From assembly GCA_965262915.1 (NCBI GenBank), contig OZ253564.1, positions 1,536,001 through 1,600,000 of the forward strand: a stretch of DNA of 64,000 bases, in the 5' to 3' direction. Positions within the stretch are counted from its first letter, which is position 1. Each line of letters starts with the position of its first letter. This document shows positions 1-64,000 of this stretch, one piece after another. The translations under genes were made by a program, and so were the position numbers. The notes under the pieces are model-generated. The model had not been told where the DNA came from and did not search any database. It worked only from the letters and a program-made list of their open reading frames with translations. The DNA is from Candidatus Spongiisociaceae bacterium. Its GTDB lineage: Bacteria; Actinomycetota; Acidimicrobiia; Spongiisociales; Spongiisociaceae.

Positions 1-504
1 GTCAATATCCCTGTCCTCGCGCTGGGCTCGATGTTCCTGGTGGTGGGACGGCGGGCCGGACACGCGATGCTGCTGCTGCTGTTCCCGTTCTTTGCTATCT
101 CCATACCGATGACCCTTGCCGAGCCGTTCGACGCCGGCGCGCTGCCCGCCGGCGGCGTGCCGGGTGGCCGGGAACTGTGGGCCGAGATGTTCGGGCCCCG
201 CCTCTGGGCGGCGATCGGCGGAGGGATGGGGGCCACGATCATCATCGTTCTGGCGGTCGTATCGGCCTTCAGGTTCTGGCACAGGAGCCGTCGTCTGGTG
301 TGGGGCAACCTCATGATCGTGGCCGGCACCTTGGCCGCCTCCACAGGAGGGACAATCCTGGCGCTCGGGATCGACTGGGGCTTCTCGGCTTCGCTGCTGG
401 TGGCGGTGATCCTCATCTGGGCCGGCTTCCGAATAGCCGTGAGCGCCCGCCGCGCGCTGCCCGTCCTAGCCGAGGGTGAGGCACCCTCCGTCCCGCGAGC
501 TTGA
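1..504 (+). CDS. Integral membrane protein, 5'-truncated by the window edge
   Basis: Frame is open from base 1 (VNIPVLALGSMFLVV...); several hydrophobic segments. Confidence 0.7.
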   Translation, partial: VNIPVLALGSMFLVVGRRAGHAMLLLLFPFFAISIPMTLAEPFDAGALPAGGVPGGRELWAEMFGPRLWAAIGGGMGATIIIVLAVVSAFRFWHRSRRLVWGNLMIVAGTLAASTGGTILALGIDWGFSASLLVAVILIWAGFRIAVSARRALPVLAEGEAPSVPRA

Positions 505-556
505 TCCAATCGGGTCTCGCCCGCTCGCCCGGAGCAGGCAAACGGGCCGAGAAGGA

Positions 557-609
557 CCCTATACTAATAGTTAATGCCCTATAACTTAATAGCTTCGGAG
601 CTAGTTAAG
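557..609 (+). promoter_or_regulatory. AT-rich promoter/operator of the Fic gene
   Basis: Imperfect direct repeat CCCTATA(A)C(T)TAATAG at 557 and 577; inverted repeat CTTAATAGCT-TCGG-AGCTAGTTAAG running into the RBS AAGGAGA. Confidence 0.45.
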
Positions 610-622
610 GAGAACTGAACAG

Positions 623-1789
623 ATGGACCGCGGAGAGACGGGTCGCTACGAGGTCACGACGATCGGGGGCGAGAAGGTTCGCGCCTTCATCCCGCTACCC
701 CTGCCGCCCGTGCCCCCGCTCGTACTCGACGGACCCCTTCTGCAAGCGCTTGAGGCGGCCAACCTTGCCCTCGGTCGCCTCGATGGGGTTACGACCCTAC
801 TACCCGACAAGTCCCTCTTCCTCTATCACTACGTACGCAAGGAGGCGGTTCTCTCATCACAGATCGAAGGAACGCAGTCCTCGCTTACCGATTTATTGCA
901 ACACGAGCGGGACCAGGCGCCGGGAGTCCCCCTAGACGACATCGCTGAGGTATCCCGCTACGTCGCAGCGCTGGAGCACGGGCTGAGGCGGCTCCGGGTG
1001 GACGACTTCCCGCTGTCGAACCGGCTGATCAGGGAAGTTCACGGTGTCCTGCTCTCGTCGGGGCGCGGCGGCAGCCAGACGCCGGGTGAGTTCCGGCGCT
1101 CGCAGAACTGGATCGGCGGTAGCCGACCCGGCAATGCGGCCTTCGTCCCTCCACCTCACTCCTGGGTGGGGGACTGCATGACAGCGCTGGAAAGCTTCCT
1201 CCACGCGACCGACGACGGCCTACCGATCCTCGTACGGGTCGGCTTGGCCCATGTGCAACTGGAGACCATCCACCCGTTTCTCGACGGCAACGGCCGGGTC
1301 GGGCGGATGCTCATCACTTTCCTCCTCTGCCACGCCGACGTGCTTGCGGACCCGCTCCTGTACCTGAGCCTGTATCTAAAACAGAACCGTCCGGAGTACT
1401 ACCGGTTACTCGGCGAGGTCCGATTCAACGGCAACTGGGAGGCATGGCTGGAGTTCTTCTTGGAGGGGATCCGCGAGACGGCAGAGGCCGCCGTCTCGAC
1501 AGCAAGGCGCCTGACGGAGATCTTCAGGACCGACAAGGAGCGCATCTCGGCGCTGGGCCGCCAGGCCGGCTCCGCTCTACGCGTGCACGAAACGCTCATG
1601 GCAGTGCCTATTCGCAGTATTACCGACGTGTGCAGGATCACAGGGCTGTCGTTCCCCGGCGCGTCGGCGGGCATGCAACGACTCGTCGACCTCGAGATGG
1701 CAATGGAGATCACAGGAGGACGACGTGACCGGCTATTCGTGTACACCGACTACCTGGATATCCTGACCGAGGGAACCGAACCCCTGTAA
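623..1789 (+). CDS. Fic family protein (class II, N-terminal inhibitory helix, probable C-terminal HTH)
   Basis: Canonical motif HPFLDGNGRVGR; inhibitory SSQIEG motif. Confidence 0.95.
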   Translation: MDRGETGRYEVTTIGGEKVRAFIPLPLPPVPPLVLDGPLLQALEAANLALGRLDGVTTLLPDKSLFLYHYVRKEAVLSSQIEGTQSSLTDLLQHERDQAPGVPLDDIAEVSRYVAALEHGLRRLRVDDFPLSNRLIREVHGVLLSSGRGGSQTPGEFRRSQNWIGGSRPGNAAFVPPPHSWVGDCMTALESFLHATDDGLPILVRVGLAHVQLETIHPFLDGNGRVGRMLITFLLCHADVLADPLLYLSLYLKQNRPEYYRLLGEVRFNGNWEAWLEFFLEGIRETAEAAVSTARRLTEIFRTDKERISALGRQAGSALRVHETLMAVPIRSITDVCRITGLSFPGASAGMQRLVDLEMAMEITGGRRDRLFVYTDYLDILTEGTEPL

Positions 1790-1871
1790 GCCATCCGCAA
1801 CCCGGCCGGAACCAGGGTCTACCCGTACACCCTCGAACTCCGGTGGGTTCTGCTGTTGGCGGTTGGGTGGA

Positions 1872-3011
1872 TCATGTGACGAGAAGATCCGATCCGCGGG
1901 CGGATTCGGTCGCCGTAGCGACCTGGAGGCTTTGCTGCCCGGAACGGTTCTTGATCTCCTCGATACGGTTCAGTTGACGTTCGAGTTGCTGGCGACGGGT
2001 CGTGGACAGTTCGTCGAAGGCGGAGTTGAGCCGACCTAGGTGCCGGCCGACCAGATCGAACTGCGCGACGTACCGTTGCCACTGGTCGGTGAAGCGCGCC
2101 AGGTGATCGAGAATCTCCTGGGACGACCTCTCCATGGCGAGGGTGTCCATTGCCTGGCGTACCAGCGCCAGCATCGCGAACAGCGTCGAAGGCGAGCAGA
2201 TGACAACCCGGCTTGCCAGAGCCTCGTCGAACACGTTGCGGTGGTGTTCGTGGATGAAGGCGTAGACGCCGTCGTTGGGAATGAACATCAGGACGTACCC
2301 GACCGTCGTGATCGATTCCATGTAGGCCTCTCGAGTTGCGAGGGTCCTCACATGTCCGAGTACGGCGCTCCCGAAGTCCCGGAGCGCCTTCTGCTTCTCC
2401 AGATCCGACGGAGCTTCCATATAGCGGGCGTAGCCCTCCAAGGGGAACTTGACATCCATGTTCAGCACCTGTCCGTCGGGGAGGAGGAAGGTGAAGTCGG
2501 GCCGGGTACCGGCGGCAGTGGTCTTCTGCTTCAGGTAGTTCACCCCTTCGACCATGCCGGCCGCGCGCAGGATGTCATCGGCCATGCGCTCTCCCCACTG
2601 GCCCCGCGCCTGGCGGTTGATCAGGATGTCGTTGAGCCTCCGGGTGGAGCGGAGAAGCAGGTCCTGCTGCTCGGCGGCGTTGTGCAGGTTCTGGGTGAGT
2701 CCCGCATGCTGGGCCGCCCGCTCCTTCTGCAATTCGGCGAACAGGCGCCGCAGCTCGGACAACTCCCCGTTCACCTGGGAGGTCACCCCGTCCCACTTGT
2801 GGTCGATGACATCCCGCTGGTGCTCGAGTTGTGCCTTACCGGTTTCAAGGTGAGCACGGAAGGAGCTGCCTGCCACCGCGATGACCTTTTGTAGCAAGGC
2901 TTCGGTGTCGACGACGGGTTCGGAACGGCGCTGCCGGTCCCAGGCCACGGCGAACCCGATCGCGGCCAGGACGGATATCACGAGAGCTGAGATGAGTGCA
3001 AGAGTTTCCAT
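1872..3011 (-). CDS. rmuC: DNA recombination protein RmuC family
   Basis: N-terminal TM helix, coiled coil, RGQWGE, RPD...DVKFP nuclease-like motif, VLMFIP; start placed at ATG 3011. Confidence 0.9.
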   Translation of the reverse strand: METLALISALVISVLAAIGFAVAWDRQRRSEPVVDTEALLQKVIAVAGSSFRAHLETGKAQLEHQRDVIDHKWDGVTSQVNGELSELRRLFAELQKERAAQHAGLTQNLHNAAEQQDLLLRSTRRLNDILINRQARGQWGERMADDILRAAGMVEGVNYLKQKTTAAGTRPDFTFLLPDGQVLNMDVKFPLEGYARYMEAPSDLEKQKALRDFGSAVLGHVRTLATREAYMESITTVGYVLMFIPNDGVYAFIHEHHRNVFDEALASRVVICSPSTLFAMLALVRQAMDTLAMERSSQEILDHLARFTDQWQRYVAQFDLVGRHLGRLNSAFDELSTTRRQQLERQLNRIEEIKNRSGQQSLQVATATESARGSDLLVT

Positions 3012-3205
3012 ACGGACAATGGTATGGAGGGGGTGTGACAGATCCGCGGGATCCCCGGCGTCGCCGCGGGCACGAATGGAGTGGGAGGCGTCGGGGAACC
3101 TCAACGGGCTTCGGAGAGCTCCTGAGTCCGGTCGGTGCGAGACCGGGCACCCACCGGCGGGAACCGTCCTCCGCCAAGGTCCGAACTCCGATAGTCTTGG
3201 GATCG

Positions 3206-4168
3206 ATGACGGTTACTGCAGCTACCGTCCCGGCTTCGCCGGTCCTCGGCCCTTCGGTGACCCCGAAGGTTGTCGAGTCCTACCTGCGCTCCGTTCCCTC
3301 GGTCGACGAGGTGGGGGTGACCGAGCGGGCATCCGCCCTATCCACCAGGTCGGTGAAGCGGGAGTCCAAGCTGGCCGCGCTCGACCTCGCCATCCGCATG
3401 TGCGACCTGACCACCCTCGAAGGACGTGACACACCCGGCAAGGTCATCCAGTTGGCTTCGAAGGCGGTCCGGCCCGATCCCGTCGATCCCACCATCCCGC
3501 CCGTGGCGGCCCTCTGCGTGTACCCGAACATGGTGCCATACGCGGTCGGAGCCCTGGCCGGAAGCGGGGTGGCGGTGGCGTCGGTGGCCACCTACTTCCC
3601 GTCGGGTCAGGCGCCTCTCTCGGTGAAGACGGCCGATGTCTCCTGGGCGGTCGCGGAAGGAGCGGACGAGATCGACATGGTCATCGACCGGGGGGCGTTC
3701 CTGTGCGGCGACTACCTCAAGGTGTACGACGAGATAGTGGCCGTCAAGGAAGCCTGCGGGCGCGCCCATCTCAAGGTGATCCTCGAGACAGGTGAACTCA
3801 GCACCTACGACAACGTGCGCAGAGCTTCGATGCTGGCCATGGCGGCCGGGGCCGACTTCATCAAGACCTCCACCGGCAAGACGGCCTCCAATGCGACCCT
3901 TCCGGTCACCCTCGTGATGCTGGAGGCGATCCGGGACTTCTACACCAGCACGGGACGTGCGGTCGGGATGAAGCCGGCCGGGGGGATCAGCACCGGCAAG
4001 GTCGCCATCCGCTACCTGGTGCTCCTCGCCGAGACCCTGGGGGCGGGCTGGCTGTCCCCGTCCCGGTTCCGGTTCGGGGCATCGAGCCTTCTCAACGATC
4101 TCCTCATGCAGATCCGCTGGGTTCGCGAGGGCCGCTACCAGTCACCCGACCACTTCACCAAGGACTGA
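3206..4168 (+). CDS. deoC: Deoxyribose-phosphate aldolase
   Basis: DLTTLEG, GADEIDMVI, LKVILETGEL, FIKTSTGK, KPAGGI, RFGASSLL. Confidence 0.95.
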   Translation: MTVTAATVPASPVLGPSVTPKVVESYLRSVPSVDEVGVTERASALSTRSVKRESKLAALDLAIRMCDLTTLEGRDTPGKVIQLASKAVRPDPVDPTIPPVAALCVYPNMVPYAVGALAGSGVAVASVATYFPSGQAPLSVKTADVSWAVAEGADEIDMVIDRGAFLCGDYLKVYDEIVAVKEACGRAHLKVILETGELSTYDNVRRASMLAMAAGADFIKTSTGKTASNATLPVTLVMLEAIRDFYTSTGRAVGMKPAGGISTGKVAIRYLVLLAETLGAGWLSPSRFRFGASSLLNDLLMQIRWVREGRYQSPDHFTKD

Positions 4169-4171
4169 ACG

Positions 4172-5659
4172 ATGGATGAGCTGAGGCCCTCTCCCGTGAA
4201 GAAGCCGGAGATCATCCCGACCGGACTCGACTACGTGCCGTCCCGCGAGTCCACCGATGTGGTCTCCATGGAGGAGAGCTACGAGCTGTGGATCGACGGG
4301 AGACCGTCCGAGCCTGCCACCAACCGGTACTTGCCCACGGTCAATCCGGCTACCGAGGAGACCCTCAGCCGGGTGGCGGAAGCCGGCTCGGAGGACGTGG
4401 ACCGGGCGGTGACGGCAGCCCGCAGCGCCTACACCGGCGTCTGGGGAAGGTTGGACGGCGCGGAGAGATCGAAGTACCTCTACCGCCTGGCCAGGATGCT
4501 CCAGGAGCGGTCCCGCGAGTTCGCGGTGCTGGAGACGCTCGACGGGGGCAAACCCATCAAGGAGTCGCGGGATGTCGATCTCCCCCTCGCGGCGGCCCAT
4601 TTCTTCTACTACGCCGGGTGGGCGGACAAGCTGGAGTACGCCTTTCCCGTTCTGGACACCCGGCCGCTGGGAGTCGTGGGGCAGGTGATCCCCTGGAACT
4701 TCCCGATGCTGATGCTGGCCTGGAAGGTGGCGCCCGCCCTGGCCACCGGCAACACGGTGGTGCTCAAGCCGGCCGAGACCACCCCGCTGAGCGCGCTTGC
4801 CTTCGCCCGCCTCGCGGCCGAGGCGGGACTCCCCGCGGGTGTCCTGAACGTCGTCACCGGGAACGGCCGAACCGGAGCGGAGGTGGTGGCCCATCCCGGT
4901 GTCGACAAGGTGGCCTTCACCGGCTCCACGGAGGTGGGCAAGCTCATCCAGAAGCGGCTGGCCGGAACGGGCAGGAGGCTGACCCTGGAACTCGGCGGCA
5001 AGGCGCCCCACGTCATCTTCGACGACGCTCCCCTCGACCAGGCGATCGAAGGGGTCGTAAACGGTATCTTCTTCAACCAGGGCCACGTGTGCTGCGCGGG
5101 TAGCCGCCTGCTGGTCCAGGAGTCGATCTACGACACCTTGATGGACAAGCTCAAGGTGAGGCTGGCCACCCTCCGGGTGGGCGATCCGCTCGACAAGAAC
5201 ACCGATGTGGGAGCGATCAACAGCAGGGCGCAGCTCGACAGGATCACCGAACTGGTGGATGCCGGACTGGCCGAGGGCGCCGAGATGTACCAGCCGCCCT
5301 GTGCCCTTCCCGAGCGCGGTTACTGGTTCGCTCCCACCCTGTTCATGGGCGTGTCGCAGAGCCACCGGGTCGCGCAGGAGGAGATCTTCGGTCCGGTACT
5401 GTCGATCATGACCTTCCGCACGCCCGCCGAAGCGGTGGAGAAGGCCAACAACACGCCCTACGGACTGTCCGCCGGGGTGTGGACCAGCAAGGGCTCCCGC
5501 ATCCTGTGGATGGCCGACCGGCTCAAGGCAGGTGTGGTGTGGGCCAACACATACAACAAGTTCGACCCGGCCTCCCCGTTCGGCGGCTACCGGGAGTCGG
5601 GGTTCGGCCGGGAGGGTGGTCGCCATGGCCTGCTTCCCTACCTGAGGGGTGGCGCGTGA
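4172..5659 (+). CDS. Aldehyde dehydrogenase
   Basis: IPWNFP, FTGSTEVG, LELGGK, catalytic GHVCCAGSR, EEIFGP. Confidence 0.95.
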   Translation: MDELRPSPVKKPEIIPTGLDYVPSRESTDVVSMEESYELWIDGRPSEPATNRYLPTVNPATEETLSRVAEAGSEDVDRAVTAARSAYTGVWGRLDGAERSKYLYRLARMLQERSREFAVLETLDGGKPIKESRDVDLPLAAAHFFYYAGWADKLEYAFPVLDTRPLGVVGQVIPWNFPMLMLAWKVAPALATGNTVVLKPAETTPLSALAFARLAAEAGLPAGVLNVVTGNGRTGAEVVAHPGVDKVAFTGSTEVGKLIQKRLAGTGRRLTLELGGKAPHVIFDDAPLDQAIEGVVNGIFFNQGHVCCAGSRLLVQESIYDTLMDKLKVRLATLRVGDPLDKNTDVGAINSRAQLDRITELVDAGLAEGAEMYQPPCALPERGYWFAPTLFMGVSQSHRVAQEEIFGPVLSIMTFRTPAEAVEKANNTPYGLSAGVWTSKGSRILWMADRLKAGVVWANTYNKFDPASPFGGYRESGFGREGGRHGLLPYLRGGA

Positions 5660-6525
5660 GCAGGATCGAGGTGCGCAAGACCTACAAGATGTACGTCGAT
5701 GGGGACTTTCCCCGATCCGAGTCGGGCCGCACCTACCCGGCTCTCGACCACCGGGGGGAGGTCATCGCCCGGGTGGCGGCCGGAACCCGCAAGGACCTTC
5801 GCCATGCCGTCCGATGTGCCCGCAAGGCGCAGGCCGGATGGGCCGGCCGGAGTGGATACAACCGGGGCCAGATCCTCTACCGGATCGCCGAGATGGTCGA
5901 GGACCGGGCACCCACCTTCGCAGCCCACATCGCGGCCACCGGAGTCGGCGGCGGCCGCGCCCGCCGGGAGGTGGCCCGAGCCGTGGACCGTCTCGTCTGG
6001 TACGCCGGTTGGGCCGACAAGTACCAGCAGGTGATCGGCAACCTGAACCCGGTCTCAGGGCCCTTCTTCAACATCTCGACGCCGGAACCGACCGGCGTCG
6101 TAGGGGTGGTCGCCCCCGAGGAGCCCGCCATGTTGGGTCTCGTCTCCCGGCTAGCTCCCGTCATCGTGTCGGGCAACACCGCGGTGGTGCTGGCTTCGGA
6201 GCGCTGGCCGGTACCCGCCATCTCGTTTGCCGAAGCGATGGCCACCGCCGACGTTCCCGGAGGGGTCGTAAACGTGCTGACCGGTCCCAAATCGGGAATG
6301 ATCCCCTTCCTTGCCTCCCACCTCGATGTCAATGCCGTCGACGCGTACGGGGCCGATCCGGGGATGATGGCCGAGTTGGAGGAAGCGGCGGCGGGCGGCG
6401 TGAAGCGGGTGGTGCGCCCGCCGGAGGGCCGGGTCGACTGGACCGACAACGGGACCGCTCAGAGTCTCTACTTCATCTCCGCCTTCACCGAGATCAAGAC
6501 AGTCTGGCACCCCAAAGGCCTTTGA
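5656..6525 (+). CDS. Short aldehyde dehydrogenase-like protein (NAD-binding half only)
   Basis: GTGA overlap with the upstream ALDH; WYAGWADK, SGNTAVV, EIKTVWHP; no LELGG or catalytic Cys segment. Confidence 0.85.
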   Translation: MSRIEVRKTYKMYVDGDFPRSESGRTYPALDHRGEVIARVAAGTRKDLRHAVRCARKAQAGWAGRSGYNRGQILYRIAEMVEDRAPTFAAHIAATGVGGGRARREVARAVDRLVWYAGWADKYQQVIGNLNPVSGPFFNISTPEPTGVVGVVAPEEPAMLGLVSRLAPVIVSGNTAVVLASERWPVPAISFAEAMATADVPGGVVNVLTGPKSGMIPFLASHLDVNAVDAYGADPGMMAELEEAAAGGVKRVVRPPEGRVDWTDNGTAQSLYFISAFTEIKTVWHPKGL

Positions 6526-6675
6526 CCCGATCCACCCCGAGGCTGGCTCCGGCCCGCCCGGTTGGTGTCCTCTCCCGTAGTCCGGCCATCAGCCGGCGCG
6601 CAAGATTCATCTTGCACAGACGCTCGGAAGGCGCCTCTCGCCGGCTGGATCCACAGTTGCTTGGGGAGCGAGCCG

Positions 6676-9063
6676 TTACGTTTCTGCGAGGAGCAGGAGG
6701 GCCCGGAAGAGGAAAGTGGCCATCTGGGCTCGGGTGACCATTTGGTCGGGGCAGAACCGGTCGTTGTCGGGCGGGTTGCAACCCTGCGTAATACCGGCGG
6801 CAGCGAGACGCTCGATGTTGGCTCGGTGGGGGTTGTCGGCCACATCGGTGAAGTTCTCCGATCCCGGCGCCAGGTCCAGGGCCCGGGCGAGGAAGGTGGC
6901 CATCTGGGCTCGGGTGACCATTTGGTCGGGGCAGAACCGGTCGTTGTCGGGGGGGTTGCAACCCTGGGTTATCGTTGCCTTGGCCAGCCGGTTGATGTTC
7001 TCCTCGTGTGTGGTTCCATCGTCGTCACTGAACTGGTCAAGCGTCGCTTCCGGAAGGTCCAGGGCCCGGGCGAGGAAGGTGGCCATCTGGGCTCGGGTGA
7101 CCATTTGGTCGGGGCAGAACCGGTCGTTGTCGGGGGGGTTGCAACCACGGGTAATGCCGGCGTCGGCAATCCGCCCGATACTCTCCCAATGGACCGTTCT
7201 GCCGGTGTCGGTGAACGAGGTCCTCGGGCCGGCGAAAACGGACACTACGGTAACAACCCGTTGCCGACGGTCGGCGGCTACAGCGCCATGGGTCAGAACC
7301 GCGTCCAGACCCGCAGGCATCCGGATGGTCCCCGCTCCGGGTAGGAACGAGTCGGCCGGGATGCTGATGCCGTCCGGGTCGGCGTCCCCGTCCACCACGG
7401 TGTACTCGAACACCAACTCGGTCGTGTCGGTCCCTGATCTGTACGAGGCCAACCGGAAGTTCTGGCCGACCTGGATCCTCACCGCCGGACCACCTCCACC
7501 CTGGGAGACGACAACGGGGGAAGAGAAGGCGGCGGTGATGTTCACCGTCTCCCCGATCGCGTACGATCCCCCGCCCGAAGGCCGGGAAGTGATGGCCAGG
7601 CCGGTTATGTGTGGCCTGGCCGTGGAGATGGCCCGCCGTGCCACCTCGGCCGGGAGGAGGCACGGTGGCAGATCCAGCACGGAGTCCGGCTCTATTCCTC
7701 CGGCGACGCTTCCGCCATCCGGGGTGAACCACCTGATAGTCGTGAGGTGGAGCACCCCGACGAGGGTCCCGTCCGGCTCCAGGCGGTACGACGACTGGCC
7801 TGTGCCCTTGCCGTAGGTGGTCCGGCCGACCACCGAAGCCCGGTCGTGGTCCTGGAGCGCGCCGATCACGATCTCGGACGCCGAGGCGCTCCCGCCGTCC
7901 ACCACCACCACCATCGGTAGGAGGACAGGATCGGGGGCGACCTCCTTCCCGCGGGGCCTGGTCGTCTCGAGCTCTTCCCTGCCTACGCTGTGTACGACAG
8001 TTGTGAGGTCGGGCAGGAACAGACCGGCGGTCTGGACAGCCGAGTGCAGATAACCGCCCGGGTTGTCCCTGAGGTCCAGGACCAGCCCGCTGATCTCCTC
8101 GCGTATCAACCGGTCCAGCACCTCGGCCACATCGTCGTCGGCGGAGCCACTGAAGATGTCGAGTCGCAGGTAGCCGATGTCGCCGTCAGCCACCCTTCCC
8201 CTGGCCACCGGTATCGTGAGATCGGTCGCCCGGATCGTCGCAGTGACCGACTCGTCGCCCCGCCGCACGGTCACCGCCACCTCCTCGCCCCCGGCAAAGC
8301 GGTCGAGCCGGGGGACGCTCGCGCAGCCCAGGTCGGCCGGAAATACATCGCCCATCTCCACGAGCACGTCACCGAGCGCCAGCCCGGCCGCCTCGGCAGG
8401 GCTCCCCGGGTAGACGTCGGTGATAACCGGCCGGCAGGTGGCCGAGACCATCGTGCAGGCTTCGCCGTCCTCCGCCAGGGCGAACCCGACACCCAGGCCG
8501 GTGGTTCCCATGTTCTCGAGGGTCGCTCGGAAGCGTTGGTAACGGTCCGGTGTGAGGTAGTTGGAGTTCGGGTCCAGCGAGGTGGCCATTCCCCGGATGG
8601 CTGCCTCGACCGCGGCGGCCGTATCCTCGACAGCATCGATCGCCGCGCACATCTGTTCGAACTCGGGAGCGGGCAACGGGCATGCCGGTGGATCCCCGTC
8701 GCGGCGCTCGGCGAGGTCCGCGTTCCGAACCCCTTCGGCGGCGGCGGTGGCGAGGCTCTCGTCGTCGACCGGGTCCACGTAGTCCCTGGTGATGATCTCA
8801 TAGGCTGTGCACAGCAACTCGAAGACCTCCGGCGCTCGGTCGCACGTCATCCGGCCGGATGCCTGAGCGATGGGCGGGCCGGCGGCGTCCCGGGTGAGGG
8901 TCGGTTCGAGGTTCGCCGGGGCAGCGGCCAGAGCCGAGCCGGGGAGGGGGACGATGGCAGAGGCCAGGATCGCGATGGCCCCGAGGACCGCGCCCCGGAC
9001 CCGGCGGCGGCGCGTCATCCACCGGTTGCCGCCGCGCCCGCGCCCGATGGTCGTGAACTTCAT
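6676..9063 (-). CDS. Secreted S41 (CtpA-like) peptidase with PDZ domain, Ig-like insert and three C-terminal SLH-like repeats
   Basis: Signal peptide; GSPAEAAGL (PDZ); DLRDNPGG, SASASE, TYGKG; 3x GCNPPDNDRFCPDQMVTRAQMATFL; start may be 9018. Confidence 0.9.
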   Translation of the reverse strand: MKFTTIGRGRGGNRWMTRRRRVRGAVLGAIAILASAIVPLPGSALAAAPANLEPTLTRDAAGPPIAQASGRMTCDRAPEVFELLCTAYEIITRDYVDPVDDESLATAAAEGVRNADLAERRDGDPPACPLPAPEFEQMCAAIDAVEDTAAAVEAAIRGMATSLDPNSNYLTPDRYQRFRATLENMGTTGLGVGFALAEDGEACTMVSATCRPVITDVYPGSPAEAAGLALGDVLVEMGDVFPADLGCASVPRLDRFAGGEEVAVTVRRGDESVTATIRATDLTIPVARGRVADGDIGYLRLDIFSGSADDDVAEVLDRLIREEISGLVLDLRDNPGGYLHSAVQTAGLFLPDLTTVVHSVGREELETTRPRGKEVAPDPVLLPMVVVVDGGSASASEIVIGALQDHDRASVVGRTTYGKGTGQSSYRLEPDGTLVGVLHLTTIRWFTPDGGSVAGGIEPDSVLDLPPCLLPAEVARRAISTARPHITGLAITSRPSGGGSYAIGETVNITAAFSSPVVVSQGGGGPAVRIQVGQNFRLASYRSGTDTTELVFEYTVVDGDADPDGISIPADSFLPGAGTIRMPAGLDAVLTHGAVAADRRQRVVTVVSVFAGPRTSFTDTGRTVHWESIGRIADAGITRGCNPPDNDRFCPDQMVTRAQMATFLARALDLPEATLDQFSDDDGTTHEENINRLAKATITQGCNPPDNDRFCPDQMVTRAQMATFLARALDLAPGSENFTDVADNPHRANIERLAAAGITQGCNPPDNDRFCPDQMVTRAQMATFLFRALLLLAET
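6715..7150 (-). repeat. Three near-identical ~70-bp intragenic repeats encoding SLH-like cores
   Basis: GTGGCCATCTGGGCTCGGGTGACCATTTGGTCGGGGCAGAACCGGTCGTTGTCGGG at ~6716, ~6896 and ~7079. Confidence 0.9.
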
Positions 9064-9212
9064 CCCGGCGTGTTCCGGCTGACCAGCACGGGCTGACGAT
9101 AGCCTCCGCACGATCCCTTACGGTGCGCTCCCGGCGGCGAGCGCTCCTTCCGCTCCGGCCAGCTGCCGGGGTGGCGCCCGGCAAGTCACAGGCGGCTGGT
9201 ACTTTGTGATGG

Positions 9213-10127
9213 ATGCAGAGTTGCCCGGCGCGATCGGTGCGGACGAGAGTGCTTCCCCTCACCCGCCCTCTGGATCTGCGCGCCACGCTGGCCGTGAAAG
9301 GTCTGAAGGGACCGTCGCTCCGCATCCGGTCGGACGGACTGTGGAGAGCGACCCGGACCCCGGACGGGCCCGCCACGGTAAGGATGCGGTTGCAGGACAG
9401 GGAGCTGGTCGTCGATGCCTGGGGGGAGGGGGCCGGCCGAGTACTCGACCGGGTTCCCGAATGGGTGGGGGAGTCCGATGACCCGACCGCGCTGGTTCCG
9501 TGCCATCCCGCGGTCGAGCGGGCCGCACGCATGGGCCGGGGGATGCGGATGGCCGCGGTGGGCGGGCTGGTCGAGGTGCTGATCCCGACCATCCTGGCCC
9601 AGAAGGTGACGGGAATCGAAGCGGCCCGCAGCTACCGGGAGATGGCTGCCCGATTCGGCGAGCCGGCTCCCGGTCCGGGAGGGTTGCGCCTGCCTCCCGA
9701 CCCGGCCCACCTGGCCGATCTCCGCTACTACGCCTTCCATCCTCTCGGGGTGGAGCAGCGACGGGCGGAGACCATCATCGGGGTCTGCAGGCTTGCCGAA
9801 CGGATCGAGGCGACCGCGGACCATGGGTTGGCGAGCGCCTACCGGTTCCTCCACCATCTGCCGGGTATCGGCCCCTGGACCAGCGCCTCGGCTCTGCTGG
9901 TGGCCAGGGGCGATACGGACGCTGTCCCGGTGGGTGACTTCCACCTCCCCAACATCGTGTCGTGGGCGCTGGCCGGCGAAGCTCGGGGAACCGATGAGCG
10001 GATGCTGGAGTTGCTCGCTCCTTATGCCGGTCAGCGTGGACGGGTGGTCCGGCTTCTGGAGCGGTACGCGGGGCGAGCGCCCGCATACGGACCCCGGTTC
10101 GCCCCCAGGGACTTCCGGCGCTATTGA
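9213..10127 (+). CDS. DNA-3-methyladenine glycosylase II-like (HhH-GPD) protein
   Basis: ILAQKVTG, HhH LPGIGPWT, VPVGDFH. Confidence 0.85.
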   Translation: MQSCPARSVRTRVLPLTRPLDLRATLAVKGLKGPSLRIRSDGLWRATRTPDGPATVRMRLQDRELVVDAWGEGAGRVLDRVPEWVGESDDPTALVPCHPAVERAARMGRGMRMAAVGGLVEVLIPTILAQKVTGIEAARSYREMAARFGEPAPGPGGLRLPPDPAHLADLRYYAFHPLGVEQRRAETIIGVCRLAERIEATADHGLASAYRFLHHLPGIGPWTSASALLVARGDTDAVPVGDFHLPNIVSWALAGEARGTDERMLELLAPYAGQRGRVVRLLERYAGRAPAYGPRFAPRDFRRY

Positions 10128-10993
10128 GCCGAACCGTCCGCCCACCTCTCCAATAGCAGGTGGATGGCCCAGTTGCCGCCGTCTCCCCATGACTCGGTAG
10201 CGGCTCTCACCTCGGACTCCGGTAACAGCTCGTCGACGTCCGCCACGTACCGTGAGACGGCTTTGCGGACTCCCAGATCACCTGCCGCTATGGCGTCGGG
10301 TCGGGCCAGGCAACGCGCCAGGAACCACTCGGCGGTCCAGGTGCCCAGGCCTCTCATCGCCACGATCCGTCGGATCACCTGCTCGTTCGTGTCGTCTTCC
10401 AGCCCGTCCAGTTCTCCCGCCATGAGGGACCCTGCCAGGCCGACGATGTAGTCGGACTTGCGGGTGGTCAGCTGCATACCCCGGATCTCGGCCGGGTCGG
10501 CGGCGGCCAGTGTTGCGGCATCGGGGAACCGCCACACCCGGACCGCTTCCAGTTCCACGGGTCTCCCGTACCTCTCCACCAGGCGGTTGAGGGTCACGGC
10601 GGCCCAACGCATGTTGACCTGCTGGGAGCAGATGGCGGTTACCAGCGACTCGGTGACCGCCGGGTTCATCGACGGGCGGTACCCGGGCGAGCGCCGGAGC
10701 TGGTCGGCGACCGGGGGGACCCGGCCGGCCAGTTCCCACAGGGGTCCGACCGGCAGCGTCTCGCCCAAGCGGTACTGCGACTCGGCCACCGCCACGCCGA
10801 GGTCGCGCCGCGCCCCGACCTCGATGTCGCCACCGGCCAGCCGGCGGATGCGGTACGGGACGCCGGTGGTGGTCGTCCGGTACAGATAGCCACGGGAGAC
10901 TACGTTCAGCAGGTTCGGCCCCTGGCGGGCGTAGCGGGCGATCGAGGGGGAGAGGTCGAGCGGGGAGCGAGGAGTCCAGCAGGCTACCTTCAC
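10121..10993 (-). CDS. AlkA-like DNA-3-methyladenine glycosylase (HhH-GPD)
   Basis: AICSQQVN, FPDAATLA, MRGLGTWTAE, AAGDLGVRKA. Confidence 0.9.
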   Translation of the reverse strand: MKVACWTPRSPLDLSPSIARYARQGPNLLNVVSRGYLYRTTTTGVPYRIRRLAGGDIEVGARRDLGVAVAESQYRLGETLPVGPLWELAGRVPPVADQLRRSPGYRPSMNPAVTESLVTAICSQQVNMRWAAVTLNRLVERYGRPVELEAVRVWRFPDAATLAAADPAEIRGMQLTTRKSDYIVGLAGSLMAGELDGLEDDTNEQVIRRIVAMRGLGTWTAEWFLARCLARPDAIAAGDLGVRKAVSRYVADVDELLPESEVRAATESWGDGGNWAIHLLLERWADGSAQ

Positions 10994-11742
10994 GCCCCGA
11001 CCAGACGGGAGGCGGCAGCCTCATCCACCAGCCAGGTGATCGGGGCCTCCCCTTCCATGAGGCGGCGGGCCGGGAGCGGTGTGTCGCCCGTCGGTTGCAG
11101 TACCTCGGCCAGGGCGGGCGCCTTGGACTGTCCCGACACCAGCACGTAGATCTGTCTCGCCCGGTGAACCAGCGAGTACGTGGCCGTGACCCTCCAGGCT
11201 TGTTTGGCCTCCACCCGGTCGGCAACGTACCAGCTGTCGGTCTTGTCGAGCGTGGGCGATCCGGGGAACAGGGAGAGCGTGTGCCCGTCCCCTCCCATCC
11301 CCACCACCACGAGATCGGGTCGGGGTCCGCCGGCATCGTGGGCCATCGCTTCGAACAGATCCTTCTCGTAGACTGCCGCGGCCCGGGCCGCGGACCGGCC
11401 CTCCTTCCACGGCACCCGCAGGAATCGGGCATCCGTTCCGTCCAGCAGGAGCCGGCCGATCATGGACCCGTTGCTGTCCTCGTGGTCGGGCGGTACGTAG
11501 CGTTCGTCACCCACCCACGCGCAGACCCGCCCCCAGGGCAGGTCCATGGTGGCGAGCCGCCGGTAGGTGGCGGCCGGCGTCGAGCCGCCTGCCATCGCCA
11601 CTGTGACGGTGCGCGATCCCCGGGTCTTGGTAGCGTGCTCCCGTATGAACGCGGCGATCAGATCGGCTGCACCCAGAGCCAACCGGGTGGGGTCGGCGAA
11701 TACCACCACATCGGCGGGACCGGATATGCGGGGTCTGTCCAT
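10990..11742 (-). CDS. pgl: 6-phosphogluconolactonase
   Basis: AGGSTP, GDERYVP..H.DSN, GMGGDGHTLSLFP, RVTAT. Confidence 0.93.
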   Translation of the reverse strand: MDRPRISGPADVVVFADPTRLALGAADLIAAFIREHATKTRGSRTVTVAMAGGSTPAATYRRLATMDLPWGRVCAWVGDERYVPPDHEDSNGSMIGRLLLDGTDARFLRVPWKEGRSAARAAAVYEKDLFEAMAHDAGGPRPDLVVVGMGGDGHTLSLFPGSPTLDKTDSWYVADRVEAKQAWRVTATYSLVHRARQIYVLVSGQSKAPALAEVLQPTGDTPLPARRLMEGEAPITWLVDEAAASRLVGA

Positions 11743-11790
11743 GGGCCGGCACATTACCGGCGCGGTGTACCGACCCGCCAAACCCGTGTG

Positions 11791-12447
11791 ATGGCGCGGC
11801 CGGTTGCGATCCGCTGGGACGACCGGGTGGTGACCGGGCGGTGGACGCGCCCCCGACAGCCTTCGGGTACCGCGGTGCTGCTGGCCCACGGAGCCGGGGC
11901 CGGTCAGGACCATCCGGGGATCACCGCCATCCGCGACGGACTCGTGGGGAGGGGTCACCCGGTCCTCACCTTCGACTACCCCTACATGGACGCCGGCAGG
12001 AGGTTCCCTCCCGACCGCCGCGACGTCCTGCTGGCGTGCCACCGGGCTGCGGCGGCGTGGCTGCGGCAACGATCCCCCCGGTTCGTCATGGCGGGACGCT
12101 CCATGGGAGGGCGCATGGCCTCCTATCTGGCCGCGGCGGGAGAGCCCTGCGCCGGGCTGGTCCTCTACGCGTACCCGCTCCACCCGTCCGGTAGGCCGGA
12201 CCGCCTCCGAGCCGACCACCTTCCGGAAGTGGGGGTGCCCATGCTCTTCTTCACTGGAAGCCGGGATTCGATGGCCCTGCCGCATCTGGTGGATCGCTGG
12301 ATCGTCCCCCTGGAGGGGGCCACGATCGAGATCATTCCCGATGCCGACCACGGGTTCCGGGTACCGAAGCGCAGCGGCCGTACCCGCGAGCAGGTGATCG
12401 ATCGGGCGGTGGCTCGGACCTCGGAGTGGATCGCCGCCCTGGAGTAG
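11791..12447 (+). CDS. Alpha/beta hydrolase (KANL3/Tex30-like)
   Basis: LAHGAGAG, GRSMGGR nucleophile elbow, YPLHP, GSRD, ADH. Confidence 0.88.
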   Translation: MARPVAIRWDDRVVTGRWTRPRQPSGTAVLLAHGAGAGQDHPGITAIRDGLVGRGHPVLTFDYPYMDAGRRFPPDRRDVLLACHRAAAAWLRQRSPRFVMAGRSMGGRMASYLAAAGEPCAGLVLYAYPLHPSGRPDRLRADHLPEVGVPMLFFTGSRDSMALPHLVDRWIVPLEGATIEIIPDADHGFRVPKRSGRTREQVIDRAVARTSEWIAALE

Positions 12448-12910
12448 GCGGTGCCCGTCGCGGGAGCGGCAGAGCATGTTGGGGCGGCTGAATCCGGCGT
12501 GCTCCCGCCTCCCCGACCACTCACTCCGACAAGGGGGTTGTCCCTGTCACATGCGTGCGGCATATTGATAGGTACCAAACACCCGGGACCGCTACCGACC
12601 GAAGGGACCAATGCGCTACGCAAGATCCCTTGAATCGGGGTTCAATCCGGGGTTGTGTTCGTGGCAGCCCGAACCGTAACCGAATCACACCGACATGACT
12701 TCAACCTGGATCCACCGACGGGGGTGAAACGCCGGGGAGGTGGATACATATGGAAAGGCCTCGTTTTTCAGCATTCTCCTAGCCAACCGCCTCGTAGGCA
12801 TCCTTCCACGGCTGCCTCAAACACCGAACCCCCTACAACGAACACACAGCCTGGGCACACCGAACTACTGCCAGCCAAGCCGCAGCTTGACATTTACGCT
12901 CCTGGGGTGT

Positions 12911-12959
12911 CTGACACCTGAGACCTGAGACCTGAGACCTGAGACCTGAGACCTGACAC
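12911..12959. repeat. Heptamer tandem repeat (CTGASAC)x7 directly after the rpiB stop codon
   Basis: CTGACAC-(CTGAGAC)5-CTGACAC read directly. Confidence 0.95.
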
Positions 12960-13403
12960 CTAGCGGGTCTCCTCCAGCCGTGCGATCTTGGCGATGCGCC
13001 GAAGGTGGCGCGCTTCGCCGGAGAAGGCGGCCTCCAGGAAGGTCCGTACCAGCTCGATGGCGACGTTCTCCCCGATCACGCGGGCCCCGAGGCACAGGAT
13101 GTTGGCGTCGTCGTGTTCGACGGCCTGGTGGGCGGTGTAGTTGTCGTGCGCCAGAGCGGCGCGGATGCCGGTCAGCTTGTTGGCTGTGATGGCCGCGCCC
13201 GCCCCCGAACCACACACCACGATGCCTCGCTCGGCCTCGCCGGAGCGTACCGATTCGCCGACCGCCACCGCGAAGTCGGGATAGTCCACCGAGTCGGTGG
13301 AGTGGGTACCGAGGTCGATGACATCGTGCTCAGCCCCCAGAGCCCGGGCCAGGGTTTCTTTGAGCGGGTAACCGGCGTGGTCGGCGCCGATGGCGACTCT
13401 CAC
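12960..13403 (-). CDS. rpiB: Ribose-5-phosphate isomerase B
   Basis: GADHAG, DYPD, CGSGAG, ANK, HDDANILCLG, RHLRR. Confidence 0.95.
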   Translation of the reverse strand: MRVAIGADHAGYPLKETLARALGAEHDVIDLGTHSTDSVDYPDFAVAVGESVRSGEAERGIVVCGSGAGAAITANKLTGIRAALAHDNYTAHQAVEHDDANILCLGARVIGENVAIELVRTFLEAAFSGEARHLRRIAKIARLEETR

Positions 13404-13524
13404 TTCGTTCCTCCTTGCAGGAGCGAGAATAGCGCCATCGCGATGCCGACACCCGACCATCGGGATCGACCGAGGCGACGAGGGGCCGATCCGCCCGGGG
13501 CGCCGCCTCTAGAATCGCAGCGCA

Positions 13525-14313
13525 ATGGCGCAACTCCATCTCCGCCCGTTGGGCTTCGGCGGAATGTTCGAAGCATCCGTAACGATCTACCGGAAACGGT
13601 TGTGGACGTTGGTCACGACGGCCACGGTCCTGGTGCTTCCCTACGCGGTGCTGCACGCCTTCCTGGCCGAGCCGGTGCCGGTGCTGCCGTCGGAGCCCAC
13701 CCCCGAGGAACTGCGGGACATTCTCACCGCATTGGGACCCTGGATGCTGATCCGGCTGTTCATCGCGACCGTCATGTTCGCGGCCGTCATCAGGACGGTG
13801 GTCGAGACCTATGTAGGGATCGAGTCATCGTGGCAGCGCTCGACGGTGGCGGCGATCAACCGGCTGCCGGCCCTGGCAGTCGTCACGGTCCTGTTCTGGT
13901 CGGGGACCATTCTCGGGTGGATGTTCCTCCTGATTCCCGGCATCTTCCTGCTCGTTTCCTGGAGCGCCTGCCTTCCGGTCCTGATAATCGAGGGTGCCGA
14001 TCCCGTTTCCGCGATGCTTCGTTCGTGGCGGATGACGTCCGGGAGGCGCTGGTCCCTATTCGGCGCCCTGGTCGTGGCGTCGCTGCTGGTCTTCCTCGCA
14101 GGTACCCTCGCCTACATCGTGGCGGGCGCGGTGCTGGTCAGGTTGCAGGGGGACTTCGGGTTGCTGCTGGCGTCCGAGATTGCATGGGTGCTGGTCCAGC
14201 CCTTCATCGGCGTGGTGCTTGGCGTGCTGTATCTCGATCTTCGGGTACGCAAGGAGGATCTGGACTCCGACTGGCTGTCCCTACAGCTCGCGGCCACCTC
14301 CTTCGATCAGTAG
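13525..14313 (+). CDS. Multi-pass membrane protein; paralog of 58938..59705
   Basis: MAQLHLRP... start and YLDLRVRKE end shared with the paralog; hydrophobic helices. Confidence 0.8.
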   Translation: MAQLHLRPLGFGGMFEASVTIYRKRLWTLVTTATVLVLPYAVLHAFLAEPVPVLPSEPTPEELRDILTALGPWMLIRLFIATVMFAAVIRTVVETYVGIESSWQRSTVAAINRLPALAVVTVLFWSGTILGWMFLLIPGIFLLVSWSACLPVLIIEGADPVSAMLRSWRMTSGRRWSLFGALVVASLLVFLAGTLAYIVAGAVLVRLQGDFGLLLASEIAWVLVQPFIGVVLGVLYLDLRVRKEDLDSDWLSLQLAATSFDQ

Positions 14314-14504
14314 GCGACGCCGCGCCTCGGAGGGTGCTGAGGCCCCCCGCCGGCCCGACGGTCGATGACGAAAGGCCACGTCAGCGAACGACCGGCCAAC
14401 CATCTTCACTGTCGCTCAGGATCCTCCTAGAATGGGAGTGGCCGGAGCCGGTCGAGCACTCTCGTAAGAGGTGCTGTATTGATCCTTGCGGGAGCGATCC
14501 GCCC

Positions 14505-14792
14505 ATGAGCAGCACGGAAACCGTGGTAACCCTCAAGCCCCCGGGCCGTAGTGACGAGCCCGGTCGGGTCGACCTCGACCTGCTCGACGACACCCTGGAG
14601 TACATCCGCCCCGCCCTCCAGTACGACGGCGGCGACTTGATCCTGCTCGGGGTGGAGGAGGACGGGACCGTGAACCTCCACCTGGTGGGGGCGTGCAGCG
14701 GGTGTCCCATGTCGATGATGACGCTCACATCCGGAATCGAGCGCATCCTCATCGACCGCGTCCCCGGCGTCACCTCCGTCAACGCCACTTGA
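14505..14792 (+). CDS. NifU/NfuA-like Fe-S scaffold domain protein
   Basis: IRPALQYDGGD, GACSGCPMS (CxxC). Confidence 0.92.
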   Translation: MSSTETVVTLKPPGRSDEPGRVDLDLLDDTLEYIRPALQYDGGDLILLGVEEDGTVNLHLVGACSGCPMSMMTLTSGIERILIDRVPGVTSVNAT

Positions 14793-14835
14793 GTTGGCTG
14801 CACACGGTCCCGGCGCGCCGTAGTGGGTCGCCCGA

Positions 14836-15656
14836 TGGTGGATAGGCGCTCGACCCACCGTCTCGATCCGGCCGAGTGCGTCCAGGCTGCCAGGGCCGGT
14901 GACCGGCGCGTCCTGGCCCGGGCGATCAGCGCAGTGGAGGACGACGCACCCGGAGCGCGGGTCCTGCTGAGAGCGTTCTCCTCACTCGCCGCAGGAGTCC
15001 CGCGGATCGGTGTCACGGGGGCGCCCGGTGTCGGCAAGAGCACCCTGGCGTCGGGGTTGATCTCGACGATCCGGGAGAAGGGCCACACGGTGGCGGTGAT
15101 CGCAGTGGATCCGTCGAGTCCGCTGACCGGCGGAGCGATCCTGGGTGACCGGATCCGGATGCAGGAACATGTGGGCGATCCCGGCGTGTACGTCCGATCG
15201 ATGGCCGGCCGTGGTCACCTCGGTGGGCTCTCGGCGGCGGTTCCCCAGGTCGCCGAGGTGCTGGATGGGGCCGGTTTCGGGACCATACTCATCGAGACGG
15301 TCGGGGTGGGGCAGTCGGAGGTGGAGGTCATGCACCATGTCGACTCGACAGTGGTGGTGGTGACCCCCGGTTGGGGGGACAGCATCTCGGTCGGCAAGGC
15401 GGGCCTGATGGAGATCGGCGACATCTTCGTGGTCAACAAGGCGGACTACGCGGGCTCGGCCCGCACCCGTCGCGATCTGGAGACCATGCTGGCGATGGGT
15501 CCTCAGCATTCGTGGCGACCTCCGGTGGTCGAGACGGTGGCCACCGAAGGGACGGGTCTGGCCGGGTTGTGGGAGTCCCTCGAAGCCCACGCCGCCCACC
15601 TGGCCCCGGCCGGTTCGCAGAGGCCCGCGGATCGGTTGCCCCGAAACCGCATCTAA
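14836..15656 (+). CDS. meaB: MeaB/ArgK methylmalonyl-CoA mutase-associated GTPase
   Basis: GAPGVGKST, AVDPSSP, GDRIRM, ETVGVGQSE, NKAD. Confidence 0.9.
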
Positions 15657-15685
15657 CCTGTCCGCGCGCATACGGAGGAGTAGTC

Positions 15686-16453
15686 GTGGAACTGGTCTCC
15701 TACAAGACCGAGGGTGCGGTCGGAGTCATCGAGCTGGACCGCCCGCCGGTCAACGCCCTTTCAACCCGGTTGGTGGAGGATATCGACGAGGCGATCGGCC
15801 TTGCCTCCGATCCCGCCATACGGGCGGTGGTCATCACCGGGCGTCCCCACTTCGCGGCGGGGGCGGACATCAAGCGGTTCAGAGTGGCCCACGAAACCGG
15901 TGCGAAGGCGTTGGAGGGGCTTCGGCTCGGCGAGGCCACCCGGCGATTGGAGCAGTTGCCCAAACCGGTGATCGCGGCGGTGTTCGGCTACGCCCTGGGC
16001 GGCGGCCTGGAGCTGGCCATGGGAGCGGACTTCCGTTACCTGGCCGAAGATGCCAAAGTCGGCCAGCCGGAAATCCGTCTCGGCATCATCCCCGGCGCGG
16101 GGGGAACGCAGCGCCTTCTTCGCCTGGTCGGCTTCAACCGGGGCAGGGAGCTAGTCTACTCGGGCCGCCACATAGGCGCTGACGAGGCATCGGCCATCGG
16201 GCTGGCCGACAAGGTCTTCCCGACCGACGGGTTGTTCGACGCTGCCATGGCCGACGCGGCCAGGTACGCCTCCGGACCCTCCGTGGCGCTCGGTATGGCG
16301 AAGCGGGCCATCAACGAGGGTTGGGGCCGCCCGATCGACGAGGCGTTGGCCATCGAGGCCGAAGCGTTCGACGAGGCCTTCCCGAGCGATGACGCAAAGG
16401 AGGGAGTCGCCGCCTTCCTCGAGAAGCGCAAGGCACAGTTCGGCGGCTCGTGA
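15686..16453 (+). CDS. Enoyl-CoA hydratase/isomerase family protein
   Basis: FAAGADI, ALGGGLELA, GQPEIRLGIIPGAGGTQRL. Confidence 0.93.
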   Translation: MELVSYKTEGAVGVIELDRPPVNALSTRLVEDIDEAIGLASDPAIRAVVITGRPHFAAGADIKRFRVAHETGAKALEGLRLGEATRRLEQLPKPVIAAVFGYALGGGLELAMGADFRYLAEDAKVGQPEIRLGIIPGAGGTQRLLRLVGFNRGRELVYSGRHIGADEASAIGLADKVFPTDGLFDAAMADAARYASGPSVALGMAKRAINEGWGRPIDEALAIEAEAFDEAFPSDDAKEGVAAFLEKRKAQFGGS

Positions 16454-16809
16454 GCCCGCTCCGGACCGCGGCGATAGCGGCCGCCTTCCTGATCTCGGTG
16501 GCCGCGTGCGGATCCCCTGAGAGCCCCGAAGGGTTCGACGGGTCGCTCGACTGCGGTGAGGGGGCGTGGTCGCGGACGGTGGAGTACGAGCGGGATCACG
16601 AGGGTGCTCGGACCCCGTACGACGCCATGGTCGAGTGGTCGCGCGTCTACCGCGACCACGGCCACCGTATCCATGTGGAGAGTTCCCGCACCGGCACGGT
16701 GGTGGTGGACGGTACGGAGATCGCCTTCATGAGGGTGATCGAACTCCCGACCGAGACGTTCGAGGTGGTGGAGAGCAGCGGATGCGAAGGATTCGAGCCG
16801 GCCTCCTGA
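16450..16809 (+). CDS. Small lipoprotein
   Basis: Lipobox VAAC-G; GTGA overlap with the upstream gene. Confidence 0.7.
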   Translation: MSPLRTAAIAAAFLISVAACGSPESPEGFDGSLDCGEGAWSRTVEYERDHEGARTPYDAMVEWSRVYRDHGHRIHVESSRTGTVVVDGTEIAFMRVIELPTETFEVVESSGCEGFEPAS

Positions 16810-16881
16810 CCGGGTCGGGCGCCCACCGTCCAGCAACCGGGTTCACGCGGACGCCGCACAAGCGCTAGCACAATGACAGCT

Positions 16882-17113
16882 ATGCCGAATGTGTTGGTTC
16901 GTGACTTGCCCGGACGACGTGCACAGCCGTCTCGTTGATAGAGCAAGAGCGGGAGGGCGATCTCTGCAGCAGTATCTGGTTGTCGAGTTGACCCGGATCG
17001 CGCGAACGGTCAGCCTGGAAGAGTTCATCACCAGGATCGAATCCAACCGGGGAGTAACGGTCGGCCTGGCACGAGCTGTCGACGACCTGGACGGAGTCCG
17101 CCACCCGGAATGA
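16882..17113 (+). pseudogene. FitA/VapB-like RHH antitoxin with an apparent +1 frameshift
   Basis: ATG16882 gives MPNVLVRDLP; the continuation DDVHSRLVDRARAGGRSLQQYL is in another frame (extra C at 16909-16911); alternative ATG at 16889. Confidence 0.75.
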
Positions 17114-17505
17114 TCGTCGTTGACGCTTCGGTGCTCGCCAACGTGGTAGCTGATGACGGTCCCGACGGTACTCGAGTGCGCCATCTGGTCGTCAGCAACG
17201 GACCGGTTGCCATGCCGGACCTGGCGGACATCGAAACGATGGCCGTATTACGCAAGCGATGGATCGGAAAGACGATCACTACGCAACGCTTCGCGGCGGC
17301 GGTCGGCTACCTCGCAGCACTGCCGTTCCGACGTTACCCGGCCCACGCGTTCCTGCACCGGATTCATGAACTTCGTTTCGACGTCACAGTCCATGACGCG
17401 GTCTACGTCGCGCTCGCGGAAGCCCTCGGATGCGACTTGGTGACAGCCGACGCGCGCCTAGGCAGGGCGTCCGGTCCCCGTTGCCCCATCCGGGTGGTTG
17501 CCTGA
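17110..17505 (+). CDS. VapC family PIN-domain toxin
   Basis: MIVVDAS, ...IETMAVLRK, HDAVYVALAE, LVTADARL; ATGA overlap with the antitoxin. Confidence 0.92.
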   Translation: MIVVDASVLANVVADDGPDGTRVRHLVVSNGPVAMPDLADIETMAVLRKRWIGKTITTQRFAAAVGYLAALPFRRYPAHAFLHRIHELRFDVTVHDAVYVALAEALGCDLVTADARLGRASGPRCPIRVVA

Positions 17506-17506
17506 G

Positions 17507-17947
17507 CTAGGGGTTGTTCTCGATTCGATGCTTCAACGCCGCCAGGTTGGCTCGCCAGATACGGGCCAGGATCAGCCTGCCCACCCGGGCTCCCAGCGGA
17601 CCGCCGAAGAACCACGGAAACCGTATGCGTTCCCGCCAGGCGAGGCGAGTCCGGCCGGGTGCCGGTGAGGACATCTCGAACCGCCCTTCGCCCGTGAAGA
17701 GGCCCAGATGGCGTCCGGCCACCAGCCGCATGGGTTCGACCTCGGTGATCTCGAACCGGTCGACCGTGCGGAACGGCCCCACCCGCGTCTCGATGATCAG
17801 CACCGTACCGACTCCCTCATGCTGCTCGCCCTCGAACCGGATGGCGCGGGCATCCCTCATCCACTCGGCATGCGAGCCGAAGTCGATCGCCTCGGCCCAA
17901 ACCCCCTCCACCGGAGCGTCGATGTCGATCGAGACCGAACTCCCCAT
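17507..17947 (-). CDS. SRPBCC family protein
   Basis: SIDIDAPVEGVW...HAEWM pattern; C-terminal helix NLAALK. Confidence 0.8.
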   Translation of the reverse strand: MGSSVSIDIDAPVEGVWAEAIDFGSHAEWMRDARAIRFEGEQHEGVGTVLIIETRVGPFRTVDRFEITEVEPMRLVAGRHLGLFTGEGRFEMSSPAPGRTRLAWRERIRFPWFFGGPLGARVGRLILARIWRANLAALKHRIENNP

Positions 17948-17972
17948 ATCGGGAGAGTATGGCCGGCCGGTC

Positions 17973-18409
17973 CTACTCCAGAACAGGGTCCACGACCTCC
18001 AGGAAAGGGAAGCGGTAGAAGTCCTTGTCGCGGGTGCAGATACGGCTGACACCGTGTTCTCGCATCAACACCGCTGTATGAAGGTCATGGATCAGGCTGC
18101 TTCGGATGTGAGGCAGTTCCGACAAGGTTCGGGTCAGCACCGCCTGATGACGGTCTGTTGCGCTCAGCAACCGGAATCCGCCGGACAACAGCAGGTTCCG
18201 GATGAAGTTCCAGGCATCTTGCGGACTCCAGGGTGACTCGTGGGTTCGAGGGTGGGTTACTACCCTCAGAAACTCGTAGCATATGCTCCATGTCATAAAC
18301 GTCGGTGATGGGTCCTTCCCGGCTTGATGGAGGCGACGGCGGCAGAGGTCATGGGCTCGGAACGTTGGTCTGTCGCGTAGACGAGTACATTGGTGTCGAA
18401 TACGAGCAC
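17973..18409 (-). pseudogene. VapC/PIN toxin with a 1-bp deletion frameshift
   Basis: GTG18409 VLVFDTNVLVYATDQRSE, then the shifted frame HDLCRRRL...YEFLRVVTHPR...HDLHTAVLM...TRDKDF; break near 18353-18356. Confidence 0.85.
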
Positions 18410-18418
18410 TCTCCTGCC

Positions 18419-18679
18419 CTACATCCTGTAGAGCTTCTCGCGGTTGGAGCCGGCGTCCAGCACCTCGTATAGCTCCTCGCGGTTGGCCACATCGACCAAC
18501 GCCCCGCCGCTGTCCCAGGTGGGTAGAAGTAGAAGGTCCGCCTGTTCATCGGGAAGCGAGGGTTCGAGAATGTGCCGGAGTCCTTCCTCCACCAATGCCG
18601 ACACGGTCGTATCGCGCCGAGATGCTTCTTCGCGTAGTTGCCGCGCAAGGCCATCGTCGATTTCAAGGGTTGTCTTCAT
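18419..18679 (-). CDS. VapB-like RHH antitoxin
   Basis: MKTTLEIDDGL...TVSALVEEGLR; directly upstream of the PIN gene. Confidence 0.88.
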   Translation of the reverse strand: MKTTLEIDDGLARQLREEASRRDTTVSALVEEGLRHILEPSLPDEQADLLLLPTWDSGGALVDVANREELYEVLDAGSNREKLYRM

Positions 18680-18721
18680 AGCGATAACATACGCAATATA
18701 TGATCACCTGTCAACTGTGCT

Positions 18722-18901
18722 CCGAAGGTGGGGTGATCGGATTCTCGGAGTAGCCGGTCTGATGCACACGTCCGAGCGGGTGACTCTCCGTGTCAGCACC
18801 CTCCTCGGTGATCGCGTACTGCGTGTGGTTGTGAACACTGATGCTGTCCCTGGTGGGTGGTCAGCGTGTTCTTTGATCGCAGAATGAGAGGCATGTTATG
18901 A
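18722..18901 (+). pseudogene. Remnant of a DUF4258-like (RelE/BrnT-fold) toxin
   Basis: GDRVLRVVVNTDAV then shifted WVVSVFFDRRMRGML*; stop overlaps the DUF2283 ATG; 5' boundary approximate. Confidence 0.65.
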
Positions 18902-19098
18902 AACTCAACGTCGACAGGGAGGCCGACGCCCTCTATCTACGCCTGGACGAGTCTGCCATTGTCGAGTCCGAGGAGGTCTCTCCGGGAGTGGTGCTCGACT
19001 ACAACCGGCGCAACGAGGTTGTGGGCGTTGAGATGCTGAATCTCTCCAAACGTTCATTCACGCTGGACCTTTCTTCCCTGCAGTTCGAGACGGTTTGA
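18898..19098 (+). CDS. DUF2283 domain protein (putative antitoxin)
   Basis: DREADALYLRL...SEEVSPGVVLDY...VVGVEML. Confidence 0.88.
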   Translation: MKLNVDREADALYLRLDESAIVESEEVSPGVVLDYNRRNEVVGVEMLNLSKRSFTLDLSSLQFETV

Positions 19099-19150
19099 CC
19101 ACCGACCGATTGTCGGTCACCTACCGCTGACCACCTGCGACAATCGGGCC

Positions 19151-20284
19151 ATGCGGTACGTCGACCATGCTGCCTCTTCTCCTCTGCGTCCGGAGGCGTG
19201 GGAGGCGATGGCGCCGTACCGGAATGAGGACTACGGGAACCCGTCGGGTGGTCACGAAATCTCGCGGCGTGCCAAGAACGCCCTCGAGGACGCCAGGGAC
19301 CTTATCGCTGATCTGCTCGGTGCCGACCCCCTCGAAATCGTATTCACCGGCGGTGGCACCGAGGCCGACAACCTCGCAATCAAGGGCCCCCTTTTCTCAG
19401 GGGGAGCACGGCGCGGCATCGTTACCTCGACCATCGAGCACGATGCGGTTCTCGCTAGCGCCGGGTTTGCAGAGGAGGTCGGGTGCCCTTTGGCACTGGT
19501 CGAGGTCGACAGTGACGGTCTGGTCGATCCGGACGAGGTTGCTTCCCACCTGACCCCGGGTACCGCGGTCGTTTCCATCATGATGGGAAACAACGAGACG
19601 GGGGTCCGGGAGCCGATCGAGGACGTGGTAGCAGCGGTCAGAGCTACCCACCCGTCCGCGGCCCTCCATACCGACGCAGTACAGGGATTCGTATCGGAGC
19701 GGGTGGATGTGAACGCTCTCGGAATGGACATGCTGTCGCTGGCGGCCCACAAGTTCGGGGGTCCCAAGGGGGTCGGCCTGCTCTACGTCCGTTCGGGCCT
19801 CCGACTCGAACCCCTGATCCATGGGGGAGGCCAGGAGCTGGGCCGCCGCTCGGGAACCCACAACGTGATGGCTGTCGTGGGGATGGCTGCGGCTATGCAG
19901 GCCCTCGAGTCGGAACGGGACGATTTCCGGGCCCGGGTCGCGGCGGAGCGGGACGCTTTCGAGACGACTCTCGAGGAGCTCTTGCCGGATGTCGAGTTCA
20001 CCGCCGCCGGCACCCCGAGGATGGTCCAGACCAGCCATGTTCGCATCCCCGGGATCCGTAACGAGCTACTCCTGGTGCGGCTCGATATGGCCGGCCTGGC
20101 CGCCTCCGCAGCGTCGGCGTGCCAGTCGGGCGCGGCTACCGTCTCCCACGTGTTGGAAGCTATGGGGATGACATCCGACGAAGCGAGGGAGTGCCTGAGG
20201 TTCTCCTTCGGATGGTCCACGCCCGAAGGGGAGGGCGCCGCTGCGGCGCGGCTGGTAGCCCGTGAGGTGGAGGCTCTCGGATGA
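19151..20284 (+). CDS. iscS: Cysteine desulfurase (IscS-type)
   Basis: YVDHAASSP, GNPS, GGTEADN, HTDAVQ, AHKFGGPKG, SASACQSG; coupled to mnmA. Confidence 0.9.
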   Translation: MRYVDHAASSPLRPEAWEAMAPYRNEDYGNPSGGHEISRRAKNALEDARDLIADLLGADPLEIVFTGGGTEADNLAIKGPLFSGGARRGIVTSTIEHDAVLASAGFAEEVGCPLALVEVDSDGLVDPDEVASHLTPGTAVVSIMMGNNETGVREPIEDVVAAVRATHPSAALHTDAVQGFVSERVDVNALGMDMLSLAAHKFGGPKGVGLLYVRSGLRLEPLIHGGGQELGRRSGTHNVMAVVGMAAAMQALESERDDFRARVAAERDAFETTLEELLPDVEFTAAGTPRMVQTSHVRIPGIRNELLLVRLDMAGLAASAASACQSGAATVSHVLEAMGMTSDEARECLRFSFGWSTPEGEGAAAARLVAREVEALG

Positions 20285-21348
20285 AGGCTCTGGTGGCCAT
20301 GTCTGGAGGTGTGGACTCCTCGGTTGCCGCCGCCCTGGTCAAGGAGGCCGGGTGGGAGGTGCTGGGGGTCACCATGAAGCTGTGGAAAGGCCCCGGCGGG
20401 GAGGCGCCGACTGCGGGTTGCTGCACGGTGGCCGATGCGGAGGACGCCAGACGCGTGGCTGCCCAACTCGACATCCCCTACTACGTCTGGGACTACACAG
20501 CCGAGTTCATGTCCGGTGTGGTGGACACCTTCATCGATGACTACGTCTCTGGGCGGACCCCCAACCCGTGCGTGGAGTGCAACCGCACGGTGAAGTTCTC
20601 CCGGCTGCTCGCGCACGCCGACGCCCTGGACTGCGACAGGGTGGTCACCGGTCACTACGCCCGTATCGACTCGGTCAGCGGCCGCTACCGGCTGCGGCGA
20701 GGGGTCGACTCCGGGAAGGACCAGTCCTACGTTCTGTCGATGCTCGGCCAGGACCAGCTGTCCAGGTTGTCGTTCCCGGTGGGAGAGCTGACCAAGGACG
20801 AGACCAGGGCGATCGCCTCCGGGCTGGGCATCCGCACCGCCGACAAACCCGACAGCCAGGACATCTGCTTCGTGGGCCCGGGTGACTACCGGGAATTCCT
20901 GGAGGCCCAGGGAGTGAACCCGTTACCCGGTCCCATCCTCGATCGGGACGGGACGTTGCTCGGGTTCCATGGCGGAGTCACCAACTTCACCATCGGCCAG
21001 CGGCGCGGACTCGGAGTGGCGGTCGGAGAGCCCCGCTACGTCATCGGGATCGACCCGGTCACGGCCGCCGTCACGGTCGGATCCCGGGAGGATCTGGGTG
21101 TGGACGAAGCGATCGTCGGAAACGTGAGTTGGGTGTTCAGGCCGGTGACGGGTTCCATGGTGGCCCAGTACCGGGCCCACGGCAGGGCGGTGGAGGCGGA
21201 CGTGTCGGCGGCGATGGGACGCGTGAAAGTTCGCTTCTCCGAGCCGCAGCCGGCGGTCGCGAGCGGCCAGACGATGGCCTTCTACCGGGACGACGAGGTG
21301 GTCGGGGGAGGGATCATCGAGGCCACCTCCCGAGCGAGGTTGTCATAG
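20281..21348 (+). CDS. mnmA: tRNA-specific 2-thiouridylase MnmA
   Basis: AMSGGVDSS, TPNPCVECN, TGHYAR, KDQSY, DSQDICF, TIGQRRG. Confidence 0.97.
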   Translation: MKALVAMSGGVDSSVAAALVKEAGWEVLGVTMKLWKGPGGEAPTAGCCTVADAEDARRVAAQLDIPYYVWDYTAEFMSGVVDTFIDDYVSGRTPNPCVECNRTVKFSRLLAHADALDCDRVVTGHYARIDSVSGRYRLRRGVDSGKDQSYVLSMLGQDQLSRLSFPVGELTKDETRAIASGLGIRTADKPDSQDICFVGPGDYREFLEAQGVNPLPGPILDRDGTLLGFHGGVTNFTIGQRRGLGVAVGEPRYVIGIDPVTAAVTVGSREDLGVDEAIVGNVSWVFRPVTGSMVAQYRAHGRAVEADVSAAMGRVKVRFSEPQPAVASGQTMAFYRDDEVVGGGIIEATSRARLS

Positions 21349-23457
<2,109 letters not shown>

Positions 23458-23460
23458 GAA

Positions 23461-23542
23461 CCGTTGTCCGTTGTCCGTTGTCAACTACCTGACAGAGGAT
23501 GCGAAGGATGTCGAGGGGTGAGACCTGGCACCTGGCACCTAG
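23461..23542. repeat. Heptamer repeats in a convergent intergenic gap: (CCGTTGT)x3 and (ACCTGGC)x2 plus ACCTAG
   Basis: Read directly; each tract follows a stop codon. Confidence 0.8.
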
Positions 23543-23940
23543 AACACCCGGAAGTCCCAGCTGTACTCGCCCTGGTCGGCCAGCCCGCTCACCTTCCGCC
23601 AGCGTACCGACACTGTATGGGAGCCGGAACCCCACACGATGGTGGATGACCGGGCGGGGGCCCACGAGTGCACGCCGGTGCCCTCCACGAAGCGCACCTC
23701 GGAATCGGGGACCCGGAACCCGTCCACGAATATCTCTACCCGGTAGCCCACCGGCACGTCCACCTCGATGGGAGTCTGGAGGGGAACCTGGCTGCCCGGC
23801 AGAGGAGCTATCTCCTCAAGGGCCTGGGGCAAGGGTTCGCGGCCGGTGTCGGGCGATCCGAACAGGAACGCCGCCGCGACCACAGCGACCGCTGCCAGGC
23901 CAAGCCCCAGAAAGATGAACAGGTAACGCCGGTCGGTCAT
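23539..23940 (-). CDS. Membrane-anchored hypothetical protein
   Basis: N-terminal TM helix followed by a beta-rich domain. Confidence 0.7.
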   Translation of the reverse strand: MTDRRYLFIFLGLGLAAVAVVAAAFLFGSPDTGREPLPQALEEIAPLPGSQVPLQTPIEVDVPVGYRVEIFVDGFRVPDSEVRFVEGTGVHSWAPARSSTIVWGSGSHTVSVRWRKVSGLADQGEYSWDFRVF

Positions 23941-24247
23941 GCCTCGGTTTCCACCGTGTGGATTCTATGACAGCCCCGGCGGCATGGCTAGGCATGGATT
24001 GGTCCGCCGGTGTCGGGCAGCCGGGTGCGTGTCCTGTGACCGACGGCGGGAACAGTCTCCGGCGACGCAGGGCTCTGGTTGGCGACGCCGGACAGATTCG
24101 TTCGATAAACGAATACGTCAAGTCACGATGCCGCACCCGTGCAGCCTGATCACTCGTCACGGTCGTGGTCGCAGCAGATATCCCCGCTCTCTGTAGGCCT
24201 CGGCGTGCTGTCGGCTCTGGCCACCGGCTACTGGCTACGCTCGGCCC

Positions 24248-25387
24248 GTGCGCGTAAACCCGGTGCTCGACCAGATCGGTTCCTATGCGATCGCGGCCAT
24301 CCAGGGCCGGGCTCGCAGCCTGCGTGACGCCGGCGAGCCGCTGGTGGACTTCTCGATAGGCGATCCCCGGGAGCCGACCCCGCCGTTCATCCCGGCGGCC
24401 TTGAAGGCGGCGGTTCCCGTGATCTCCCAGTACCCGACTATCGCGGGCCTGCCAAGGCTGCGCCGGTCGATAGCGGGTTACGTGGAAAGAAGGTTCGGCG
24501 TCGCCATCGACCCTGACACCGAGGTGCTTCCGACCACCGGCTCCAAGGAGGCGATCTTTTCCACGCCGCTGGCCTTCATAGATCGGGACGCGGGGGACGG
24601 TGTGATCTGGCCCACACCGGGTTACCCGATCTACGAGCGGGGTGCGCGCCTGGCCGGTGCGGTCCCGCTCCCTATCGGGCTGTCCGGCGACTTCGTGTTC
24701 CGGGTCCGGGACATACCCCGGGAGGCCTGGAGCCGGGCCCGCCTCGTCTGGCTGTGCAGCCCCCACAACCCCTCCGGTGCGGTGACGCCTCTCGACGATC
24801 TGGCCGCCTTCCGGGAGCAGGCGGCTCTTCACGACGTGCTGCTGTGCTCCGACGAGTGCTACGTCGATCTCTACGACGGTGACCCGCCCCGCTCGCTACT
24901 CGAGACCGGCGGGACCGAGGGGGTGCTGATCTACCTGAGTCTCTCCAAGCGAAGCGGCATGACCGGGTACCGGAGCGGGGCCGTCGTCGGCGATACCCGG
25001 GCGATCGCCGCTCTCAAGGCGCTCCGCACCGGGACCGGCACCGCCCCACCCGAGTTCACGCAGGCGGCGGCGACGGCGGCATGGAGCGATGACCGCCACG
25101 CCGCCGAGCGCCGCGACCTCTTCCGGCGTAAGCGAGCCGTCCTCACACGGGCCTTCGCCGCCCTGGGATACCCCACGGTGGCATCCAAAGCCGGGCTCTA
25201 CATATGGTTGGAGGTGCCCGATGATCTGGCGATCACCGAACGGTTGCTCGAACATGGCGTGGTGGTCTCACCGGGTCGGGTTTTCGGTCCCGGGGGGGAG
25301 GGGTATATTCGCCTGGCGTTGGTACCGACGCTGGACGAATGCAAGGAAGCAGTGGAGGTGGTGAGGAATTGTCTGAGCAACAGCTGA
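24248..25387 (+). CDS. dapC: N-succinyldiaminopimelate aminotransferase
   Basis: Class I/II PLP motifs GSKEAIF, SPHNPSG, SDECY, SLSKRS; heads dapD-dapE. Confidence 0.88.
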   Translation: MRVNPVLDQIGSYAIAAIQGRARSLRDAGEPLVDFSIGDPREPTPPFIPAALKAAVPVISQYPTIAGLPRLRRSIAGYVERRFGVAIDPDTEVLPTTGSKEAIFSTPLAFIDRDAGDGVIWPTPGYPIYERGARLAGAVPLPIGLSGDFVFRVRDIPREAWSRARLVWLCSPHNPSGAVTPLDDLAAFREQAALHDVLLCSDECYVDLYDGDPPRSLLETGGTEGVLIYLSLSKRSGMTGYRSGAVVGDTRAIAALKALRTGTGTAPPEFTQAAATAAWSDDRHAAERRDLFRRKRAVLTRAFAALGYPTVASKAGLYIWLEVPDDLAITERLLEHGVVVSPGRVFGPGGEGYIRLALVPTLDECKEAVEVVRNCLSNS

Positions 25388-26175
25388 TCGAGACCGCATA
25401 CCGCGATCACTCGGCCCTCGGCGAGGCCAGGGAGGCGGTCCTGAGCACCATCGCCCGGCTGGATGCGGGCGAAGTCCGGGTGGCAGAGAAGATCGACGGC
25501 GCATGGGTGGTCAACGAATGGATCAAGCAAGCCATCCTGCTCTATTTCGGATTGACCGAGATGGAGGTCATGCAGTCCGGACCGATGCAGTTCTACGACA
25601 AGATCCCCCCCAAGCAGAATCTGGCCGAGGCCGGCGTGAGGGTGGTCCCTCCCGGAACGGTCCGCTACGGGGCGTTCTGCGAGCCCGGCGTGATCGTGAT
25701 GCCCGGCTACGTGAACATCGGGGCCTACGTCGCTACCGGCACCATGGTGGACACCTGGGCCACCGTGGGATCGTGCGCGCAGATCGGGTCCGGAGTGCAT
25801 CTATCAGGCGGGGTGGGCATCGGCGGGGTTCTCGAACCCCCCAACGCTCGTCCTGTGGTGGTGGAGGACGGCGCCTTCGTGGGGAGCCGGTGCATAGTGA
25901 CCGAGGGAGCGCTCGTCGAGGAGGGTGCCGTCCTGGCCGCCAACGTCACGATCACGGCTTCGACCCCCATCATCGACCTCACCGGCGAGGAGCGGGTCGA
26001 GTACCGGGGCCGCGTCCCCGCCCGTTCCGTCGTGGTACCTGGTACCCGTCCCAGGGAGTTCCCCGGTGGTACGGCCCAGTTGGCCTGCGCCTACATCATC
26101 GGTCAACGGTCGGCCCGCACCGACGACCGCACGTCGCTCAACGAGGCGCTGCGCGCCTTCGAGGTCTCGGTGTGA
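25369..26175 (+). CDS. dapD: Tetrahydrodipicolinate N-succinyltransferase
   Basis: YDKIP, VNIGAYV..GTMVDTWATVGSCAQIG, GGVGIGGVLEP; TTG start inferred. Confidence 0.95.
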   Translation: MSEQQLIETAYRDHSALGEAREAVLSTIARLDAGEVRVAEKIDGAWVVNEWIKQAILLYFGLTEMEVMQSGPMQFYDKIPPKQNLAEAGVRVVPPGTVRYGAFCEPGVIVMPGYVNIGAYVATGTMVDTWATVGSCAQIGSGVHLSGGVGIGGVLEPPNARPVVVEDGAFVGSRCIVTEGALVEEGAVLAANVTITASTPIIDLTGEERVEYRGRVPARSVVVPGTRPREFPGGTAQLACAYIIGQRSARTDDRTSLNEALRAFEVSV

Positions 26176-27224
26176 CGCTTGTGGACACCCTGACCTGGCT
26201 GGTCGACATCCCGTCGGTCACCGGGGAGGAAGGCCCACTGTGCGAGGCATTGGCCGGACGGCTGCGCGAAACCTACCGGGATCACGACATCCGCCGGATC
26301 GGCAACAGCCTGGTGGTGGGGTCACGCACCGGCCGCCCTCTGGTCCTGCTGGTGGGCCACATCGACACGGTTCCTGCCCAGGGTCAGGGTGCCGCCCGCC
26401 TCGAAGGGAACAGGCTCTTCGGCCTGGGCACCTCCGACATGAAGTCGGGAGTGGCGGTGATGGTTCACCTCCTAGAGGACCGGTCGGTGCGGGACGGTCC
26501 ATTCGACGTGGTGGGTGTCTTTTACGACGCCGAAGAAGGACCGCACGCGCTCAACGGGCTAGAGCCGGTCTTGCAACGGTTCCCTCGGTTGGCAGAGGCT
26601 GCCTTCGCGGTAGTTACAGAGCCGACCGACCTTGAGTTGCAACTCGGCTGCCAGGGACTGATCAACGCCACAGTTCGCTTTCAAGGCAGAGCAGCCCACA
26701 GCGCCCGTCCCTGGTTGGGAGAGAACGCGGTGACCAAGGCCGGCGACTGGTTGGCTGGACTCCATGAGCGGCCACCTGAGCCCATCGACGTGGGTGGCCT
26801 CACCTTCTACGAGGTGTTCTCCGTGACCAGGGCCACAGCGGGGGTAGCCAACAACGTGATCCCGGCAACCTTCGACCTGAACCTGAACTACCGGTTCGCT
26901 CCCCACCGGAGCGGAGCCGATGCCTTGGCAAGGTTGGCCGAGATCACCGCCGCGGCTGACGCGGTGGATGTCCGGGAGTGTGTCGATGGAGCACCCGTCC
27001 CGGAGGGCAATCCCTTCCTCGACCGGCTCGTTGAGATCGCGGATGCTCAGGTCACTCCCAAACAGGCTTGGACCGACGTGGCGCGCCTCGCCAGGTACGG
27101 CATCCCGGCCGCGAACTACGGCCCCGGGGAGGTAGCCCAAGCCCACCAAGCGACCGAGAGTGTTCCCATCGCCAACCTCGACCCGGCCTACCGTGCCATG
27201 CGCCGCTTCCTGACCGAGGTGTGA
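26172..27224 (+). CDS. dapE: Succinyl-diaminopimelate desuccinylase
   Basis: GHIDTVP, GTSDMKSG, EEG, HSARPW, WTDVAR, AHQ. Confidence 0.93.
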   Translation: MTLVDTLTWLVDIPSVTGEEGPLCEALAGRLRETYRDHDIRRIGNSLVVGSRTGRPLVLLVGHIDTVPAQGQGAARLEGNRLFGLGTSDMKSGVAVMVHLLEDRSVRDGPFDVVGVFYDAEEGPHALNGLEPVLQRFPRLAEAAFAVVTEPTDLELQLGCQGLINATVRFQGRAAHSARPWLGENAVTKAGDWLAGLHERPPEPIDVGGLTFYEVFSVTRATAGVANNVIPATFDLNLNYRFAPHRSGADALARLAEITAAADAVDVRECVDGAPVPEGNPFLDRLVEIADAQVTPKQAWTDVARLARYGIPAANYGPGEVAQAHQATESVPIANLDPAYRAMRRFLTEV

Positions 27225-27225
27225 A

Positions 27226-27666
27226 GTGGAAGGGATGGCCACCTACCGCCGGACCCAGTACACCAATACCGCGGTGATGGTTCCGCTGTACTACGGGTGG
27301 CTGGTCGTGGTTCTCGTCGTAGGATTCGGGGACCTACCGACACTACTTCCGGTGTTGGTGGTTCCCGCGTTGCTGGTGTCGGTGCTGTTCTTCGGCTTCC
27401 GGAGCCTCATGGTGTCGGTGACTCCGGCGGAGGTGGATCTGGCCTACTCGTTCGGATGGCCCAGGAAGAGGATCGAGAGGGCCGCGATAGTGTCGGCCGA
27501 ACCCCTCCGGATCCCCTGGTGGTACGGGGCGGGCATCCGCCGTACACCCAAGGGCTGGATGTGGAGTATCTGGGGCTTCGACACGGTCTTCCTCACGCTG
27601 GCCGACGGGCGGCGTTTCCTGATCGGCACGGAGGATCCGGAAGGCCTGGCTGCCGCTCTCGGCTGA
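27226..27666 (+). CDS. Small membrane protein (two TM helices plus PH-like tail)
   Basis: Hydrophobic N-half; GAGIRR...LIGTEDPE. Confidence 0.7.
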   Translation: MEGMATYRRTQYTNTAVMVPLYYGWLVVVLVVGFGDLPTLLPVLVVPALLVSVLFFGFRSLMVSVTPAEVDLAYSFGWPRKRIERAAIVSAEPLRIPWWYGAGIRRTPKGWMWSIWGFDTVFLTLADGRRFLIGTEDPEGLAAALG

Positions 27667-28161
27667 ATAGGGCGCCGGAACCGGGTCCGAGGGAGGTCAG
27701 CCGCGAATCATCGACTGGTGGATGTCGAGATAGCGGATGACGGTGTCCCGCGAGAAGTCGCTCGACATGCCGCTTCTCTCCAGTCGGCGCCAGCCGTGGA
27801 CGTTCCGGGTGAGAATCCGGCCGGCGCGCCGGATCGTCTTGAGCAGGCTTCGGGCGTGGAGGACCTGAATTCGGGTCCGGTCGGCTCATCCACCACAGCA
27901 TCTCCACCCGTGCCGCGGACGGCTTCTGGTACGCGCTGCGCACGGTGGTCACATCCATCGAGGGGAACACATTGCGGACCTTGAGGCAGCTTCGGCCATA
28001 GGAATACCGGTGGTGAAGGTCCGCTCCGAGATGGCGCATCGGCCCTACGACGCCCGCCGACGCCGGCTGCTGCGCGCCGAGCCCCCCGATCCTTCTCGGT
28101 TGGAACACCACATGGGGACACCATTGGCCCAGGTTATGAGGGTCTAGAGACACCGGATGCA

Positions 28162-28665
28162 GTGGCCGCTGCCGACCGCAAGTCTACCGGAGGTACCCTG
28201 CCGGAAACCCCCAGCAGACCCGGGGGCAGGCCGGGGGGTTTCGGGCGCGGTTCCGGATCTTTCGGCCAACAACCGACGACCCGGCCGGATACGACGAGAG
28301 ACTACTTCATCGACGACAACGGGAACATCCATGAAGACAACATCAACCAACTGGCCGAGGCTCGCATAACGGCCGGTTGCAATCCTCCGGAGGCAGACGG
28401 GTACTGCCCCGACGAAGCGGTGACTCGAGCGCAGATGGCCAGTTTCCTGGCGCGTGCCGTGAAGCTGTCCTACACCTCCGGTGACCACTTCGTCGACGAT
28501 GAGGGGAATGTTCACGAGGAGAACATCAGCCGATTGGCTCAGTCCGGTATGACGCTGGGCTGCAACCCGCCGGAGCGTGACCGCTTCTGTCCGGATGATG
28601 TGGTGACTCGGGCGCAGATGGCCAGTTTCCTCGCCCGTGTCCTGATGGTGATTGCACCGGTGTAG
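28162..28665 (+). CDS. Two SLH-like domains; probably the 3' remnant of a larger surface-protein gene
   Basis: 2x GCNPP...CPD..VTRAQMASFLAR; no signal peptide; no long in-frame ORF upstream (27700-28160). Confidence 0.7.
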   Translation: MAAADRKSTGGTLPETPSRPGGRPGGFGRGSGSFGQQPTTRPDTTRDYFIDDNGNIHEDNINQLAEARITAGCNPPEADGYCPDEAVTRAQMASFLARAVKLSYTSGDHFVDDEGNVHEENISRLAQSGMTLGCNPPERDRFCPDDVVTRAQMASFLARVLMVIAPV

Positions 28666-28916
28666 GCGACTACCAGGACGTAAACAGATCTCGGGGCCCC
28701 GCCACTCCGACCCGATCCGGCCTGCCGAGTGATCGAGGATGGTCGGGGGAATGGCCGAGAAACGGGCGAACAGGCACATTCCGATCACCCTTCTGCAAGC
28801 ACGCTGGGGCACCGTCCGCATCTCTCGGCGAACTGCCTACCCCCGTTCGGATGACCCGGTCCGGGTTTGACGATTCCGGGTCGCTGGCGGCCGCCAACCA
28901 CGGGTAGGATTCCGGC

Positions 28917-29213
28917 GTGCCCGTCGATATCGATATCTCCCATGTGGCGCGTCTGGCGCGACTCAGGCTGTCGCCGGAGGAACTGGATACCTACGGCCGG
29001 CAATGCGGCGAACTGCTGGAGCATGTGGCCCGGATCCAGGCAGTGGACACCGTAGGAGTGGAGCCCACCTCCCATCCGTTACCGATGACCAACCGGTTCC
29101 GTGAGGATCGTGTCACGCCCGAGTCCGTTCTGGATCGTGACGAGGTGCTGGCACAGGCCCCCCGTGCGGAGGGGGACTTCTTCCGGGTGCCGCCGGCTCT
29201 CGAGGACGCCTGA
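28917..29213 (+). CDS. gatC: Asp/Glu-tRNA amidotransferase subunit C
   Basis: HVARLARL, VEPTSHP, FRVP. Confidence 0.95.
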   Translation: MPVDIDISHVARLARLRLSPEELDTYGRQCGELLEHVARIQAVDTVGVEPTSHPLPMTNRFREDRVTPESVLDRDEVLAQAPRAEGDFFRVPPALEDA

Positions 29214-30697
29214 TGGAACCCGTCTCCATTGCCGGGGCGGCCCGAGCGTTGCGGGAAGGGTCGACCACGTCCGTGCGGCTCGCCGAGCAGGTGCTGGCGA
29301 GGTGCTCCATGGTCGAGGCCCAGGTCCACGCCTACCTGACGCTGGACTCCGAAGGGTTGCTACGCGCCGCCCACGAGGCCGACGAGGCCTGGGCGGCGGG
29401 AGACGACCGGGGACCGCTCCACGGCATCCCCATCGCCCTCAAGGACAACCTGACCACCCGGGGGATGGAGACCACGGCCGGTTCCAAGATCCTGGCCGGG
29501 TACCGACCTCCTTACGACGCCACCGCGGTCCGGCGCCTGCACGACTCGGGGGCGCTGATAACCGGCAAGACCAACCTCGACGAGTTCGCCATGGGATCGT
29601 CGACGGAGAACTCGGCCTACGGTCCTACCCGCAACCCGTGGAACACCGACCGGGTTCCGGGTGGCTCGTCGGGTGGCAGCGCGGCGGCGGTCGCCGCCCG
29701 GATGGCCTTCGGAGCCCTGGGTTCCGACACGGGAGGGTCGATCCGCCAGCCCGCCTCCCTGTGCGGCATCGTCGGCGCCAAGCCCACCTACGGTGCGGTG
29801 AGCCGCTACGGCCTGATCGCCTTCGCCTCGTCGCTCGACCAGATCGGTCCGCTGGCACACACCGTGGAGGACGCCGCCCTGTTGCTCGACGCGGTGAGCG
29901 GCCACGATCCCCTCGACGCCACCTCCTACCCGGGTGAGATAGCCCCGGCGAGCGGGAGGTTAGGCCGGGGTCTGGAGGGGGTGCGGGTCGGGGTGGTCGG
30001 CGAGATGGGAGATGATGTGGCGGTGGAGCCTGACGTGGCGGCCTCCTTCACAGCCATGGTGGCGGCGATGGAACGGGCCGGGGCCAGGATCGTGGATGTC
30101 TCACTCCCGTCCACCTCCGAAGCCCTGTCCGCCTACTACCTGATCGCCCCGGCCGAGTGCTCGGCCAATCTGGCCCGCTTCGACGGGGTCCGGTACGGCC
30201 TTCGGGTCGATGGAGCCACCACTGAGGAGATGATGTCGCGTTCGCGGGCCGAGGGTTTCGGGCCGGAGGTCACCCGCCGGGTGCTGCTGGGGACCTTCGC
30301 CCTGTCGGCCGGCTACCACGAGGCCTTCTACGGCCAGGCCCAGAAGGTGCGCACCCTGATACGGCGGGAGTTCGCCCTCGCCTACCGGCATTGCGACGTG
30401 GTGGTGTCGCCCACCAGCCCTACCACCGCTTTCCCGTTGGGGGACAGGACCGAGGATCCCCTCTCCATGTACGTGAGCGACGTGTTCACGATTCCGTCCA
30501 ACCTGGCCGGGCATCCGGCCATCAGCATCCCGGTCGGTCTCGACCGCTGGGGCCTGCCCATCGGGTTCCAGGTGATGGCCCCCGCCCTCGAGGAAGCGAT
30601 CATGTTCCAGGTTGCCGAGGTGACAGAAGCGCTGGCCTCGTTCGACACCACCGTGCCCTACGACCCGGAGTTCGGATTCAGAGGAGGTGTCCGGTGA
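29213..30697 (+). CDS. gatA: Asp/Glu-tRNA amidotransferase subunit A
   Basis: GKTNLDEFAMGSSTENS, PGGSSGGSA, GSDTGGSIRQP. Confidence 0.97.
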   Translation: MEPVSIAGAARALREGSTTSVRLAEQVLARCSMVEAQVHAYLTLDSEGLLRAAHEADEAWAAGDDRGPLHGIPIALKDNLTTRGMETTAGSKILAGYRPPYDATAVRRLHDSGALITGKTNLDEFAMGSSTENSAYGPTRNPWNTDRVPGGSSGGSAAAVAARMAFGALGSDTGGSIRQPASLCGIVGAKPTYGAVSRYGLIAFASSLDQIGPLAHTVEDAALLLDAVSGHDPLDATSYPGEIAPASGRLGRGLEGVRVGVVGEMGDDVAVEPDVAASFTAMVAAMERAGARIVDVSLPSTSEALSAYYLIAPAECSANLARFDGVRYGLRVDGATTEEMMSRSRAEGFGPEVTRRVLLGTFALSAGYHEAFYGQAQKVRTLIRREFALAYRHCDVVVSPTSPTTAFPLGDRTEDPLSMYVSDVFTIPSNLAGHPAISIPVGLDRWGLPIGFQVMAPALEEAIMFQVAEVTEALASFDTTVPYDPEFGFRGGVR

Positions 30698-32142
30698 GCT
30701 GGGATGCCGTGATCGGTCTGGAGACCCACGTCGAGTTGTCGACTGAGTCGAAGATGTTCTGCGGGTGCCCGGCCCGTTTCGACGCTGCTCCCAACACCAA
30801 CGTGTGCCCGGTCTGCCTCGGGCTCCCGGGAGCGCTGCCGGTGCCCAACCGGGAGGCGATCAACCGCATCATGAGGATCGGCCTGGCGCTCGACTGCTCG
30901 ATCACCCGGCGTCCGGTCTTCCATCGCAAGAACTACTTCTACGCCGACCTGCCCAAGAACTACCAGATCTCCCAGTTCGACCTGCCCGTATGCGTGGACG
31001 GGTACCTCGACGTGGGAGGCGACCACGCCGGGCGGGTGGGCATAGAACGGGTCCACCAGGAGGAGGACACCGGCAAGAGCACCCATGTGGGAGGAGATGG
31101 CCGGATCAGCGCCGCCGAGTACTCGCTGCTGGACTTCAACCGGTCGGGCGTGGCCCTCGTCGAGATCGTCACCCGGCCCGACATCCGGTCCGCCGCCCAG
31201 GCGAGGGCCTACGCCCAGGAGCTGCGGCTGCTCGTGGAGGCGCTCGGCGTGTCCGACGCCAAGCTGGAAGAGGGCTCGATCCGCTTCGACGCCAACGTCT
31301 CGCTACGTCCGGGTCCGGAAGCGCCTCTGGGGACGAAGGTCGAGGTCAAGAACATGAACTCCTTCCGGTCGCTCGAGAAGGCCATCGCATACGAGATCGA
31401 GCGGCAGACCGCTCACCTGACCCGGGGCGGCCACATCGTGATGGAGACCCGGCACTGGGACGAGGAGGCCGGCGTGACCCGTGGTGGGCGGGTCAAGGAG
31501 GGCAGCTCGGACTACCGCTACTTCCCCGACCCCGACCTGGTACCCATGGAGCTCGACCGGAAGTGGGAGGAGGAGATGGCGGCCCTGCTCCCCGAGTTGC
31601 CCGCCCAGCGGCGGTCCCGGTTCCAGGCGATGGGGATCGATCCGGCCCAGGCGGCCACACTGGCCGGTGCGGACCCTCACCTGCGGGGGCTCTTCGGGGA
31701 GGCGGTCGAGGCAGGCGCAGACCCTGTGCAGGCCGCCAACTGGGTCACCGGCGAGGTGGTGGCCACCCTGCGCCGTTCGGGCCGCTCCTCCCTGGAGGGG
31801 TCGCCTCTCACCGGTTCCGACCTGGCCCGTCTGCTGGCGATGATCGAAGGCGCGACCCTCTCCGGGTCGGCCGCCCGGGAGGTGCTGGCGGGGGTGATGG
31901 AAGGGGAGGGCTCTCCGGAGGAGGTGGCGACGACGCGGGATCTCCTCCAGATCTCGGATGCGAGCGTGCTGGAGTCGGCGGTCGCAGCCGTGATAGACGC
32001 CCATCCGCAGGAGTTTGCCCGCCTCCGGAAGGGCGAGCGCAAGCTGATCGGCTTCTTCGTAGGACGGGTGATGCGCCAGACCCGCGGCAAGGCCGACCCG
32101 AAGTTGGCGAGCACCCTCATAAGGGCCCGCGCCGGGCTCTGA
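30694..32142 (+). CDS. gatB: Asp/Glu-tRNA amidotransferase subunit B
   Basis: IGLETHVEL, RKNYFYADLPKNYQISQ, DYRYFPDPDL. Confidence 0.97.
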   Translation: MSWDAVIGLETHVELSTESKMFCGCPARFDAAPNTNVCPVCLGLPGALPVPNREAINRIMRIGLALDCSITRRPVFHRKNYFYADLPKNYQISQFDLPVCVDGYLDVGGDHAGRVGIERVHQEEDTGKSTHVGGDGRISAAEYSLLDFNRSGVALVEIVTRPDIRSAAQARAYAQELRLLVEALGVSDAKLEEGSIRFDANVSLRPGPEAPLGTKVEVKNMNSFRSLEKAIAYEIERQTAHLTRGGHIVMETRHWDEEAGVTRGGRVKEGSSDYRYFPDPDLVPMELDRKWEEEMAALLPELPAQRRSRFQAMGIDPAQAATLAGADPHLRGLFGEAVEAGADPVQAANWVTGEVVATLRRSGRSSLEGSPLTGSDLARLLAMIEGATLSGSAAREVLAGVMEGEGSPEEVATTRDLLQISDASVLESAVAAVIDAHPQEFARLRKGERKLIGFFVGRVMRQTRGKADPKLASTLIRARAGL

Positions 32143-32351
32143 GTGGGTAGGGCCGCGGCGGCTCAAAGCCGCACGGGTCGCCGTCGCTCTCCTGAGGGTG
32201 TGCGGATAGGTGCTCACCTGGGGAAACACCGAGTGCGACGGTTGATGAGTACAAGGGCGGTGACCAAGGGTTCTTCGAGCTGGAGCCGGGTAGGGTCTCT
32301 TGACAGGAGCGGTTACGGTCCGCCTATCCTCGCACCCTCTAAGCTGGGCGC

Positions 32352-32564
32352 GTGGCTGAGTCCTGGGATTCCTGGCTGGTCGAGATCGACCGGATCGTCG
32401 AACGGGTGAACGCATTCGTTCCGGTCGAGTTGGTGCTGGTGGTGGCGGTGGGCGCCACCGCGATGGTGGTGTGGTGGTTGATGCGAAAGCTGGGCCGTTT
32501 GGCCTTCTACGCCGGAGTGGTGGGGGTCATCGCGTGGTGGTGGTACTTCGGCATACCTGACTGA
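32352..32564 (+). CDS. Small membrane protein
   Basis: 70 aa with two hydrophobic helices. Confidence 0.55.
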   Translation: MAESWDSWLVEIDRIVERVNAFVPVELVLVVAVGATAMVVWWLMRKLGRLAFYAGVVGVIAWWWYFGIPD

Positions 32565-32580
32565 GACCGGCCGGCCGGTG

Positions 32581-33030
32581 TCAGCCCACGATTGCCTGGG
32601 CTGCCCAGGCCGCTGCCAGGCCCCAAGCTCCCGCCACTACGTCGTCAGCGGTGATCCCCCAACCCCCGGGCAGGCCTTCCGCTCTCCTCACCAAGGGGAA
32701 CCTCTTGGTGATGTCGGCGACCCGGAAGACCAGGAAACCGATCAGGGCCGGCCCGACCGACACGCCGATCGTGGCCAGAAAAGTCCCGGCCGCCTCGTCG
32801 ACCACCACCCAGCCGGGATCACCCTCTTCCGCGAACTGGTGGCTCGCCCACACCGAGAGCACGGTCACCACCACCGCCGCTGCGAGTTGGGCCACCCAAC
32901 CGACCCGGGCCAGCAGAAGGGCCGGTGCCAGAGCCACCAGCCCACCCACCGTTCCCGATCCTGCGTCCACCCCCCGCAAACGCCGGAGGATCAGCCCGCA
33001 CCCGAACCACGAAGCGATCAGCCGCGCCAT
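32581..33030 (-). CDS. pgpA: Phosphatidylglycerophosphatase A
   Basis: GTVG, DPGWVVVDE, FRVADITK, GITADDVVAG. Confidence 0.9.
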   Translation of the reverse strand: MARLIASWFGCGLILRRLRGVDAGSGTVGGLVALAPALLLARVGWVAQLAAAVVVTVLSVWASHQFAEEGDPGWVVVDEAAGTFLATIGVSVGPALIGFLVFRVADITKRFPLVRRAEGLPGGWGITADDVVAGAWGLAAAWAAQAIVG

Positions 33031-33106
33031 GCGATGAGGGTAGTTCGGCCCGATCCTCGCGCGCCGAGGGGAGGAGAGGGTCTCAGTGGCCGCTACGCTC
33101 GAATGC

Positions 33107-35049
33107 ATGCAGCCGGCCGACCTTGCACTGATCACGCGCGTGTCCGATCCTCAGATACATCCGGACGGCCGCCGGATCGCCTTCGTCGTGACCACCATCG
33201 ACCTTGGGGAGGACCGGTACCGGTCGGCGTTGTGGCTCTGGGACGGCGATGTGCGGCAGCTGACCTACGGTTCCAACGACTCGGCGCCACGCTGGTCGCC
33301 CGACGGCCGTACGTTGGCCTTCGTGCGGAAGGGGAGTGAGCGTAAGGACCCGACCCAGTTGGCCGTCATGCCCTCCGACGGCGGGGAGGCACAGGTGATC
33401 ACCGACTTCGAGTTGGGCGTGCGGGGTCCGATGTGGTCTCCCGACGGCGGCCTGCTGCTTGTCACGGCTACCGAATGGACCTCCGAGTGGGCAGGCTTCG
33501 ACAAGGACGAACGGGCCCGGCGACCCCGGAGAATCACCGGGTTCGACACCCGGCTGGACAACCGGGGCTGGCTGCACGACCGACGCGACTACGCGTACGT
33601 GATCGATCCGGGCGGCGGGGCGGCGCCCCGCCGAGTCGGGACTTCCGACGAGTCGGAGTCCGGTCCGTTGTGGTCACCGGACGGAGCCAACGGTCGGGCG
33701 GTCCTGGTCACCCAGCCGTGACCAACCGGAGGTCTCTCGAGAGCGGTTCCGAGGTGGTCGAAGTGGAAGTGGATGGGGGCGCGGAGACGATACGGGCGCG
33801 GCGGTCCGGTTACTACCTGGCGGATTACGACCCGCAGGGCGCGCTGCACGCGATCGGGAACCCCGGACCCGAATATCCCTACGTGTTCTCGCTGTGGCGG
33901 CTCGACGATCCGCCGGTTGACGTTACCGGCCACATAGACCGGAGCATCGACGGCTTCGCCACCCCGTCCGCCATCGACCGCCCCATCTGGCTGGATGAGG
34001 GTTTCCTCTGCGGGGTGATCGACCGGGGTCGGGGCCATGTGGCGGCCTTCGATGCACGCGGGCGCACCCGGACGGTGCTGGGCGGCGACCGCTATATCAC
34101 CGGAGTCTCGAGGTCCGCGTCCGGGAGGCTGGCTTTCACCGCCACCGACCCGACCTGTCCGGGCGAGTTGTACGAGCGGGGTCCCGATGGCGAGGAGTGC
34201 TGTCTGACCGACTTCAACGGGGAGTTCCGGTCCGGCGGTGGATTGGTCCGTCCCGGGTTCTCCACCGTCGAGAGCGCTCCGGGAGTGGAGGTGGACACCT
34301 GGGTCTACGTGCCGCATGGCGAGGGTCCGTTCCCGGTTCTGCTCAACATCCACGGCGGCCCGGCTTCGGAGTACGGGTTCTACTTCTTCGACGAGTTCCA
34401 GGTCTACGTCTCGGCCGGTTACGCGGTGGTGGCTTCCAACCCGCGCGGCTCGGAAGGGCGCGGTCACGACTGGCTGCGGGCGGTGACCGGCGACGGCTGG
34501 GGCCGGGTCGACATGGAGGACATCACCGCGGTTGTCGACCGGGCACTCGGGACCGACCCGCGCCTCGATCCGTCCCGGGTAGGGATCATGGGAGGTTCCT
34601 ACGGGGGGTTCCTGACCGCCTGGGCCATAGCCCGCGACGACCGCTACCGCTCAGCGGTGGTGGAGCGGGCCCTGATCGACTGGGAGTCGTTCGGGGGGAC
34701 CTCGGACATCAACCGTGACTTCGCCGGGCTGTACCTCGCTCCGGCCACGCCCGCCGATCACGAGGCGCTGTGGGAGGCCAGTCCCATCGCCGCCGCCGGC
34801 CGGATCACCACGCCCACCCTCATCATCCACTCGGAGAGCGACCTGCGCTGTCCGATCGGCCAAGCCGAGCAACTCTTCACGGCCCTTCTGCGAAACGGGA
34901 TCGACACCGAGATGGTCCGCTTCCCCGACGAGGGCCACGAACTGAGCCGCAGCGGGGCGCCCCGCCATCGTGTCGAGCGCTTCGAGCACATCCTCGCTTG
35001 GCACGCCCGCCACCTTGGGCAAGCCAGTTCCGGGAAGGCCGGTACCTGA
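33107..35049 (+). pseudogene. S9 family (acylaminoacyl/dipeptidyl) peptidase split by a frameshift near 33700-33725
   Basis: N-part has WSPDG propeller repeats and ends at TGA 33721; the C-part in another frame has IHGGP, GGSYGG, DLRCP, EGHE; true pseudogene or sequencing error. Confidence 0.85.
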
Positions 35050-35156
35050 GGGGCGGTCGGTACTGTGGAAGACAGCGACCTCCGGACAAGGCCTGATGGA
35101 GGGACTGGCGCGGCGGTGCCTGTCCGCGGATCGGCGAGCGCTCTAAGATGACATGC

Positions 35157-36068
35157 ATGGATACGGCGAGATACATCTGGATGGACGGACGGCTGGTGAA
35201 CTTCGAGGACGCCACGGTCCATGTACTTACTCACGCCCTGCACTACGGCACCGGAGTCTTCGAGGGTATCCGGGCCTACGAGGCTGCGGGGGGTACCGCC
35301 GTATTCCGCCTCCGGGAGCACATCGACCGGATGATTCGCTCCGCCAAGGCGTACCAGATGGACGTGGGGTACACCGCGGAGGAGCTGGTCGAGGCTTCCA
35401 AGGAAGTGGTGCGAGCCAACGAATTCAGATCGGCCTACATCCGCCCGATCGTGTTCCTCGGTCTCGGCGCTCTGGGTCTGGACCCGAGGAACGCCAAGGT
35501 CCAGGCCGCCATCATCACGTGGCAGTGGGGCGCATACCTGGGCGAGGAGGGGATCCGCAACGGTATCCGCGTCAAGGTCTCGTCCTGGCGGCGCTTCTCC
35601 CACGACGCCTTCCCCAACGCCAAGGCCACCGGGACCTACATCAACTCGATCCTGGCCAAGCGAGACGCGGTGGCCGACGGCTACGACGAGGCGCTGATGC
35701 TCAACTCCGACGGGGCCATCTCGGAGGGGTCCGGCGAGAACCTCTTCCTGATGCGGGACGGGGTCATCTACACGCCACCGCTGTCCGCCGGCTGCCTCGA
35801 CGGGGTGACGCGCAACTCCGTGATGACCCTGCTCTCCGACGACGGTTACCGCGTCGTCGAGAAAGTGATCCACCGTTCGGACCTCTACTACTGCGACGAG
35901 TTGTTCATGACCGGGACCGCCGCCGAGGTGACTCCCGTCCGCGAGGTGGACAACCGCCCGGTCGGACCCGGCCATCCCGGCCCGATCACCCGGAGAGCGC
36001 AGCAGATCTATGCCGATGCCTACAGTGGCAAGCTCGATGCCTACACGCACTGGCTCGACTACCTCTGA
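35157..36068 (+). CDS. ilvE: Branched-chain amino acid aminotransferase
   Basis: LHYGTGVFEGIRAY, EGSGENLF, LDGVTR, GTAAEVTP. Confidence 0.95.
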   Translation: MDTARYIWMDGRLVNFEDATVHVLTHALHYGTGVFEGIRAYEAAGGTAVFRLREHIDRMIRSAKAYQMDVGYTAEELVEASKEVVRANEFRSAYIRPIVFLGLGALGLDPRNAKVQAAIITWQWGAYLGEEGIRNGIRVKVSSWRRFSHDAFPNAKATGTYINSILAKRDAVADGYDEALMLNSDGAISEGSGENLFLMRDGVIYTPPLSAGCLDGVTRNSVMTLLSDDGYRVVEKVIHRSDLYYCDELFMTGTAAEVTPVREVDNRPVGPGHPGPITRRAQQIYADAYSGKLDAYTHWLDYL

Positions 36069-36134
36069 GAGCCTGTCCGGGAAGCTGGCCCGCCTGCTGT
36101 CCCGGCCGGGTTGGCAAGGCGCCTGGTCCACCTG

Positions 36135-36650
36135 ATGGGGCAGCAGCCGAACATCGAACTCGTGGCGGCCGAGCGTCCGGTGAAGGACCTGGAGCGGGCG
36201 GCCGAGCGCCGGTGGACACCGTGCCGCCCCGGAGAGATCACATCGCCGTCGGACATGCCCTCGGGAGGGTCGTTCGGGCGACCCGGCCCCGATACCGGGT
36301 GGGGACTGCGGATGATCAGGGCGGCTTCCTTCGACCGGGGTCGGCGGCCGCGCGACCTGGAGAACCTCCTGTGCGCCTTGGTGGGCGCCCGGGCCTCCCA
36401 CGCCCGCCGGGGACCGGCCCGCGAGGATGTGGAGGTGGCTCTGTCCCTGGTGGGTCTGGATGAAGGCTACACGGCGCTCGGTGGATCTCCCGACCGCCTG
36501 GAGCAGCGCCGGGAGAGATGGTTGGACGCGCTGGCCCACGATCCGTGGCCGGGCAGATCGGCGCTGGAGGCCGTCCCGACCGACCTGCTCACCGACACGC
36601 CCTCCCGGGTCCGGGCCCGCCTCCTGGCCGATCCCTCCCTGGTCGGCTGA
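36135..36650 (+). CDS. Hypothetical protein
   Basis: Fills the gap between ilvE and the FAH gene in the same orientation; GRPGPDTGW motif. Confidence 0.6.
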   Translation: MGQQPNIELVAAERPVKDLERAAERRWTPCRPGEITSPSDMPSGGSFGRPGPDTGWGLRMIRAASFDRGRRPRDLENLLCALVGARASHARRGPAREDVEVALSLVGLDEGYTALGGSPDRLEQRRERWLDALAHDPWPGRSALEAVPTDLLTDTPSRVRARLLADPSLVG

Positions 36651-36752
36651 GGTAACGGGCCGCCGTGGATACCTCGACCCCGGAAGTCGCACGCACGCCC
36701 CGCTCCGGGCGGCAGGAACCGCCCGCCCGGCCGGTTCCGTTGGGATGACCCG

Positions 36753-37514
36753 ATGAAGATCGTCCGGATGCAGACCCCGGAGGGGATCCGTTACGGCGGC
36801 GTGGAGCCGGAAGGGATCCGGATCTACGACGGGACGCCGTTCGTCGCCTGGCAACCGACCGAGGTGGTGATCGACTTCGGACAGGCCCGGCTGCTGGCGC
36901 CCGTGTTCCCCACCAAGGTGGTGGGTGTGGGTGGCAACTATCCGTTGCACGTCGAGGAGATGGGGCGTCGGTTCCCCGACCTGCCCAGCCTGTTCATCAA
37001 GCCCTCCACCTCCGTTATAGGACCCGGCAAGCCGATCGTGCTGCCCGCCCTGTCCGGCGAGGTACATCACGAGGCCGAGTTGGCGGTTGTCATCGGCAAG
37101 GTGGCCCGCAAGGTGGCGGTCGAGGACGCCTCCGGCGTGGTCCTCGGTTACACGGCCGGCAACGACGTGACCGCCCGGGATCTCCAGCGCGAGGACGGCC
37201 AGTCGACCAGGGCCAAAGGCTTCGACACTTTCTGCCCGCTCGGACCTGCCATCGAAACCGAGTACGACCCTCTCGAGGACTTCTCCCTGGAGTGCCGGGT
37301 CAACGGCGCCGTGCGGCAGGGTACGTCCATAAATGACATGATCTTCGGGGTCGCCGAGCTGATCGCTTTCGTGACATCGGTGATGACGCTGCTGCCCGGT
37401 GACGTGATCATGACCGGCACGCCTTCCGGGGTCGGGCCCGTCAGGCACGGCGACCTGGTCGAGGTCGTCCTGGAGGGGGTCGGCACGCTCTCGAACCCGG
37501 TGGTGGCCGAATGA
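36753..37514 (+). CDS. Fumarylacetoacetate hydrolase family protein
   Basis: HHEAELAVVIG, GNDVTARDLQ, KGFDTFCPLGP, GDVIMTGTP. Confidence 0.93.
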   Translation: MKIVRMQTPEGIRYGGVEPEGIRIYDGTPFVAWQPTEVVIDFGQARLLAPVFPTKVVGVGGNYPLHVEEMGRRFPDLPSLFIKPSTSVIGPGKPIVLPALSGEVHHEAELAVVIGKVARKVAVEDASGVVLGYTAGNDVTARDLQREDGQSTRAKGFDTFCPLGPAIETEYDPLEDFSLECRVNGAVRQGTSINDMIFGVAELIAFVTSVMTLLPGDVIMTGTPSGVGPVRHGDLVEVVLEGVGTLSNPVVAE

Positions 37515-38977
37515 TCTCCGGGCAGGTCCGCCTCCGCATCGCCCCTTCGCCCACGGGTTACCTGCACATAGGAAACGTCCGGGCGGCCCTCTTCAACTGG
37601 CTGTACGCCCGGCGTCACGGCGGCGTGTTCATCATCCGCATCGACGACACGGACCGGGCCCGCTCGGACGACCGCTACATCGAGGACGTCGTGGAGGGTT
37701 TCCGCTGGCTGGACCTGGATTGGGACGAAGGGGTCGAGGTGGGGGGTCCGCACGGAACCTACCGGCAGTCCGACCGTTTCGGGCGTTACCGGGCGGCGGC
37801 CGAGGCTCTGCTCGACAACGGCCGGGCCTACTACGACTTCCGCTCGGCGGAGGATCTGGAGGAACTGAGGGCCCGGGCCCGCCGGGAGAGGAAACCCCCC
37901 GGCTACTACATCCGGCGCCCTCCCGGCAGCGATCCCGCGGACCACCGGCGCCGCCTGGCGGCCGGGGAGCGGGGCGTGGTGCGTTTCTCGACACCGGGCC
38001 ATGCGGTGGGGTTCACCGACCTGGTCCGGGGCGAGGTCCGCTTCGAGGCGGACGCCATCGACGACTTCGTGATGCTCCGCTCGGACGGCTCCCCCACCTA
38101 CCACCTGGCCTCGACGGTGGACGACATCGACTACCGCATCACGCATGTGGCCCGCGGCGAGGACCTGCTCTCGTCGACCCCCAAGCACATCCTCCTGACC
38201 GAGGCGCTGGGGGGTGACCACCCGGTCTACGCCCACCTGCCGCTCCTGTTCGGTGCGGACGGGCGGAAGCTCTCCAAACGCCACGGCGACACCGCGCTCC
38301 GGGCCTACCGGGAGGGCGGGTACCTGGCTTCGGCGATGTTCAACTACCTGAGCCTGCTGGGCTGGTCGCTCGATGCCGACACCGAGATCTTCGGCCGGGA
38401 CGAGGCGGTCGCAGGCTTCGACCTGACCAATGTCCAGAAGAGCGCGGCGGTGTTCGACCCCGAGAAGCTGGGCTGGATGAACGGCGTATACATGCGGGCC
38501 ATGGCCCCCGAGACCTTTGTGAGCATTGCCGTCGACTCGGTCGAGGAGGACCTGGGTCGGGCTCTCGACGACGACGAGCGAGGCCGCCTGGCCGGTCTGG
38601 CGCCGCTGATACAGGAGCGGGCCAGGCTCACCACCGAGATCGGTCCCGCGGCGCGCTTCCTCTTCGCCGACATCACCTACGACGAGAAGGCCTGGCGCAA
38701 GGTCATGAAGGCCGACGCCGGTCGGGCCCTGGCCGCGGCCCGCGCAGCACTCGAAGCCATCGAGGACTGGACCACCGAGCGCATCGAACAAGCGCTGCGG
38801 GCCATGCTTGCCACCGAGAGCCTGAATCCCCGCAAGGGCTGGCAACCGATCCGGGTGGCGATCACCGGTTCCAACGTCTCACCACCCCTGTTCGAGAGCC
38901 TGGCCGCCCTCCCCCGAGATGTCGCCATCGCCAGGATCGTCGCAGCCTTGGAGCGTCTTGGCGGGACAGACGGTTGA
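37511..38977 (+). CDS. gltX: Glutamate--tRNA ligase
   Basis: APSPTG.LHIGN, RIDDTD, KLSKR. Confidence 0.96.
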   Translation: MISGQVRLRIAPSPTGYLHIGNVRAALFNWLYARRHGGVFIIRIDDTDRARSDDRYIEDVVEGFRWLDLDWDEGVEVGGPHGTYRQSDRFGRYRAAAEALLDNGRAYYDFRSAEDLEELRARARRERKPPGYYIRRPPGSDPADHRRRLAAGERGVVRFSTPGHAVGFTDLVRGEVRFEADAIDDFVMLRSDGSPTYHLASTVDDIDYRITHVARGEDLLSSTPKHILLTEALGGDHPVYAHLPLLFGADGRKLSKRHGDTALRAYREGGYLASAMFNYLSLLGWSLDADTEIFGRDEAVAGFDLTNVQKSAAVFDPEKLGWMNGVYMRAMAPETFVSIAVDSVEEDLGRALDDDERGRLAGLAPLIQERARLTTEIGPAARFLFADITYDEKAWRKVMKADAGRALAAARAALEAIEDWTTERIEQALRAMLATESLNPRKGWQPIRVAITGSNVSPPLFESLAALPRDVAIARIVAALERLGGTDG

Positions 38978-38997
38978 TCCGGCCAGACCGGTCGCGG

Positions 38998-39190
38998 TCA
39001 GAATCCTTTGAAGGGATCGACGGTCTCAGTGTCCGTCGATCCCTGTCCTGGGTTCAAGTCCCGATAGTAAGCCGGGTGCAGCCACCTTCAACAGTGGCTT
39101 CGATGATCATGGCATCCCATATTGAAATGACATTCGAGGATACCGCTTCAAGGGGCGCGCGATTCCGCGGCTAACAGCAGCTCCTTCATG
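38998..39190 (-). pseudogene. Degraded PIN-domain toxin remnant
   Basis: Minus strand reads ISIWDAMIIEATVEGGCTRL, then shifted DLNPGQ...VDPF*, typical of a PIN C-terminus; 5' boundary approximate. Confidence 0.6.
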
Positions 39191-39271
39191 CCAAAGGTTG
39201 GTGGCGAGTCGACTCCATCCTGAGCGGAGGTCACTGCTTCTTCCCGTGTTGGCCGATGCGGAAAGGACTTA

Positions 39272-40939
39272 TTAGTCCTGTTTGAGAACGATTCGTTGAT
39301 TAGCCGGAAACGGTCCTTTGAAGACCTGCTTGTCCCGTCCCGGCCACCACACGATGAACTCGTCTATCTGCTCGAAGTCGCCCAGGCCGAAATGCAACAC
39401 CTCCCAGGACTTGCCGGGCGAACCCGTCGAGCCATGGAGGACACGTCGGTCGAGAACCGCCCCGTCGATGCGCGCTTCTACCTCGGCGCCATAGGCGTAG
39501 CCCGAGCGGGGTTCGAGCGCAACGTGCATCCAGTTTCCGGCGTTCTCGGTGCGGTTCTCGAGCAGCCTGAAGGTCGCCGGGGACTGGTAGAACTGTACGA
39601 GGTCCAGGTCACCATCGCCGTCGTAGTCGGCCACGGCCGTCCCGCCCCCAGCCGGTCGCGGCCGCGAGTCAGGATCATCAATGTGCATGACCAGATCCAT
39701 CGTGTAGCCCGCCTGCTGGTCGGCCGTGAATATGAAGTCGGCCTGGCGCGGCGCGTCGGGTACCGTTTCTCCCAGGCTCATACTGATGAGGTCCTCCGGT
39801 GTGGAGAGGAGCGCCGAGTTGGTTACGAAGATGTCGAGGTACCCGTCGTGGTTGAAATCCTGAGCCTGGGGGGACCACGCCGAGTGGTAGAGGGTCGCCT
39901 CCCGAATCCCGGTCGACAGCGCTGCGTCTTCGAACGGGCCGTCGGGACGACCGAGCCAGAGCTGGTCCGGGCCTAGGTCCGCCACATAGAAGTCCCACAA
40001 TCCGTTTCGGTCGAAGTCAGCTATTGCATTGCCCATGCCGTGGTTGTACACCGCAAGACCTTCCCGAACCGCAATGTCCTCGAACTCCCCGGAGCCCTCC
40101 TGGTTGATGTACAGAGCGTTCGCGGCGAAGTCCTGCGTCATGAAGACGTCTAACCAGCCGTCACGGTCGTAGTCGATGAACGCGAAGCTGTGCACTGCGC
40201 CCGCGTCTCGGGCCCCCGGCGCCGGCTCGACCGCTTCCCACGAGCGGCCGTCGACATTACGGAACAGGAAAGTCGAGCTCCATTCGGTGGGGTGCAGGAG
40301 CGAGCATCCGTAATCGCTGTCCGTGAACTCGCAACTCTTCGGCTCGGGCAGCAGCGTATGACCACCGATGATGTCGAGATCGTGGTCACGGTCGAAGTCG
40401 AACAGGGCGATGGCCGGGATCCCGTAGGACTGTCCCAATTCGGGCTGCATCGGGGGCGTGACGCCCGTGAGTTCTTCGAACCGGAGGTTTCCCGCGCCCA
40501 TAAGGATCGTTACGGCCGGCGGCGCATGGCCGATCACGATGTCGACATTGCCGTCGCCGTCCAGGTCGCCTGTGGAGCATGACATCGCGATGAAGGTGGT
40601 GACCGGCTGGAGATGGTGGGCTACGAAGGTCCCATCGCCGTTGTTGAGGTGGATGTCGATGCCCGGGTCGATGCCCGGGTCGGTAATCGGTCCCAGCAGC
40701 AGATCCGGTCTTCCGTCCGCGTTGAAGTCATCGAAGACGATGCATCCGAAGTTCTTGTAGGAGAGCCCTGCGTCAAGCGTGACATCGATGAACTCGATGG
40801 GCTCTACCGGGTAATTGGGGGTGGCCAGGGTGTCGCTGGTGGCGTCGGCGCAGGCGACGATTGTCACGGCCATGGCGAGAAGCGAAACCGCCGGACGCCG
40901 CCAACCCGTACGCCATCCTCTGCTATGCGACGAGATCAC
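39272..40939 (-). CDS. FG-GAP repeat / ASPIC-UnbV (CRTAC1-like) lipoprotein
   Basis: Repeated D-x-D-x-D-G-x-x-D motifs (DFNADGRPD, DLDGDGNVD, DYDRDGWLD, DFNHDGYLD, DYDGDGDLD); C-terminal LHFGLG...WPG; lipobox IVAC; start uncertain (frame open to 41080). Confidence 0.88.
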   Translation of the reverse strand: MISSHSRGWRTGWRRPAVSLLAMAVTIVACADATSDTLATPNYPVEPIEFIDVTLDAGLSYKNFGCIVFDDFNADGRPDLLLGPITDPGIDPGIDIHLNNGDGTFVAHHLQPVTTFIAMSCSTGDLDGDGNVDIVIGHAPPAVTILMGAGNLRFEELTGVTPPMQPELGQSYGIPAIALFDFDRDHDLDIIGGHTLLPEPKSCEFTDSDYGCSLLHPTEWSSTFLFRNVDGRSWEAVEPAPGARDAGAVHSFAFIDYDRDGWLDVFMTQDFAANALYINQEGSGEFEDIAVREGLAVYNHGMGNAIADFDRNGLWDFYVADLGPDQLWLGRPDGPFEDAALSTGIREATLYHSAWSPQAQDFNHDGYLDIFVTNSALLSTPEDLISMSLGETVPDAPRQADFIFTADQQAGYTMDLVMHIDDPDSRPRPAGGGTAVADYDGDGDLDLVQFYQSPATFRLLENRTENAGNWMHVALEPRSGYAYGAEVEARIDGAVLDRRVLHGSTGSPGKSWEVLHFGLGDFEQIDEFIVWWPGRDKQVFKGPFPANQRIVLKQD

Positions 40940-40961
40940 AGCGAAAAGGCCGCGATCACAA

Positions 40962-41365
40962 ATAGGCTGATGATCTGCCGGTCCTGGCGCAGACGGGCTC
41001 ACAGCGCGGCTTGCCGATCCGATCCCAGCGATACGGGTCTTCTTCAAGATGATTCCTAACGTCGCATCAGGAAACAACATACAGGTCGACGCGGACGGTT
41101 TCGATTATCAGCGCGCCTGGCTCGAACCTTAGACCGTATCCCGGTCTGATGTCAGGTACGTCTCTCAGCCGGCGTCGGCAGCCGGATCGACGGCGACATC
41201 GATGATCATGTCTTCTTGTCATCCCACGACGCCGCGGCGTTCCATCTCGGGTAGGACATCCTTGGTGTCGACGTCGAACAGCCATGGAGAGAGCCGAAAC
41301 CGCCGACCCCGGCCAACCGGTGCGCCATCCTCTGCTGCCCGGCGAGATCACAACGAGAAGGCCAC
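40962..41365. repeat. Mosaic of diverged copies of nearby sequences (permease fragment, SBP start/intergenic/dmpG end, CRTAC1 5' end)
   Basis: 40962-41030 ~ 41690-41760; 41037-41280 ~ 44421-44660; 41281-41365 ~ 40869-40955. Confidence 0.85.
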
Positions 41366-41382
41366 GCTCGACATCACGCGGC

Positions 41383-42435
41383 TCACAGGTTGCGCTGACG
41401 CCTGACCTGATCGAGGGCGACAGCGACGATCAGCAACCCTCCGGTGACGGCAAACTGCCAGCCGGGCCGGGTGGCTTTGATGATGAGCCCCGTCTGCAAC
41501 GTGATGGGTATGAACGCACCGATCACCGTGCCGAGGATGGTGGCTGCGCCACCGAAGAGGGACGTGCCGCCGAGCACCACCGCGGTGATCGCATCAAGCG
41601 CGGTGAAGGCGTGGCCGCCCAGGTTGGTCGCCGCAAATCTGGCGACGTCGAGCAGCCCGGCGAGACCACAACAGAAGCCGACCAGCGCAAACAGGCTGAT
41701 GATGTGCCGGTCCTGGCGGAGCCCGGCCCGCAGCGCGGCTTGCCGATCCGATCCCAGCGCAACAGTCCGTAGGCCATACCTGGTCCGTTTCAGCACGATC
41801 CCGCCGCTGATCGCCACGACGGCCATGATGATCACCATGGCCGGGATCACGTCGAAGAGCTCCAGGGCGGCAAACTCGCTCTGCAGCTGCCGGGGGATGT
41901 ACTGGATGTTGATACCACCGGTGAGACCCAGCGCTGCGCCTTGGAGAACGCCAAACATACCCAACGTGACGATGAACGAGTTGACGTGCAGCTTGGTGAC
42001 GAGCAAACCGTTCACGATCCCGATAAGGGTGCCGACGACAATCGCCGCACTGAAGCCGACGATGAGGGCGATGGTGAGATTCGGGTAGATGCGCTGTGAC
42101 ACCTGCTCCGTGGTACCCGCCAGGTCGACGATCAGCCTCGCCGCCACGATCTGGCACACCACGATGTTGGTACCCACCGACAGGTCCAGTTCACCGGCAC
42201 CCAACAGATACGTCATGCCGACCGCAACGATGATCAGAACCGAAGCGTTGGTAGCCATGCTCCTGAAGTTGGTGAACCTCAGGAACACGCCTTCGGTCAG
42301 CACCGCGAAGATCACGATGGTGAGGACCAGGAACACAGTAACCCAGAAGACGCTGCTCCTGGTCAACAGCCAGCGCACGACCCGCTGGCCCCGGCTTTGC
42401 TCCTCCTGCGTACGCGGGTCGGCTGCCACCGCCAT
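41383..42435 (-). CDS. Sugar ABC transporter permease (RbsC-like)
   Basis: ELDLSVG, SFIVTLG, AVVLGGTSLFGG. Confidence 0.93.
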   Translation of the reverse strand: MAVAADPRTQEEQSRGQRVVRWLLTRSSVFWVTVFLVLTIVIFAVLTEGVFLRFTNFRSMATNASVLIIVAVGMTYLLGAGELDLSVGTNIVVCQIVAARLIVDLAGTTEQVSQRIYPNLTIALIVGFSAAIVVGTLIGIVNGLLVTKLHVNSFIVTLGMFGVLQGAALGLTGGINIQYIPRQLQSEFAALELFDVIPAMVIIMAVVAISGGIVLKRTRYGLRTVALGSDRQAALRAGLRQDRHIISLFALVGFCCGLAGLLDVARFAATNLGGHAFTALDAITAVVLGGTSLFGGAATILGTVIGAFIPITLQTGLIIKATRPGWQFAVTGGLLIVAVALDQVRRQRNL

Positions 42436-43205
42436 CAGCCGCTGGGCCCGTCTGATTCCCCGATGGCCGCACCCATCATGATGTCGATGACGCTCCGGAC
42501 CGACAGGTCCTCTGCCGGCTCTATCGCCACCACTCGGCCGTGCCTCATGACGGCGACCTTGTCAGCGAACTCCAACACCTGCCGGAGGTCGTGAGACACG
42601 ACCACGACGGCGACGCCCGAAGCGGCGGCTGCTTCCATTGCGTTGTAAACCATGGCCGTCTGCTGTGCGCCGAGGGCCGCGGTGGGCTCGTCCATCATCA
42701 TGCAGCCATAGCCGTAGGTCAACCCGCGGGCAACCGCCAGCGACTGGCGCTGCCCGCCCGAAAGGTTCCGTACCGGCTCGGTGATCTTGGGGAGCGATAT
42801 CTGGAGACGGCTCAGCCGCTCCTCCGTTTGTCTGGCGGCGGCTTTACGGTCCAGAAAACCGAGCTTTCCGGCAAACCCGCCCACCACCGGCTCATGTCCC
42901 AGAACGAGGTTCTCGGCCGCGGTGAGGTCAGGCGCCAACGCTAGGTCCTGGTAGACGATGTGAACACCACGTTCGTGAGCATCACGGACGCTGTGGAAGT
43001 TGACGACCTCACCCTCGAACTCAACGTGCCCTTCGTCCGGAACCAACTCTCCACCCAGGACCCGGACCAGCGTCGTCTTACCGGCACCGTTGTCTCCCAC
43101 CAACGCCAGCATCTCGCCGGAATGGACCGCCAACGTTGTCCCGTTCAGGGCGCGGATATGCCCGAAGTCGACGACGACATCGCGAGCTTCCATGAGCGGT
43201 TGCAC
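42435..43205 (-). CDS. Sugar ABC transporter ATP-binding protein
   Basis: GDNGAGKT, LSGGQRQ, MDEPTAALG, SH. Confidence 0.95.
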   Translation of the reverse strand: MQPLMEARDVVVDFGHIRALNGTTLAVHSGEMLALVGDNGAGKTTLVRVLGGELVPDEGHVEFEGEVVNFHSVRDAHERGVHIVYQDLALAPDLTAAENLVLGHEPVVGGFAGKLGFLDRKAAARQTEERLSRLQISLPKITEPVRNLSGGQRQSLAVARGLTYGYGCMMMDEPTAALGAQQTAMVYNAMEAAAASGVAVVVVSHDLRQVLEFADKVAVMRHGRVVAIEPAEDLSVRSVIDIMMGAAIGESDGPSG

Positions 43206-43248
43206 TCGTTCCGCCTCCCTCAGGCTCGACCGACGGAGCGTCCCGTCG

Positions 43249-43271
43249 GCTGAGAGGGCGCGCCTCTCAGC
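43249..43271. terminator. Stem-loop between the SBP and ATPase genes (mRNA stabiliser or attenuator)
   Basis: GCTGAGAGG-GCGCG-CCTCTCAGC, 9-bp perfect stem; further hairpins adjacent. Confidence 0.5.
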
Positions 43272-43312
43272 GCGCCGCTAAGACGGCGCCCCATGCTGTC
43301 AGGCCTGGGGCG

Positions 43313-44434
43313 CTAGCACTCGGCGACGTAGAACTGCTGCACGATCGCCGGATCGCTCATGTTGTCGCGATCCACCCAGATCGACGCGACGGCGACAGCC
43401 CGCTCCAGGCTATCGGGGTCGATCTCGCCCCGGATGATGCCGATGAGCGTGTTGACCGATTCGACACCCATCTGATAGGGCTGCTGACCGACCAGACCGT
43501 CGATGACTCCGGATTCGAGGTCAGCGAGAAAGTCGGGGAACAGGTCCCACGTGATCACGTCGACCTGATCCTCGAGCCCGGCGGCCGCAATGGCCGAGGC
43601 GGCGCCCTGCGCGGTGGTGCCGTTGCTTGTGTAGACGGCCACCAGGTCCGGGTTGGCCTCGATGATGGCCGCGAGGCCGTTAGCCGCAGTGGTCGCATCG
43701 TTGTCGGACCAAACGGTCGGCAGGACAGTCAGATCCGGTCGCAGCTCCAGGATGCCAGGCGCCCCGAACGTGCCGCTGAGGAAACCGTTGATACGCCTCG
43801 AGTTCCCATGACCCGGGCTGATCCCGATGATCGCCAACGATCCGTCCTGTGCAGCACTCTCCGCCATCTTCGAGGCGGCGAGCGCTCCGCCCAGGAACGG
43901 GTCAGTCGCCCTTCCCTGGACCGCGACCGGCGGATCCACGATCACGTCGAAGGTGACAACGGGGATTCCCTCGTTGATCCTGGCCTCGATCCAAGGGTTC
44001 GCGGCCGAGAAATCGTGGGGGACGTATGCGATCCCGTCCGGATCTTGGAGCAGCACAGCATCGAGGATAGGCTGCTGCACGTCCAAGCCCCACGAGTCCG
44101 CCGCCTGGACCGAGTACGTCACGCCTCCCGCTGCTTCAGCTGCGGCCTGGGCGCCGCAGGCAAAGGTCGTGTAGAAGCTGTCGTGGAGTCCCGGGATCAA
44201 TGCGAGGTGGATGTCTTCGGCCGGAGCGGCCATTGTCGTGGCCGCCGTTGTCGTCGTGGCGGAGGTGGTGGCCGGCGCCGCGGTCGTGGCCGGCGCCGAG
44301 GTGGTGGCCGGGGCAGAGGTGGTGGCCGGCGCAACTGTCGTCGTCACTTCGGCATCATCACCACAGGCCGCCGCTACCAGAGCAAAGGCGAGCAAGACGG
44401 CCAACAGCGGAACGGTACGAGTCCTCTTCAACAT
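43313..44434 (-). CDS. Sugar ABC transporter substrate-binding lipoprotein
   Basis: Lipobox AAAC-G; (APATTS)n linker; RbsB-like GIPVVTFD, QQPYQMG. Confidence 0.9.
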   Translation of the reverse strand: MLKRTRTVPLLAVLLAFALVAAACGDDAEVTTTVAPATTSAPATTSAPATTAAPATTSATTTTAATTMAAPAEDIHLALIPGLHDSFYTTFACGAQAAAEAAGGVTYSVQAADSWGLDVQQPILDAVLLQDPDGIAYVPHDFSAANPWIEARINEGIPVVTFDVIVDPPVAVQGRATDPFLGGALAASKMAESAAQDGSLAIIGISPGHGNSRRINGFLSGTFGAPGILELRPDLTVLPTVWSDNDATTAANGLAAIIEANPDLVAVYTSNGTTAQGAASAIAAAGLEDQVDVITWDLFPDFLADLESGVIDGLVGQQPYQMGVESVNTLIGIIRGEIDPDSLERAVAVASIWVDRDNMSDPAIVQQFYVAEC

Positions 44435-44547
44435 GATTCCTTGCCTTCCATCAGAAACAACCTGCAGGCCGACGCCGACGGTTTCAGTTATCAGCGGGCC
44501 TGGCTCGAACCTTAGTCCGTATAGCGGTTGATTGTCAGGGGCGTTTC

Positions 44548-45552
44548 TCAGCCGGCGTCGGCAGCCAACTCGATGGCGACATCGATGATCATGTCTTCTT
44601 GTCCCCCCACGACGCCGCGGCGCCCCAGTTCAAGGAGGATGTCCTTGGTGTCGACATCGAATCGCTGTGCAGCGCGTTTGGCGTGAAGCAAAAAGGATCC
44701 GTACACGCCTGCATAACCCAGCAGCAATCCGTCCCTGTCGATAATGCCCTGCTCCGGCTGCATGGGCCGCACGACGTCCTCGGCGACATCCATGACTGCC
44801 AGCGGATCGATACCCGTCGCCACGCCGGTCTTCTCGAACGCGGCAATGAGGATCTCGGTGGGGCAGTTTCCGGCACCTGCGCCGAGACCGGTAGTGCAGC
44901 CGTCTATCTGGTCGACACCTTCCTCATAGGCGGCCATCGAGTTGGCGACCCCCAGCGACAAATTGTTGTGGGCATGGATACCAACCTGGACATCGAGATT
45001 GGCCTTGAGGGCCGCGACACGGGATCTGGCGTCGTTGATCGTCATGGCCCCCGCGGAGTCGACGACATAAACGCAATCGGCTCCATAAGACTCCATGAGC
45101 TTTGCCTGCTCCACCAGCTGTGGGGCAGTGATCATGTGAGCCATCATCAGAAAGCCGACGGTCTCCATACCGAGCGTCTTCGCCAGATGGATGTGTTGTT
45201 CGGAGATGTCGGCTTCCGTGCAATGAGTAGCGATGCGGGCCACGCTTGCGCCGATATGGGCTGCCTCTACGAGATCGTCCTTGATGCCGATGCCGGGCAG
45301 CATGAGGACGGCGATCTTGGCGCTCTCGGCCTCATCCACCGCAACACGCAGCAGGTTCCTCTCGCTGGTGTGGCTGAACCCGTAGTTGAACGACGATCCG
45401 CCGAGGCCGTCGCCGTGGGAGACCTCGATGACGGGCACACCGGCGGTGTCCAACCCGCGGACCACCGCCCTCACCTGGTCTTCGGTGAACTGATGCGCCA
45501 AGGCGTGTGATCCGTCCCGCAGGGTCGAATCGGTGAGCCTGAAGCCGCTCAC
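44548..45552 (-). CDS. dmpG: 4-hydroxy-2-oxovalerate aldolase
   Basis: [40 protein letters not shown]. Confidence 0.95.
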
Positions 45553-46478
45553 GACGAAGCCGCCTCGTCGTTGAGGTTGTGGGCGATGGCCTCGCCGACT
45601 CGGATGGCGGCTGCCGTCATGATGTCGAGGTTGCCTGCGTACGGTGGGAAGTAGTCGGCGGCCCCTTCCACTTCGAGCAGAGCGATGACACGCGCGGGAA
45701 CGGGACCGCCGGGGGTGATGTAGCGCCCCTCGTCGAACACCGGGTCGGCCTTGAGGCGATAGCCGGGCACGTAGTCGCTGACCTGATCCACCATGTCGAG
45801 GATCGACTTGGTCACCGTGGCCTCGTCGAAGCCTTCGGCGAGGCCACAAAAGACCGTGTTGCGCATGATGATCGGTGGCTCTGCCGGATTGAGGACCATG
45901 ATCGCCTTCCCAACGGCGGCGCCTCCTACCTCCTCGAGTGCCCGCGACGTGGTCTTGGTGAACTCGTCGATGTTCTGTCTCGTGCCGGGTCCGGCCGATT
46001 TGGAAGCCACGGTGGAGACGATCTCCGCGTAAGGCACTTCAGCCACCGCGCACACGGAGGCGACGATCGGGACGGTCGCCTGGCCACCGCACGTAATCAG
46101 GTTGACGTTCGGTGCGTCGAGATGCTCGGCGAGGTTCACTGTCGGCACGACGTTGGGTCCCTGTTTTGCCGGTGTGAGATCTATCGCTCTGAGCCCGGCG
46201 GCTGCGTACAAGGGAGCGTTGTGCTGGTGCACCCGGGCGGTGGTGGCCTCGAAGATTATCGCGAAATCATCGGCCTGCTCGATGAGCCAGTCGGCGCCTT
46301 TATGGCTGGTCTCGACACCGAGCTCCCGAGCCCTCGCCAGACCATCCGAGTCGGGATCGATGCCCACCATGGCCCTGAGATCGAGCGCATCGGAGCGTTT
46401 GAGCTTGTACATGAGGTCTGTGCCGATGTTCCCGGAGCCGACGATGGCGACAGGTGCCGGGAGGGTGCGGGATGTCAC
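45549..46478 (-). CDS. dmpF: Acetaldehyde dehydrogenase (acylating)
   Basis: [41 protein letters not shown]. Confidence 0.95.
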
Positions 46479-47224
46479 GGCGAGTTACCTTCCCGCGACG
46501 TGGGCTCGCCGGCGAAGTCGACCAGGACGCCTTCGTATGCTTCGCGCAATACTGCGGCGTCGACCCCGATGAAGAGAATGTCTGCGCCCTTCTCCCGCCA
46601 CCACCTCGCGTTGGCTCCGGTCGCGGAGAAGACGCCAACCGAGACTCCCTCGCTCTTCGCGATCCGGATCACCCCTTCGATGGCGGCCACGACTTCGGGA
46701 TGCGCTGTCTCGCCGGGATGGCCGAGGGCCACCGACATATCGTACGGACCCAAGAACACGGCGTTGACGCCTTGAGCCTGCATGATCTCCAAGGCGTTGG
46801 CCAGACCGCTCACACCTTCGATCATGCAGATCACTTCGATTTCGTCGTCGGCATCCTCGACGAACCCGGCTCGTGCACCGTAACCGCCGGCGCGGACGAA
46901 CGGATTGAAGCCGCGGCCGCCACTGAACTTGGCGACCTCGACTGCGTGCGCCGCCGCTTCGGCCTTGGCGATGTGGGGGACTACGATGCCGGTGACCCCA
47001 ACGTCGAGCGCCCTCCCGATGGCCTCCGAATGGCTCGAGTCCACGCGAACCAGGCAGTCGGCGCCGAAGGCACGGGCTGCCGCGACCAATGGCGGGAGAT
47101 CGGAGACGGTCATCGGGCCGTGTTCGAGATCGATGAGCACGCCGTCGAAGCCTGCCGTGAGGACCACTTCGACGATCTCCAAGCGGGGGATTGACACCAA
47201 CGAGACGGTGCGCACTCTTGCCAT
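46475..47224 (-). CDS. HpcH/HpaI-family class II pyruvate aldolase
   Basis: [21 protein letters not shown]; start uncertain. Confidence 0.88.
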
Positions 47225-47240
47225 CAGCCCACGCCGACAC

Positions 47241-48416
47241 TCATTCGACCCGCTCCTCGGCTTGGACACTCGCGACAGTCGAGATGTCAGGTGAGAACCC
47301 GTGCCCGACGTCATCGGGCACGGCCATCCATCCCTCCTCGTCGAGTCTGTCCGCGGGGTCGAAATACGGATCCACGAATGGGTTGCCGGTGGCGTCCCAC
47401 TCTATGAGGAACCCGTTGTCGAGCGACGCCACCAGGTGCGTGTTGACGTGCATCGACATTGCGCTGTTGAGCGAGTGGGGGACGGCTAGGGCGCCATAGG
47501 CGCTGGCCATGGCTGCGATGCGCCTGGCCTCGGAGAGACCTCCGCACCAGCAGGCGTCCGGCTGAACGACATCGACCGCTCCCGCCGCCAGTAGGTCGCG
47601 GTACGCATATCGGGTGTATTCGGTTTCGAACCCGGCGATTCGTACGCCGTAACGATCTCGAATCCGGCTGGCGTGCCCGTAGTGGTCGGCGCTCACCGGT
47701 TCCTCGAGGAAAAAAAGGTCAGCGTCCTGGATCCGGTCGAGGAAGTTGATGGCAGTCGGCGCATCCCACTCGGTATTGGCATCGATCATCAGCAGCGAGT
47801 CTTCGCCGATTGCCTCCCTCACCGCCATGACCCGTTCGGCGTCCTGGGCCAGTGAGTAGGTGTCCGGGCGATCCCAAACTCTGGACCATTTCCTCTCTTG
47901 GCGGCCGACCTTCATCTTGAATGCACGGAAGCCCCGTTGCCGGTTGCCGGATACTTCTGCGACGAGCTGCTCCAGATCCTTGTCCGGCGCATAGAAGGCC
48001 GCGCTGGCGTACGGCATGACCTTCGATGACATCCGGCCCAGCACGTCGACAAGCGGCAAGTTGGCGCGGATGGCGAGGATGTCCCACAGGGCGATATCGA
48101 TGCCGCCCATCGCGGCGACAACCGCTCCCCGCCTACCGTGCTGGGCGGTGTGCTGGTACATCTTCTCCCACAGATAGTGGATCGCGGACGGATCCTCTCC
48201 GCGCACCAGCGGGAACAACTCGTAGCGGAGGATCGCCGAAGTGACCGAAGCCGGCCCGCCCCACACCGCAGGTTCGCCCCATCCTTCCAGGCCGTCCCCT
48301 GTCGTGAGTCGTACCCACATCGCTTCGCGCGCTCGGACACGATGGCGTGCGTCGGAGAATTCGGGAATCGCCTGTCGCAACGTGAAGACATCCATCGCGA
48401 CGATGTGGTCAGTCAT
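47241..48416 (-). CDS. Mandelate racemase/enolase-superfamily enzyme (probable acid-sugar dehydratase)
   Basis: DIALWD, KMK, IDAN, EEP, E, QPD, terminal H; metal ligands present. Confidence 0.9.
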   Translation of the reverse strand: MTDHIVAMDVFTLRQAIPEFSDARHRVRAREAMWVRLTTGDGLEGWGEPAVWGGPASVTSAILRYELFPLVRGEDPSAIHYLWEKMYQHTAQHGRRGAVVAAMGGIDIALWDILAIRANLPLVDVLGRMSSKVMPYASAAFYAPDKDLEQLVAEVSGNRQRGFRAFKMKVGRQERKWSRVWDRPDTYSLAQDAERVMAVREAIGEDSLLMIDANTEWDAPTAINFLDRIQDADLFFLEEPVSADHYGHASRIRDRYGVRIAGFETEYTRYAYRDLLAAGAVDVVQPDACWCGGLSEARRIAAMASAYGALAVPHSLNSAMSMHVNTHLVASLDNGFLIEWDATGNPFVDPYFDPADRLDEEGWMAVPDDVGHGFSPDISTVASVQAEERVE

Positions 48417-49218
48417 TGTCCCTCCATTCGATCGGGCGTGGCCATGAGGCTGCGGCGGCAGCGGCTTCGACCGACCCTGAGGCGGCATGGCCCGGCCAGA
48501 GTTCGTCTGCTGCCGCCAGCAACCTGGACACGGACCGAATCGTCTCGTAAGCGTCGAGTGCGGTCGTCGGCACTGCACCTTGCTCGAGGTGGATTTCGGT
48601 GAGGAGAAGATCCCCGAGCAGGGCAACTCTCCGATCGGCGCATACGTCTCCGACGAGAGCGACCGACCCCTTCGTATGACCACCGACTCTGAGCAACTCG
48701 ACGCCGTCGGCGAGGTTCTCCCTTTCGCCGTCCCACGCAATGAGCCGGCTCTGGGATTCGAGCTTGGCGAGTGTCGCCCGAGTGCCGGGGGTGATCTGCC
48801 AGGTAGGGATCACATTCATAACGTACGGAGAGTCCAATACTTCCAGCTCGTGGGCGTGGACCCAGACCTGGGCGCGTGGCAGCCAGTCGAGTGCCCCTGC
48901 GTGATCATGGTGAAGGTGCGATACCACGGCCACGTCGATGTCCTCGGCCCCGAGCCCGTGAGCCGCGAGCGCTCTGCGCACAGAGGCTTCATCTCCGGCC
49001 GCGTAACCGAAGCCGGGACCTATGGCCTCGTCGACGAATCGGTGGGTGATCTCGATGTCGGCGACGAGCCCACCATCGAACAGGATCTTCTTCTCGCCCG
49101 CCTCGACGAGGAAGGCCCAAACCCCCAACTCGGTGCGAGGCTGCTTCACGAGGCCGGCCATGAAGCCCGGTACGGTGATTTCGCCGATTCGCAGCGGGGT
49201 GATGGTGCAGTAGGTCAT
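48409..49218 (-). CDS. Metallo-beta-lactamase-fold lactonase (AHL-lactonase-like)
   Basis: SHLHHDHAG, GHTKG, GD, PGH. Confidence 0.85.
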   Translation of the reverse strand: MTYCTITPLRIGEITVPGFMAGLVKQPRTELGVWAFLVEAGEKKILFDGGLVADIEITHRFVDEAIGPGFGYAAGDEASVRRALAAHGLGAEDIDVAVVSHLHHDHAGALDWLPRAQVWVHAHELEVLDSPYVMNVIPTWQITPGTRATLAKLESQSRLIAWDGERENLADGVELLRVGGHTKGSVALVGDVCADRRVALLGDLLLTEIHLEQGAVPTTALDAYETIRSVSRLLAAADELWPGHAASGSVEAAAAAASWPRPIEWRDND

Positions 49219-49237
49219 GTGCGGCCTCGAAATGGCT

Positions 49238-49999
49238 TCAGATGACCGTCATGGTCATCGCCCCGTCAACGGAGAAGGCGTGGCCGTGCACGAACGAGGC
49301 CTCGTCGCTGCACAGCCAAGTTACGGCGGCTGCGATCTCGGCGGGCCGGCCAAAGCGCCCGATGGGAAGTTGGCGAAGCATCCATCCCTCCGCCTCCGGG
49401 TTCTCTTTCCAGAACTCGACGTTCATTCCGGTGGCGATGTGGCCCGGACAGACGCAGTTGATGCGGATGCCTTGTGTGGCGTACTCCGCCGCCGCCGCTC
49501 TGGTCAGTCCGACGACGCCGTGTTTGCTCGCCACGTAGGCGCTCACGTTGGCGAGCGCGACCAGACCGAGAGCCGACGCCGCGTTGACGATTGAACCCTT
49601 GCCGTTGTCCAGCATCACCTCGAGCTGGTATTTCATGCACAGAAAAACGCCGGTGAGGTTGACGGCGACTGTGTTCGAGAACTCGTCGGACGTGTGCTCG
49701 TGGAGCGGTTTGCCGAGGCCGCCGACGCCTGCATTGTTGAACGCAAAGTCGAGGCCTCCGAGTTGCCGGGTCGTCTGTTCCACGGCGCCGCGCACATCGT
49801 CTTCAGCAGTTACGTCGGCTTCTATGCCGATGGCCCGGATCCCCTTCGACTCGAGAAGTTGGAGCGTCGTGTCGATTCCTGTCGGGTCGCGGTCGACGAC
49901 GGCGACCCGACAGCCCTTCTCCCCGAACCGAGCAGCGGTTGTCTGGCCGATCCCGGATCCGGCTCCAGTAACAAAGGCGACTGGTTCTCCTTCGAACAT
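49238..49999 (-). CDS. SDR family NAD(P)-dependent dehydrogenase
   Basis: TGAGSGIG, NNAG, YVASKH. Confidence 0.95.
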   Translation of the reverse strand: MFEGEPVAFVTGAGSGIGQTTAARFGEKGCRVAVVDRDPTGIDTTLQLLESKGIRAIGIEADVTAEDDVRGAVEQTTRQLGGLDFAFNNAGVGGLGKPLHEHTSDEFSNTVAVNLTGVFLCMKYQLEVMLDNGKGSIVNAASALGLVALANVSAYVASKHGVVGLTRAAAAEYATQGIRINCVCPGHIATGMNVEFWKENPEAEGWMLRQLPIGRFGRPAEIAAAVTWLCSDEASFVHGHAFSVDGAMTMTVI

Positions 50000-50027
50000 G
50001 AGTGCTCCGATCTGGCGGACCTACCGA

Positions 50028-50128
50028 GGAGAGTGCTGAGCAATCCACCGGCGGCCCGTCGGTCAACGATAAAATACCCGGTCAACGAGCGACGGGCCAA
50101 CAGCAATCGTCATTGTTCAGCCTTCTCC
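50028..50128. mobile_element. ~100-bp palindromic MITE-like element, copy 1
   Basis: Imperfect TIR GGAGAGTGCTGAGCAA...TTGTTCAGCCTTCTCC; internal GGCCCGTCG/CGACGGGCC; homologous to 57151-57250. Confidence 0.7.
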
Positions 50129-50235
50129 GAGAACCACGATAATCAGCAACGTGAACACGGCCCGGCAAATGGTACAGTTGTCACAACCACGGAGCGTCCG
50201 GCGTGATGCCGGCTGAGCGGGGCGGAGGTTGGTTG

Positions 50236-51771
50236 GTGAGCGATACCGGGGGTGGTACCGAGGCTGCCGATATGGGTCGCCGCTACCGCATTGCCATCGG
50301 CGGGATACTCACGGAGAGCAACGACTTCTGCGGACAGCCAACTGACATCGCCGCCTTCGAGCGTGGCGTTTTCGCCCGGGGCGATGCCGTGCTTGAGCTC
50401 GAAAGTTCCAGCGTTGGAGGGATGCTCAAGGGGCTTCGCGAATACGGCGCCGACATAGTGCCGCTGTTCTTCGCCGCAGCCCACCCGGGTGGGGCGGTGA
50501 CGTCGGAAGCGTACTCGAGCATGCGAGCGGAGTTGCTCGGTGCTCTCGAGCAGGCCTTACCGGTCGACGGTGTGCTGTTACCCCTTCACGGCTCGGCGGC
50601 CGCGGAGGACGTAGACGACCCGGAAGGCGACATCGCCGGTGCGGTGCGATCGCTGGTCGGACCAGCGGCCCCGATTGTCGTGTCTCTCGACCTGCACGCG
50701 TCGATTACCGTCGCCATGATGCGCCACTGCGATGTCCTCTTGGGCTGTGAGACGTATCCGCACACGGACTACGACAAGACCGGCGAGCGGGCGGCGCGAA
50801 TGATCCACCAGATTCTCGATGGTGCGATCAACCCGACGATGGTGATGGCCAAGGCGCCGATGATCGTAGGTGCAGTGAACACTGCGACTGCGGGACCGGG
50901 ACCGTTTGGTGATCTCATGCGGGGCGCCAAGGCCTTCGAGGGACAAGGCGGCGTGATCTCGACCAGCGCGTTCCTGGTCCATCCGCATCTCGACCGACCG
51001 GAGATGGGCAGTGGTGCACTCGTCATCACCGACGACGACGTCGAGATCGCCACCGAGATCGCCACCGACCTCGCCGCTGATTTCTGGCGGCGACGTGCCG
51101 ACATCGAGCCTTCCCTGTTCTCACCTGAAGCTGCGGTCCGGCGCGGGCTCGAAGCGGAGGGCGGGCCGGTGATCCTGGTCGAGGCCGCTGACTGTGTAGG
51201 CGGGGGCGCCACCGGAGACAGCGTGGCCACCCTCGCGGCCCTCCTCGATGCCGGGGTTCGTGAAGAGTGCTTGGTCCCGGTCGTCGATCCGGGTGTCGCC
51301 GCGGTCTGTCACGACGCCGGAGTCGGCGCGGAGGTCACCGTCGCTATCGGACATTCCGTCGATCCTCAGTGGGGCGACCCGATCGAAGTGACCGGCACGG
51401 TCGACAGGCTGAGCGATGGCCGCTTCACCTACGTGGGCGGGGCGTTTGAAGGGGAGGCAACGATGGGACCGTCGGCCGTGCTCTCCATAGGCGCGATCCG
51501 GGTCCTCGTCATGACCCATGGTACCTACGACTGGTGTGACGAGCAGTTCCGGGCGGTTGGTCTCGATCCGAGCGCCGCGAAGTTCATCGTTGCCAAGAAT
51601 CCGATGAACCATGTCATGACCTACGGTGACATCGCAACGGAGATCGTCGTCATCGACAGCCCGGGTCCGACTCCGGCGACGGTACGGGGCCTCCCGTTCC
51701 GTCGTCTCGACCGACCGGTCTACCCGTTCGACGAGGACATCCCGGATTTGGAGCCGTTGATTCTCCAATGA
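50236..51771 (+). CDS. M81 family metallopeptidase (MlrC-like)
   Basis: TESNDF, LHGS...DDPEGD, SLDLHA, YPHTD, D..GGGATGD. Confidence 0.9.
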   Translation: MSDTGGGTEAADMGRRYRIAIGGILTESNDFCGQPTDIAAFERGVFARGDAVLELESSSVGGMLKGLREYGADIVPLFFAAAHPGGAVTSEAYSSMRAELLGALEQALPVDGVLLPLHGSAAAEDVDDPEGDIAGAVRSLVGPAAPIVVSLDLHASITVAMMRHCDVLLGCETYPHTDYDKTGERAARMIHQILDGAINPTMVMAKAPMIVGAVNTATAGPGPFGDLMRGAKAFEGQGGVISTSAFLVHPHLDRPEMGSGALVITDDDVEIATEIATDLAADFWRRRADIEPSLFSPEAAVRRGLEAEGGPVILVEAADCVGGGATGDSVATLAALLDAGVREECLVPVVDPGVAAVCHDAGVGAEVTVAIGHSVDPQWGDPIEVTGTVDRLSDGRFTYVGGAFEGEATMGPSAVLSIGAIRVLVMTHGTYDWCDEQFRAVGLDPSAAKFIVAKNPMNHVMTYGDIATEIVVIDSPGPTPATVRGLPFRRLDRPVYPFDEDIPDLEPLILQ

Positions 51772-52247
51772 GGCAAGATACTGCTAGCCAGAAACCTCCC
51801 GTGAACCTCCGCGTGTTTGGATCCCGCCGGATCCGGCTTCTTCTCCCACATCGAAGGCGAGTTATCGCGCTTTTAATGTTTGTGGCGCTGCTCGCCCAGG
51901 CGTGCGGCGGCGACAACCCCGGTTCGGGTGCGGTAGCGACGACAGCGGGCGCCGGAACCACCGCCGGGGCGTCGGCTTCCGCCATCTCTCTGGAAGAGGT
52001 GGTCTCTCACTGTGGGGTCGACGAGATCCGCAGTGGTCTCGAGGACCGGACCGAGGAGGAGTTGGTGGCCACCTACAACTCGTTGCTGATACAAATCTCC
52101 CACCGGCACGAGTCTCGTGAAGCTATGCCGGCCCATGTGGTTGTGCTGGGCGAGGAGGGTGCGCGGCTCTTCCATGATGGCGACGCCCTCGGCGGCGCAG
52201 CGCATATGGACGCGGCTGTCAACTGTGTGCTGGTGCTCGGATCGTGA
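51768..52247 (+). CDS. Hypothetical lipoprotein
   Basis: RRRVIALLMFVALLAQAC-GG lipobox; ATGA overlap; start uncertain. Confidence 0.6.
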   Translation: MRQDTASQKPPVNLRVFGSRRIRLLLPHRRRVIALLMFVALLAQACGGDNPGSGAVATTAGAGTTAGASASAISLEEVVSHCGVDEIRSGLEDRTEEELVATYNSLLIQISHRHESREAMPAHVVVLGEEGARLFHDGDALGGAAHMDAAVNCVLVLGS

Positions 52248-52359
52248 GGGTCGCCGGCGCGGTAGCCGAGATCCTGAGACGGGAAGGCGTCGAGTTCATC
52301 ACCGCCAAGGAGAACACCTATTCGGTCTACTGAGCGCGATCGGCCCAGGTCCTTTCGCC

Positions 52360-52778
52360 AGGAAGCGCCCGAGCCGTGGTCGCGCGAGTCGGGCTTCGTC
52401 ACCCTGCACGCAAATCCGAACGAGCCGTCCCACCGTCTCATCGGAGTGGAACAGCTGAAGCGTATGACACCCACCGCATAGCTCATCAACACCGCCCGGG
52501 GCCGACTGATCGACCAGGAGGCATTGACCGAGGCTCTGCAGACGGAATCATCGTCGGCGCCGCTCTCGACGTTTCTAGAGACGGAACCTCTCGGGGAAGA
52601 CGAACCACTCCGACCTTCCCAACGTCATCTGCTTTCCCCACATCGGTACCGCCACCACACAGACCCGCCGTCGAATGCGGGAGCCGGCGGTACGCAACCT
52701 GGTTGTAGCCCTGGCGCCGGTGAGACTCCGCCCGCAGCGGTGAACCTGGACGTGTTGACGCCGCCCTCATCGGTGTAG
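52360..52778 (+). pseudogene. D-2-hydroxyacid dehydrogenase pseudogene (C-terminal half)
   Basis: FVTLH...KRMTPTA*LINTARG.LID..AL / GAALDV / ETEPL / PHIGTAT; in-frame TAG plus several frameshifts. Confidence 0.85.
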
Positions 52779-52804
52779 CCTCGGTGCAGCGAGACGGGAG
52801 AACC

Positions 52805-53881
52805 ATGTTCGACGGCGAGCCGGTCGCTTCGATACCAGGGGGCCGGATGGGTGCGGCCCGGGTATGGGACGTCCGGGGTTCGTTCGAGCCGGCAGAAGCC
52901 TTGGCGGCGCTACCGGGCGCTGTGAGCGTTGAGGACGCGGCCCGGTCGCTGCTGTCCGGAATGCTATTGGTACGCCGCTTCGAGGAAACAGCGGTAGAGC
53001 TGATGAGGCAGGGCCGCATCGTCGGGGCTGTCCATACCAGTATCGGGCAGGAGGCGACCGCGGTCGGGATCTGCTCGGCGCTGGCGCCGCAGGACCTGAT
53101 CACGGGCACCCACCGATCGCACGGTCATCTGCTGGCGAAGGGATCATCGCCGAAAGCTCTGATGGCGGAGCTTTTCGGAAAGACAACGGGGGTAAGCCGA
53201 GGGCGAGGCGGGTCGATGCATGTTGCTGACATCGAAAAGGGCTCTCTGGGCGCATCGGGGATTGTCGGTGGCGGTCTCCCCATTGCGGTGGGAGCAGCAT
53301 GGGCTCGGCGGCTGCAGGGTGAAGACCTGGTGAGCCTGGCCTTCTTCGGTGACGGCGCCGCCAACCAGGGAATGGTCCATGAGGCGATGAATCTGGCCGC
53401 GGTCTGGCGGACGCCGACGATCTTCGTTTGCGAGAACAACGGTTACGCCATCTCGACACCGGCCGAGGACACGGTGGCCGGCGAACACGTTGCGTACCGT
53501 GCCCTGGCCTACGGCTTCGACGGATGCATTGCCGATGGACAGAACGTGTTCGAGATGCTGGCTGTGGCAACTGCGGTCACGACGTTGGTTCGCAGCCGGC
53601 AGGCACCATTCCTCATCGAGGCGAAGACCTACCGGTACCGTGAGCACGCCGAAGGAATCTCATTGGCTTACCGCGATGACTCCGAAATCGAAGACTGGAA
53701 GAGTCGACGTGATCCGATCGCCACGTTCGTCGCGACCACAGATGAGTTGGGCATTCTGTCTCCGAACGACGTTGCGGAGATCGAGGACCGGATCAACGAG
53801 GTGATGAGCGAGGCCGTGGCGTTCGCCCAAGACAGTCCTGCGCCCGATCCCTCGGAGCTATACCGTTACCTCTATGCCTGA
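52805..53881 (+). CDS. TPP-dependent dehydrogenase E1 alpha (acetoin/pyruvate DH-like)
   Basis: GQEA, HRSHGH, GRGGSMH, GDGAANQG...ENN, TYRYREH. Confidence 0.93.
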   Translation: MFDGEPVASIPGGRMGAARVWDVRGSFEPAEALAALPGAVSVEDAARSLLSGMLLVRRFEETAVELMRQGRIVGAVHTSIGQEATAVGICSALAPQDLITGTHRSHGHLLAKGSSPKALMAELFGKTTGVSRGRGGSMHVADIEKGSLGASGIVGGGLPIAVGAAWARRLQGEDLVSLAFFGDGAANQGMVHEAMNLAAVWRTPTIFVCENNGYAISTPAEDTVAGEHVAYRALAYGFDGCIADGQNVFEMLAVATAVTTLVRSRQAPFLIEAKTYRYREHAEGISLAYRDDSEIEDWKSRRDPIATFVATTDELGILSPNDVAEIEDRINEVMSEAVAFAQDSPAPDPSELYRYLYA

Positions 53882-54872
53882 TCCTGCGCCATCCACCGAC
53901 AGGCATCTGAGCTACCTCGACGCCATCCGGGAGGCACAGCTCGAGGAGATGCGCGCTGACCAAAACGTGGTGATCCTGGGTGAGGACGTGCGTTCCGGCT
54001 TCTATGGAACGACGCACGGGCTCGCCGCCGAGTTCGGCGATGACCGGGTGATCGATACTCCCATCTCCGAGGCAGGTTTCGTCGGCGCCGCGATCGGGGC
54101 CGCCATGTCGGGCCTGCGGCCGATCGTGGATCTGGAGATGGCGCCTTTCGTGTACGTATCGATCGATCAACTGGTGAGCCAGGCGGCCAAGAGCCCGTAC
54201 ATGTTCGGTGGCCGGATACGGATCCCGATCGTTGTCAGGGCGGCGATGTTCTACGGGGCGGGCCTCGCCGCACAGCATTCTGATCGTCCGTACCCCATGT
54301 TGCTCGGCGTGCCAGGGCTCACGGTCGTCACCCCGGCGTCGCCAACCGACGCGAAGTATCTGCTCAAGGCGGCAATCCGCGACGACAATCCTGTCGTAAT
54401 TCTCGAGGACGCCGGGCTGTGGTCGGCTCGTGAGTTCGTTCCCGAGGAGGATCCAACGCGCTCGCGACAGGTTCTGGGCGTCTCCCGGATCGTTCGGCGG
54501 GGCTCCGATGTCACCGTCGTGGCGGTGGCTCGAATGGTGCGCGAAGCCCTGCGGGCGGCCGAGCGCCTCGAAGATGAAGGGGTGTCGGTGGAGGTCATCG
54601 ATCCCCGCACCTTGAATCCGGCGGACTGGGACACGATGTTGGCATCTGCAGAACGCACCGGGCGCCTGGTGGCTGTGGACCCGGCTCATCGCACGGCCTC
54701 ATTTGCGAGTGAATGCGTGGCCCGAATCGCCTCAGAGGCTTTCGACGCTCTGCGGAGCCCGCCGGTCATCGTGGCGACACCGGATGTGCATCCCCCGTTT
54801 GCGCCCACGATGGAGCGGGGCCTGTACCCCGATGCTGACTCGATCGCCGCCGCATGCCGGTCCGTGTTGTAG
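53874..54872 (+). CDS. TPP-dependent dehydrogenase E1 beta
   Basis: GEDV, DTPISEAGF, GLRP, AAQHS, IDPRTL. Confidence 0.93.
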   Translation: MPDPAPSTDRHLSYLDAIREAQLEEMRADQNVVILGEDVRSGFYGTTHGLAAEFGDDRVIDTPISEAGFVGAAIGAAMSGLRPIVDLEMAPFVYVSIDQLVSQAAKSPYMFGGRIRIPIVVRAAMFYGAGLAAQHSDRPYPMLLGVPGLTVVTPASPTDAKYLLKAAIRDDNPVVILEDAGLWSAREFVPEEDPTRSRQVLGVSRIVRRGSDVTVVAVARMVREALRAAERLEDEGVSVEVIDPRTLNPADWDTMLASAERTGRLVAVDPAHRTASFASECVARIASEAFDALRSPPVIVATPDVHPPFAPTMERGLYPDADSIAAACRSVL

Positions 54873-54881
54873 GAGACAGGC

Positions 54882-55127
54882 GTGGTCGATTCGATAGAAG
54901 TTGTAATGCCTCAGTACGGCATGGGGATGATGGAGGGAATCATCGCGACGTGGCGCGTGACGGTAGGTGACATTGTGACCCGGTGGCAGGTGATCGCCGA
55001 CGTGGAGGTGGAAAAGGTAGACGTCGAGCTCGAGGCGCCGGCTGCCGGTCAGATCACAGAGATATGCGTCGCCGAAGGAGAGTCCGCCGTCGTGCAGCAG
55101 GTTGTGGCGCGCATCGCACCGCAGTAG
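54882..55127 (+). CDS. Stand-alone lipoyl domain protein
   Basis: MPQYGMGMMEG...VEVEKVDVELEAPAAG; 81 aa, no E2 catalytic domain. Confidence 0.85.
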   Translation: MVDSIEVVMPQYGMGMMEGIIATWRVTVGDIVTRWQVIADVEVEKVDVELEAPAAGQITEICVAEGESAVVQQVVARIAPQ

Positions 55128-55219
55128 CGGCGCGGCGGTGAGAAAAGCAGGCCCCTCGAGGCTTTGCCAGGGCCTGACCCCATACTCCTGACGCCATAGC
55201 TATGGAGGCTTCGCGCGCC

Positions 55220-56452
55220 TCAAACGAGTGCTTGGTCGAGGGCGTCGATGAGGCGGTCGATCTCGTCCTTGGTCGTGTAGTGGATGAAGGACATCCGGAG
55301 GACGCCGTTCTCAGGGGTTATCCCCATCCCCTCCAACAGGCGGGGGGCGTAGAAGTCGCCGGCGCCGACCATCATCTTCTGCCCGGTGAGGGCCGCCACC
55401 ATGTCGGGGATGGGGCGTAGCAGTGGGACGATCGAGACGGTGGGTGTGCGCCGGGTTGGATCGACCGGACCGGCTACCCGCACGTCGTCCCGCCCGGTCA
55501 GGTAGCTCAGGAGAGGACTCAGGAGGTTCGTCTCGTGGGCGCGGAAGAGGTCGTGGACGATCCGACCCCGCTCCACGGGGATGGCCTCGGACTCCTCGTG
55601 ATACGTGTATATAGCGTCGAGGTAGTCGATGATCCCCGCGCAGGCCGCAATCTGGGCGTGGTCGGGCCCGGCTGGTACCAGTTTGTTACGGGGCTGGGCG
55701 GCGACGAAGTAGTGGCCCTCGTTCCCCAGGCGGTCGGCCAGTTCCCGCCGAACGACCATCACCCCTTGATGGGGACCCCACGTCTTGTAGGCGGAGAACA
55801 GGTAGACATCCACTCCGAGGGCTCCCACGTCCGGTAGGCCGTGAGGGGCGTAGGACACCCCGTCGACCACCACCTGAGCGCCCACGGCCGACGCTCGGGC
55901 CACGACCTCGGTGACCGGGTTGACGGCGGCCACGACGTTGGAGGCGTGGGGGAAGGCCACCAGGCGGGTACGTTCGTTCACCAACTCGTCGAGATCGGCG
56001 AGGTTGAGGGTTCCCGTGATGGGGTCGACTCGCCATTCCCGCACCGTGATCCCCGTGGCCTCCAGGCGCCTCCACACTCCGGCGTTGGCCTCGTGGTCCT
56101 GGGTGGAGGCGACGATCTCGTCACCGCTCTGCCACATGTGACGGAACGCACGGGCGAGGACGTAGGTGTTCTGGGAGGTGGAAGGTCCGAAGTGGATCTC
56201 GTCCGCTCCCACCCCCATCCACGCCGCCAGGCGCTGGTACGAGTTCTCCATGGCGGCGGCGGCCGCGACGGAGAGCGGAAAGGTGTGGTCGGGCTGCACC
56301 TTGGTGTGGCGGTAGAAGTCGGTGAGCCGATCGATCACCTGCCGGCAGACATAGGAACCGCCGGCGTTCTCGAAGTGCGCCCATTCCCTCAGGCGGGCAT
56401 CGGAGAAGGCAGGGAACTGGCGACGGGCGTATTCGACATCGAGGGGTCCCAC
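55220..56452 (-). CDS. Class V aminotransferase / cysteine desulfurase-like protein
   Basis: FENAGGS, DHEAN, DGVSYAPH, SAYKTWGPH, RMSFIHY. Confidence 0.88.
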   Translation of the reverse strand: MGPLDVEYARRQFPAFSDARLREWAHFENAGGSYVCRQVIDRLTDFYRHTKVQPDHTFPLSVAAAAAMENSYQRLAAWMGVGADEIHFGPSTSQNTYVLARAFRHMWQSGDEIVASTQDHEANAGVWRRLEATGITVREWRVDPITGTLNLADLDELVNERTRLVAFPHASNVVAAVNPVTEVVARASAVGAQVVVDGVSYAPHGLPDVGALGVDVYLFSAYKTWGPHQGVMVVRRELADRLGNEGHYFVAAQPRNKLVPAGPDHAQIAACAGIIDYLDAIYTYHEESEAIPVERGRIVHDLFRAHETNLLSPLLSYLTGRDDVRVAGPVDPTRRTPTVSIVPLLRPIPDMVAALTGQKMMVGAGDFYAPRLLEGMGITPENGVLRMSFIHYTTKDEIDRLIDALDQALV

Positions 56453-56575
56453 AGGTTTCCTCCGGCTCGGGGTCCACCCGCCGGAGTTTGCCAGATCAGG
56501 GTGACGTCGCACGGGTGCCCTACGTCGAGAAGGCCATATCATGAGTTGCCGCTGCACCCTCCGTTCCGAACGGGC

Positions 56576-56980
56576 TCAGGTACTTTCGAGCACGACGACC
56601 GGGATGACCCGTGATGTCCTGGCTTCGTACTCGGCGAACTGGGAGTAATCCCGTTTCTGGCGACTCCAGATACGGTCCCTCTCGTCCCCCTGGGCGACAC
56701 GGGCTATGACCCGGACCGTCTCGGTCCCGACCTCCACCTCCGTTCGGGGATTCGCCACTAGGTTGTGGTACCAGTCGGGGTTGGTGTCGGCCCCGGCCTT
56801 GGAGGCGAAGACCGCGTAGTCACGCCCCACGTCCTGGTACGCGAGCGGGGTAACCCTTCGGGTACCCGTCCGGGCGCCGACATGGTGGAGAAGCAACAGC
56901 GACCGGCCTTCGAACATACTGCCCACCTTGCCGCCGTTGGCCCGAAACTCCTCTATCACACCCTGGTTCCAGTCGCTCAT
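56576..56980 (-). CDS. F420-dependent nitroreductase family (Ddn-like) oxidoreductase
   Basis: IEEFRANGG, ASKAGA..NPDWYHNL.ANP, R.IPVVVL. Confidence 0.92.
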   Translation of the reverse strand: MSDWNQGVIEEFRANGGKVGSMFEGRSLLLLHHVGARTGTRRVTPLAYQDVGRDYAVFASKAGADTNPDWYHNLVANPRTEVEVGTETVRVIARVAQGDERDRIWSRQKRDYSQFAEYEARTSRVIPVVVLEST

Positions 56981-57150
56981 TCCACCTTCCTTCCTCTAGT
57001 CTGCCCGGCGACTATCCCGGTCCCGAGTCGAGAATGGCACAGTCCTGGAATTACCCGAACACGGGAAGCCCGTCGCTGAGTTCCTGGCAGGATCGGAGTG
57101 AGTGCGATTCCCCGGCCCGGGGAGGAATCGATCTGGGTGGACGGGTTTAT

Positions 57151-57250
57151 GAGAGTGCTGAGCAATCCACGAGCGGCCCGTTGCTCAACGAGAGAATGCT
57201 TGGTCGGCGAGCGACGGGCCACGAGCAATCGTCGTTGTTCAGCGTTCTCC
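57151..57250. mobile_element. ~100-bp palindromic MITE-like element, copy 2
   Basis: GAGAGTGCTGAGCAATCCAC...TTGTTCAGCGTTCTCC, colinear with 50028-50128; abuts a TAG stop. Confidence 0.7.
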
Positions 57251-57519
57251 TACAGCGGGGTGAGCCTCCGGGGCTCCGGCGGACCCTTGGGGGGACCCGG
57301 GTGGCCTTCGTGGCGACCTTCGATACGGGCGAAGCTCTTGCCGTTAGCCACCACCTCGCGGGTCAGGTCGCCGAACTCCGCATCTACCCGGTCGAACCGT
57401 CTGTCGATCCGGTCGAACCGCTTGTCGATCCGGTCGAACCTCCTGACCTGGGAACGCCACAGCAGCGTACCGATGCCGACGAGAATCGCAGGGTTGATCC
57501 AGAATGCAATAGATTCCAT
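57250..57519 (-). CDS. Small TM plus coiled-coil protein with RFDRID heptads
   Basis: MESIAFWINP-TM-(RFDRIDx)3-DLTREVVANGKS.ARIEGR. Confidence 0.7.
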   Translation of the reverse strand: MESIAFWINPAILVGIGTLLWRSQVRRFDRIDKRFDRIDRRFDRVDAEFGDLTREVVANGKSFARIEGRHEGHPGPPKGPPEPRRLTPL

Positions 57520-57601
57520 ATCGATAGTGTACATCGTTGCCGGGTCGTGACAACCCCCTTGACCACAGCTTACGCGGAAGTTCCGAGGACTGGTGTGGGC
57601 C

Positions 57602-57814
57602 CTATTCGGCGGCCGACAGCGCCCATGGGCGACCTTCGATGCGGGCGATGCTCTTGCCGTTCGCCACTACCTCGCGGGTCAGATCGCGGAACTGCATGTT
57701 GACCTCGGTGAACTGCGTGTCGATCCGGTCGAACTTCTTGACCAGGAACCTCCAGAGCAACGAGCCGATACCGACGACCAATACGGGGTTGATCCAGAAA
57801 GAAATCGAGTCCAT
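57602..57814 (-). CDS. Tandem paralog of 57250..57519
   Basis: MDSISFWINP-TM-KFDRID...DLTREVVANGKSIARIEGR. Confidence 0.7.
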   Translation of the reverse strand: MDSISFWINPVLVVGIGSLLWRFLVKKFDRIDTQFTEVNMQFRDLTREVVANGKSIARIEGRPWALSAAE

Positions 57815-57970
57815 ACCGATAGTCTATAGGTTTCCCGGGCTGTTTCAACCCCCTTACCCCGATCGCAGACGGCTTCTGTGGCACACCTACCTCCCAGCTC
57901 GTCAAGCGATGAGTTCCGGTAGCGTCCGTTAGGGTGGACCACTGATCGAAGGGGGAGACACATCGTCGAT

Positions 57971-58849
57971 GTGTGGGACCGGATGAGTGGAGGCTTGCTC
58001 GGTGTTGCGGCCGGAGACGCTCTCGGCGCGACCGTCGAGTTCATGACCGCCGCCGATATCCGTCGCAAGTTCGGGGTCCACCGCGAGATCATCGGTGGTG
58101 GGCCCTTCGAATGGCGCCCCGGCCAGGGAACCGACGACACCGATCTCACCTGGGCGGTTCTGGCCGCCTATCTCGACGGTACCTACACGCTCGAACGAGC
58201 AGCCGCCAACATGCTCGACTGGTTCCACTCGCGACCCCCAGACGTCGGTGGGGCCACCGCCCAAGCCCTCTCGCGCCTGGACCGGACCGGCGATCCGCGA
58301 ACGAGTGGAAACACCGGAGAGTTCTCCTGCGGGAACGGGTCTCTGATGCGCTGCATCCCCACTGCGCTGGCCCGACGCGACGACACCATCCGCCGCCGGG
58401 AGATGGTCGAGATATCGGCGGTCACCCATGCCCACATCCAATGCACGGACAGTTGTGTGGCCTACGGCGAGATCGTCAACGCCCTCCTCGAAGGGGCGGA
58501 GGTTCCGGATGCGCTGGCCGCGGCGCGCGCCTCGGACCTGCACCCCAAAGTCCAAAAGGCGCTCGACATCGATCCGCGGTTACCTGTGGACCGTCTACGT
58601 ACATCCGGTTACGTGATCGACTCGCTGGGCTGCGCAGTCTGGGCGATCCAGCAGGACGCAACCTTCGAGGAAGTCATCGTAGCCCTGGTAAACCGCGGTC
58701 GCGACACCGATACCACAGGAGCCATAGCAGGAGGCCTAGTCGGTGTCGTTCAGGGAATTGAGGCCATACCCCCTCGCTGGCGGCAGAAGCTCGAGTACCA
58801 CGACCGCTTGGTAGCCGCCATCCCTCACCTGGCAGCCCTTCGCAGGTGA
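57971..58849 (+). CDS. ADP-ribosylglycohydrolase family protein
   Basis: GDALG, TDDT, GNGSLMR, TH, DTDTTGAIAG. Confidence 0.93.
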   Translation: MWDRMSGGLLGVAAGDALGATVEFMTAADIRRKFGVHREIIGGGPFEWRPGQGTDDTDLTWAVLAAYLDGTYTLERAAANMLDWFHSRPPDVGGATAQALSRLDRTGDPRTSGNTGEFSCGNGSLMRCIPTALARRDDTIRRREMVEISAVTHAHIQCTDSCVAYGEIVNALLEGAEVPDALAAARASDLHPKVQKALDIDPRLPVDRLRTSGYVIDSLGCAVWAIQQDATFEEVIVALVNRGRDTDTTGAIAGGLVGVVQGIEAIPPRWRQKLEYHDRLVAAIPHLAALRR

Positions 58850-58937
58850 CGCGAGGCTAGAAGGCCCGCATAACGCTCCTACCTCTTGTAGACGGAAGCC
58901 ACCCGGTATCTAGGCTCAGGACGGCTAGTCTTTAGGC

Positions 58938-59705
58938 ATGGCTCAACTACAACTACGTCCGCACAGCGTCGGTGACATAATCGACGCGTCGTTCACCGTC
59001 TATCGCAAACGCTTCGGCCCGATGATCGGCATCGCCTTGATGCTGGTCTTCATCCCGTTCGTCGTAGGCGTCATCGGGGGGTGCACGATCACAGAACTGC
59101 AGACATCGTGCGACACGGCCATAGGTTGGATCGGTCAGATCGCGTCCCAGATCGGGATGGTCATCGCTGCTGCCGCCGCCATGCCGGTGGCTGCCGAGGC
59201 GTATGTCGGCACATCCGCCGACTGGAGACCATCCGCTGCGGCTGGGCTCCGGAGGATCATCCCGATCGTCGTCGCGACCGTGGTTGTAACCGTTGCTGTC
59301 GCTATCGGCTTCGTATTGGTGCTGGTACCCGGGATCTTCCTGGCTGTCTCGTTCGCCGTGTTCACTCCCGTTCTGATGATCGAGAGGGTCGGTCCGATGG
59401 AGAGCCTCGGGCGGTCCTGGCGCTTGGTCACCGGGGAACGTTGGCGCCTGTTCGGTGCGGGGCTGTCCATGATCATCATCTCGGTCATCGTGTTGGGGAT
59501 CATCGGCTTCGTTCTGTATCTCGTATTGTCGGGGCTTGGCGGGCTCAGTGAAGGGGATGCGTCCTACTACACCCAGCAGATCGTCACTCTCCTGAGCATC
59601 CCGCTCAGCGCCGCGGTCGGGGCGGTACTGTACGTAGACCTGCGGGTACGGAAGGAAAACCTCGACGTTGAGGGGCTGAGTTCCCTGCTGGCCCGCAGAG
59701 ACTGA
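58938..59705 (+). CDS. Multi-pass membrane protein; paralog of 13525..14313
   Basis: MAQLQLRP..., RSWRL, YVDLRVRKE. Confidence 0.8.
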   Translation: MAQLQLRPHSVGDIIDASFTVYRKRFGPMIGIALMLVFIPFVVGVIGGCTITELQTSCDTAIGWIGQIASQIGMVIAAAAAMPVAAEAYVGTSADWRPSAAAGLRRIIPIVVATVVVTVAVAIGFVLVLVPGIFLAVSFAVFTPVLMIERVGPMESLGRSWRLVTGERWRLFGAGLSMIIISVIVLGIIGFVLYLVLSGLGGLSEGDASYYTQQIVTLLSIPLSAAVGAVLYVDLRVRKENLDVEGLSSLLARRD

Positions 59706-59954
59706 TCGGTACGATCCGAACCACAACTGGAAACGATCCGAGCCACCGTATGCTCCGTCCGGGGGTACTCGACAACGTGGACCCCCACGGGCGAGATCAG
59801 AGGCCTACAGTTGACCGATGCCCAGCCCCATTGCCTCCGCGCTGGCGTAGTATCCCATCGTGCGACTCCCCACTGGTTGAGTTCCCCGATCACACCAGTG
59901 ATCCCGTCAGCGGTTTCAATCGGAACCAACGGCCGGCGCTGTCCAACAAGGGCG

Positions 59955-59960
59955 TAGAAT
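59955..59960 (+). promoter_or_regulatory. -10 box of the tRNA-Glu promoter
   Basis: TAGAAT 14 nt upstream of the tRNA 5' end. Confidence 0.55.
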
Positions 59961-59974
59961 CGCCTCACAACGTA

Positions 59975-60048
59975 GGCCCCGTCGTCCAGCCGGCCTAGGA
60001 CGCCGGCCTTTCAAGCCGGAAACGCGGGTTCGAATCCCGTCGGGGCCA
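59975..60048 (+). tRNA. tRNA-Glu(TTC)
   Basis: Acceptor GGCCCCG/CGGGGCC, anticodon arm CCGGC-CT TTC AA-GCCGG, T arm GCGGG-TTCGAAT-CCCGT; CCA not encoded. Confidence 0.97.
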
Positions 60049-60261
60049 CGGCGGGATGTTCGCCACCAATGGGCTGTGATGTTCGCCACTTAGCCGCTGA
60101 GGGGGTTGCAGGCACCGGTTTTGGGGTGTTCGGGCGGTGCCGGGTGGTGGTTCAGCTGGTTTCGCGGTGGGGTGGGATGGTTTTGCCGGCCCGGGGTGGG
60201 GGTGGGTGATGTTCGGGACGTGGCGGGTCGGACCCTTCCGGGTTGCCGCGTCGTGGTGCCC

Positions 60262-60519
60262 CTAGCGAGCGGGGACTGTCACCTGCCCTACTACCTGACC
60301 GTTGAACGTCTGCGCGACTGTGACATGATCCGGCAGCGACGGGTCTAGGCGGACGATGAAGCCGCCTTCGAGGGCGTACCCGTCGGGGAGTCGTGCTGCC
60401 AAGGCGTCAAGCTCCGCCATAATTGCTTCGTCGTGTGCCCCCGCTGCGGCTTCGTCGGACAACCGCGACAAAGCGGCTTCCATCTCTTCCCAGGTTTCTA
60501 CGTGTTCACGGGTAGCCAT
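60262..60519 (-). CDS. Putative antitoxin of unrecognised family (cassette 1)
   Basis: Acidic N-half; LPDGY..DP.LPDH..NG..VP motif shared with 61448..61717; own TACGAT-N6-ATG promoter. Confidence 0.7.
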   Translation of the reverse strand: MATREHVETWEEMEAALSRLSDEAAAGAHDEAIMAELDALAARLPDGYALEGGFIVRLDPSLPDHVTVAQTFNGQVVGQVTVPAR

Positions 60520-60569
60520 CCCCGAATCGTAACACCGGCGGCGGCTCCGGGGTTGCTGTGGTTCGCTCA

Positions 60570-60812
60570 CTAGCGTAGATATCGTCGGTCCGTCCGGTCT
60601 GATATGACATGGGCGTGGTAGACAACCAATTCGCTGCCACGCCATTCGGCAAGAACCATGGCTGGGCCTTGAGATGTCGGTCCGACATAGCGTATTCCGC
60701 TCTCGCCCCGTCGGGTGGTTATGGCCGCATAGCCGAATGGGTGGTCAATAGCCCACTGGATGTCACCCTGGGTCAGTCCCTGCCTGAACGCGGATTGTAG
60801 GTAACGGGCCAT
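60570..60812 (-). CDS. Putative BrnT/RelE-fold toxin (cassette 1)
   Basis: SAFRQGLTQGDIQWAIDHP...YVGP...VVYHAH, resembling SA.KHG...DI...G...VIHA toxins. Confidence 0.6.
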   Translation of the reverse strand: MARYLQSAFRQGLTQGDIQWAIDHPFGYAAITTRRGESGIRYVGPTSQGPAMVLAEWRGSELVVYHAHVISDRTDRRYLR

Positions 60813-61447
60813 GTGATAAGGGGAAGATTACCCGCACGTGCGGGGGGCTGCGCCCGCGGCTAGCGGGGTCGGAGACGGTCGGATCGGGGGGGCGTTCACG
60901 GACCAGGTCGCGGACGGCGACTGTGGCTGCGGTTGGATGGCGCAGGCCCCTGCGGGAATGTGGAAGTCCCCCCCACTGTTAATGTGGAAGTCCCCGTGGG
61001 AGTGGTCGTATCACCGCAGGTCAGGGATGGTGGCGAACATCCCTCAGAGGGATGTTCGCCACTAATGGGCTGTGATGTTCGCCACTTAGGCGCTGAGGGG
61101 GTTGCAGGCACCGGTTTTGGGGTGTTCGGGCGGTGCCGGGTGGTGGTTCAGCTGGTTTCGCGGTGGGGTGGGATGGTTTTGGCGGCCCGGGGTGGGGGTG
61201 GGTGATGTTCGGGACGTGGCGGGTCGGACCCTTCCGGGTTGCCGCGTCGTGGGGGGTTAGCCTGCCTGGGGTGGTCCCCTGCTGTGCTGGTTCGGGTTGT
61301 GTTCCGCTGGCAGCGGCGACTGTTCGACGGTTGCCTCGGTGATGTGTGGGGTGTGTTCGGGTGTACTGGTGGGGTCGGGCCGGGCGTGGGTGTCAGGCTA
61401 TGCGGCTTGGGTTGATCCGTCCTGAGAGACGATAAGGGTCGGGGCTG

Positions 61448-61717
61448 CTACCGGCGGACGGGAACCCTGCACATACCGGAGGGGACACCGTTCACAAGAG
61501 CGGGTATGTAAAAATGGTCGGGCAGGCCCGGGTCGGTGCGTATCACATGGTTGTGTTCGTCGAGTACGTACCCGTCGGGTAGTTGGCTGGCTAGATATTC
61601 GATGACGTCCACCCCATGGTCGAACTCGCCCGCTTCAGCGGCCCGGGCCAGCTCCCGGTACCGCTCCTCCTCTTCTTCTTCGCTCAGGGTATCGGCCGCG
61701 TGTGATGTCATCGTCAT
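61448..61717 (-). CDS. Putative antitoxin of unrecognised family (cassette 2)
   Basis: Acidic N-half (EEEEEE); LPDGY..DP.LPDH..NG..VP; own TATGCT-N7-ATG promoter. Confidence 0.7.
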   Translation of the reverse strand: MTMTSHAADTLSEEEEEERYRELARAAEAGEFDHGVDVIEYLASQLPDGYVLDEHNHVIRTDPGLPDHFYIPALVNGVPSGMCRVPVRR

Positions 61718-61784
61718 GCGGCGCAGCATACCCCATCCGATACGCGAAAGGGTCTCCCCGCCCCCCCGGGGGACGGATAGCGGA

Positions 61785-62006
61785 CTAGTACCGTCTGCAT
61801 ATATCTGCGTGGAACACGACAATGTCCCCGCGATGGTCATACTCATAGAGCACTTCGATCAAGTCCATGTTCGACGCGAACCCGACTTTCGATATCACCA
61901 GCTGACTTCCCCTAAGTTCCGAAACGGAGATGGGGCTGTCTAGTACCCTTTCGATGTCCCAGCGTGTGTAACCGTGCTTGAACGCCGAGTTCTTATAGCG
62001 GACCAT
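61785..62006 (-). CDS. Putative BrnT/RelE-fold toxin (cassette 2)
   Basis: SAFKHGYTRWDIERVLDSP...VGF...IEV...VVFHAD; homologous to 60570..60812. Confidence 0.65.
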   Translation of the reverse strand: MVRYKNSAFKHGYTRWDIERVLDSPISVSELRGSQLVISKVGFASNMDLIEVLYEYDHRGDIVVFHADICRRY

Positions 62007-62469
62007 GCTCACCTTCGTCCCACCGGACACCAACTCGGTCGTCTCCAGACGACATCCAGGCTCGTAACAGATTAGGGACCACGGTGGAACCGGTCCAGAC
62101 ATGGTCGGGCACATACTGGACCAGGGGTTCCGTCAGAACCCGCGGGTGGATGGCGCAGGCCCCTGCGGGAATATGGAAGTCCCCCCACTGATAATGTGGA
62201 AGTCCCCATGGGAATGGTCGTATCACCGCAGGTCAGGGATGGTGGCGAACATCCCACGGCGGGGTCTTCGCGTGTTGGTGGGTGTCGGGTTCGCGGGTTA
62301 GGGGGTTCGGTCGGGCTTTTGGCTGGTTTGGGGGGTTTTTGGGGGTCTGATGGGGTGTGTGCGGTGCTGCGGGGTGCCGGTTATGGGTGTTGGTGGTGTT
62401 GGCGGCTGGTTGTGGACGCGTTTGGTTCGATGGGTGGGTCCCGTCGATGGGGGATGGGTCGGGGTTGGT

Positions 62470-62775
62470 TTATGGGGGTGCCCGGCTGGGTGTGGGATTG
62501 GTCGGGTGTGGGGTTGGTGTGGCTGATGCGGTGGTGTTGGGGGTTGTCTGGTCGCGGTGGGCCGGGGTGGTGTGGTTCCGGTTCTTGGGGCGGCAGGCGC
62601 GTCGGGTGTGTTTGAGGTTGTGGATGACGGCGGCCATGGGCGCGGCGAGTGTGTGAGCAGCGAGACCGAACGCGCGGCAGGATGCTCTGTTGAAGCTGCC
62701 GTCGTCTTTGATCATGCCGTTGACGCCTTCGACGGGGTTACGTCCGGCGTAGAACGACCCGTCGGTTCCGTCCAC
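62470..62775 (-). pseudogene. 3' remnant of a DDE transposase (IS4-like YREK motif)
   Basis: YAGRNPVEGVNGMIK = Y-x2-R-x3-E-x6-K; HNL; T/P-rich tail ending RAPP. Confidence 0.7.
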
Positions 62776-63132
62776 TAACCTGTACCGCTACCCGCCTGTC
62801 GCCAAGATATGTCAGGTCATCGGGGCAACACCCTCCCGGTGGGTACCCCCAATACCGATGGAAACAAAAACCCGAACAACGCTGACAACAACAAGTAGGA
62901 GAACGACAATGCGGGGACGGCGTGTCACAGGGTATCGATACAGTTGATCGCGATCAGCAATCTGGGGAGGTCGGTCAGGTGTTTCGGAACTTCTGGAAGT
63001 GGTTCACCGGCTTATACCCGGCTACGGTAGTAGCCGTGCCTGCGTTGGCATTCGACAGTGTCCGTCTTGACATATGCAGTACTGCACGACACAAAACCGC
63101 TACTGGTGACATGCGACATATAGACTCACAGC

Positions 63133-63867
63133 ATGGCTGACCGCAGCGCTATCGAGTGGACGGATGCTACCTGGAACCCCGTGACAGGATGTTCCCAGAC
63201 GTCGCCGGGTTGTGACAATTGCTACGCGTTGACACTCGCTGTACGTCTGAAGGCCATGGGTAATCCACGGTACCAAGTAGACGGAGACCCGAAACGAAGC
63301 GGACCCGGCTTCGGACTCCAACTCCACCACGACCTACTGGACGTTCCCCACAGGTGGAAACGCCAGCGAACCATTTTCGTGAACTCGATGAGCGATCTCT
63401 TCCATCCAGACGTTCCCTTCGATTTCATTACTGAGGTGTTCACCGTCATGAACGAGACCCGACGGCATCGCTTCCAGATTCTGACCAAACGTTCCCACCG
63501 GATGGCACGAACTGCTGTAGACCTCGATTGGTCAGACAACATCTGGATGGGGGTCAGCGTCGAGAATCGACGTTACACGTTTCGTATTGACCACCTGAGA
63601 GAAGTTCAAAGCCATATCCGATTCCTATCTCTCGAACCTCTAATCGGGCCGCTTCCCGCTCTTGACCTGACCGGGATACATTGGGTAATCGTAGGTGGTG
63701 AGAGCGGGTATAAGGCACGGCCTATTGATCCTGCTTGGGTTCGCGACATCCGTGACCAGTGTGCGGACGCTTCAGTACCGTTCTTCTTCAAACAGTGGGG
63801 GGGCCGTACATCTAAGGCTGGCGGTCGACTGCTTGACGACCGTACGTTTGACGAGATGCCTGTTTAG
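63133..63867 (+). CDS. Phage Gp37/Gp68 family (DUF5131) three-Cys protein
   Basis: IEWTDATWNPVTGC...SPGCDNCYA, FVNSMSDLFH, LTKR, WVIVGGESG, FFKQWGG. Confidence 0.93.
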   Translation: MADRSAIEWTDATWNPVTGCSQTSPGCDNCYALTLAVRLKAMGNPRYQVDGDPKRSGPGFGLQLHHDLLDVPHRWKRQRTIFVNSMSDLFHPDVPFDFITEVFTVMNETRRHRFQILTKRSHRMARTAVDLDWSDNIWMGVSVENRRYTFRIDHLREVQSHIRFLSLEPLIGPLPALDLTGIHWVIVGGESGYKARPIDPAWVRDIRDQCADASVPFFFKQWGGRTSKAGGRLLDDRTFDEMPV

Positions 63868-63882
63868 GAAACTAGTCCCCAG

Positions 63883-64000
63883 ATGAGTGATCGGCTGTTC
63901 GACCCTGGCCCTGAGACGCGAACCGAAGTGCGGATCAAGTCACTGACAGAACCCGTCTGGAGCGAGAACAAGGCTTTGCTGATCGCGCGGTACCTGCGGT
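63883..64000 (+). CDS. Probable three-Cys-motif partner protein TcmP, 3'-truncated by the window edge
   Basis: VWSENKALLIARYL N-terminal motif; directly follows DUF5131. Confidence 0.6.
   Translation, partial: MSDRLFDPGPETRTEVRIKSLTEPVWSENKALLIARYLR

Follow-up and report, generated by a model that had tools for sequence, protein, structure and literature searches.

The window analysed here is a 64-kb stretch of DNA, whose minus strand carries a run of nine genes between positions 41383 and 49999. The preliminary description had placed all nine in a single minus-strand run, and each was recovered at its position by open reading frames, Pfam and NCBIfam. They are given below in gene order, followed by two flanking features.

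49238–49999, minus strand: classical SDR, 253 aa (Pfam adh_short_C2, 3e-63)
48409–49218, minus strand: lactonase-type hydrolase with an MBL fold, 269 aa (Lactamase_B, 4e-14)
47241–48416, minus strand: enolase-superfamily enzyme of the mandelate-racemase subgroup, 391 aa (MR_MLE_C, 3e-58; MR_MLE_N, 2e-18)
46475–47227, minus strand: HpcH/HpaI class II pyruvate aldolase, 250 aa (PF03328, 9.5e-33)
45549–46478, minus strand: DmpF-type acetylating acetaldehyde dehydrogenase, 309 aa (TIGR03215, 430 bits; cutoff 282)
44548–45552, minus strand: DmpG-type 4-hydroxy-2-oxovalerate aldolase, 334 aa (TIGR03217, 515 bits; cutoff 286)
43313–44434, minus strand: CUT2-type sugar-binding lipoprotein (SBP), 373 aa (Peripla_BP_4, 1.3e-41)
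42435–43205, minus strand: ABC ATPase with one nucleotide-binding domain, 256 aa (ABC_tran, 1.4e-27)
41383–42435, minus strand: ABC sugar permease, 350 aa (BPD_transp_2, 1.2e-29)
50000–50202, no strand assigned: divergent intergenic region 5' of the SDR gene, containing a 10-mer in two copies
36753–37514, plus strand: FAA-hydrolase-family gene, 3.9 kb past the run and adjoining gltX

The run is tightly packed, as had been claimed: from the MBL gene through dmpG, each junction is either an overlap or a 13-nt spacing. Thus, the MBL and enolase genes overlap by 8 nt, 13 nt separate the enolase and HpcH genes, and HpcH/dmpF and dmpF/dmpG overlap by 4 nt each, the GTG start of dmpG lying on the dmpF stop (GTGA). 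The two 4-nt overlaps argue for coupled expression. The remaining junctions are gaps of 19 nt (SDR to MBL), 113 nt (dmpG to SBP) and 107 nt (SBP to ATPase) and a 1-nt overlap (ATPase/permease). GGAG lies 6–9 nt 5' of the SDR ATG. The start of the enolase gene was chosen by the 391-aa length of a 97% identical relative (P0001), and the 334-aa length of DmpG matches that of a 98% identical relative (P0121). The families, the intact catalytic residues and this tight gene coupling are direct observations.

The importer is of a monosaccharide type. The SBP translation has a signal peptide with ...AAAC and then an Ala/Thr-rich linker, and in sequence its nearest PDB entries are proteins that bind monosaccharides (5dkv, 7e-32; 4rxt, 3e-25; 4wut, 3e-17). 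The ATPase covers only the first half of the XylG, AraG and RbsA models (1–248 of about 500), and the top NCBIfam matches of the permease, all under cutoff, are MglC, AlsC, AraH and RbsC.

At the other end of the run, the SDR is probably an NAD-dependent sugar 1-dehydrogenase. It clears only one NCBIfam cutoff, that of the subfamily model NF005559 'glucose 1-dehydrogenase' (226.9 vs 215), and in the PDB it comes nearest to generic SDRs (7djs, 4e-57), not to sugar dehydrogenases. The best NCBIfam matches of the MBL protein are all lactonases, all far under their cutoffs. In a 53-sequence alignment its H101, H103, D105, H181, D203 and H244 are invariant, and H106 is present in 90%. Its AlphaFold model (pLDDT 90.8) has lactonases as all eight top Foldseek PDB matches (GcL, 4-pyridoxolactonase and AaL; TM 0.71–0.74). 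These nearest structures are all gamma-lactone hydrolases, which suits a furanose-derived 1,4-lactone; a 5-deoxypentose should be unable to form a pyranose. The protein is a near-orphan: only three of 1.84 billion representatives match at E ≤ 1e-30, and two of the three are its own cluster.

The enolase-superfamily enzyme is probably an acid-sugar dehydratase of an uncharacterised subfamily. Its K167-x-K169, D212, E238, E264, D287 and H314 are invariant. None of its 16 NCBIfam matches reaches cutoff, the top one being archaeal arabinonate dehydratase (224 vs 650), and the models for L-rhamnonate, galactonate, arabinonate and talarate dehydratase are among those it fails. The nearest PDB entry is 5olc (5.6e-50). 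A 15-residue insert after KxK is absent from the four nearest PDB relatives and common to relatives P0001–P0039. The HpcH aldolase is likewise far under the NCBIfam cutoffs for HpaI, GarL and KDR-aldolase; its His (EH), Arg (vRv), Glu (iEg) and Asp (gpyDms) align with those of YfaU, GarL and HpaI.

DmpF and DmpG, by contrast with the dehydratase and HpcH aldolase, pass their curated cutoffs. DmpF has an AcetDehyd-dimer domain (2.4e-55) and contains the stretch TCGGQA, which we take to hold the catalytic cysteine. DmpG has HMGL-like and DmpG_comm domains, is close to 4lrs (1e-123), 4jn6 (4e-119) and 1nvm (9e-118), and its R-D-x-x-H, L-M-L-P-G and G-V-Y motifs align with the PDB relatives. The alignment also reveals equivalents of BphI Leu-87, Leu-89 and Tyr-290, which, in the portion of PMC3962088 consulted, keep the alkyl pocket small and make the enzyme (4S)-specific. 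Since these pocket residues are kept, DmpG is expected to act on 4-hydroxy-2-oxopentanoate (HOPA) or the homologous hexanoate rather than on keto-deoxy acids with several hydroxyl groups. According to the same portion, BphI takes only (4S)-HOPA; most HpcH-class aldolases, as excerpts of PMC8560999 describe them, show no stereospecificity, and HOPA of either configuration is formed by E. coli HpaI. To this extent the two sources agree with the earlier statement that BphI is (S)-specific and HpaI accepts both enantiomers.

The run may therefore be viewed as one catabolic unit, in which import of a neutral monosaccharide would be followed by its non-phosphorylative oxidative breakdown. A sugar taken up by the ABC system would be oxidised at C1 by the SDR to a 1,4-lactone, which the MBL-type lactonase would open; the enolase-superfamily enzyme would dehydrate the acid at C2–C3 to a 2-keto-3-deoxy acid, and the class II aldolases would cleave this to pyruvate and a short aldehyde, to be converted to an acyl-CoA by DmpF. 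A terminal-deoxy pentose is the sugar class that would give each gene of the run a role. Thus, dehydration of a 5-deoxypentonate would yield HOPA, the natural substrate of DmpG, whose cleavage would supply acetaldehyde to DmpF. Our best reading, put forward tentatively, is that the run is an oxidative route from a 5-deoxypentose to pyruvate and acetyl-CoA. It is chemically sound, yet what we infer includes every substrate, the sequence of the reactions and the way the aldolases share the stereoisomers. The dehydration to HOPA, also part of the preliminary description, finds backing as a step proposed in print for chloro and fluoro analogues, in the available part of PMC7408626.

Stereochemistry divides this reading. 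A D-series sugar such as 5-deoxy-D-ribose would give (4R)-HOPA by our own CIP assignment, which a canonical DmpG should not cleave; a non-stereospecific HpcH would be needed, and DmpG would be left with a scaffold or clean-up role only, which counts against the reading. (4S)-HOPA, from an L-series sugar or from reversible condensation by HpcH, could pass to DmpG. The 5-deoxypentose proposal as originally made is partly supported: its statements on gene content, packing, missing meta-cleavage genes and aldolase stereochemistry hold, and its 5-deoxy-D-ribose version is complicated by a (4S)-only DmpG. Also against the 5-deoxypentose reading are the generic SDR with PDB neighbours that are not sugar dehydrogenases, the riboswitch scan, which found none, and the open reading frame scans of the 64-kb window, which showed neither a regulator nor a nucleosidase or any other gene of SAM salvage near the run.

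The proposed chemistry resembles that of the Dahms pentose route, L-rhamnose LRA1-4 and E. coli RhmD-RhmA (YfaU) in enzyme logic and protein families. What the run shares with them is a 1-dehydrogenase of SDR type, a lactonase, an acid-sugar dehydratase from the enolase superfamily and, for the 2-keto-3-deoxy acid, an aldolase of the HpcH family. The run differs in that its dehydratase and aldolase meet no curated family cutoff, its lactonase is an MBL-fold near-orphan, and it ends in canonical DmpFG without a lactaldehyde or glycolaldehyde dehydrogenase.

The front-end chemistry, in turn, is like that of SalM/SalH in the chloroethylmalonyl-CoA branch of salinosporamide and of FdrC/FdrB in the fluorometabolites of Streptomyces sp. 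MA37, as far as the consulted parts of PMC5947533, PMC7408626 and PMC6302742 go. SalM and FdrC, as NAD-dependent SDRs, turn 5-chloro- and 5-fluoro-5-deoxy-D-ribose into the gamma-lactone and acid (PMC5947533, in part), and a dehydration of the acid is proposed to follow; SalH is proposed to yield 5-chloro-4-hydroxy-2-oxopentanoate, and SalH/FdrB to take 5-substituted 5-deoxyribonates to 4-hydroxy-2-oxopentanoates (PMC7408626, in part). We draw this likeness from the chemistry described. Unlike the run, these systems serve biosynthesis, rely for the dehydration on an IlvD-type dihydroxy-acid dehydratase instead of an enolase-superfamily enzyme, have no separate lactonase or aldolases as described, and act on a sugar made intracellularly rather than imported. 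The known use of 5-deoxyribose and 5-methylthioribose is the DHAP shunt (kinase, isomerase, aldolase), which handles 5'-deoxynucleosides and 5-deoxypentoses and likewise leads to a central metabolite together with acetaldehyde or a similar aldehyde (parts of PMC12632272, PMC10986504 and PMC6302742). That shunt is phosphorylative and yields DHAP, whereas the proposed route is non-phosphorylative and would yield pyruvate; by Pfam, the run has no kinase, isomerase or class II fuculose-phosphate-type aldolase. If the reading is true, the run is the non-phosphorylative counterpart of the DHAP shunt for 5-deoxypentoses, giving pyruvate. The claim that such a pathway is undescribed held up in the literature searched for 5-deoxyribonate and related words, where no oxidative 5-deoxypentose route was found.

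The main rival reading, only slightly less likely, is an ordinary route of the Dahms or LRA type that starts from a common sugar, whether a pentose, a hexose or a 6-deoxyhexose (e.g., D-arabinose, L-fucose or L-rhamnose). It would end at the HpcH aldolase with pyruvate and glycolaldehyde, lactaldehyde or glyceraldehyde, and a resident dmpFG would merely be co-transcribed, for HOPA or acetaldehyde from elsewhere, or DmpF would acylate the aldehyde product. Indeed, the SDR and the lactonase, with the dehydratase of enolase type and the HpcH-type aldolase, already make a complete route, the dehydratase has D-arabinonate dehydratase as its top NCBIfam match, and relatives of the SBP bind ordinary sugars (D-fucose in 4WUT). 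Distribution points the same way. The enolase and HpcH proteins have eight close relatives each, those of HpcH being all that reach ≥57% identity; DmpG has more than 120, the 120 listed all being at least 77% identical. A genome scan gave enolase relatives only 24–33% identical. Enolase and HpcH relatives lie on contigs of identical size in three cases (6781, 2631 and 10960 bp), which we count as three independent cases of one contig carrying both; the 2631-bp contig has room for little beyond the two genes, so they are neighbours there as well. None of the 120 listed DmpG relatives is on a contig matching these, and in none is the longest contig 6781 or 10960 bp, the sizes roomy enough for dmpG. 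This mismatch is only weak evidence, since a match could be concealed within DmpG clusters of several members. DmpFG is probably resident in the lineage, usually without the sugar genes, and a fixed link between the two is weakened. The HpcH relatives include no close partner for the wider enolase subfamily (53–68% identity; Actinomadura sp. B10D3 is one member), which we count against the 5-deoxypentose reading. Nevertheless, an ordinary sugar would supply no DmpG substrate, DmpF/BphJ are known to act on unfunctionalised aldehydes, and the HpcH/dmpF and dmpF/dmpG overlaps favour coupled expression. Furthermore, an enolase enzyme below curated cutoffs, a near-orphan MBL protein and an HpcH with few relatives fit an unusual substrate, not a mainstream sugar.

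It is unlikely that HpcH, DmpF and DmpG form the lower part of a meta-cleavage pathway for aromatic compounds or steroids, with its upper genes and hydratase encoded at other loci; the SDR, MBL and enolase proteins would then serve some unrelated lactone or hydroxy acid, possibly of non-sugar origin. Homologues of DmpFG are classically known from meta-cleavage or cholesterol degradation, and the nearest PDB entries are 4-hydroxy-2-oxovalerate aldolases. The run's pair resembles the DmpFG, BphIJ, MhpEF and HsaFG complexes in passing equivalog cutoffs and in its communication domain, catalytic and specificity residues and overlapping genes. The best plasmid matches listed for DmpG include aromatic degraders, by organism name (Rhodococcus, Pseudomonas), and HpaI is part of 4-hydroxyphenylacetate degradation (PMC8560999, in part). 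However, unlike those systems, the run has a sugar-acid module upstream of DmpFG, and dmpG is followed, in the same orientation, by a monosaccharide-type importer. The visible co-occurrence of HpcH is with the enolase gene and not with DmpG. Among the 126 translations scanned across the 64 kb (11 + 18 + 24 + 73), none matched extradiol dioxygenase families, a dedicated meta-cleavage hydrolase or 2-oxopent-4-enoate hydratase, so the reported absence of these from the run extends to the window. The sole hydrolase-fold matches were in a Peptidase_S9 protein (33346–35049; secondary S15, Abhydrolase_1 and BD-FAE matches), not a dedicated meta-cleavage family. The FAA-hydrolase-family gene near the run could be taken to favour meta-cleavage, but it is on the other strand by gltX, has an Rv2993c-like N-terminal domain, stays under the cutoffs for HpaG C-terminal (172.9 vs 276.4) and 2,4-didehydro-3-deoxy-L-rhamnonate hydrolase (140.6 vs 500), and matches no hydratase model at E ≤ 1e-10.

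In the intergenic region upstream of the SDR gene (50000–50202), a sigma-70 scan found no promoter. The 10-mer TCGTTGACCG, a possible operator, has two exact copies on the minus strand, at 50060–50069 and 50079–50088, and these are the only ones in the 64 kb. Its upstream copy is overlapped by a weak terminator-like site, such sites being no commoner than in shuffles.

Nine genes on the minus strand between 41383 and 49999 appear, at the family level, to bring together in one strand run the functions of an oxidative sugar route, namely a 1-dehydrogenase, a lactonase, a dehydratase, a keto-deoxy-acid aldolase and a sugar transporter. All nine had been listed in the preliminary description, and all were recovered as ORFs with Pfam and NCBIfam assignments. 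In transcription order they are:

49238-49999, minus strand: classical short-chain dehydrogenase (SDR), 253 aa, first gene
48409-49218, minus strand: metallo-beta-lactamase-fold hydrolase (MBL), 269 aa, second
47241-48416, minus strand: enolase-superfamily enzyme, 391 aa, third
46475-47227, minus strand: HpcH/HpaI aldolase (HpcH), 250 aa, fourth
45549-46478, minus strand: DmpF, 309 aa, fifth
44548-45552, minus strand: DmpG, 334 aa, sixth
43313-44434, minus strand: Peripla_BP_4 sugar-binding lipoprotein, 373 aa, seventh
42435-43205, minus strand: single-domain ABC ATPase, 256 aa, eighth
41383-42435, minus strand: BPD_transp_2 permease, 350 aa, ninth and last

Three of the starts were placed by close relatives together with the junction sequences. 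Thus, the enolase-superfamily gene begins at the ATG that yields 391 aa, the same length as its 97% identical relative P0001; the HpcH gene begins at the ATG at 47227, giving 250 aa (249 aa in P0241, 96% identical); and dmpG begins at the GTG at 45552 within a GTGA, its relative P0121 (98% identical) being 334 aa long. With these starts, the SDR and MBL genes are separated by 19 nt and the enolase and HpcH genes by 13 nt, while MBL/enolase, HpcH/dmpF and dmpF/dmpG overlap by 8, 4 and 4 nt, respectively; owing to these overlaps and short gaps, the six enzyme genes resemble a single unit coupled in translation. Downstream on the same strand come the transporter genes, with gaps of 113 nt (dmpG to binding protein) and 107 nt (binding protein to ATPase) and a 1-nt overlap between ATPase and permease.

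Judged by their sequences, DmpF and DmpG are both canonical. DmpG passes the equivalog TIGR03217 (515.3 bits vs a cutoff of 286), contains the PF00682 HMGL-like barrel (2.8e-49) and the PF07836 communication domain (3.7e-30), and can be aligned over its full length with 4lrs, 4jn6 and 1nvm (E 1e-123 to 9e-118). Compared with 1nvm, it keeps the catalytic R-D-G-S-H (R-D-x-x-H), L-M-L-P-G (DmpG L88, L90) and G-V-Y (DmpG Y291), so that the predicted catalytic Arg and His, the metal Asp and the equivalents of Leu-87, Leu-89 and Tyr-290 of its homologue BphI are all in place. DmpF, whose gene adjoins that of the aldolase, passes TIGR03215 (430 bits vs 282.25) and has the dimerisation domain PF09290 (2.4e-55). 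According to excerpts of PMC3962088, BphI acts on (4S)-4-hydroxy-2-oxopentanoate (HOPA) only and never on the other enantiomer, Tyr-290 imposes this specificity, and the C4 alkyl group sits in a pocket lined by Leu-87 and Leu-89. Since the specificity residues are kept, the expected substrate for the DmpG of the window is (4S)-HOPA or the hexanoate homologue, and not a polyhydroxylated acid.

The other aldolase, HpcH, matches PF03328 (9.5e-33), and its His, Arg, Glu and Asp residues for catalysis and metal binding align with those of YfaU, GarL and HpaI, which assigns it by sequence to the class II family of pyruvate aldolases; it lies far under the equivalog cutoffs for HpaI (138 vs 369), GarL (135 vs 407) and KDR-aldolase (102 vs 441). 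Class II aldolases of this type are mostly without stereospecificity, and E. coli HpaI yields both 4R- and 4S-HOPA (excerpts of PMC8560999). The contrast drawn in the preliminary description, between (4S)-only cleavage by BphI and acceptance of both enantiomers by HpaI, is therefore borne out by the portions of these two papers that we consulted.

The SDR is generic, and the sole NCBIfam cutoff that it passes is that of a 'glucose 1-dehydrogenase' subfamily model. The best solved relatives of the binding protein are 5dkv and 4rxt, which we take to be monosaccharide binders, and 4wut. D-fucose is present in 4WUT, according to the part of its record available to us. The model of the binding protein built from a single sequence had a pLDDT of 39.6, too low to use. 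The ATPase (42435-43205, minus strand) belongs to a CUT2-type importer and has one nucleotide-binding domain in 256 aa, matching only the first half of the ~500-aa XylG, AraG and RbsA models. A non-sugar lactone, gamma-valerolactone or another, was set aside as a substrate in view of the monosaccharide type of the transporter.

In the enolase-superfamily enzyme, K167-x-K169, D212, E238, E264, D287 and H314 are invariant across an alignment of 26 sequences and are kept in its relatives P0001-P0039. It thus displays the features of the mandelate racemase subgroup, i.e., a KxK at strand 2, three carboxylate metal ligands and a His-Asp dyad. For the named acid-sugar dehydratase families (arabinonate, galactonate, L-rhamnonate, talarate/galactarate, mannonate and gluconate), none of the 16 NCBIfam matches reached its cutoff, the top one being AraD_Arch (archaeal arabinonate dehydratase; 224.2 vs 650), and the closest PDB entry, 5olc, matched at just E 5.6e-50. 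A 15-residue insert after the KxK is absent from the four nearest PDB relatives, including 5olc; together with a D-[AS]-[RK]-[HN] motif in the 20s loop, it is common to P0001-P0039, which are 53-97% identical and make up 39 of the 117 relatives of full length. Another, large set of relatives (P0058, P0062, P0065-P0069 and many others; 31-37% identical, motif KMKIGN) has Lys in place of the catalytic His314, keeps the D/E/E/D residues and has its own, ALTYARG-like 20s-loop motif; our searches gave no named function for this group. Searches of the ESM Atlas returned generic MBL and MR/MLE clusters only.

The metal site of the MBL protein (HxHxDH plus the distal His, Asp and His) is invariant in its alignment. 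A Foldseek search of the PDB with its AlphaFold model (pLDDT 90.8) gave lactonases for all of the top 8 matches; the lactonases that it matched first are GcL, 4-pyridoxolactonase, AaL and AiiA (TM 0.69-0.75), and no lactonase equivalog cutoff in NCBIfam was reached (best 61.6 vs 325). On this structural comparison, the protein is placed among the MBL-fold lactonases, with activity on sugar lactones predicted. It is a near-orphan: among 1.84 billion representatives, 3 proteins match at E <= 1e-30, of which two are members of its own cluster and the third is 42% identical, and 42 in all match at E <= 1e-10.

Taken in order, the protein families correspond to the non-phosphorylative sugar route, and the translational coupling of a canonical DmpG to it suggests that HOPA, or acetaldehyde, would be an intermediate. 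The simplest acid that would give HOPA on 2,3-dehydration is a 5-deoxypentonate, which accords with the reasoning of the preliminary description. We therefore consider, tentatively and with somewhat less than even confidence, that the run encodes an oxidative 5-deoxypentose route. The sugar would be taken up, oxidised at C1, hydrolysed as the lactone and dehydrated across C2 and C3; aldol cleavage would then give pyruvate and an aldehyde, which DmpF would convert into the acyl-CoA. A 5-deoxypentose closes as a furanose only, and thus the lactone would be a 1,4-lactone, which, going by the structural matches, is probably the ring size opened by the nearest structural relatives of the MBL protein.

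By our own CIP assignment, D-series sugars would lead to (4R)-HOPA and L-series sugars to (4S)-HOPA. Cleavage with 5-deoxy-D-ribose, which gives the (4R) form, would therefore fall to HpcH, while DmpG would just partner DmpF or would consume (4S)-HOPA re-formed by HpcH. Such a putative division between HpcH and DmpG makes sense of the presence of two aldolases. About half of our confidence in the 5-deoxypentose reading goes to 5-deoxy-D-ribose specifically, which is by itself an unlikely substrate. We give a similarly low chance to the full scheme, whereby an Acidimicrobiia-type actinobacterium would take 5-deoxy-D-ribose, the sugar left over from radical-SAM reactions, and perhaps 5-methylthioribose as well, from its environment, and the sugar would be burnt by an undescribed non-phosphorylative route with a new enolase-superfamily 5-deoxypentonate dehydratase and the near-orphan MBL lactonase, and (4R)-HOPA would be passed to HpcH and DmpFG. 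In that scheme, the non-stereospecific HpcH would cooperate with DmpFG, a channelling complex specific for the (4S) form; pyruvate and acetyl-CoA would be the net products, and little acetaldehyde would escape in free form.

DmpFG is the usual tail of aromatic and steroid degradation, and this role would fit a run that is the lower module of a meta-cleavage pathway with its upper genes elsewhere in the genome. The Pfam scan, however, took in 126 ORF translations across the whole window (11 + 18 + 24 + 73), and none of them is an extradiol dioxygenase, a member of a dedicated meta-cleavage hydrolase family or a 2-oxopent-4-enoate hydratase; the absence of such genes, claimed in the preliminary description for the run, thus holds and extends over 64 kb, within which no lower meta-cleavage pathway was found as a system. 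The sole FAA-hydrolase-family gene (36753-37514, plus strand) adjoins gltX, has an Rv2993c-like N-terminal domain, scores under all NCBIfam cutoffs and was hit by none of the hydratase models. With the importer being of the monosaccharide type as well, we consider a meta-cleavage module quite unlikely.

A more serious contender is an ordinary Dahms- or LRA-type route that ends at HpcH, with a resident dmpFG merely co-transcribed, and here the distribution of relatives is relevant. Of the relatives of the enolase-superfamily enzyme, 8 are at least 75% identical to it and some 30 others are 53-68% identical, mostly metagenomic, with one from Actinomadura sp. B10D3 (P0022); HpcH has 8 relatives at 57% or more, the next being at 43%. 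Three pairs of enolase and HpcH relatives have equal longest contigs (6781 bp, P0004/P0244; 2631 bp, P0006/P0245; 10960 bp, P0007/P0247), and the six clusters, five single-member and one two-member, each lie on one contig. There are thus three more cases in which both genes lie on one contig, and on that of 2631 bp they are necessarily neighbours. DmpG has at least 120 relatives at 77% identity or more, the named ones from Acidimicrobiia or Actinomycetota MAGs; these far larger numbers indicate that DmpFG is much more widespread in the lineage, of which it is probably a resident pair. For none of the 120 DmpG relatives listed is the longest contig one of 6781 or 10960 bp, where multi-member clusters show their longest contig only and a DmpG from those contigs could sit in such a cluster or fall under 77% identity. 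Both the co-occurrence of enolase and HpcH and the commonness of DmpG fit a Dahms- or LRA-type route, but it leaves DmpG with no pathway substrate and the 4-nt overlaps unexplained. We regard it as a real possibility, albeit one that we doubt.

More distant relatives were also surveyed. A genome scan, run as a profile search with the 26-sequence enolase alignment, returned 8 loci whose enolase relatives are 24-33% identical; tblastn with 11 window proteins found SDR and enolase matches only at these 8 loci, and none for HpcH, DmpF, DmpG, MBL or the transporter. On plasmids, tblastn matched 321 records for the enolase (all below 60% identity; at most 37.3% in the best 25 listed), 343 for DmpG (best 62.8%) and 526 for HpcH (all below 60%; at most 38.0% in the best 60 listed). 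Among the matches listed (25 enolase, 60 DmpG, 60 HpcH), no plasmid record has the three adjacent, and the nearest pair, in Haladaptatus sp. QDMS2, is an enolase and an HpcH with ~10 kb between them.

The front end of the 5-deoxypentose route proposed here has a published precedent in the chemistry of SalM/SalH and FdrC/FdrB. Excerpts of the relevant papers state that the SDRs SalM and FdrC convert 5-chloro- and 5-fluoro-5-deoxy-D-ribose into the gamma-lactone and acid (PMC5947533), that 5-chloro-4-hydroxy-2-oxopentanoate is the proposed product of SalH, and the fluoro analogue possibly that of FdrB (PMC7408626), and that the SalM reaction may hint at the fate of 5-deoxyribose (PMC6302742). 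The SalM/SalH-type route uses an IlvD-type dihydroxy-acid dehydratase, whereas the dehydratase of the run is of the enolase superfamily, not IlvD/Edd. The sole disposal route for 5-deoxyribose that our literature searches found, as described in the excerpts returned, is the phosphorylative DHAP shunt (PMC12632272, PMC10986504); it differs in using a 5-deoxyribose/MTR kinase, a 1-phosphate isomerase and a class II aldolase, none of which was detected by Pfam in the run or its flanks. In open-access PMC and bioRxiv, we found no mention of 5-deoxyribonate, 5-deoxypentonate, 5-deoxy-L-arabinonate or 5-deoxyribonolactone, and nothing linking a HOPA aldolase with a deoxy sugar or a non-phosphorylative route. 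In the same collections, 5-deoxyribose with lactonase and dehydratase gave one review, whose matching sections describe no such route, and 5-deoxyribose and HOPA terms were combined, in the text retrieved, solely in the fluorometabolite study (PMC7408626). The 5-deoxypentose interpretation of the preliminary description is thus coherent, precedented and without a description in the literature searched; against this, it derives from gene context in one lineage.

All cells that use radical-SAM enzymes produce 5'-deoxyadenosine. If true, the 5-deoxypentose route would provide a second way, oxidative and independent, of dealing with the sugar of this compound; functions would be found for a near-orphan lactonase and for an enolase-superfamily subfamily so far uncharacterised (~39 sequence clusters), and DmpFG would have been recruited to sugar metabolism. 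If instead the Dahms-type route is true, the run would add a further sugar operon of that type, next to a resident dmpFG, and be of modest interest. Whichever holds, the run makes a compact subject for enzyme assays, comprising six soluble enzymes plus a single binding protein.

Regarding regulation, Pfam detected no transcription regulator family beside the run, Rfam no riboswitch (a tRNA was its sole match), and promoter and terminator scans performed no better than shuffles. The 10-mer TCGTTGACCG occurs in two exact minus-strand copies, at 50060-50069 and 50079-50088, 19 nt apart and ~60-90 nt 5' of the SDR start, inside the 203-nt upstream region. As there is no further exact copy anywhere in the 64 kb, the pair is possibly the operator of an unseen regulator.

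The G+C content of the window is high (0.59-0.70), and the left flank of the run is housekeeping in nature (ligA, mnmA, dapD-like, gatCAB, gltX). Downstream of the permease gene lies a gene for a secreted FG-GAP/ASPIC-UnbV repeat protein of 602 aa (39272-41080, minus strand), and divergent from the SDR gene lies an MlrC/M81-like metallopeptidase-family gene (50203-51771, plus strand); we found no evident tie of either to the pathway. A separate transcription unit on the strand opposite to the run (52784-55127, plus strand) encodes E1-alpha and E1-beta together with a lipoyl protein of 84 aa that stands alone. Both E1 subunits resemble those of PDH, below cutoff, the lipoyl protein is best matched by the acetoin dehydrogenase E2 N-terminus, and no E2 catalytic domain was seen; if the trio is acetoin-dehydrogenase-like, it would also yield acetaldehyde. 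At 2996-5659 (plus strand), a deoxyribose-phosphate aldolase (TIGR00126, 162.7 vs 117.3) with a ~130-aa N-terminal extension is immediately followed by an aldehyde dehydrogenase, and a second, partial Aldedh match shortly downstream in another frame (~5749-6411, plus strand; profile positions 15-232) may be a gene fragment.

Elsewhere in the window, an S41 peptidase with PDZ and S-layer-homology domains is encoded at 6676-9117 (minus strand), and a weak SLH match is found at 27985-28665 (plus strand; E 7.8e-05, 23 bits), where no stretch passes alone. Two PIN-domain ORFs, 16942-17505 (plus strand) and 17973-18545 (minus strand), near a Polyketide_cyc2/SRPBCC protein, are probably toxins of toxin-antitoxin systems. 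An F420H2-dependent quinone reductase is encoded at 56576-56995; taken with the S-layer-homology proteins and with the Acidimicrobiia names borne by the nearest relatives of DmpG, it indicates an Acidimicrobiia-like actinobacterium. Finally, a tRNA gene at 59975-60048 is followed by the stretch of the window that is lowest in G+C (0.59-0.63) and most GC-skewed; 59975-64000, which includes a DUF5131 protein at 63124-63867, may be an element integrated at the tRNA.

Follow-up and report, generated by a model that had tools for sequence, protein, structure and literature searches.

What two small cassettes stacked behind a tRNA-Glu gene of a Candidatus Spongiisociaceae bacterium are, how they would be moved and why they lie there is the question raised by this locus. 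The window analysed is a stretch of 64 000 nucleotides (contig OZ253564.1, positions 1 536 001 to 1 600 000), to which coordinates refer unless genome positions are specified. A first reading made from the sequence alone, called here the sequence-only reading, proposed a tandem array of cassettes without a recombinase. Comparison with the rest of the genome and with its relatives suggests that the two cassettes, C1 and C2, are in all likelihood transposase-less cargo cassettes of an undescribed two-protein DDE transposon family from sponge-associated Acidimicrobiia. As the comparison of insertion sites shows, members of this putative family insert repeatedly at one exact spot behind tRNA genes, stacking head to tail with 5-bp spacers.

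Organization of the tRNA-Glu locus

The target gene, tRNA-Glu(ttc), was identified by ARAGORN and Rfam at 59975..60049 on the plus strand, its discriminator base being 60048. This base and the next 4 nt form the first copy of the 5-bp target duplication, ACGGC (60048..60052). It is followed by C1 (60053..61043, 991 bp), the spacer TCAGA of the head-to-tail junction (61044..61048), which is unlike the outer duplication, C2 (61049..62255, 1207 bp) and a second ACGGC (62256..62260). Both cassettes are on the plus strand, with B-type ends and no transposase. Re-reading of the window sequence returned the layout and the coordinates described earlier. The view that the duplication encloses the pair was correct as to the ACGGC on both sides and the TCAGA in between, but the array does not stop at the second ACGGC, which borders both the C1-C2 pair and a third, larger element with A-type ends, E3, whose left part occupies 62261..64000 (plus strand). 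The right end of E3 is at genome position 1601470, about 1.5 kb beyond the window, where a third ACGGC follows. E3 contains a remnant of the family transposase (62473..62757, minus strand; C-terminal residues 483-576, 73% identical) and, as cargo, a DUF5131 gene (63133..63867, plus strand). An Rfam scan of 59800-62800 at E ≤ 0.1 gave no family besides tRNA, and a promoter and terminator scan was uninformative (one promoter-like site versus 0.7 expected, no terminators).

The left arm of C1 (60053..60256, plus strand) comprises the terminal 14-mer (60053-60066), a repeat (60078-60089) and a third motif (60123-60134), and its right arm (60929..61043, plus strand) two AATGTGGAAGTCCCC motifs (60957 and 60981) and the terminal inverted repeat. 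The left arm of C2 (61049..61386, plus strand) has its first 204 nt in common with C1 and all of its 338 nt in common with a copy at genome position 1683160; the C2 right arm spans 62142..62255 (plus strand). Over 204 nt the left arms are 98.5% identical, i.e. they differ by the three mismatches counted previously. The former count of four substitutions and one indel for the right arms holds for the inner ~110 nt, whereas five substitutions and one indel are found over 115 columns (94.8% identity). Sequence checks and shuffle counts agreed with the inverted repeats and iterated motifs as first described: GATGTTCGCCAC is present in six copies in the window versus 0.56 expected, a number reached in none of 100 shuffles, and AATRTGGAAGTCCCC in four copies versus 0.01 expected. 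A third iterated left-arm motif, GGGGTGTTCGGG, is located at +70 (60123 in C1, 61119 in C2). The ends of the family are asymmetric, the left arm having three iterated sites and the right arm different ones. Left and right ends, each in an A and a B flavour, recur across the source genome, the B-type and A-type terminal 14-mers differing at 5 of 14 positions. These ends were listed with a tight pattern, and a loose fuzzy 14-mer search (1279 matches, mostly chance) was discarded. The left-arm repeats were also considered as a T-arm mimic, which was rejected: the GTTCG core alone is in common and is missing from the ends of a distant subfamily.

Cargo of the cassettes

The interiors had been described as strongly diverged. 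They are, with 36% protein identity for gene A and 40% for gene B, but they are not unrelated: C1 and C2 carry one diverged two-gene module, homologous at the protein level. All four genes are on the minus strand. Gene A codes for 80 residues in C1 (60570..60812) and 73 in C2 (61785..62006), and gene B, a predicted antitoxin-like partner, for 85 (60262..60519) and 89 residues (61448..61717), respectively. The model of the gene A product (pLDDT 88) has a BrnT-like toxin fold, its top fold match being 7vd7_A, a chain of a Salmonella toxin-antitoxin complex (E 6.9e-3, TM 0.68); the match to BrnT itself (3u97) had an E of 0.052 and a TM of 0.59/0.61. Gene A gave no Pfam match at E ≤ 0.1, hence none to PF04365, the Atlas gave no more than a weak lead for it, and a word-indexed protein search found one close relative only. 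The predicted complex of the two products scored 0.79 versus 0.00 for the best control; 58 of 80 solved complexes score as high, against 2 of 110 mismatched pairs (rough counts, own alignments having been used). The runs had at least 58% of contacts in common with a partner pLDDT of at least 66, and the interface of the complex model takes in the invariant His of gene A.

From these models, the cargo of C1 and C2 is predicted to be a toxin-first, toxin-antitoxin-like pair. It is like BrnT/BrnA pairs in the predicted fold of gene A, in the toxin preceding its partner and in the predicted interface, but unlike them, neither gene has a Pfam, NCBIfam or PADLOC match and gene B has no recognised antitoxin domain. 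Elsewhere, the same ends enclose a PIN-like pair (genome G174), which gave no PADLOC match, or another pair (G169), in line with the cargo swapping proposed at the outset. Large copies of the family carry restriction-modification cargo.

Full-length relatives and their transposase

Neither cassette encodes a recombinase, as had been stated: tblastn with the family transposase and its partner protein found no match inside C1 or C2. A search for full-length copies containing a transposase did find them in the same genome, where they encode the enzyme that C1 and C2 lack, and the cassettes were thus rightly called non-autonomous. Full copies encode a 576-aa transposase of a rare DDE type, a 315-aa partner protein whose gene immediately precedes it, and a small divergent regulator; in one copy the transposase and its partner are encoded at genome positions 4155736-4158468. 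In the source genome, none of the transposases found was linked to B-type ends; C1 and C2 may be immobile there, or moved by an agent outside this analysis.

Residues D195, D318 and E492 and the motif Y485-x2-R488-x3-E492-x6-K499 are invariant in 14 of 14 transposase sequences, which gives a complete Y-2-R-3-E-6-K signature of the IS4-type DDE enzymes. At E ≤ 0.01, PF13751 is matched by 12 of the 14 and PF01609 by 5, the PF13751 score (24.0) being below the curated cut-off (25.1). Profile searches of PDB sequences with the transposase and with the partner protein returned chance-level matches only, and PADLOC recognised neither protein. The same three-gene layout is present on a RefSeq Streptomyces plasmid; because the genes are annotated as 'hypothetical' even there, the wider family is probably under-recognised.

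Target sites and array formation

Identical 5-bp flanks surround six units or arrays in the source genome (ACGGC twice, ACAGC, GCTCC, ACCAA and ACTTA), and single cassettes are likewise bounded in G174 (ACAGC) and G169 (ACACA), the duplication being 5 bp in these eight bounded units or arrays. At 15 of 16 tRNA or tmRNA junctions from nine genomes, the left end is located exactly 5 nt past the acceptor stem (discriminator plus 4 nt), and in all 16 it is the tRNA-proximal end. This fixed position bears out the suspicion that the elements are tRNA-targeted. The targets are Glu, Met, Arg, Leu, Lys, Ser, tmRNA and a tRNA-like gene; in the source genome, arrays start at tRNA-Glu, tRNA-Met, tRNA-Arg and the tRNA-like gene (476209-476297), which scores 16.9 bits and is under the Rfam threshold. 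Among 37 distinct transposase C-termini, counted after de-duplication, 11 directly face a tRNA or tmRNA at 267-343 nt and at least three further ones are deeper inside tRNA-starting arrays, the context being undecided for 22. Ends are also found away from any tRNA at positions 692299, 537249 and 1687155 of the source genome and in a copy in G094; the flank at 692299 gave no RNA match.

Three more arrays are present in the source genome, and accumulation in arrays, as first claimed, is a property of the family. At the tRNA-Glu site, the comparison of sister species yielded empty, singly occupied and differently occupied states: among eight genomes of the genus, three are empty and five differently occupied, G190 having an E3-like element directly at tRNA-Glu and no cassettes. 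As an indirect sign of mobility, a copy of C1 at 96.6% nucleotide identity was found at a non-tRNA site in another genus (g2, genome G094), and tblastn of that genome with the family transposase gave no match.

Arrays could also be built by end-targeting instead of tRNA-targeting, the transposase preferring the 5 bp beside the ends of its own family and the tRNA being the first landing only. A precedent exists in IS30, which targets its own inverted repeats. The array at 692299-686348 is consistent with this explanation, as its head-to-tail junctions have exactly 5 bp while it is not beside a tRNA, and so are the remnant ends adjoining some of the 'non-tRNA' insertions. However, lone elements are found at this one position after eight different tRNA-type genes, where no further end lies in the vicinity, and the orientation rule would be left unexplained. 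As the sole origin of the arrays we consider end-targeting rather unlikely, although it and tRNA-targeting are not mutually exclusive.

The partner protein and the question of a tyrosine recombinase

Every full copy, even at 35% identity, has the gene of the partner protein upstream of its transposase gene. In Foldseek searches every top match was a tyrosine recombinase (best E 9e-4), the model being weak (mean pLDDT 64.5, below 50 for the C-terminal 77 residues, TM 0.26-0.29). A few distant members of its family match PF00589. These similarities, together with the status of tRNA 3' ends as classic integrase targets, are what speaks for site-specific integration by a tyrosine recombinase, in which C1 and C2 would be small integrative elements, with the inverted repeat-5 bp-inverted repeat junctions serving as core or coupling sites and the DDE protein as a bystander. 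Yet in the partner protein P0002 no Tyr is found downstream of the box-II-like R-x-R-S-T-W box and no Arg after GAGL, and alignments of 9 or 12 sequences contain no conserved catalytic Tyr. The identical 5-mers flanking an element differ between sites, a pattern expected of staggered cuts rather than of a common core or of coupling sequences. Insertion takes place past the tRNA and copies none of its bases beyond the discriminator, and full copies always combine terminal inverted repeats, subterminal repeats and a DDE/YREK protein. Integration of this kind is very improbable. The coupling-sequence junction that the sequence-only reading had offered as its alternative is not supported: the flanking 5-mers are genuine duplications that differ in sequence between insertions, and a conserved catalytic Tyr is missing from the recombinase-like protein. 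The partner is best described as a conserved protein with a putative tyrosine recombinase fold but without the catalytic Tyr.

Integrity and origin of the tandem

A false tandem join through the repeated arms during assembly would be in keeping with the short-read contigs of four runs, which all break in the arms, none of them crossing a junction with 31 nt on each side. Such an artefact is nevertheless highly improbable: the genome is a single 5.06-Mb contig, 5-bp-spaced junctions of the same kind are found at four further loci as well as in other assemblies, and contigs from four runs of four studies join the C1 cargo to the inner left arm with 0 mismatches, three of them continuing into the right arm. 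Two short-read joints (X4 and X1) tie the tRNA straight to an E3-like end; these joints, which have sides of 29-30 nt and most likely derive from relatives present in those samples, were given no weight. A plain tandem duplication of a single cassette in place, with later divergence of the interior, is scarcely credible, for although the left arms of C1 and C2 are closest to each other (98.5% versus 91-95% for any other copy), the cargo proteins are 36-40% identical versus 95-99% for the arms, C1 exists alone in the other genus, the junction spacer is unlike the flanks and, as the search of the genome and its relatives with the arms showed, these occur in other places with other cargo.

Comparison with known mobile elements

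In the literature searched, no account was found of a bacterial IS-type DDE element with tRNA 3' flanks as its target, or of these cassettes. Mobile insertion cassettes (MICs), such as MIC231 of the Bacillus cereus group, have the ends of an IS family and passenger genes but no transposase, and are presumed to be mobilised in trans. C1 and C2 are like MICs in all these respects, with trans mobilisation likewise presumed. They differ in the site specificity of the parent element, which is directed at tRNA 3' flanks, and in their long asymmetric ends (about 200 and 115 bp), stacked arrays and toxin-antitoxin-like cargo.

According to the family survey, IS4 proper has duplications of ~10 bp (about 8-13 bp), CA/CT termini and a full Y-2-R-3-E-6-K signature, while the 'emerging' families ISH3, IS701 and IS1634 have a 4-6-bp duplication and an incomplete YREK; the word 'tRNA' is absent from its text (De Palmenaer et al. 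2008, PMC2266710). The present family shares with IS4 the DDE triad and complete signature, but has a 5-bp duplication, GG termini and a PF01609 score of 18.9, below the curated cut-off of 23. The duplication length fits ISH3, IS701 and IS1634; the complete YREK does not. The IS1182 cut-off (NF033551) is missed as well, at 24 bits versus 270. Unlike IS4 and its relatives, the family adds a second conserved gene, cargo and a defined target.

Type V-K CRISPR-associated transposons sit at tRNA sites. Tn7-like elements have a 5-bp duplication, insertion in one orientation and at a set spacing downstream of a conserved gene, asymmetric multi-site ends and defence cargo, and in Tn6022 the target is selected by TnsF, an inactivated protein with a tyrosine recombinase domain (Faure et al. 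2023, PMC10293859). The family resembles them in each of the first three features, the iterated sites of its ends being putative binding sites, as well as in its defence cargo. It differs in that its transposase is IS4-like and not of the Mu/retroviral type, and in that it shows no sign of target immunity, the same site being used repeatedly. A Pfam search of two full copies, covering their core and cargo ORFs, found no TnsA, TnsB, TnsC or TniQ homologue; the sole rve match in these copies is an IS30-like gene in the cargo.

With other tRNA-targeting elements, i.e. integrases and casposons, the duplication covers part of the tRNA or a site of 14-15 bp. The family likewise uses the tRNA 3' end as a safe harbour, but inserts past the mature 3' end and duplicates 5 bp. 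Its recombinase-fold protein further differs from those of tyrosine recombinase integrative elements by the absence of the Tyr nucleophile from the catalytic Arg-Lys-His-Arg-His/Trp-Tyr set. The functional likeness to integrons seen in the sequence-only reading stands as a loose analogy, with small cargo cassettes in ordered arrays at one dock, the newest presumably dock-proximal. It does not extend to the machinery, as there is no IntI, attI or attC, the boundaries are transposon inverted repeats with 5-bp spacers, and the cargo brings its own upstream region and is stated to read away from the dock (genes A and B on the minus strand).

Proposed history and implications

In the proposed history, E3 would have been the first to arrive at tRNA-Glu. 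The C1-TCAGA-C2 pair would then have been inserted as one composite unit into the tRNA-proximal ACGGC, by means of the left end of C1 and the right end of C2, and TCAGA would be left over from a previous target site. Homologous recombination between arrays is another possible source of unequal internal spacers. The cassettes would depend on a transposase supplied in trans, and the dead recombinase-fold protein may pick the target, by analogy with TnsF in Tn6022.

Taken further, and more tentatively, an IS4-type transposase might have co-opted a catalytically dead tyrosine integrase to recognise tRNA genes. The result would be a minimal two-protein, orientation-specific transposon able to use virtually any tRNA or tmRNA gene and to land one nucleotide beyond its CCA position, and without target immunity the tRNA flanks would become self-extending stores of toxin-antitoxin and restriction cassettes. 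If true, the TnsF/Tn6022 solution would have been invented twice independently, the second time on another transposase scaffold.

Site-specific DDE transposition with a dedicated target selector has so far been, to our knowledge, a hallmark of the large Tn7 machinery. The system described here is apparently much smaller, with one IS4-like transposase and one recombinase-fold protein; it is precise to the nucleotide, accepts any tRNA 3' flank as a generic target and keeps a fixed orientation. Islands linked to tRNA genes are usually credited to integrases; the family offers a transposon-based route to them, and shows how toxin-antitoxin and restriction-modification genes can shuttle as small cassettes between sponge-symbiont genera.

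The tRNA-Glu array

The source genome (G000) is a single contig of 5.06 Mb (window: G000:C1:1536001-1600000). Two small cassettes, C1 (60053-61043) and C2 (61049-62255), follow tRNA-Glu(ttc) (59975-60049) in tandem. The sequence bears out the order proposed by the sequence-only reading, with ACGGC on the tRNA side of C1, the spacer TCAGA between the cassettes and ACGGC again after the right end of C2. The inverted repeats described for the ends of each cassette are likewise confirmed (14-15 nt on each unit). Between the cassettes, the 204-nt left arms share 98.5% identity and the right arms 94.8% over 115 columns. The iterated sub-terminal motifs are real and far above chance (6 matches for 0.56 expected and 4 for 0.01 expected), and the left arms of C1 and C2 each have a third motif, at +70.

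ACGGC was said to flank the C1-C2 pair, which it does; the array does not end there, as a third, larger element, E3, starts at 62261 immediately past the second ACGGC. Its left 490 nt occur at least 12 times in the genome, and its right end (genome position 1601470) is followed by a third ACGGC. The array therefore reads ACGGC-C1-TCAGA-C2-ACGGC-E3-ACGGC, then older remnants. E3 contains the C-terminal part only of a transposase (62473-62757). Beside this remnant lies a DUF5131 gene (63133-63867, E 8e-97). Older degraded ends were observed beyond E3 (genome 1601476-1604260, L008): a left-like end 18 nt past the third ACGGC, a second at 1604059, and a right end at 1604015 with the flank ACAGC, together with a regulator gene fragment. 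Because of these degraded ends, the array is older and longer than its intact units show.

Ends and arrays across the genome

An end-core pattern search of the genome revealed two flavours of end. A-type ends, carried by E3, begin GGGGTCTTCGCG and B-type ends, carried by C1 and C2, begin GGGATGTTCGCCAC; they differ at 5 of the 14 terminal positions, and left and right versions are distinct within each flavour. No transposase linked to B-type ends was found. Hybrid units are present, such as 688561-687522 with an A-type left and a B-type right end.

Further arrays lie behind tRNA-Met (1661584-1689799, 28 kb; outer ACAGC, inner 5-bp spacers ACGCA, ACAGC, ACAGA and ACGCA) and tRNA-Arg(cct) (4155525-4181769; outer flanks GCTCC). 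A 2.7-kb element follows a tRNA-like gene (476302-479044; outer flanks ACCAA), and one array on the minus strand is without a tRNA (692299-686348; outer ACTTA, spacers ACCAG and ACAAC). Every junction spacer and every outer flank in these arrays measures 5 bp. Internal spacers all have C at position 2 and, with one exception, A as first base; the pattern is that of a discriminator base then C.

The tRNA-like target (genome 476209-476297, L084:709-797) has low GC, a good T-arm, an encoded CCA and an acceptor stem with 6 of 7 positions paired. It falls below the Rfam threshold (16.9 bits) and receives no ARAGORN call, and is still targeted at the canonical position.

The target rule

An alignment was made of 16 junctions, from nine genomes, at which a left end of the family meets a tRNA-type gene, the boundary being assigned by register with relatives in the two where the first end bases are not GG. 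In 15 of them the element begins exactly 5 nt past the last acceptor-stem base (discriminator plus 4 nt), which for CCA-encoding targets is one base beyond CCA. The sole exception, in G174, has 6 extra nt repeating the 5-mer. All 16 have the left end turned towards the tRNA, and the targets comprise Glu, Met, Arg, Leu, Lys and Ser tRNA genes, tmRNA and the tRNA-like gene. Transposase loci, de-duplicated via contig coordinates, gave 37 distinct C-termini: 11 face a tRNA or tmRNA directly at 267-343 nt, at least three more lie deeper within arrays starting at a tRNA, a contig end truncates one, and the remaining 22, several of them in multi-copy clusters, were assigned to none of these settings.

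The tRNA-Glu locus was found in all eight genomes of the genus. An empty counterpart of the site, which the sequence-only reading had suggested looking for, exists in three (G042, G087, G108). The five occupied sites hold C1-C2-E3 in G000 (5-mer ACGGC), a B-type left end in G122 (ACCGC), a single 1.9-kb B-type cassette with a PIN-like pair in G174 (ACAGC; L105:190-2115; PIN match sub-threshold, E 0.011), a cassette that has lost part of its left arm and carries another A-like pair, followed by two further elements, in G169 (ACACA), and an E3-like element right at the tRNA, with no cassettes, in G190 (ACCAC). This occupancy fits a history in which E3 would have preceded the cassettes, these being added on the tRNA side. 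The G174 cassette has ACAGC-T-ACAGC to its left and ACAGC three times in tandem to its right; several rounds of insertion and excision may have left these as footprints, or a simple repeat may have been there beforehand.

By comparison of these sequences, 5-bp duplications of variable sequence are established, as are insertion behind tRNA-type genes at one fixed point and in one orientation, the reuse of one site, and the sharing of ends between transposase-less and transposase-bearing units.

Autonomous copies

Three intact copies (4155736, 1661797, 1676910) each carry three genes on the strand reading toward the left end. The transposase (576-625 aa) matches PF13751, PF01609 and the IS1182 model below their cut-offs in every case, PF13751 at E <= 0.01 in 12 of 14 family members. 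Residues D195, D318 and E492 are invariant and the Y-2-R-3-E-6-K signature is complete, the defining mark of IS4-family transposases (PMC2266710). Public data contain very few members of the family: a word-filtered search of 5.8 billion proteins returned 24-26 proteins, all unnamed. Within the order, 12 of 301 genomes have the transposase, and species-representative genomes hold it at 20 loci, all of them Acidimicrobiia-type MAGs. The third core gene is small, divergent and regulator-like, with a weak Rrf2 match.

The cargo of the large autonomous copies is defence genes, namely an MmeI-type type IIG enzyme at tRNA-Arg (4155525-4168575, L108) and an HKD-Snf2 helicase with a type IIG restriction-methylase at tRNA-Met (1661584-1675267, L107). 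In the tRNA-Arg island there are, in addition, transposase genes of the IS30-like, ISL3 and IS110 kinds. In G122, a transposase copy cut at residue 442 directly abuts tRNA-Val (L010); it looks as if a deletion took the left arm and the transposase C-terminus. The same regulator/recombinase-like/transposase-like layout exists on Streptomyces clavuligerus pSCL3 (255-258 kb, L117), with a 322-aa relative of the recombinase-like protein and a distant, 579-aa relative of the transposase (28.7% identical), both annotated hypothetical, and no tRNA within 5 kb.

The predicted recombinase-fold partner

Directly upstream of the transposase, all full copies, even relatives with 35% identity, encode a 315-aa protein (P0002) for which neither Pfam nor NCBIfam gave a match. 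A language-model atlas places it beside clusters, one with Phage_integrase in 34% of members. AlphaFold gave a model of modest quality, with a pLDDT of 64.5 and a poor C-terminus, and its top structural matches are tyrosine recombinases only (XerA, Cre, XerD, XerH, IntI; best E 9e-4, TM 0.26-0.29). A profile search retrieved 1896 representative relatives at E <= 1e-3, a few of which match PF00589. Alignments of 9 and 12 family members contain neither a conserved Tyr after the R-x-R-S-T-W box nor an Arg after the GAGL motif, and P0002 has zero Tyr in the stretch after the box. Given the recombinase-like fold and the missing residues, the protein is read as a predicted DNA binder with a catalytically dead recombinase fold. 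Relatives were tallied in 12 of 401 phylum genomes, including three unpublished (G444, G317, G521) that enter into this tally alone. Three tandem paralogues occur in G365:C1:939318-942124 and G447:C145:27403-30139, an arrangement that we take to be reminiscent of 'recombinase in trio' elements.

Cassette cargo and mobility

The cassette interiors had been described as strongly diverged. Both encode the same kind of two-gene module on the minus strand, gene A (80 and 73 aa in C1 and C2, 36% identical) and gene B (85 and 89 aa, 40% identical). The confident model of gene A (pLDDT 88) has its best structural matches in one chain from a Salmonella toxin-antitoxin complex (E 6.9e-3, TM 0.68) and in BrnT, a ribonuclease toxin (E 0.052, TM 0.59/0.61), in weak agreement with its atlas placement. 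The predicted A+B complex scored 0.79 (best control 0.00), a mark that 58 of 80 solved complexes attained, as did 2 of 110 mismatched pairs; these counts apply roughly, since the prediction used our own shallow alignments. Prediction runs shared at least 58% of contacts with partner pLDDT of at least 66, and the predicted interface takes in the invariant His66 of gene A. These models support a predicted toxin-first, toxin-antitoxin-like module. The genome has at least three more complete pairs and one gene B that lacks its corresponding A, mostly within or beside family elements.

Six of the 29 genomes in the taxonomic family contain B-type left arms. G094, from another genus, carries a copy of C1 (96.6% nucleotide identity over 941 nt; gene A 97.5%, gene B 100% identical) at a non-tRNA site with the near-duplication TATGT/TATAT, in a genome with no transposase match. 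Since this copy exists and arms are 91-95% identical between species while their flanking gene is ~78% identical, the cassettes appear to move between hosts, or to have done so recently. The stretch, or most of it, is present in 16 public runs from 7 studies. Contigs from 4 runs in 4 studies join C1 cargo to the inner left arm with zero mismatches, extending into the right arm in three; none of the contigs bridges the cassette junctions.

Proposed mechanism and relation to known systems

Beyond comparative anatomy, the following steps are proposals. The DDE transposase would catalyse transposition by staggered 5-bp cuts. The predicted dead recombinase might recognise the tRNA gene, with the invariant T-arm at its fixed distance as the simplest cue, and position the transposase; this role is tentative, its probability a little short of even. 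A precedent exists in TnsF of Tn6022, an inactivated tyrosine-recombinase-domain protein that selects comM (PMC10293859). Target immunity would be absent, and arrays would thus extend on the tRNA-proximal side.

Neighbouring units may move jointly through their outer left and right ends, which would produce unequal internal spacers. Each internal spacer would then be an old duplication, and its form, [A/T]C-NNN, suits one made beside some other tRNA. Unequal spacers may alternatively have come from homologous recombination between arrays. In-place insertion is ruled out for the C1-C2 junction, because it would leave ACGGC instead of the TCAGA seen.

The parent family has the YREK signature of IS4 but departs from IS4 in the length of its duplication, in its termini and in scoring below the model cut-offs; a 5-bp duplication is common to it and to ISH3, IS701 and IS1634, whose incomplete motif it does not have (PMC2266710). 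Tn7-like elements are closest in behaviour (5 bp, fixed orientation, safe-harbour site, defence cargo, separate selector), and no Tn7 machinery was present among the proteins scanned. A literature search of the main texts of open-access papers turned up no account of an element of this kind. In build, C1 and C2 correspond to mobile insertion cassettes, and the behaviour of their parent family is read as a form of targeted DDE transposition.

Follow-up and report, generated by a model that had tools for sequence, protein, structure and literature searches.

We found that a 64,000-nt stretch of DNA (hereafter the window) carries two abutting cassettes of about 1 kb, each enclosing the same two small genes, A and B, in an array that begins a few bases past the 3' end of a tRNA-Glu gene. 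We consider, with moderate confidence, that A and B constitute a toxin-first, type II-like pair, formed by a RelS/BrnT-type toxin and an antitoxin of a new family, and carried on mobile insertion cassettes. The preliminary description of this DNA had proposed a new toxin-antitoxin type, which was too strong a claim, because the comparisons point to a toxin of an already known clade whose partner belongs to a new family.

As that description had it, the two cassettes share a two-gene layout: both pairs are present on the minus strand with A upstream of B, the toxin-first order of HigBA and BrnTA, and A and B are the only credible genes within each cassette. The genes of this region are:

59975-60049, plus strand: tRNA-Glu (UUC), predicted by ARAGORN and scored at 67.9 bits with the Rfam tRNA model
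60812-60570, minus strand: A1, 80 aa, predicted to fold like a BrnT/RelS toxin, with Gln11 in place of the catalytic His
60519-60262, minus strand: B1, 85 aa, acidic putative antitoxin, pI 4.36
62006-61785, minus strand: A2, 73 aa, BrnT/RelS-like putative toxin, K10-H11 and C-terminal His intact
61717-61448, minus strand: B2, 89 aa, acidic putative antitoxin, pI 4.60

For B1 we took the ATG at 60519, which is the start common to its homologues, the listed ORF extending upstream to 60645. In pairwise comparisons A1 and A2 were 36% identical (E 2e-9) and B1 and B2 40% identical (E 7e-14), and family alignments showed that the motifs first quoted for A and for B are real features of both families. 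A Shine-Dalgarno-like element, GAAGGTGAG, lies upstream of A2. The tRNA was the only match to Rfam over positions 59500-63200.

The AlphaFold2 model of A, built from a 53-sequence alignment (mean pLDDT 89, pTM 0.78), supports a predicted fold of the BrnT/RelE type, in agreement with the original assignment. The best Foldseek match in the PDB was 7vd7_A, the toxin of a Salmonella toxin-antitoxin system (probability 1.00, TM 0.72, E 1.9e-3), followed by 3u97, Brucella BrnT (probability 1.00, TM 0.56, E 3.1e-2), with RelE and HigB2 lower in the list and no match at E <= 0.001. In Pfam neither A1 nor A2 matched anything at E <= 10, and there were only sub-threshold matches for the 53 members of the A family (DUF2963 in seven and DUF4258 in four, best E 0.039); the families matched by these members at E <= 1 did not include the BrnT model. 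Likewise, nothing significant was obtained for A1, A2, B1 or B2 with Pfam, NCBIfam, PHROGs and PADLOC, a PHROG annotated as 'toxin' matching A at E 0.079, and tblastn of A2 and B2 against plasmids returned no match. Nevertheless, distant homology of A to characterised or annotated BrnT-like toxins is supported by sequence comparisons: the A family aligned by hhalign with gp38 of the Gordonia phage DumpsterDude, annotated as 'BrnT-like toxin', with 93% probability (E 3.5e-7); A2 had a weak match to a Gordonia phage 'BrnT-like toxin' in the phage collection; and the sole notable match of the A profile among PDB sequences, of borderline significance, was 9sdc_C, 'Toxin' (E 0.0012, 22 bits, residues 3-68 aligned). 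This chain is RelS (Rv2663) of the RelS-RelI system, a BrnT-like RNase with essential residues K9, H10 and H64 that cuts 16S rRNA in the anti-Shine-Dalgarno region (PMC13284704).

The A family numbered 59 matches in all. The [K/R]-H...H residues are kept in 42 of the 53 aligned A-family members and the C-terminal His in 52, with N or Q at the position of the essential His in nine; other conserved positions are S7, A8, D17, I18, P25, H66 and A67. A2 keeps all conserved residues, including K10, H11 and the C-terminal His, whereas A1 has R10, Q11 and H66 and, without the His on which RelS and BrnT depend, may be attenuated.

Gene B is an orphan. Both products are acidic throughout, with a charge of -8 to -10 in the N-terminal half, and share with their family the motifs LP.GY, R57 and DP.LP. 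The predicted model has two helices (residues 10-25 and 30-43) followed by four strands, with a pLDDT of 79 and a low pTM of 0.47. B matched only 41 clusters out of 1.84 billion representatives, and found no family in Pfam, NCBIfam, PADLOC or PDB sequences; the 37 members of the B family gave only sub-threshold Pfam matches (DUF6304 in eight, E >= 0.1), and the 22 PDB sequences matched by the B profile at E <= 10 included neither RelI nor any antitoxin chain of 9sdc. There was no fold match for the B model with Foldseek in the PDB (best E 2.3, probability 0.06), nothing usable for it among the viral folds of BFVD or for B1 and B2 in the ESM Atlas, and no match of B2 in the phage collection. 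Together, the sequence and structure searches bear out the initial view that B has none of the RHH, HTH or AbrB patterns, and B is probably a new antitoxin family, with a fold that is probably also new. No DNA-binding domain was detectable in B with Pfam or Foldseek PDB, so classical autoregulation by this protein is unsupported.

The closest known counterpart is RelS-RelI of Mycobacterium tuberculosis (Rv2663-Rv2664; PDB 9SDC), which is also toxin-first. RelS is similar in size to A (77-78 aa versus 73-80 aa) and shares with it an SA.KHG...HA signature, with equivalents of K9, H10 and H64 in A2 and most family members, while RelI resembles B in its approximate size, its position outside the classical antitoxin families and its acidic N-terminal helix (PMC13284704). 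The same text offers no evidence of DNA binding by RelI, as is the case for B, and RelS-RelI was likewise a case of an established toxin clade joined to a new kind of partner (PMC13284704). The partners differ in architecture, RelI being all-helical and HTH/ClpC2-like (PMC13284704), whereas B is predicted to contain two helices and a four-stranded beta domain. Additionally, R69 of RelS sits in a C-terminal helix region that most A proteins lack, and the A-B pair resides on a mobile cassette in an Acidimicrobiia-like symbiont. Brucella abortus BrnT-BrnA (PDB 3U97) is likewise toxin-first; its toxin, the second structural match of the A model, has a K-H dyad (K16/H17; PMC13284704), as does the A family. 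BrnA, like the predicted B, combines N-terminal helices with a C-terminal domain of another kind. However, A matches no Pfam toxin model, BrnT included, and B has no ribbon-helix-helix. The DumpsterDude gp38/gp37 pair is also toxin-first, with a toxin homologous to the A family, but it is phage-borne, whereas the A-B pair lies in a cassette with terminal inverted repeats (TIRs), and its gp37 partner is a 136-aa RHH_1 protein unrelated to B; hhalign of the B family against one phage-encoded RHH partner of a BrnT-like toxin gave a probability of 0.16%.

From these likenesses, A would be a small, presumably toxic endoribonuclease of the BrnT/RelS branch of the RelE superfamily, which would use its N-terminal K/R-H dyad and its C-terminal His to stop translation by cutting RNA, possibly, by analogy with RelS, at the 3' end of 16S rRNA. 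The acidic N-terminal helices of B would cover the active, basic side of A, much as RelI covers RelS with its own acidic helix, and stability or dimerisation probably comes from the four-stranded beta domain at the C-terminus of B (LPDGY...DPxLPDH). The pair would favour retention of the cassette, in what may be an addiction role.

The same chemistry, an RNase toxin held by B, could instead serve primarily in anti-phage abortive infection, the toxin being released on infection and the pair selected for defence and not for cassette retention; we give this a small but appreciable chance of being correct. The array lies in a tRNA-linked island beside a DUF5131 (Gp37/Gp68) gene of phage type, related genomes hold several copies of the A family (five matches apparently come from one genome), and homologous BrnT-like toxins are present in Gordonia phages. 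However, none of A1, A2, B1 and B2 matched a PADLOC model at E <= 10, no other defence genes were recognised inside the cassettes, and selfish retention accounts equally well for the cassette context.

For the toxin and antitoxin reading, we compared ten B loci: the two in the window and eight others (L001 to L008). The preliminary description had raised the question of whether the two genes always occur together, and they do so often although not in all cases, A being directly upstream of B, on the same strand, in seven of the ten loci. The identities of A and B co-vary (r = 0.93 over 21 locus pairs, which are not independent). Values of dN/dS were 0.17-0.46 for A (three pairs, a fourth being saturated) and 0-0.25 for B (six pairs), well below 1 for both genes, including in the comparison of cassette 2 with L007; judged by these substitution patterns, both A and B are under purifying selection. 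Between the window and L001, conservation is much higher in the coding sequence than in the spacer and the arms; the 50-nt spacer separating A and B in cassette 1 has five substitutions, against two, both synonymous, across the whole of B1.

Decay is mostly on the toxin side: L003 has lost A by deletion and has an intact B, A is frameshifted in L005, and A1 of the window has the change H11Q. The exception is L006, which has an intact A together with a frameshifted B, in convergent orientation, an arrangement unexpected for an active toxin. In L005 and L006, a weak tblastn match 5 kb away was considered as the missing C-terminus of B and rejected: the C-terminus is still present at the locus, shifted into a different frame by a 4-nt insertion. 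Additionally, A has ATA in L002 and L004 where others have ATG. Used as single-sequence queries, A1 retrieved one homologue and B1 retrieved 15, nine of them 80-99% identical over at least 98% of the query, indicating that A may often be missing, or not called, beside B1-like genes. It could be argued that the pairs in the window are also decaying relics, with A1 inactive through H11Q, B kept by linkage or for another role, and no working toxin-antitoxin pair: A1 has Q11 where the 98%-identical copy in L001 has H, there are degraded versions at L003, L005 and L006, and the adjoining transposase is only a remnant. We regard this as rather improbable, because A2 has every conserved residue and a Shine-Dalgarno-like element, the dN/dS values argue for constraint on both genes, and both B genes are intact.

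Each B gene is preceded by a hexamer resembling a -10 box, as reported at the outset:

60531-60526, minus strand: TACGAT, -10-like hexamer ending 6 nt before the ATG of B1; possible leaderless start
61730-61725, minus strand: TATGCT, -10-like hexamer ending 7 nt before the ATG of B2

The pattern TANNNT occurs at 0.19% of window positions, and 22 of 1593 ATG triplets carry one at the same spacing, so its presence before both B genes exceeds chance. The hexamer is kept in L001 and L007 has TATCCT 9 nt upstream, whereas no similar hexamer was found upstream of B in L002, L003/L004 or L005/L006. A scan for two-hexamer, sigma-70-type promoters found none on the gene (minus) strand, and a scan for intrinsic terminators found none either. 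We keep TACGAT/TATGCT as a candidate antitoxin-specific -10 element, from which B might be made in excess on a leaderless mRNA. One could go further and imagine a self-regulating circuit, in which A, by removing the anti-Shine-Dalgarno end from 16S rRNA, would block translation of Shine-Dalgarno-dependent mRNAs, including its own, while the leaderless B mRNA would still be translated and restore the balance with no DNA-binding antitoxin; B would have a structurally new antitoxin fold and, with the 13-nt inverted repeats, the whole would be a minimal selfish cassette that borrows a transposase and enforces its own retention. This is a speculative scheme to which we assign little likelihood, although the possible coupling of an anti-Shine-Dalgarno-cutting toxin to a leaderless mRNA for its antitoxin lends itself to a direct test.

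The boundaries of the cassettes are defined by the following features:

60047-60053, plus strand: CACGGCG, 7 bp, first copy of the direct repeat flanking the two-cassette array, a putative target-site duplication (from the sequence and the inverted-repeat list)
60054-61042, minus strand: cassette 1, 989 nt, with 13-nt TIRs GGATGTTCGCCAC at both ends, no transposase and A1 and B1 as cargo (from TIR counts and the L001 copy)
60054-60261, minus strand: right (B-side) arm of cassette 1, rich in C when read on the coding strand; GTGGCGAACATC occurs at its end and again inside it, the two copies 23 nt apart (from the repeat list, motif scan and arm alignment)
60929-61042, minus strand: left (A-side) arm of cassette 1, with the TIR at 61030-61042 and two GGGGACTTCCACAT repeats at 60958-60971 and 60982-60995 (from repeat analysis)
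61043-61049, plus strand: CTCAGAG, 7-bp spacer where cassette 1 meets cassette 2, in a 13-7-13 palindrome (from the inverted repeat)
61050-62254, minus strand: cassette 2, 1205 nt, with arms as in cassette 1 and divergent cargo, A2 and B2 (from repeat and arm comparison)
62255-62261, plus strand: CACGGCG, 7 bp, second copy (from the sequence and inverted repeats)
62262-62775, minus strand: third, diverged element, a remnant (from a transposase C-terminus and a C-rich tail)

The two cassettes have in common 204 nt at 98.5% identity and 131 nt at 91.6%, as expected from the near-identical arms noticed earlier; what had been missed is that these arms are the transposon ends of a mobile cassette devoid of transposase. 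Each of the four cassette ends carries the sequence GATGTTCGCCAC, and with two inner copies it occurs six times in the window against 0.56 expected, and the arm repeats are also far above chance. The right arm of cassette 1 showed no unusual RNA fold (z = -0.02). Mobility of the cassette was shown in silico. In L001, from a related genome, cassette 1 is present as a 995-nt copy with 94.9% identity and unrelated flanks, and splits a PIN-domain gene. The flanking 7 bp are an exact CACGGCG around the two-cassette array and CTCAGAG at the inner junction, and those of L001 agree at five of seven positions. We also considered the 13-7-13 junctions as attP/attB sites of a tyrosine recombinase, and discarded this since the inner spacer differs from the outer one and the L001 site is unlike the repeat. 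The cassette, with its TIRs and no transposase, must be moved in trans, presumably by a DDE transposase. The A-B pair is best read as the sole cargo of a transposase-less mobile insertion cassette of about 1 kb. A search for TIRs on either side of the A-B pairs at L002, L004, L006 and L007 was negative, and the pairs of L002, L004 and L007 also lack the cassette arms, indicating that the A-B pair exists independently of the cassette transposon.

It is very improbable that A and B serve the cassette itself in an accessory role, such as end-binding or regulatory proteins for transposition, in place of toxin and antidote: they are the only genes in a unit bounded by inverted repeats and with internal repeated sites, the arms are common and the cargo different between cassettes, and one study reportedly proposed toxin-antitoxin-like pairs as integral to Tn3-family transposition modules, but the predicted RelE/BrnT RNase fold of A with its conserved catalytic residues, the strong acidity of B, unfavourable for DNA binding, and the pairs standing without arms or TIRs all argue against it.

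Among known elements, the tandem arrangement recalls chromosomal integrons, where small promoter-poor cassettes with shared recombination ends lie in tandem and toxin-antitoxin cargo is thought to stabilise the array. The A-B array likewise has small tandem cassettes, shared ends and a toxin-antitoxin-like pair as cargo, but its ends are 13-nt inverted repeats with a putative 7-bp flanking duplication, and the copy inserted into a PIN-domain gene fits transposition. A parallel is also offered by mobile insertion cassettes (MICs), of which MIC231 of Bacillus cereus is an example. These elements are described as IS ends enclosing passenger genes without a transposase (PMC4133298). The A-B cassettes resemble them in their TIRs, the lack of a transposase, a short target duplication (putative here), passenger genes and a copy elsewhere; they differ in having a toxin-antitoxin-like pair as their only cargo, in abutting head to tail beside a tRNA gene, and in that the only transposase sequence by the array is a diverged remnant. 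At 62470-62775 this remnant retains the terminal ~50 codons of a DDE transposase gene, which match positions 77-123 of the 125 of Pfam DDE_Tnp_1_6 at E 0.018, below the cut-off, and its C-rich tail aligns with the right arms of the cassettes, both GCGAA repeats included.

If the toxin-first pair on mobile cassettes is confirmed, RelE-superfamily toxins would gain in B a partner from a new antitoxin family, probably with a new fold, and the recently described RelS/BrnT-like branch would reach beyond Actinomycetes and their phages to sponge-associated Acidimicrobiia. It would also document transposase-less cassettes carrying nothing but a toxin-antitoxin pair, and so offer an uncomplicated natural setting in which to ask whether holding mobile DNA in place is what such pairs exist for. 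As a minor observation, the Shine-Dalgarno-like element of A2 is a strong one, which would fit the shutdown of its own gene in the self-regulating circuit outlined above.

Downstream of a tRNA-Glu gene, the window holds two pairs of small genes, each consisting of an upstream gene (A1 or A2, the putative toxin) and a downstream gene (B1 or B2, the putative antitoxin). The preliminary description proved right in the coordinates, lengths and motifs of all four genes, which lie on the minus strand within two adjacent cassettes, followed by a transposase remnant:

59975–60049, plus strand: tRNA-Glu
60054–61042: cassette 1, carrying A1 and B1 on the minus strand, with 13-nt terminal inverted repeats
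60812–60570, minus strand: A1, 80 aa
60519–60262, minus strand: B1, 85 aa
61050–62254: cassette 2, carrying A2 and B2 on the minus strand, with 13-nt terminal inverted repeats
62006–61785, minus strand: A2, 73 aa
61717–61448, minus strand: B2, 89 aa
62262–62775: DDE transposase remnant, its C-terminal ~50 codons (Pfam DDE_Tnp_1_6, E 0.018, below the cut-off), plus a tail

Identity is 36% between A1 and A2 (E 2e-9) and 40% between B1 and B2 (E 7e-14). For B1, B2 and A2 we used the shorter starts common to their homologs; a mechanical ORF list places them further upstream. The 50 nt preceding the B1 ATG differ from a related copy by 5 substitutions, versus 2 in the whole of B1, and by these counts the DNA upstream of this ATG evolves as non-coding DNA would.

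The best-supported reading, which we consider moderately probable, is that A and B form a putative toxin-first, type II-like toxin-antitoxin pair. A would be an RNase of the RelS/BrnT type. B would found a new family of antitoxins and shield the basic active face of the toxin with its acidic helices, and a mobile insertion cassette would carry the pair and nothing else. Toxins of this branch, and their exchange of antitoxin partners, were already known, and to that extent the proposal of a new toxin-antitoxin type goes too far; what appears to be new is the family of B, the fold predicted for it and an inverted-repeat cassette carrying only a toxin-antitoxin pair, and a literature search of limited coverage found no published description of any of the three.

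Gene A was not recognized by curated libraries (Pfam, NCBIfam, PHROGs and PADLOC, with the aligned family members also run against Pfam). A profile built on eight A sequences retrieved 59 relatives among 926 candidates, several of them from one genome; none has a Pfam domain and the only one named is a "hypothetical protein". AlphaFold2 gave a confident model (pLDDT 89, pTM 0.78) whose predicted fold agrees with the BrnT/RelE-like toxin first proposed: in the PDB it came closest to a toxin from a Salmonella toxin-antitoxin system (7vd7_A, prob 1.00, TM 0.72, E 1.9e-3) and next to BrnT of Brucella (3u97, prob 1.00, TM 0.56), with RelE and HigB2 toxins ranking lower, and no PDB fold matched at E <= 0.001. 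Against PDB sequences, the sole notable match of the A profile was chain C of 9SDC (E 0.0012); that such sequence links to characterized toxins are borderline is a weak point of the toxin-antitoxin reading.

According to PMC13284704, 9SDC is RelS-RelI of M. tuberculosis, in which RelS is a BrnT-like toxin of 77–78 aa from the RelE superfamily that cleaves the anti-Shine-Dalgarno sequence of 16S rRNA, has K9, H10 and H64 as essential residues, and has its active face covered by the acidic helix of RelI, the role proposed by analogy for the B helices. We aligned 53 A sequences (7 window or locus copies plus 46 of the 59 profile matches, leaving out 13 short or weak ones): the [K/R]-H and C-terminal H equivalents of the RelS residues occur together in 42, and the C-terminal His in 52. 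A2 has all three residues. Conversely, A1 carries Gln at the first His, which is present in its 98%-identical copy in a related genome; this loss also weakens the toxin-antitoxin reading, and A1 may therefore be attenuated.

B1 and B2 are acidic (pI 4.36 and 4.60), with the charge mostly in the N-terminal half. A word-based search found 15 relatives of the B1 type versus one of the A1 type, an imbalance that again tells against a toxin-antitoxin pair. When a full profile was run over 1.84 billion representatives, 41 clusters matched at E <= 1e-3, 22 of them at E <= 1e-10. In a few matches (proteins P0081, P0083 and P0088) two B domains stand in tandem, joined by a conserved ERYETRTR-type linker, a hint of a domain that acts as a dimer. 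We aligned 37 sequences, excluding tandem matches, fragments, long repetitive matches and those with a frameshifted tail. The model (pLDDT 79, pTM 0.47) has helices at 10–25 and 30–43, then a four-stranded beta domain bearing the LPDGY and DPxLPDH motifs. The claim that the partner has no recognizable RHH, HTH or AbrB pattern was borne out: B matched nothing in Pfam, NCBIfam, PADLOC, PDB sequences (profile) or viral predicted folds, nor did B1 and B2 in the ESM Atlas, and the best of its comparisons with PDB folds reached only E 2.3 and prob 0.06. The A family aligns with a Gordonia phage gene annotated "BrnT-like toxin" (hhalign, 93%, E 3.5e-7), whose downstream partner is a ribbon-helix-helix protein that B matches at only 0.16%. 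A rival reading, for which this phage relative of A speaks, gives the pair a primary role in phage defence; PADLOC recognized neither gene.

We compared ten B loci, the two in the window and eight fetched from elsewhere (L001–L008, of which L007 and L008 are near-identical contigs). Among these, the two-gene layout was not constant: A lies directly upstream of B on the same strand in seven loci, whereas A is nearly gone from L003, and A and B are convergent in L005 and L006 (6001–6510). Another rival is that the pairs are decaying relics. In L003 a deletion has cut A to its last ~12 codons beside an intact B; L005 and L006 share a 4-nt insertion after LPD in B, the C-terminus being readable in another frame, and A is frameshifted in L005 and intact in L006, so that L006 pairs an intact A with a broken B, which is awkward for the toxin-antitoxin reading too. 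On the other side, dN/dS is 0.17–0.46 for A and 0–0.25 for B. The divergences of A and B correlate (r = 0.93, over 21 non-independent pairs). ATA replaces the A start ATG of other copies in L002 (5715) and L004 (5679), with frames intact and purifying selection in the comparison of these two A genes (dN/dS 0.17 at dS ~1); translation may begin weakly at this non-canonical codon, which would hold toxin synthesis low. L003 and L004 belong to another A-B lineage (~5500–6360), flanked on one side by a gene that by eye resembles a dCTP deaminase and on the other by the 3′ end of tRNA-Gly(CCC).

The −10 boxes proposed for the B genes exist as hexamers, TACGAT (B1) and TATGCT (B2), ending 6 and 7 nt before the respective start codons; TANNNT is rare, occurring at 0.19% of positions in the window and at this spacing before 1.4% of all ATGs. 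The hexamer is kept in L001, with a similar one 9 nt upstream in L007, but is absent from the other loci compared, and it is a candidate promoter element; a leaderless B transcript is plausible. A2 has a Shine-Dalgarno-like GAAGGTGAG.

The near-identical arms noticed earlier are transposon ends. Both cassettes end in the terminal repeat GGATGTTCGCCAC, a 12-mer of which has 6 copies in the window versus 0.56 expected. The B-side arm (204 nt, 98.5% identity between cassettes) holds a second, inner copy of it, and the A-side arm (~115 nt; blastn alignment of 131 nt, 91.6% identity) carries GGGGACTTCCAYAT twice, a repeat with 4 copies across the window versus 0.05 expected. An exact 7-bp CACGGCG stands on both sides of the two-cassette array (60047–62261), the first beginning inside the last bases of tRNA-Glu. 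The cassettes abut head to tail, with a different inner 7-bp spacer, and their junction is a perfect 13-7-13 palindrome. Neither contains a transposase; a role of the pair itself in transposition is a further rival, set against the toxin-like fold predicted for A. Cassette 1 recurs in a related genome, Candidatus Spongiisocius sp. (L001), as a 995-nt unit of 94.9% identity with wholly different flanks, whose 7-bp ends agree at only 5/7 positions. The inverted-repeat ends, the lack of a transposase and this relocated copy indicate that the cassettes are mobile but not autonomous, as mobile insertion cassettes are. In L001 (5214–6829) the cassette splits a PIN-domain (VapC-like) gene, which has a small gene upstream and whose downstream fragment covers PIN profile positions 61–118 (E 0.001); here, it seems, a toxin gene was interrupted by the arrival of a mobile cassette with a toxin-antitoxin pair of its own.

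The remnant beyond cassette 2 has a Y-2-R-3-E-6-K pattern, which we take to be the DDE transposase signature. The tail of the remnant can be aligned to the right (B-side) arms of the cassettes, both repeat copies included, and ends in a degenerate terminal-repeat copy. We read the remnant as a third element, diverged and truncated, possibly related to the one that mobilizes the cassettes. Just past the array lies a DUF5131 gene (phage Gp37/Gp68 family; 63133–63867, plus strand, E 8e-97), suggesting that a larger island starts at the tRNA-Glu site and extends beyond the window. In L007 the A-B pair is preceded by a fragment of an IS3-type transposase HTH (HTH_Tnp_1, E 0.0066; 5247–5489), and the DNA 3′ of B resembles positions 62480–62662 of the window, within the transposase remnant.
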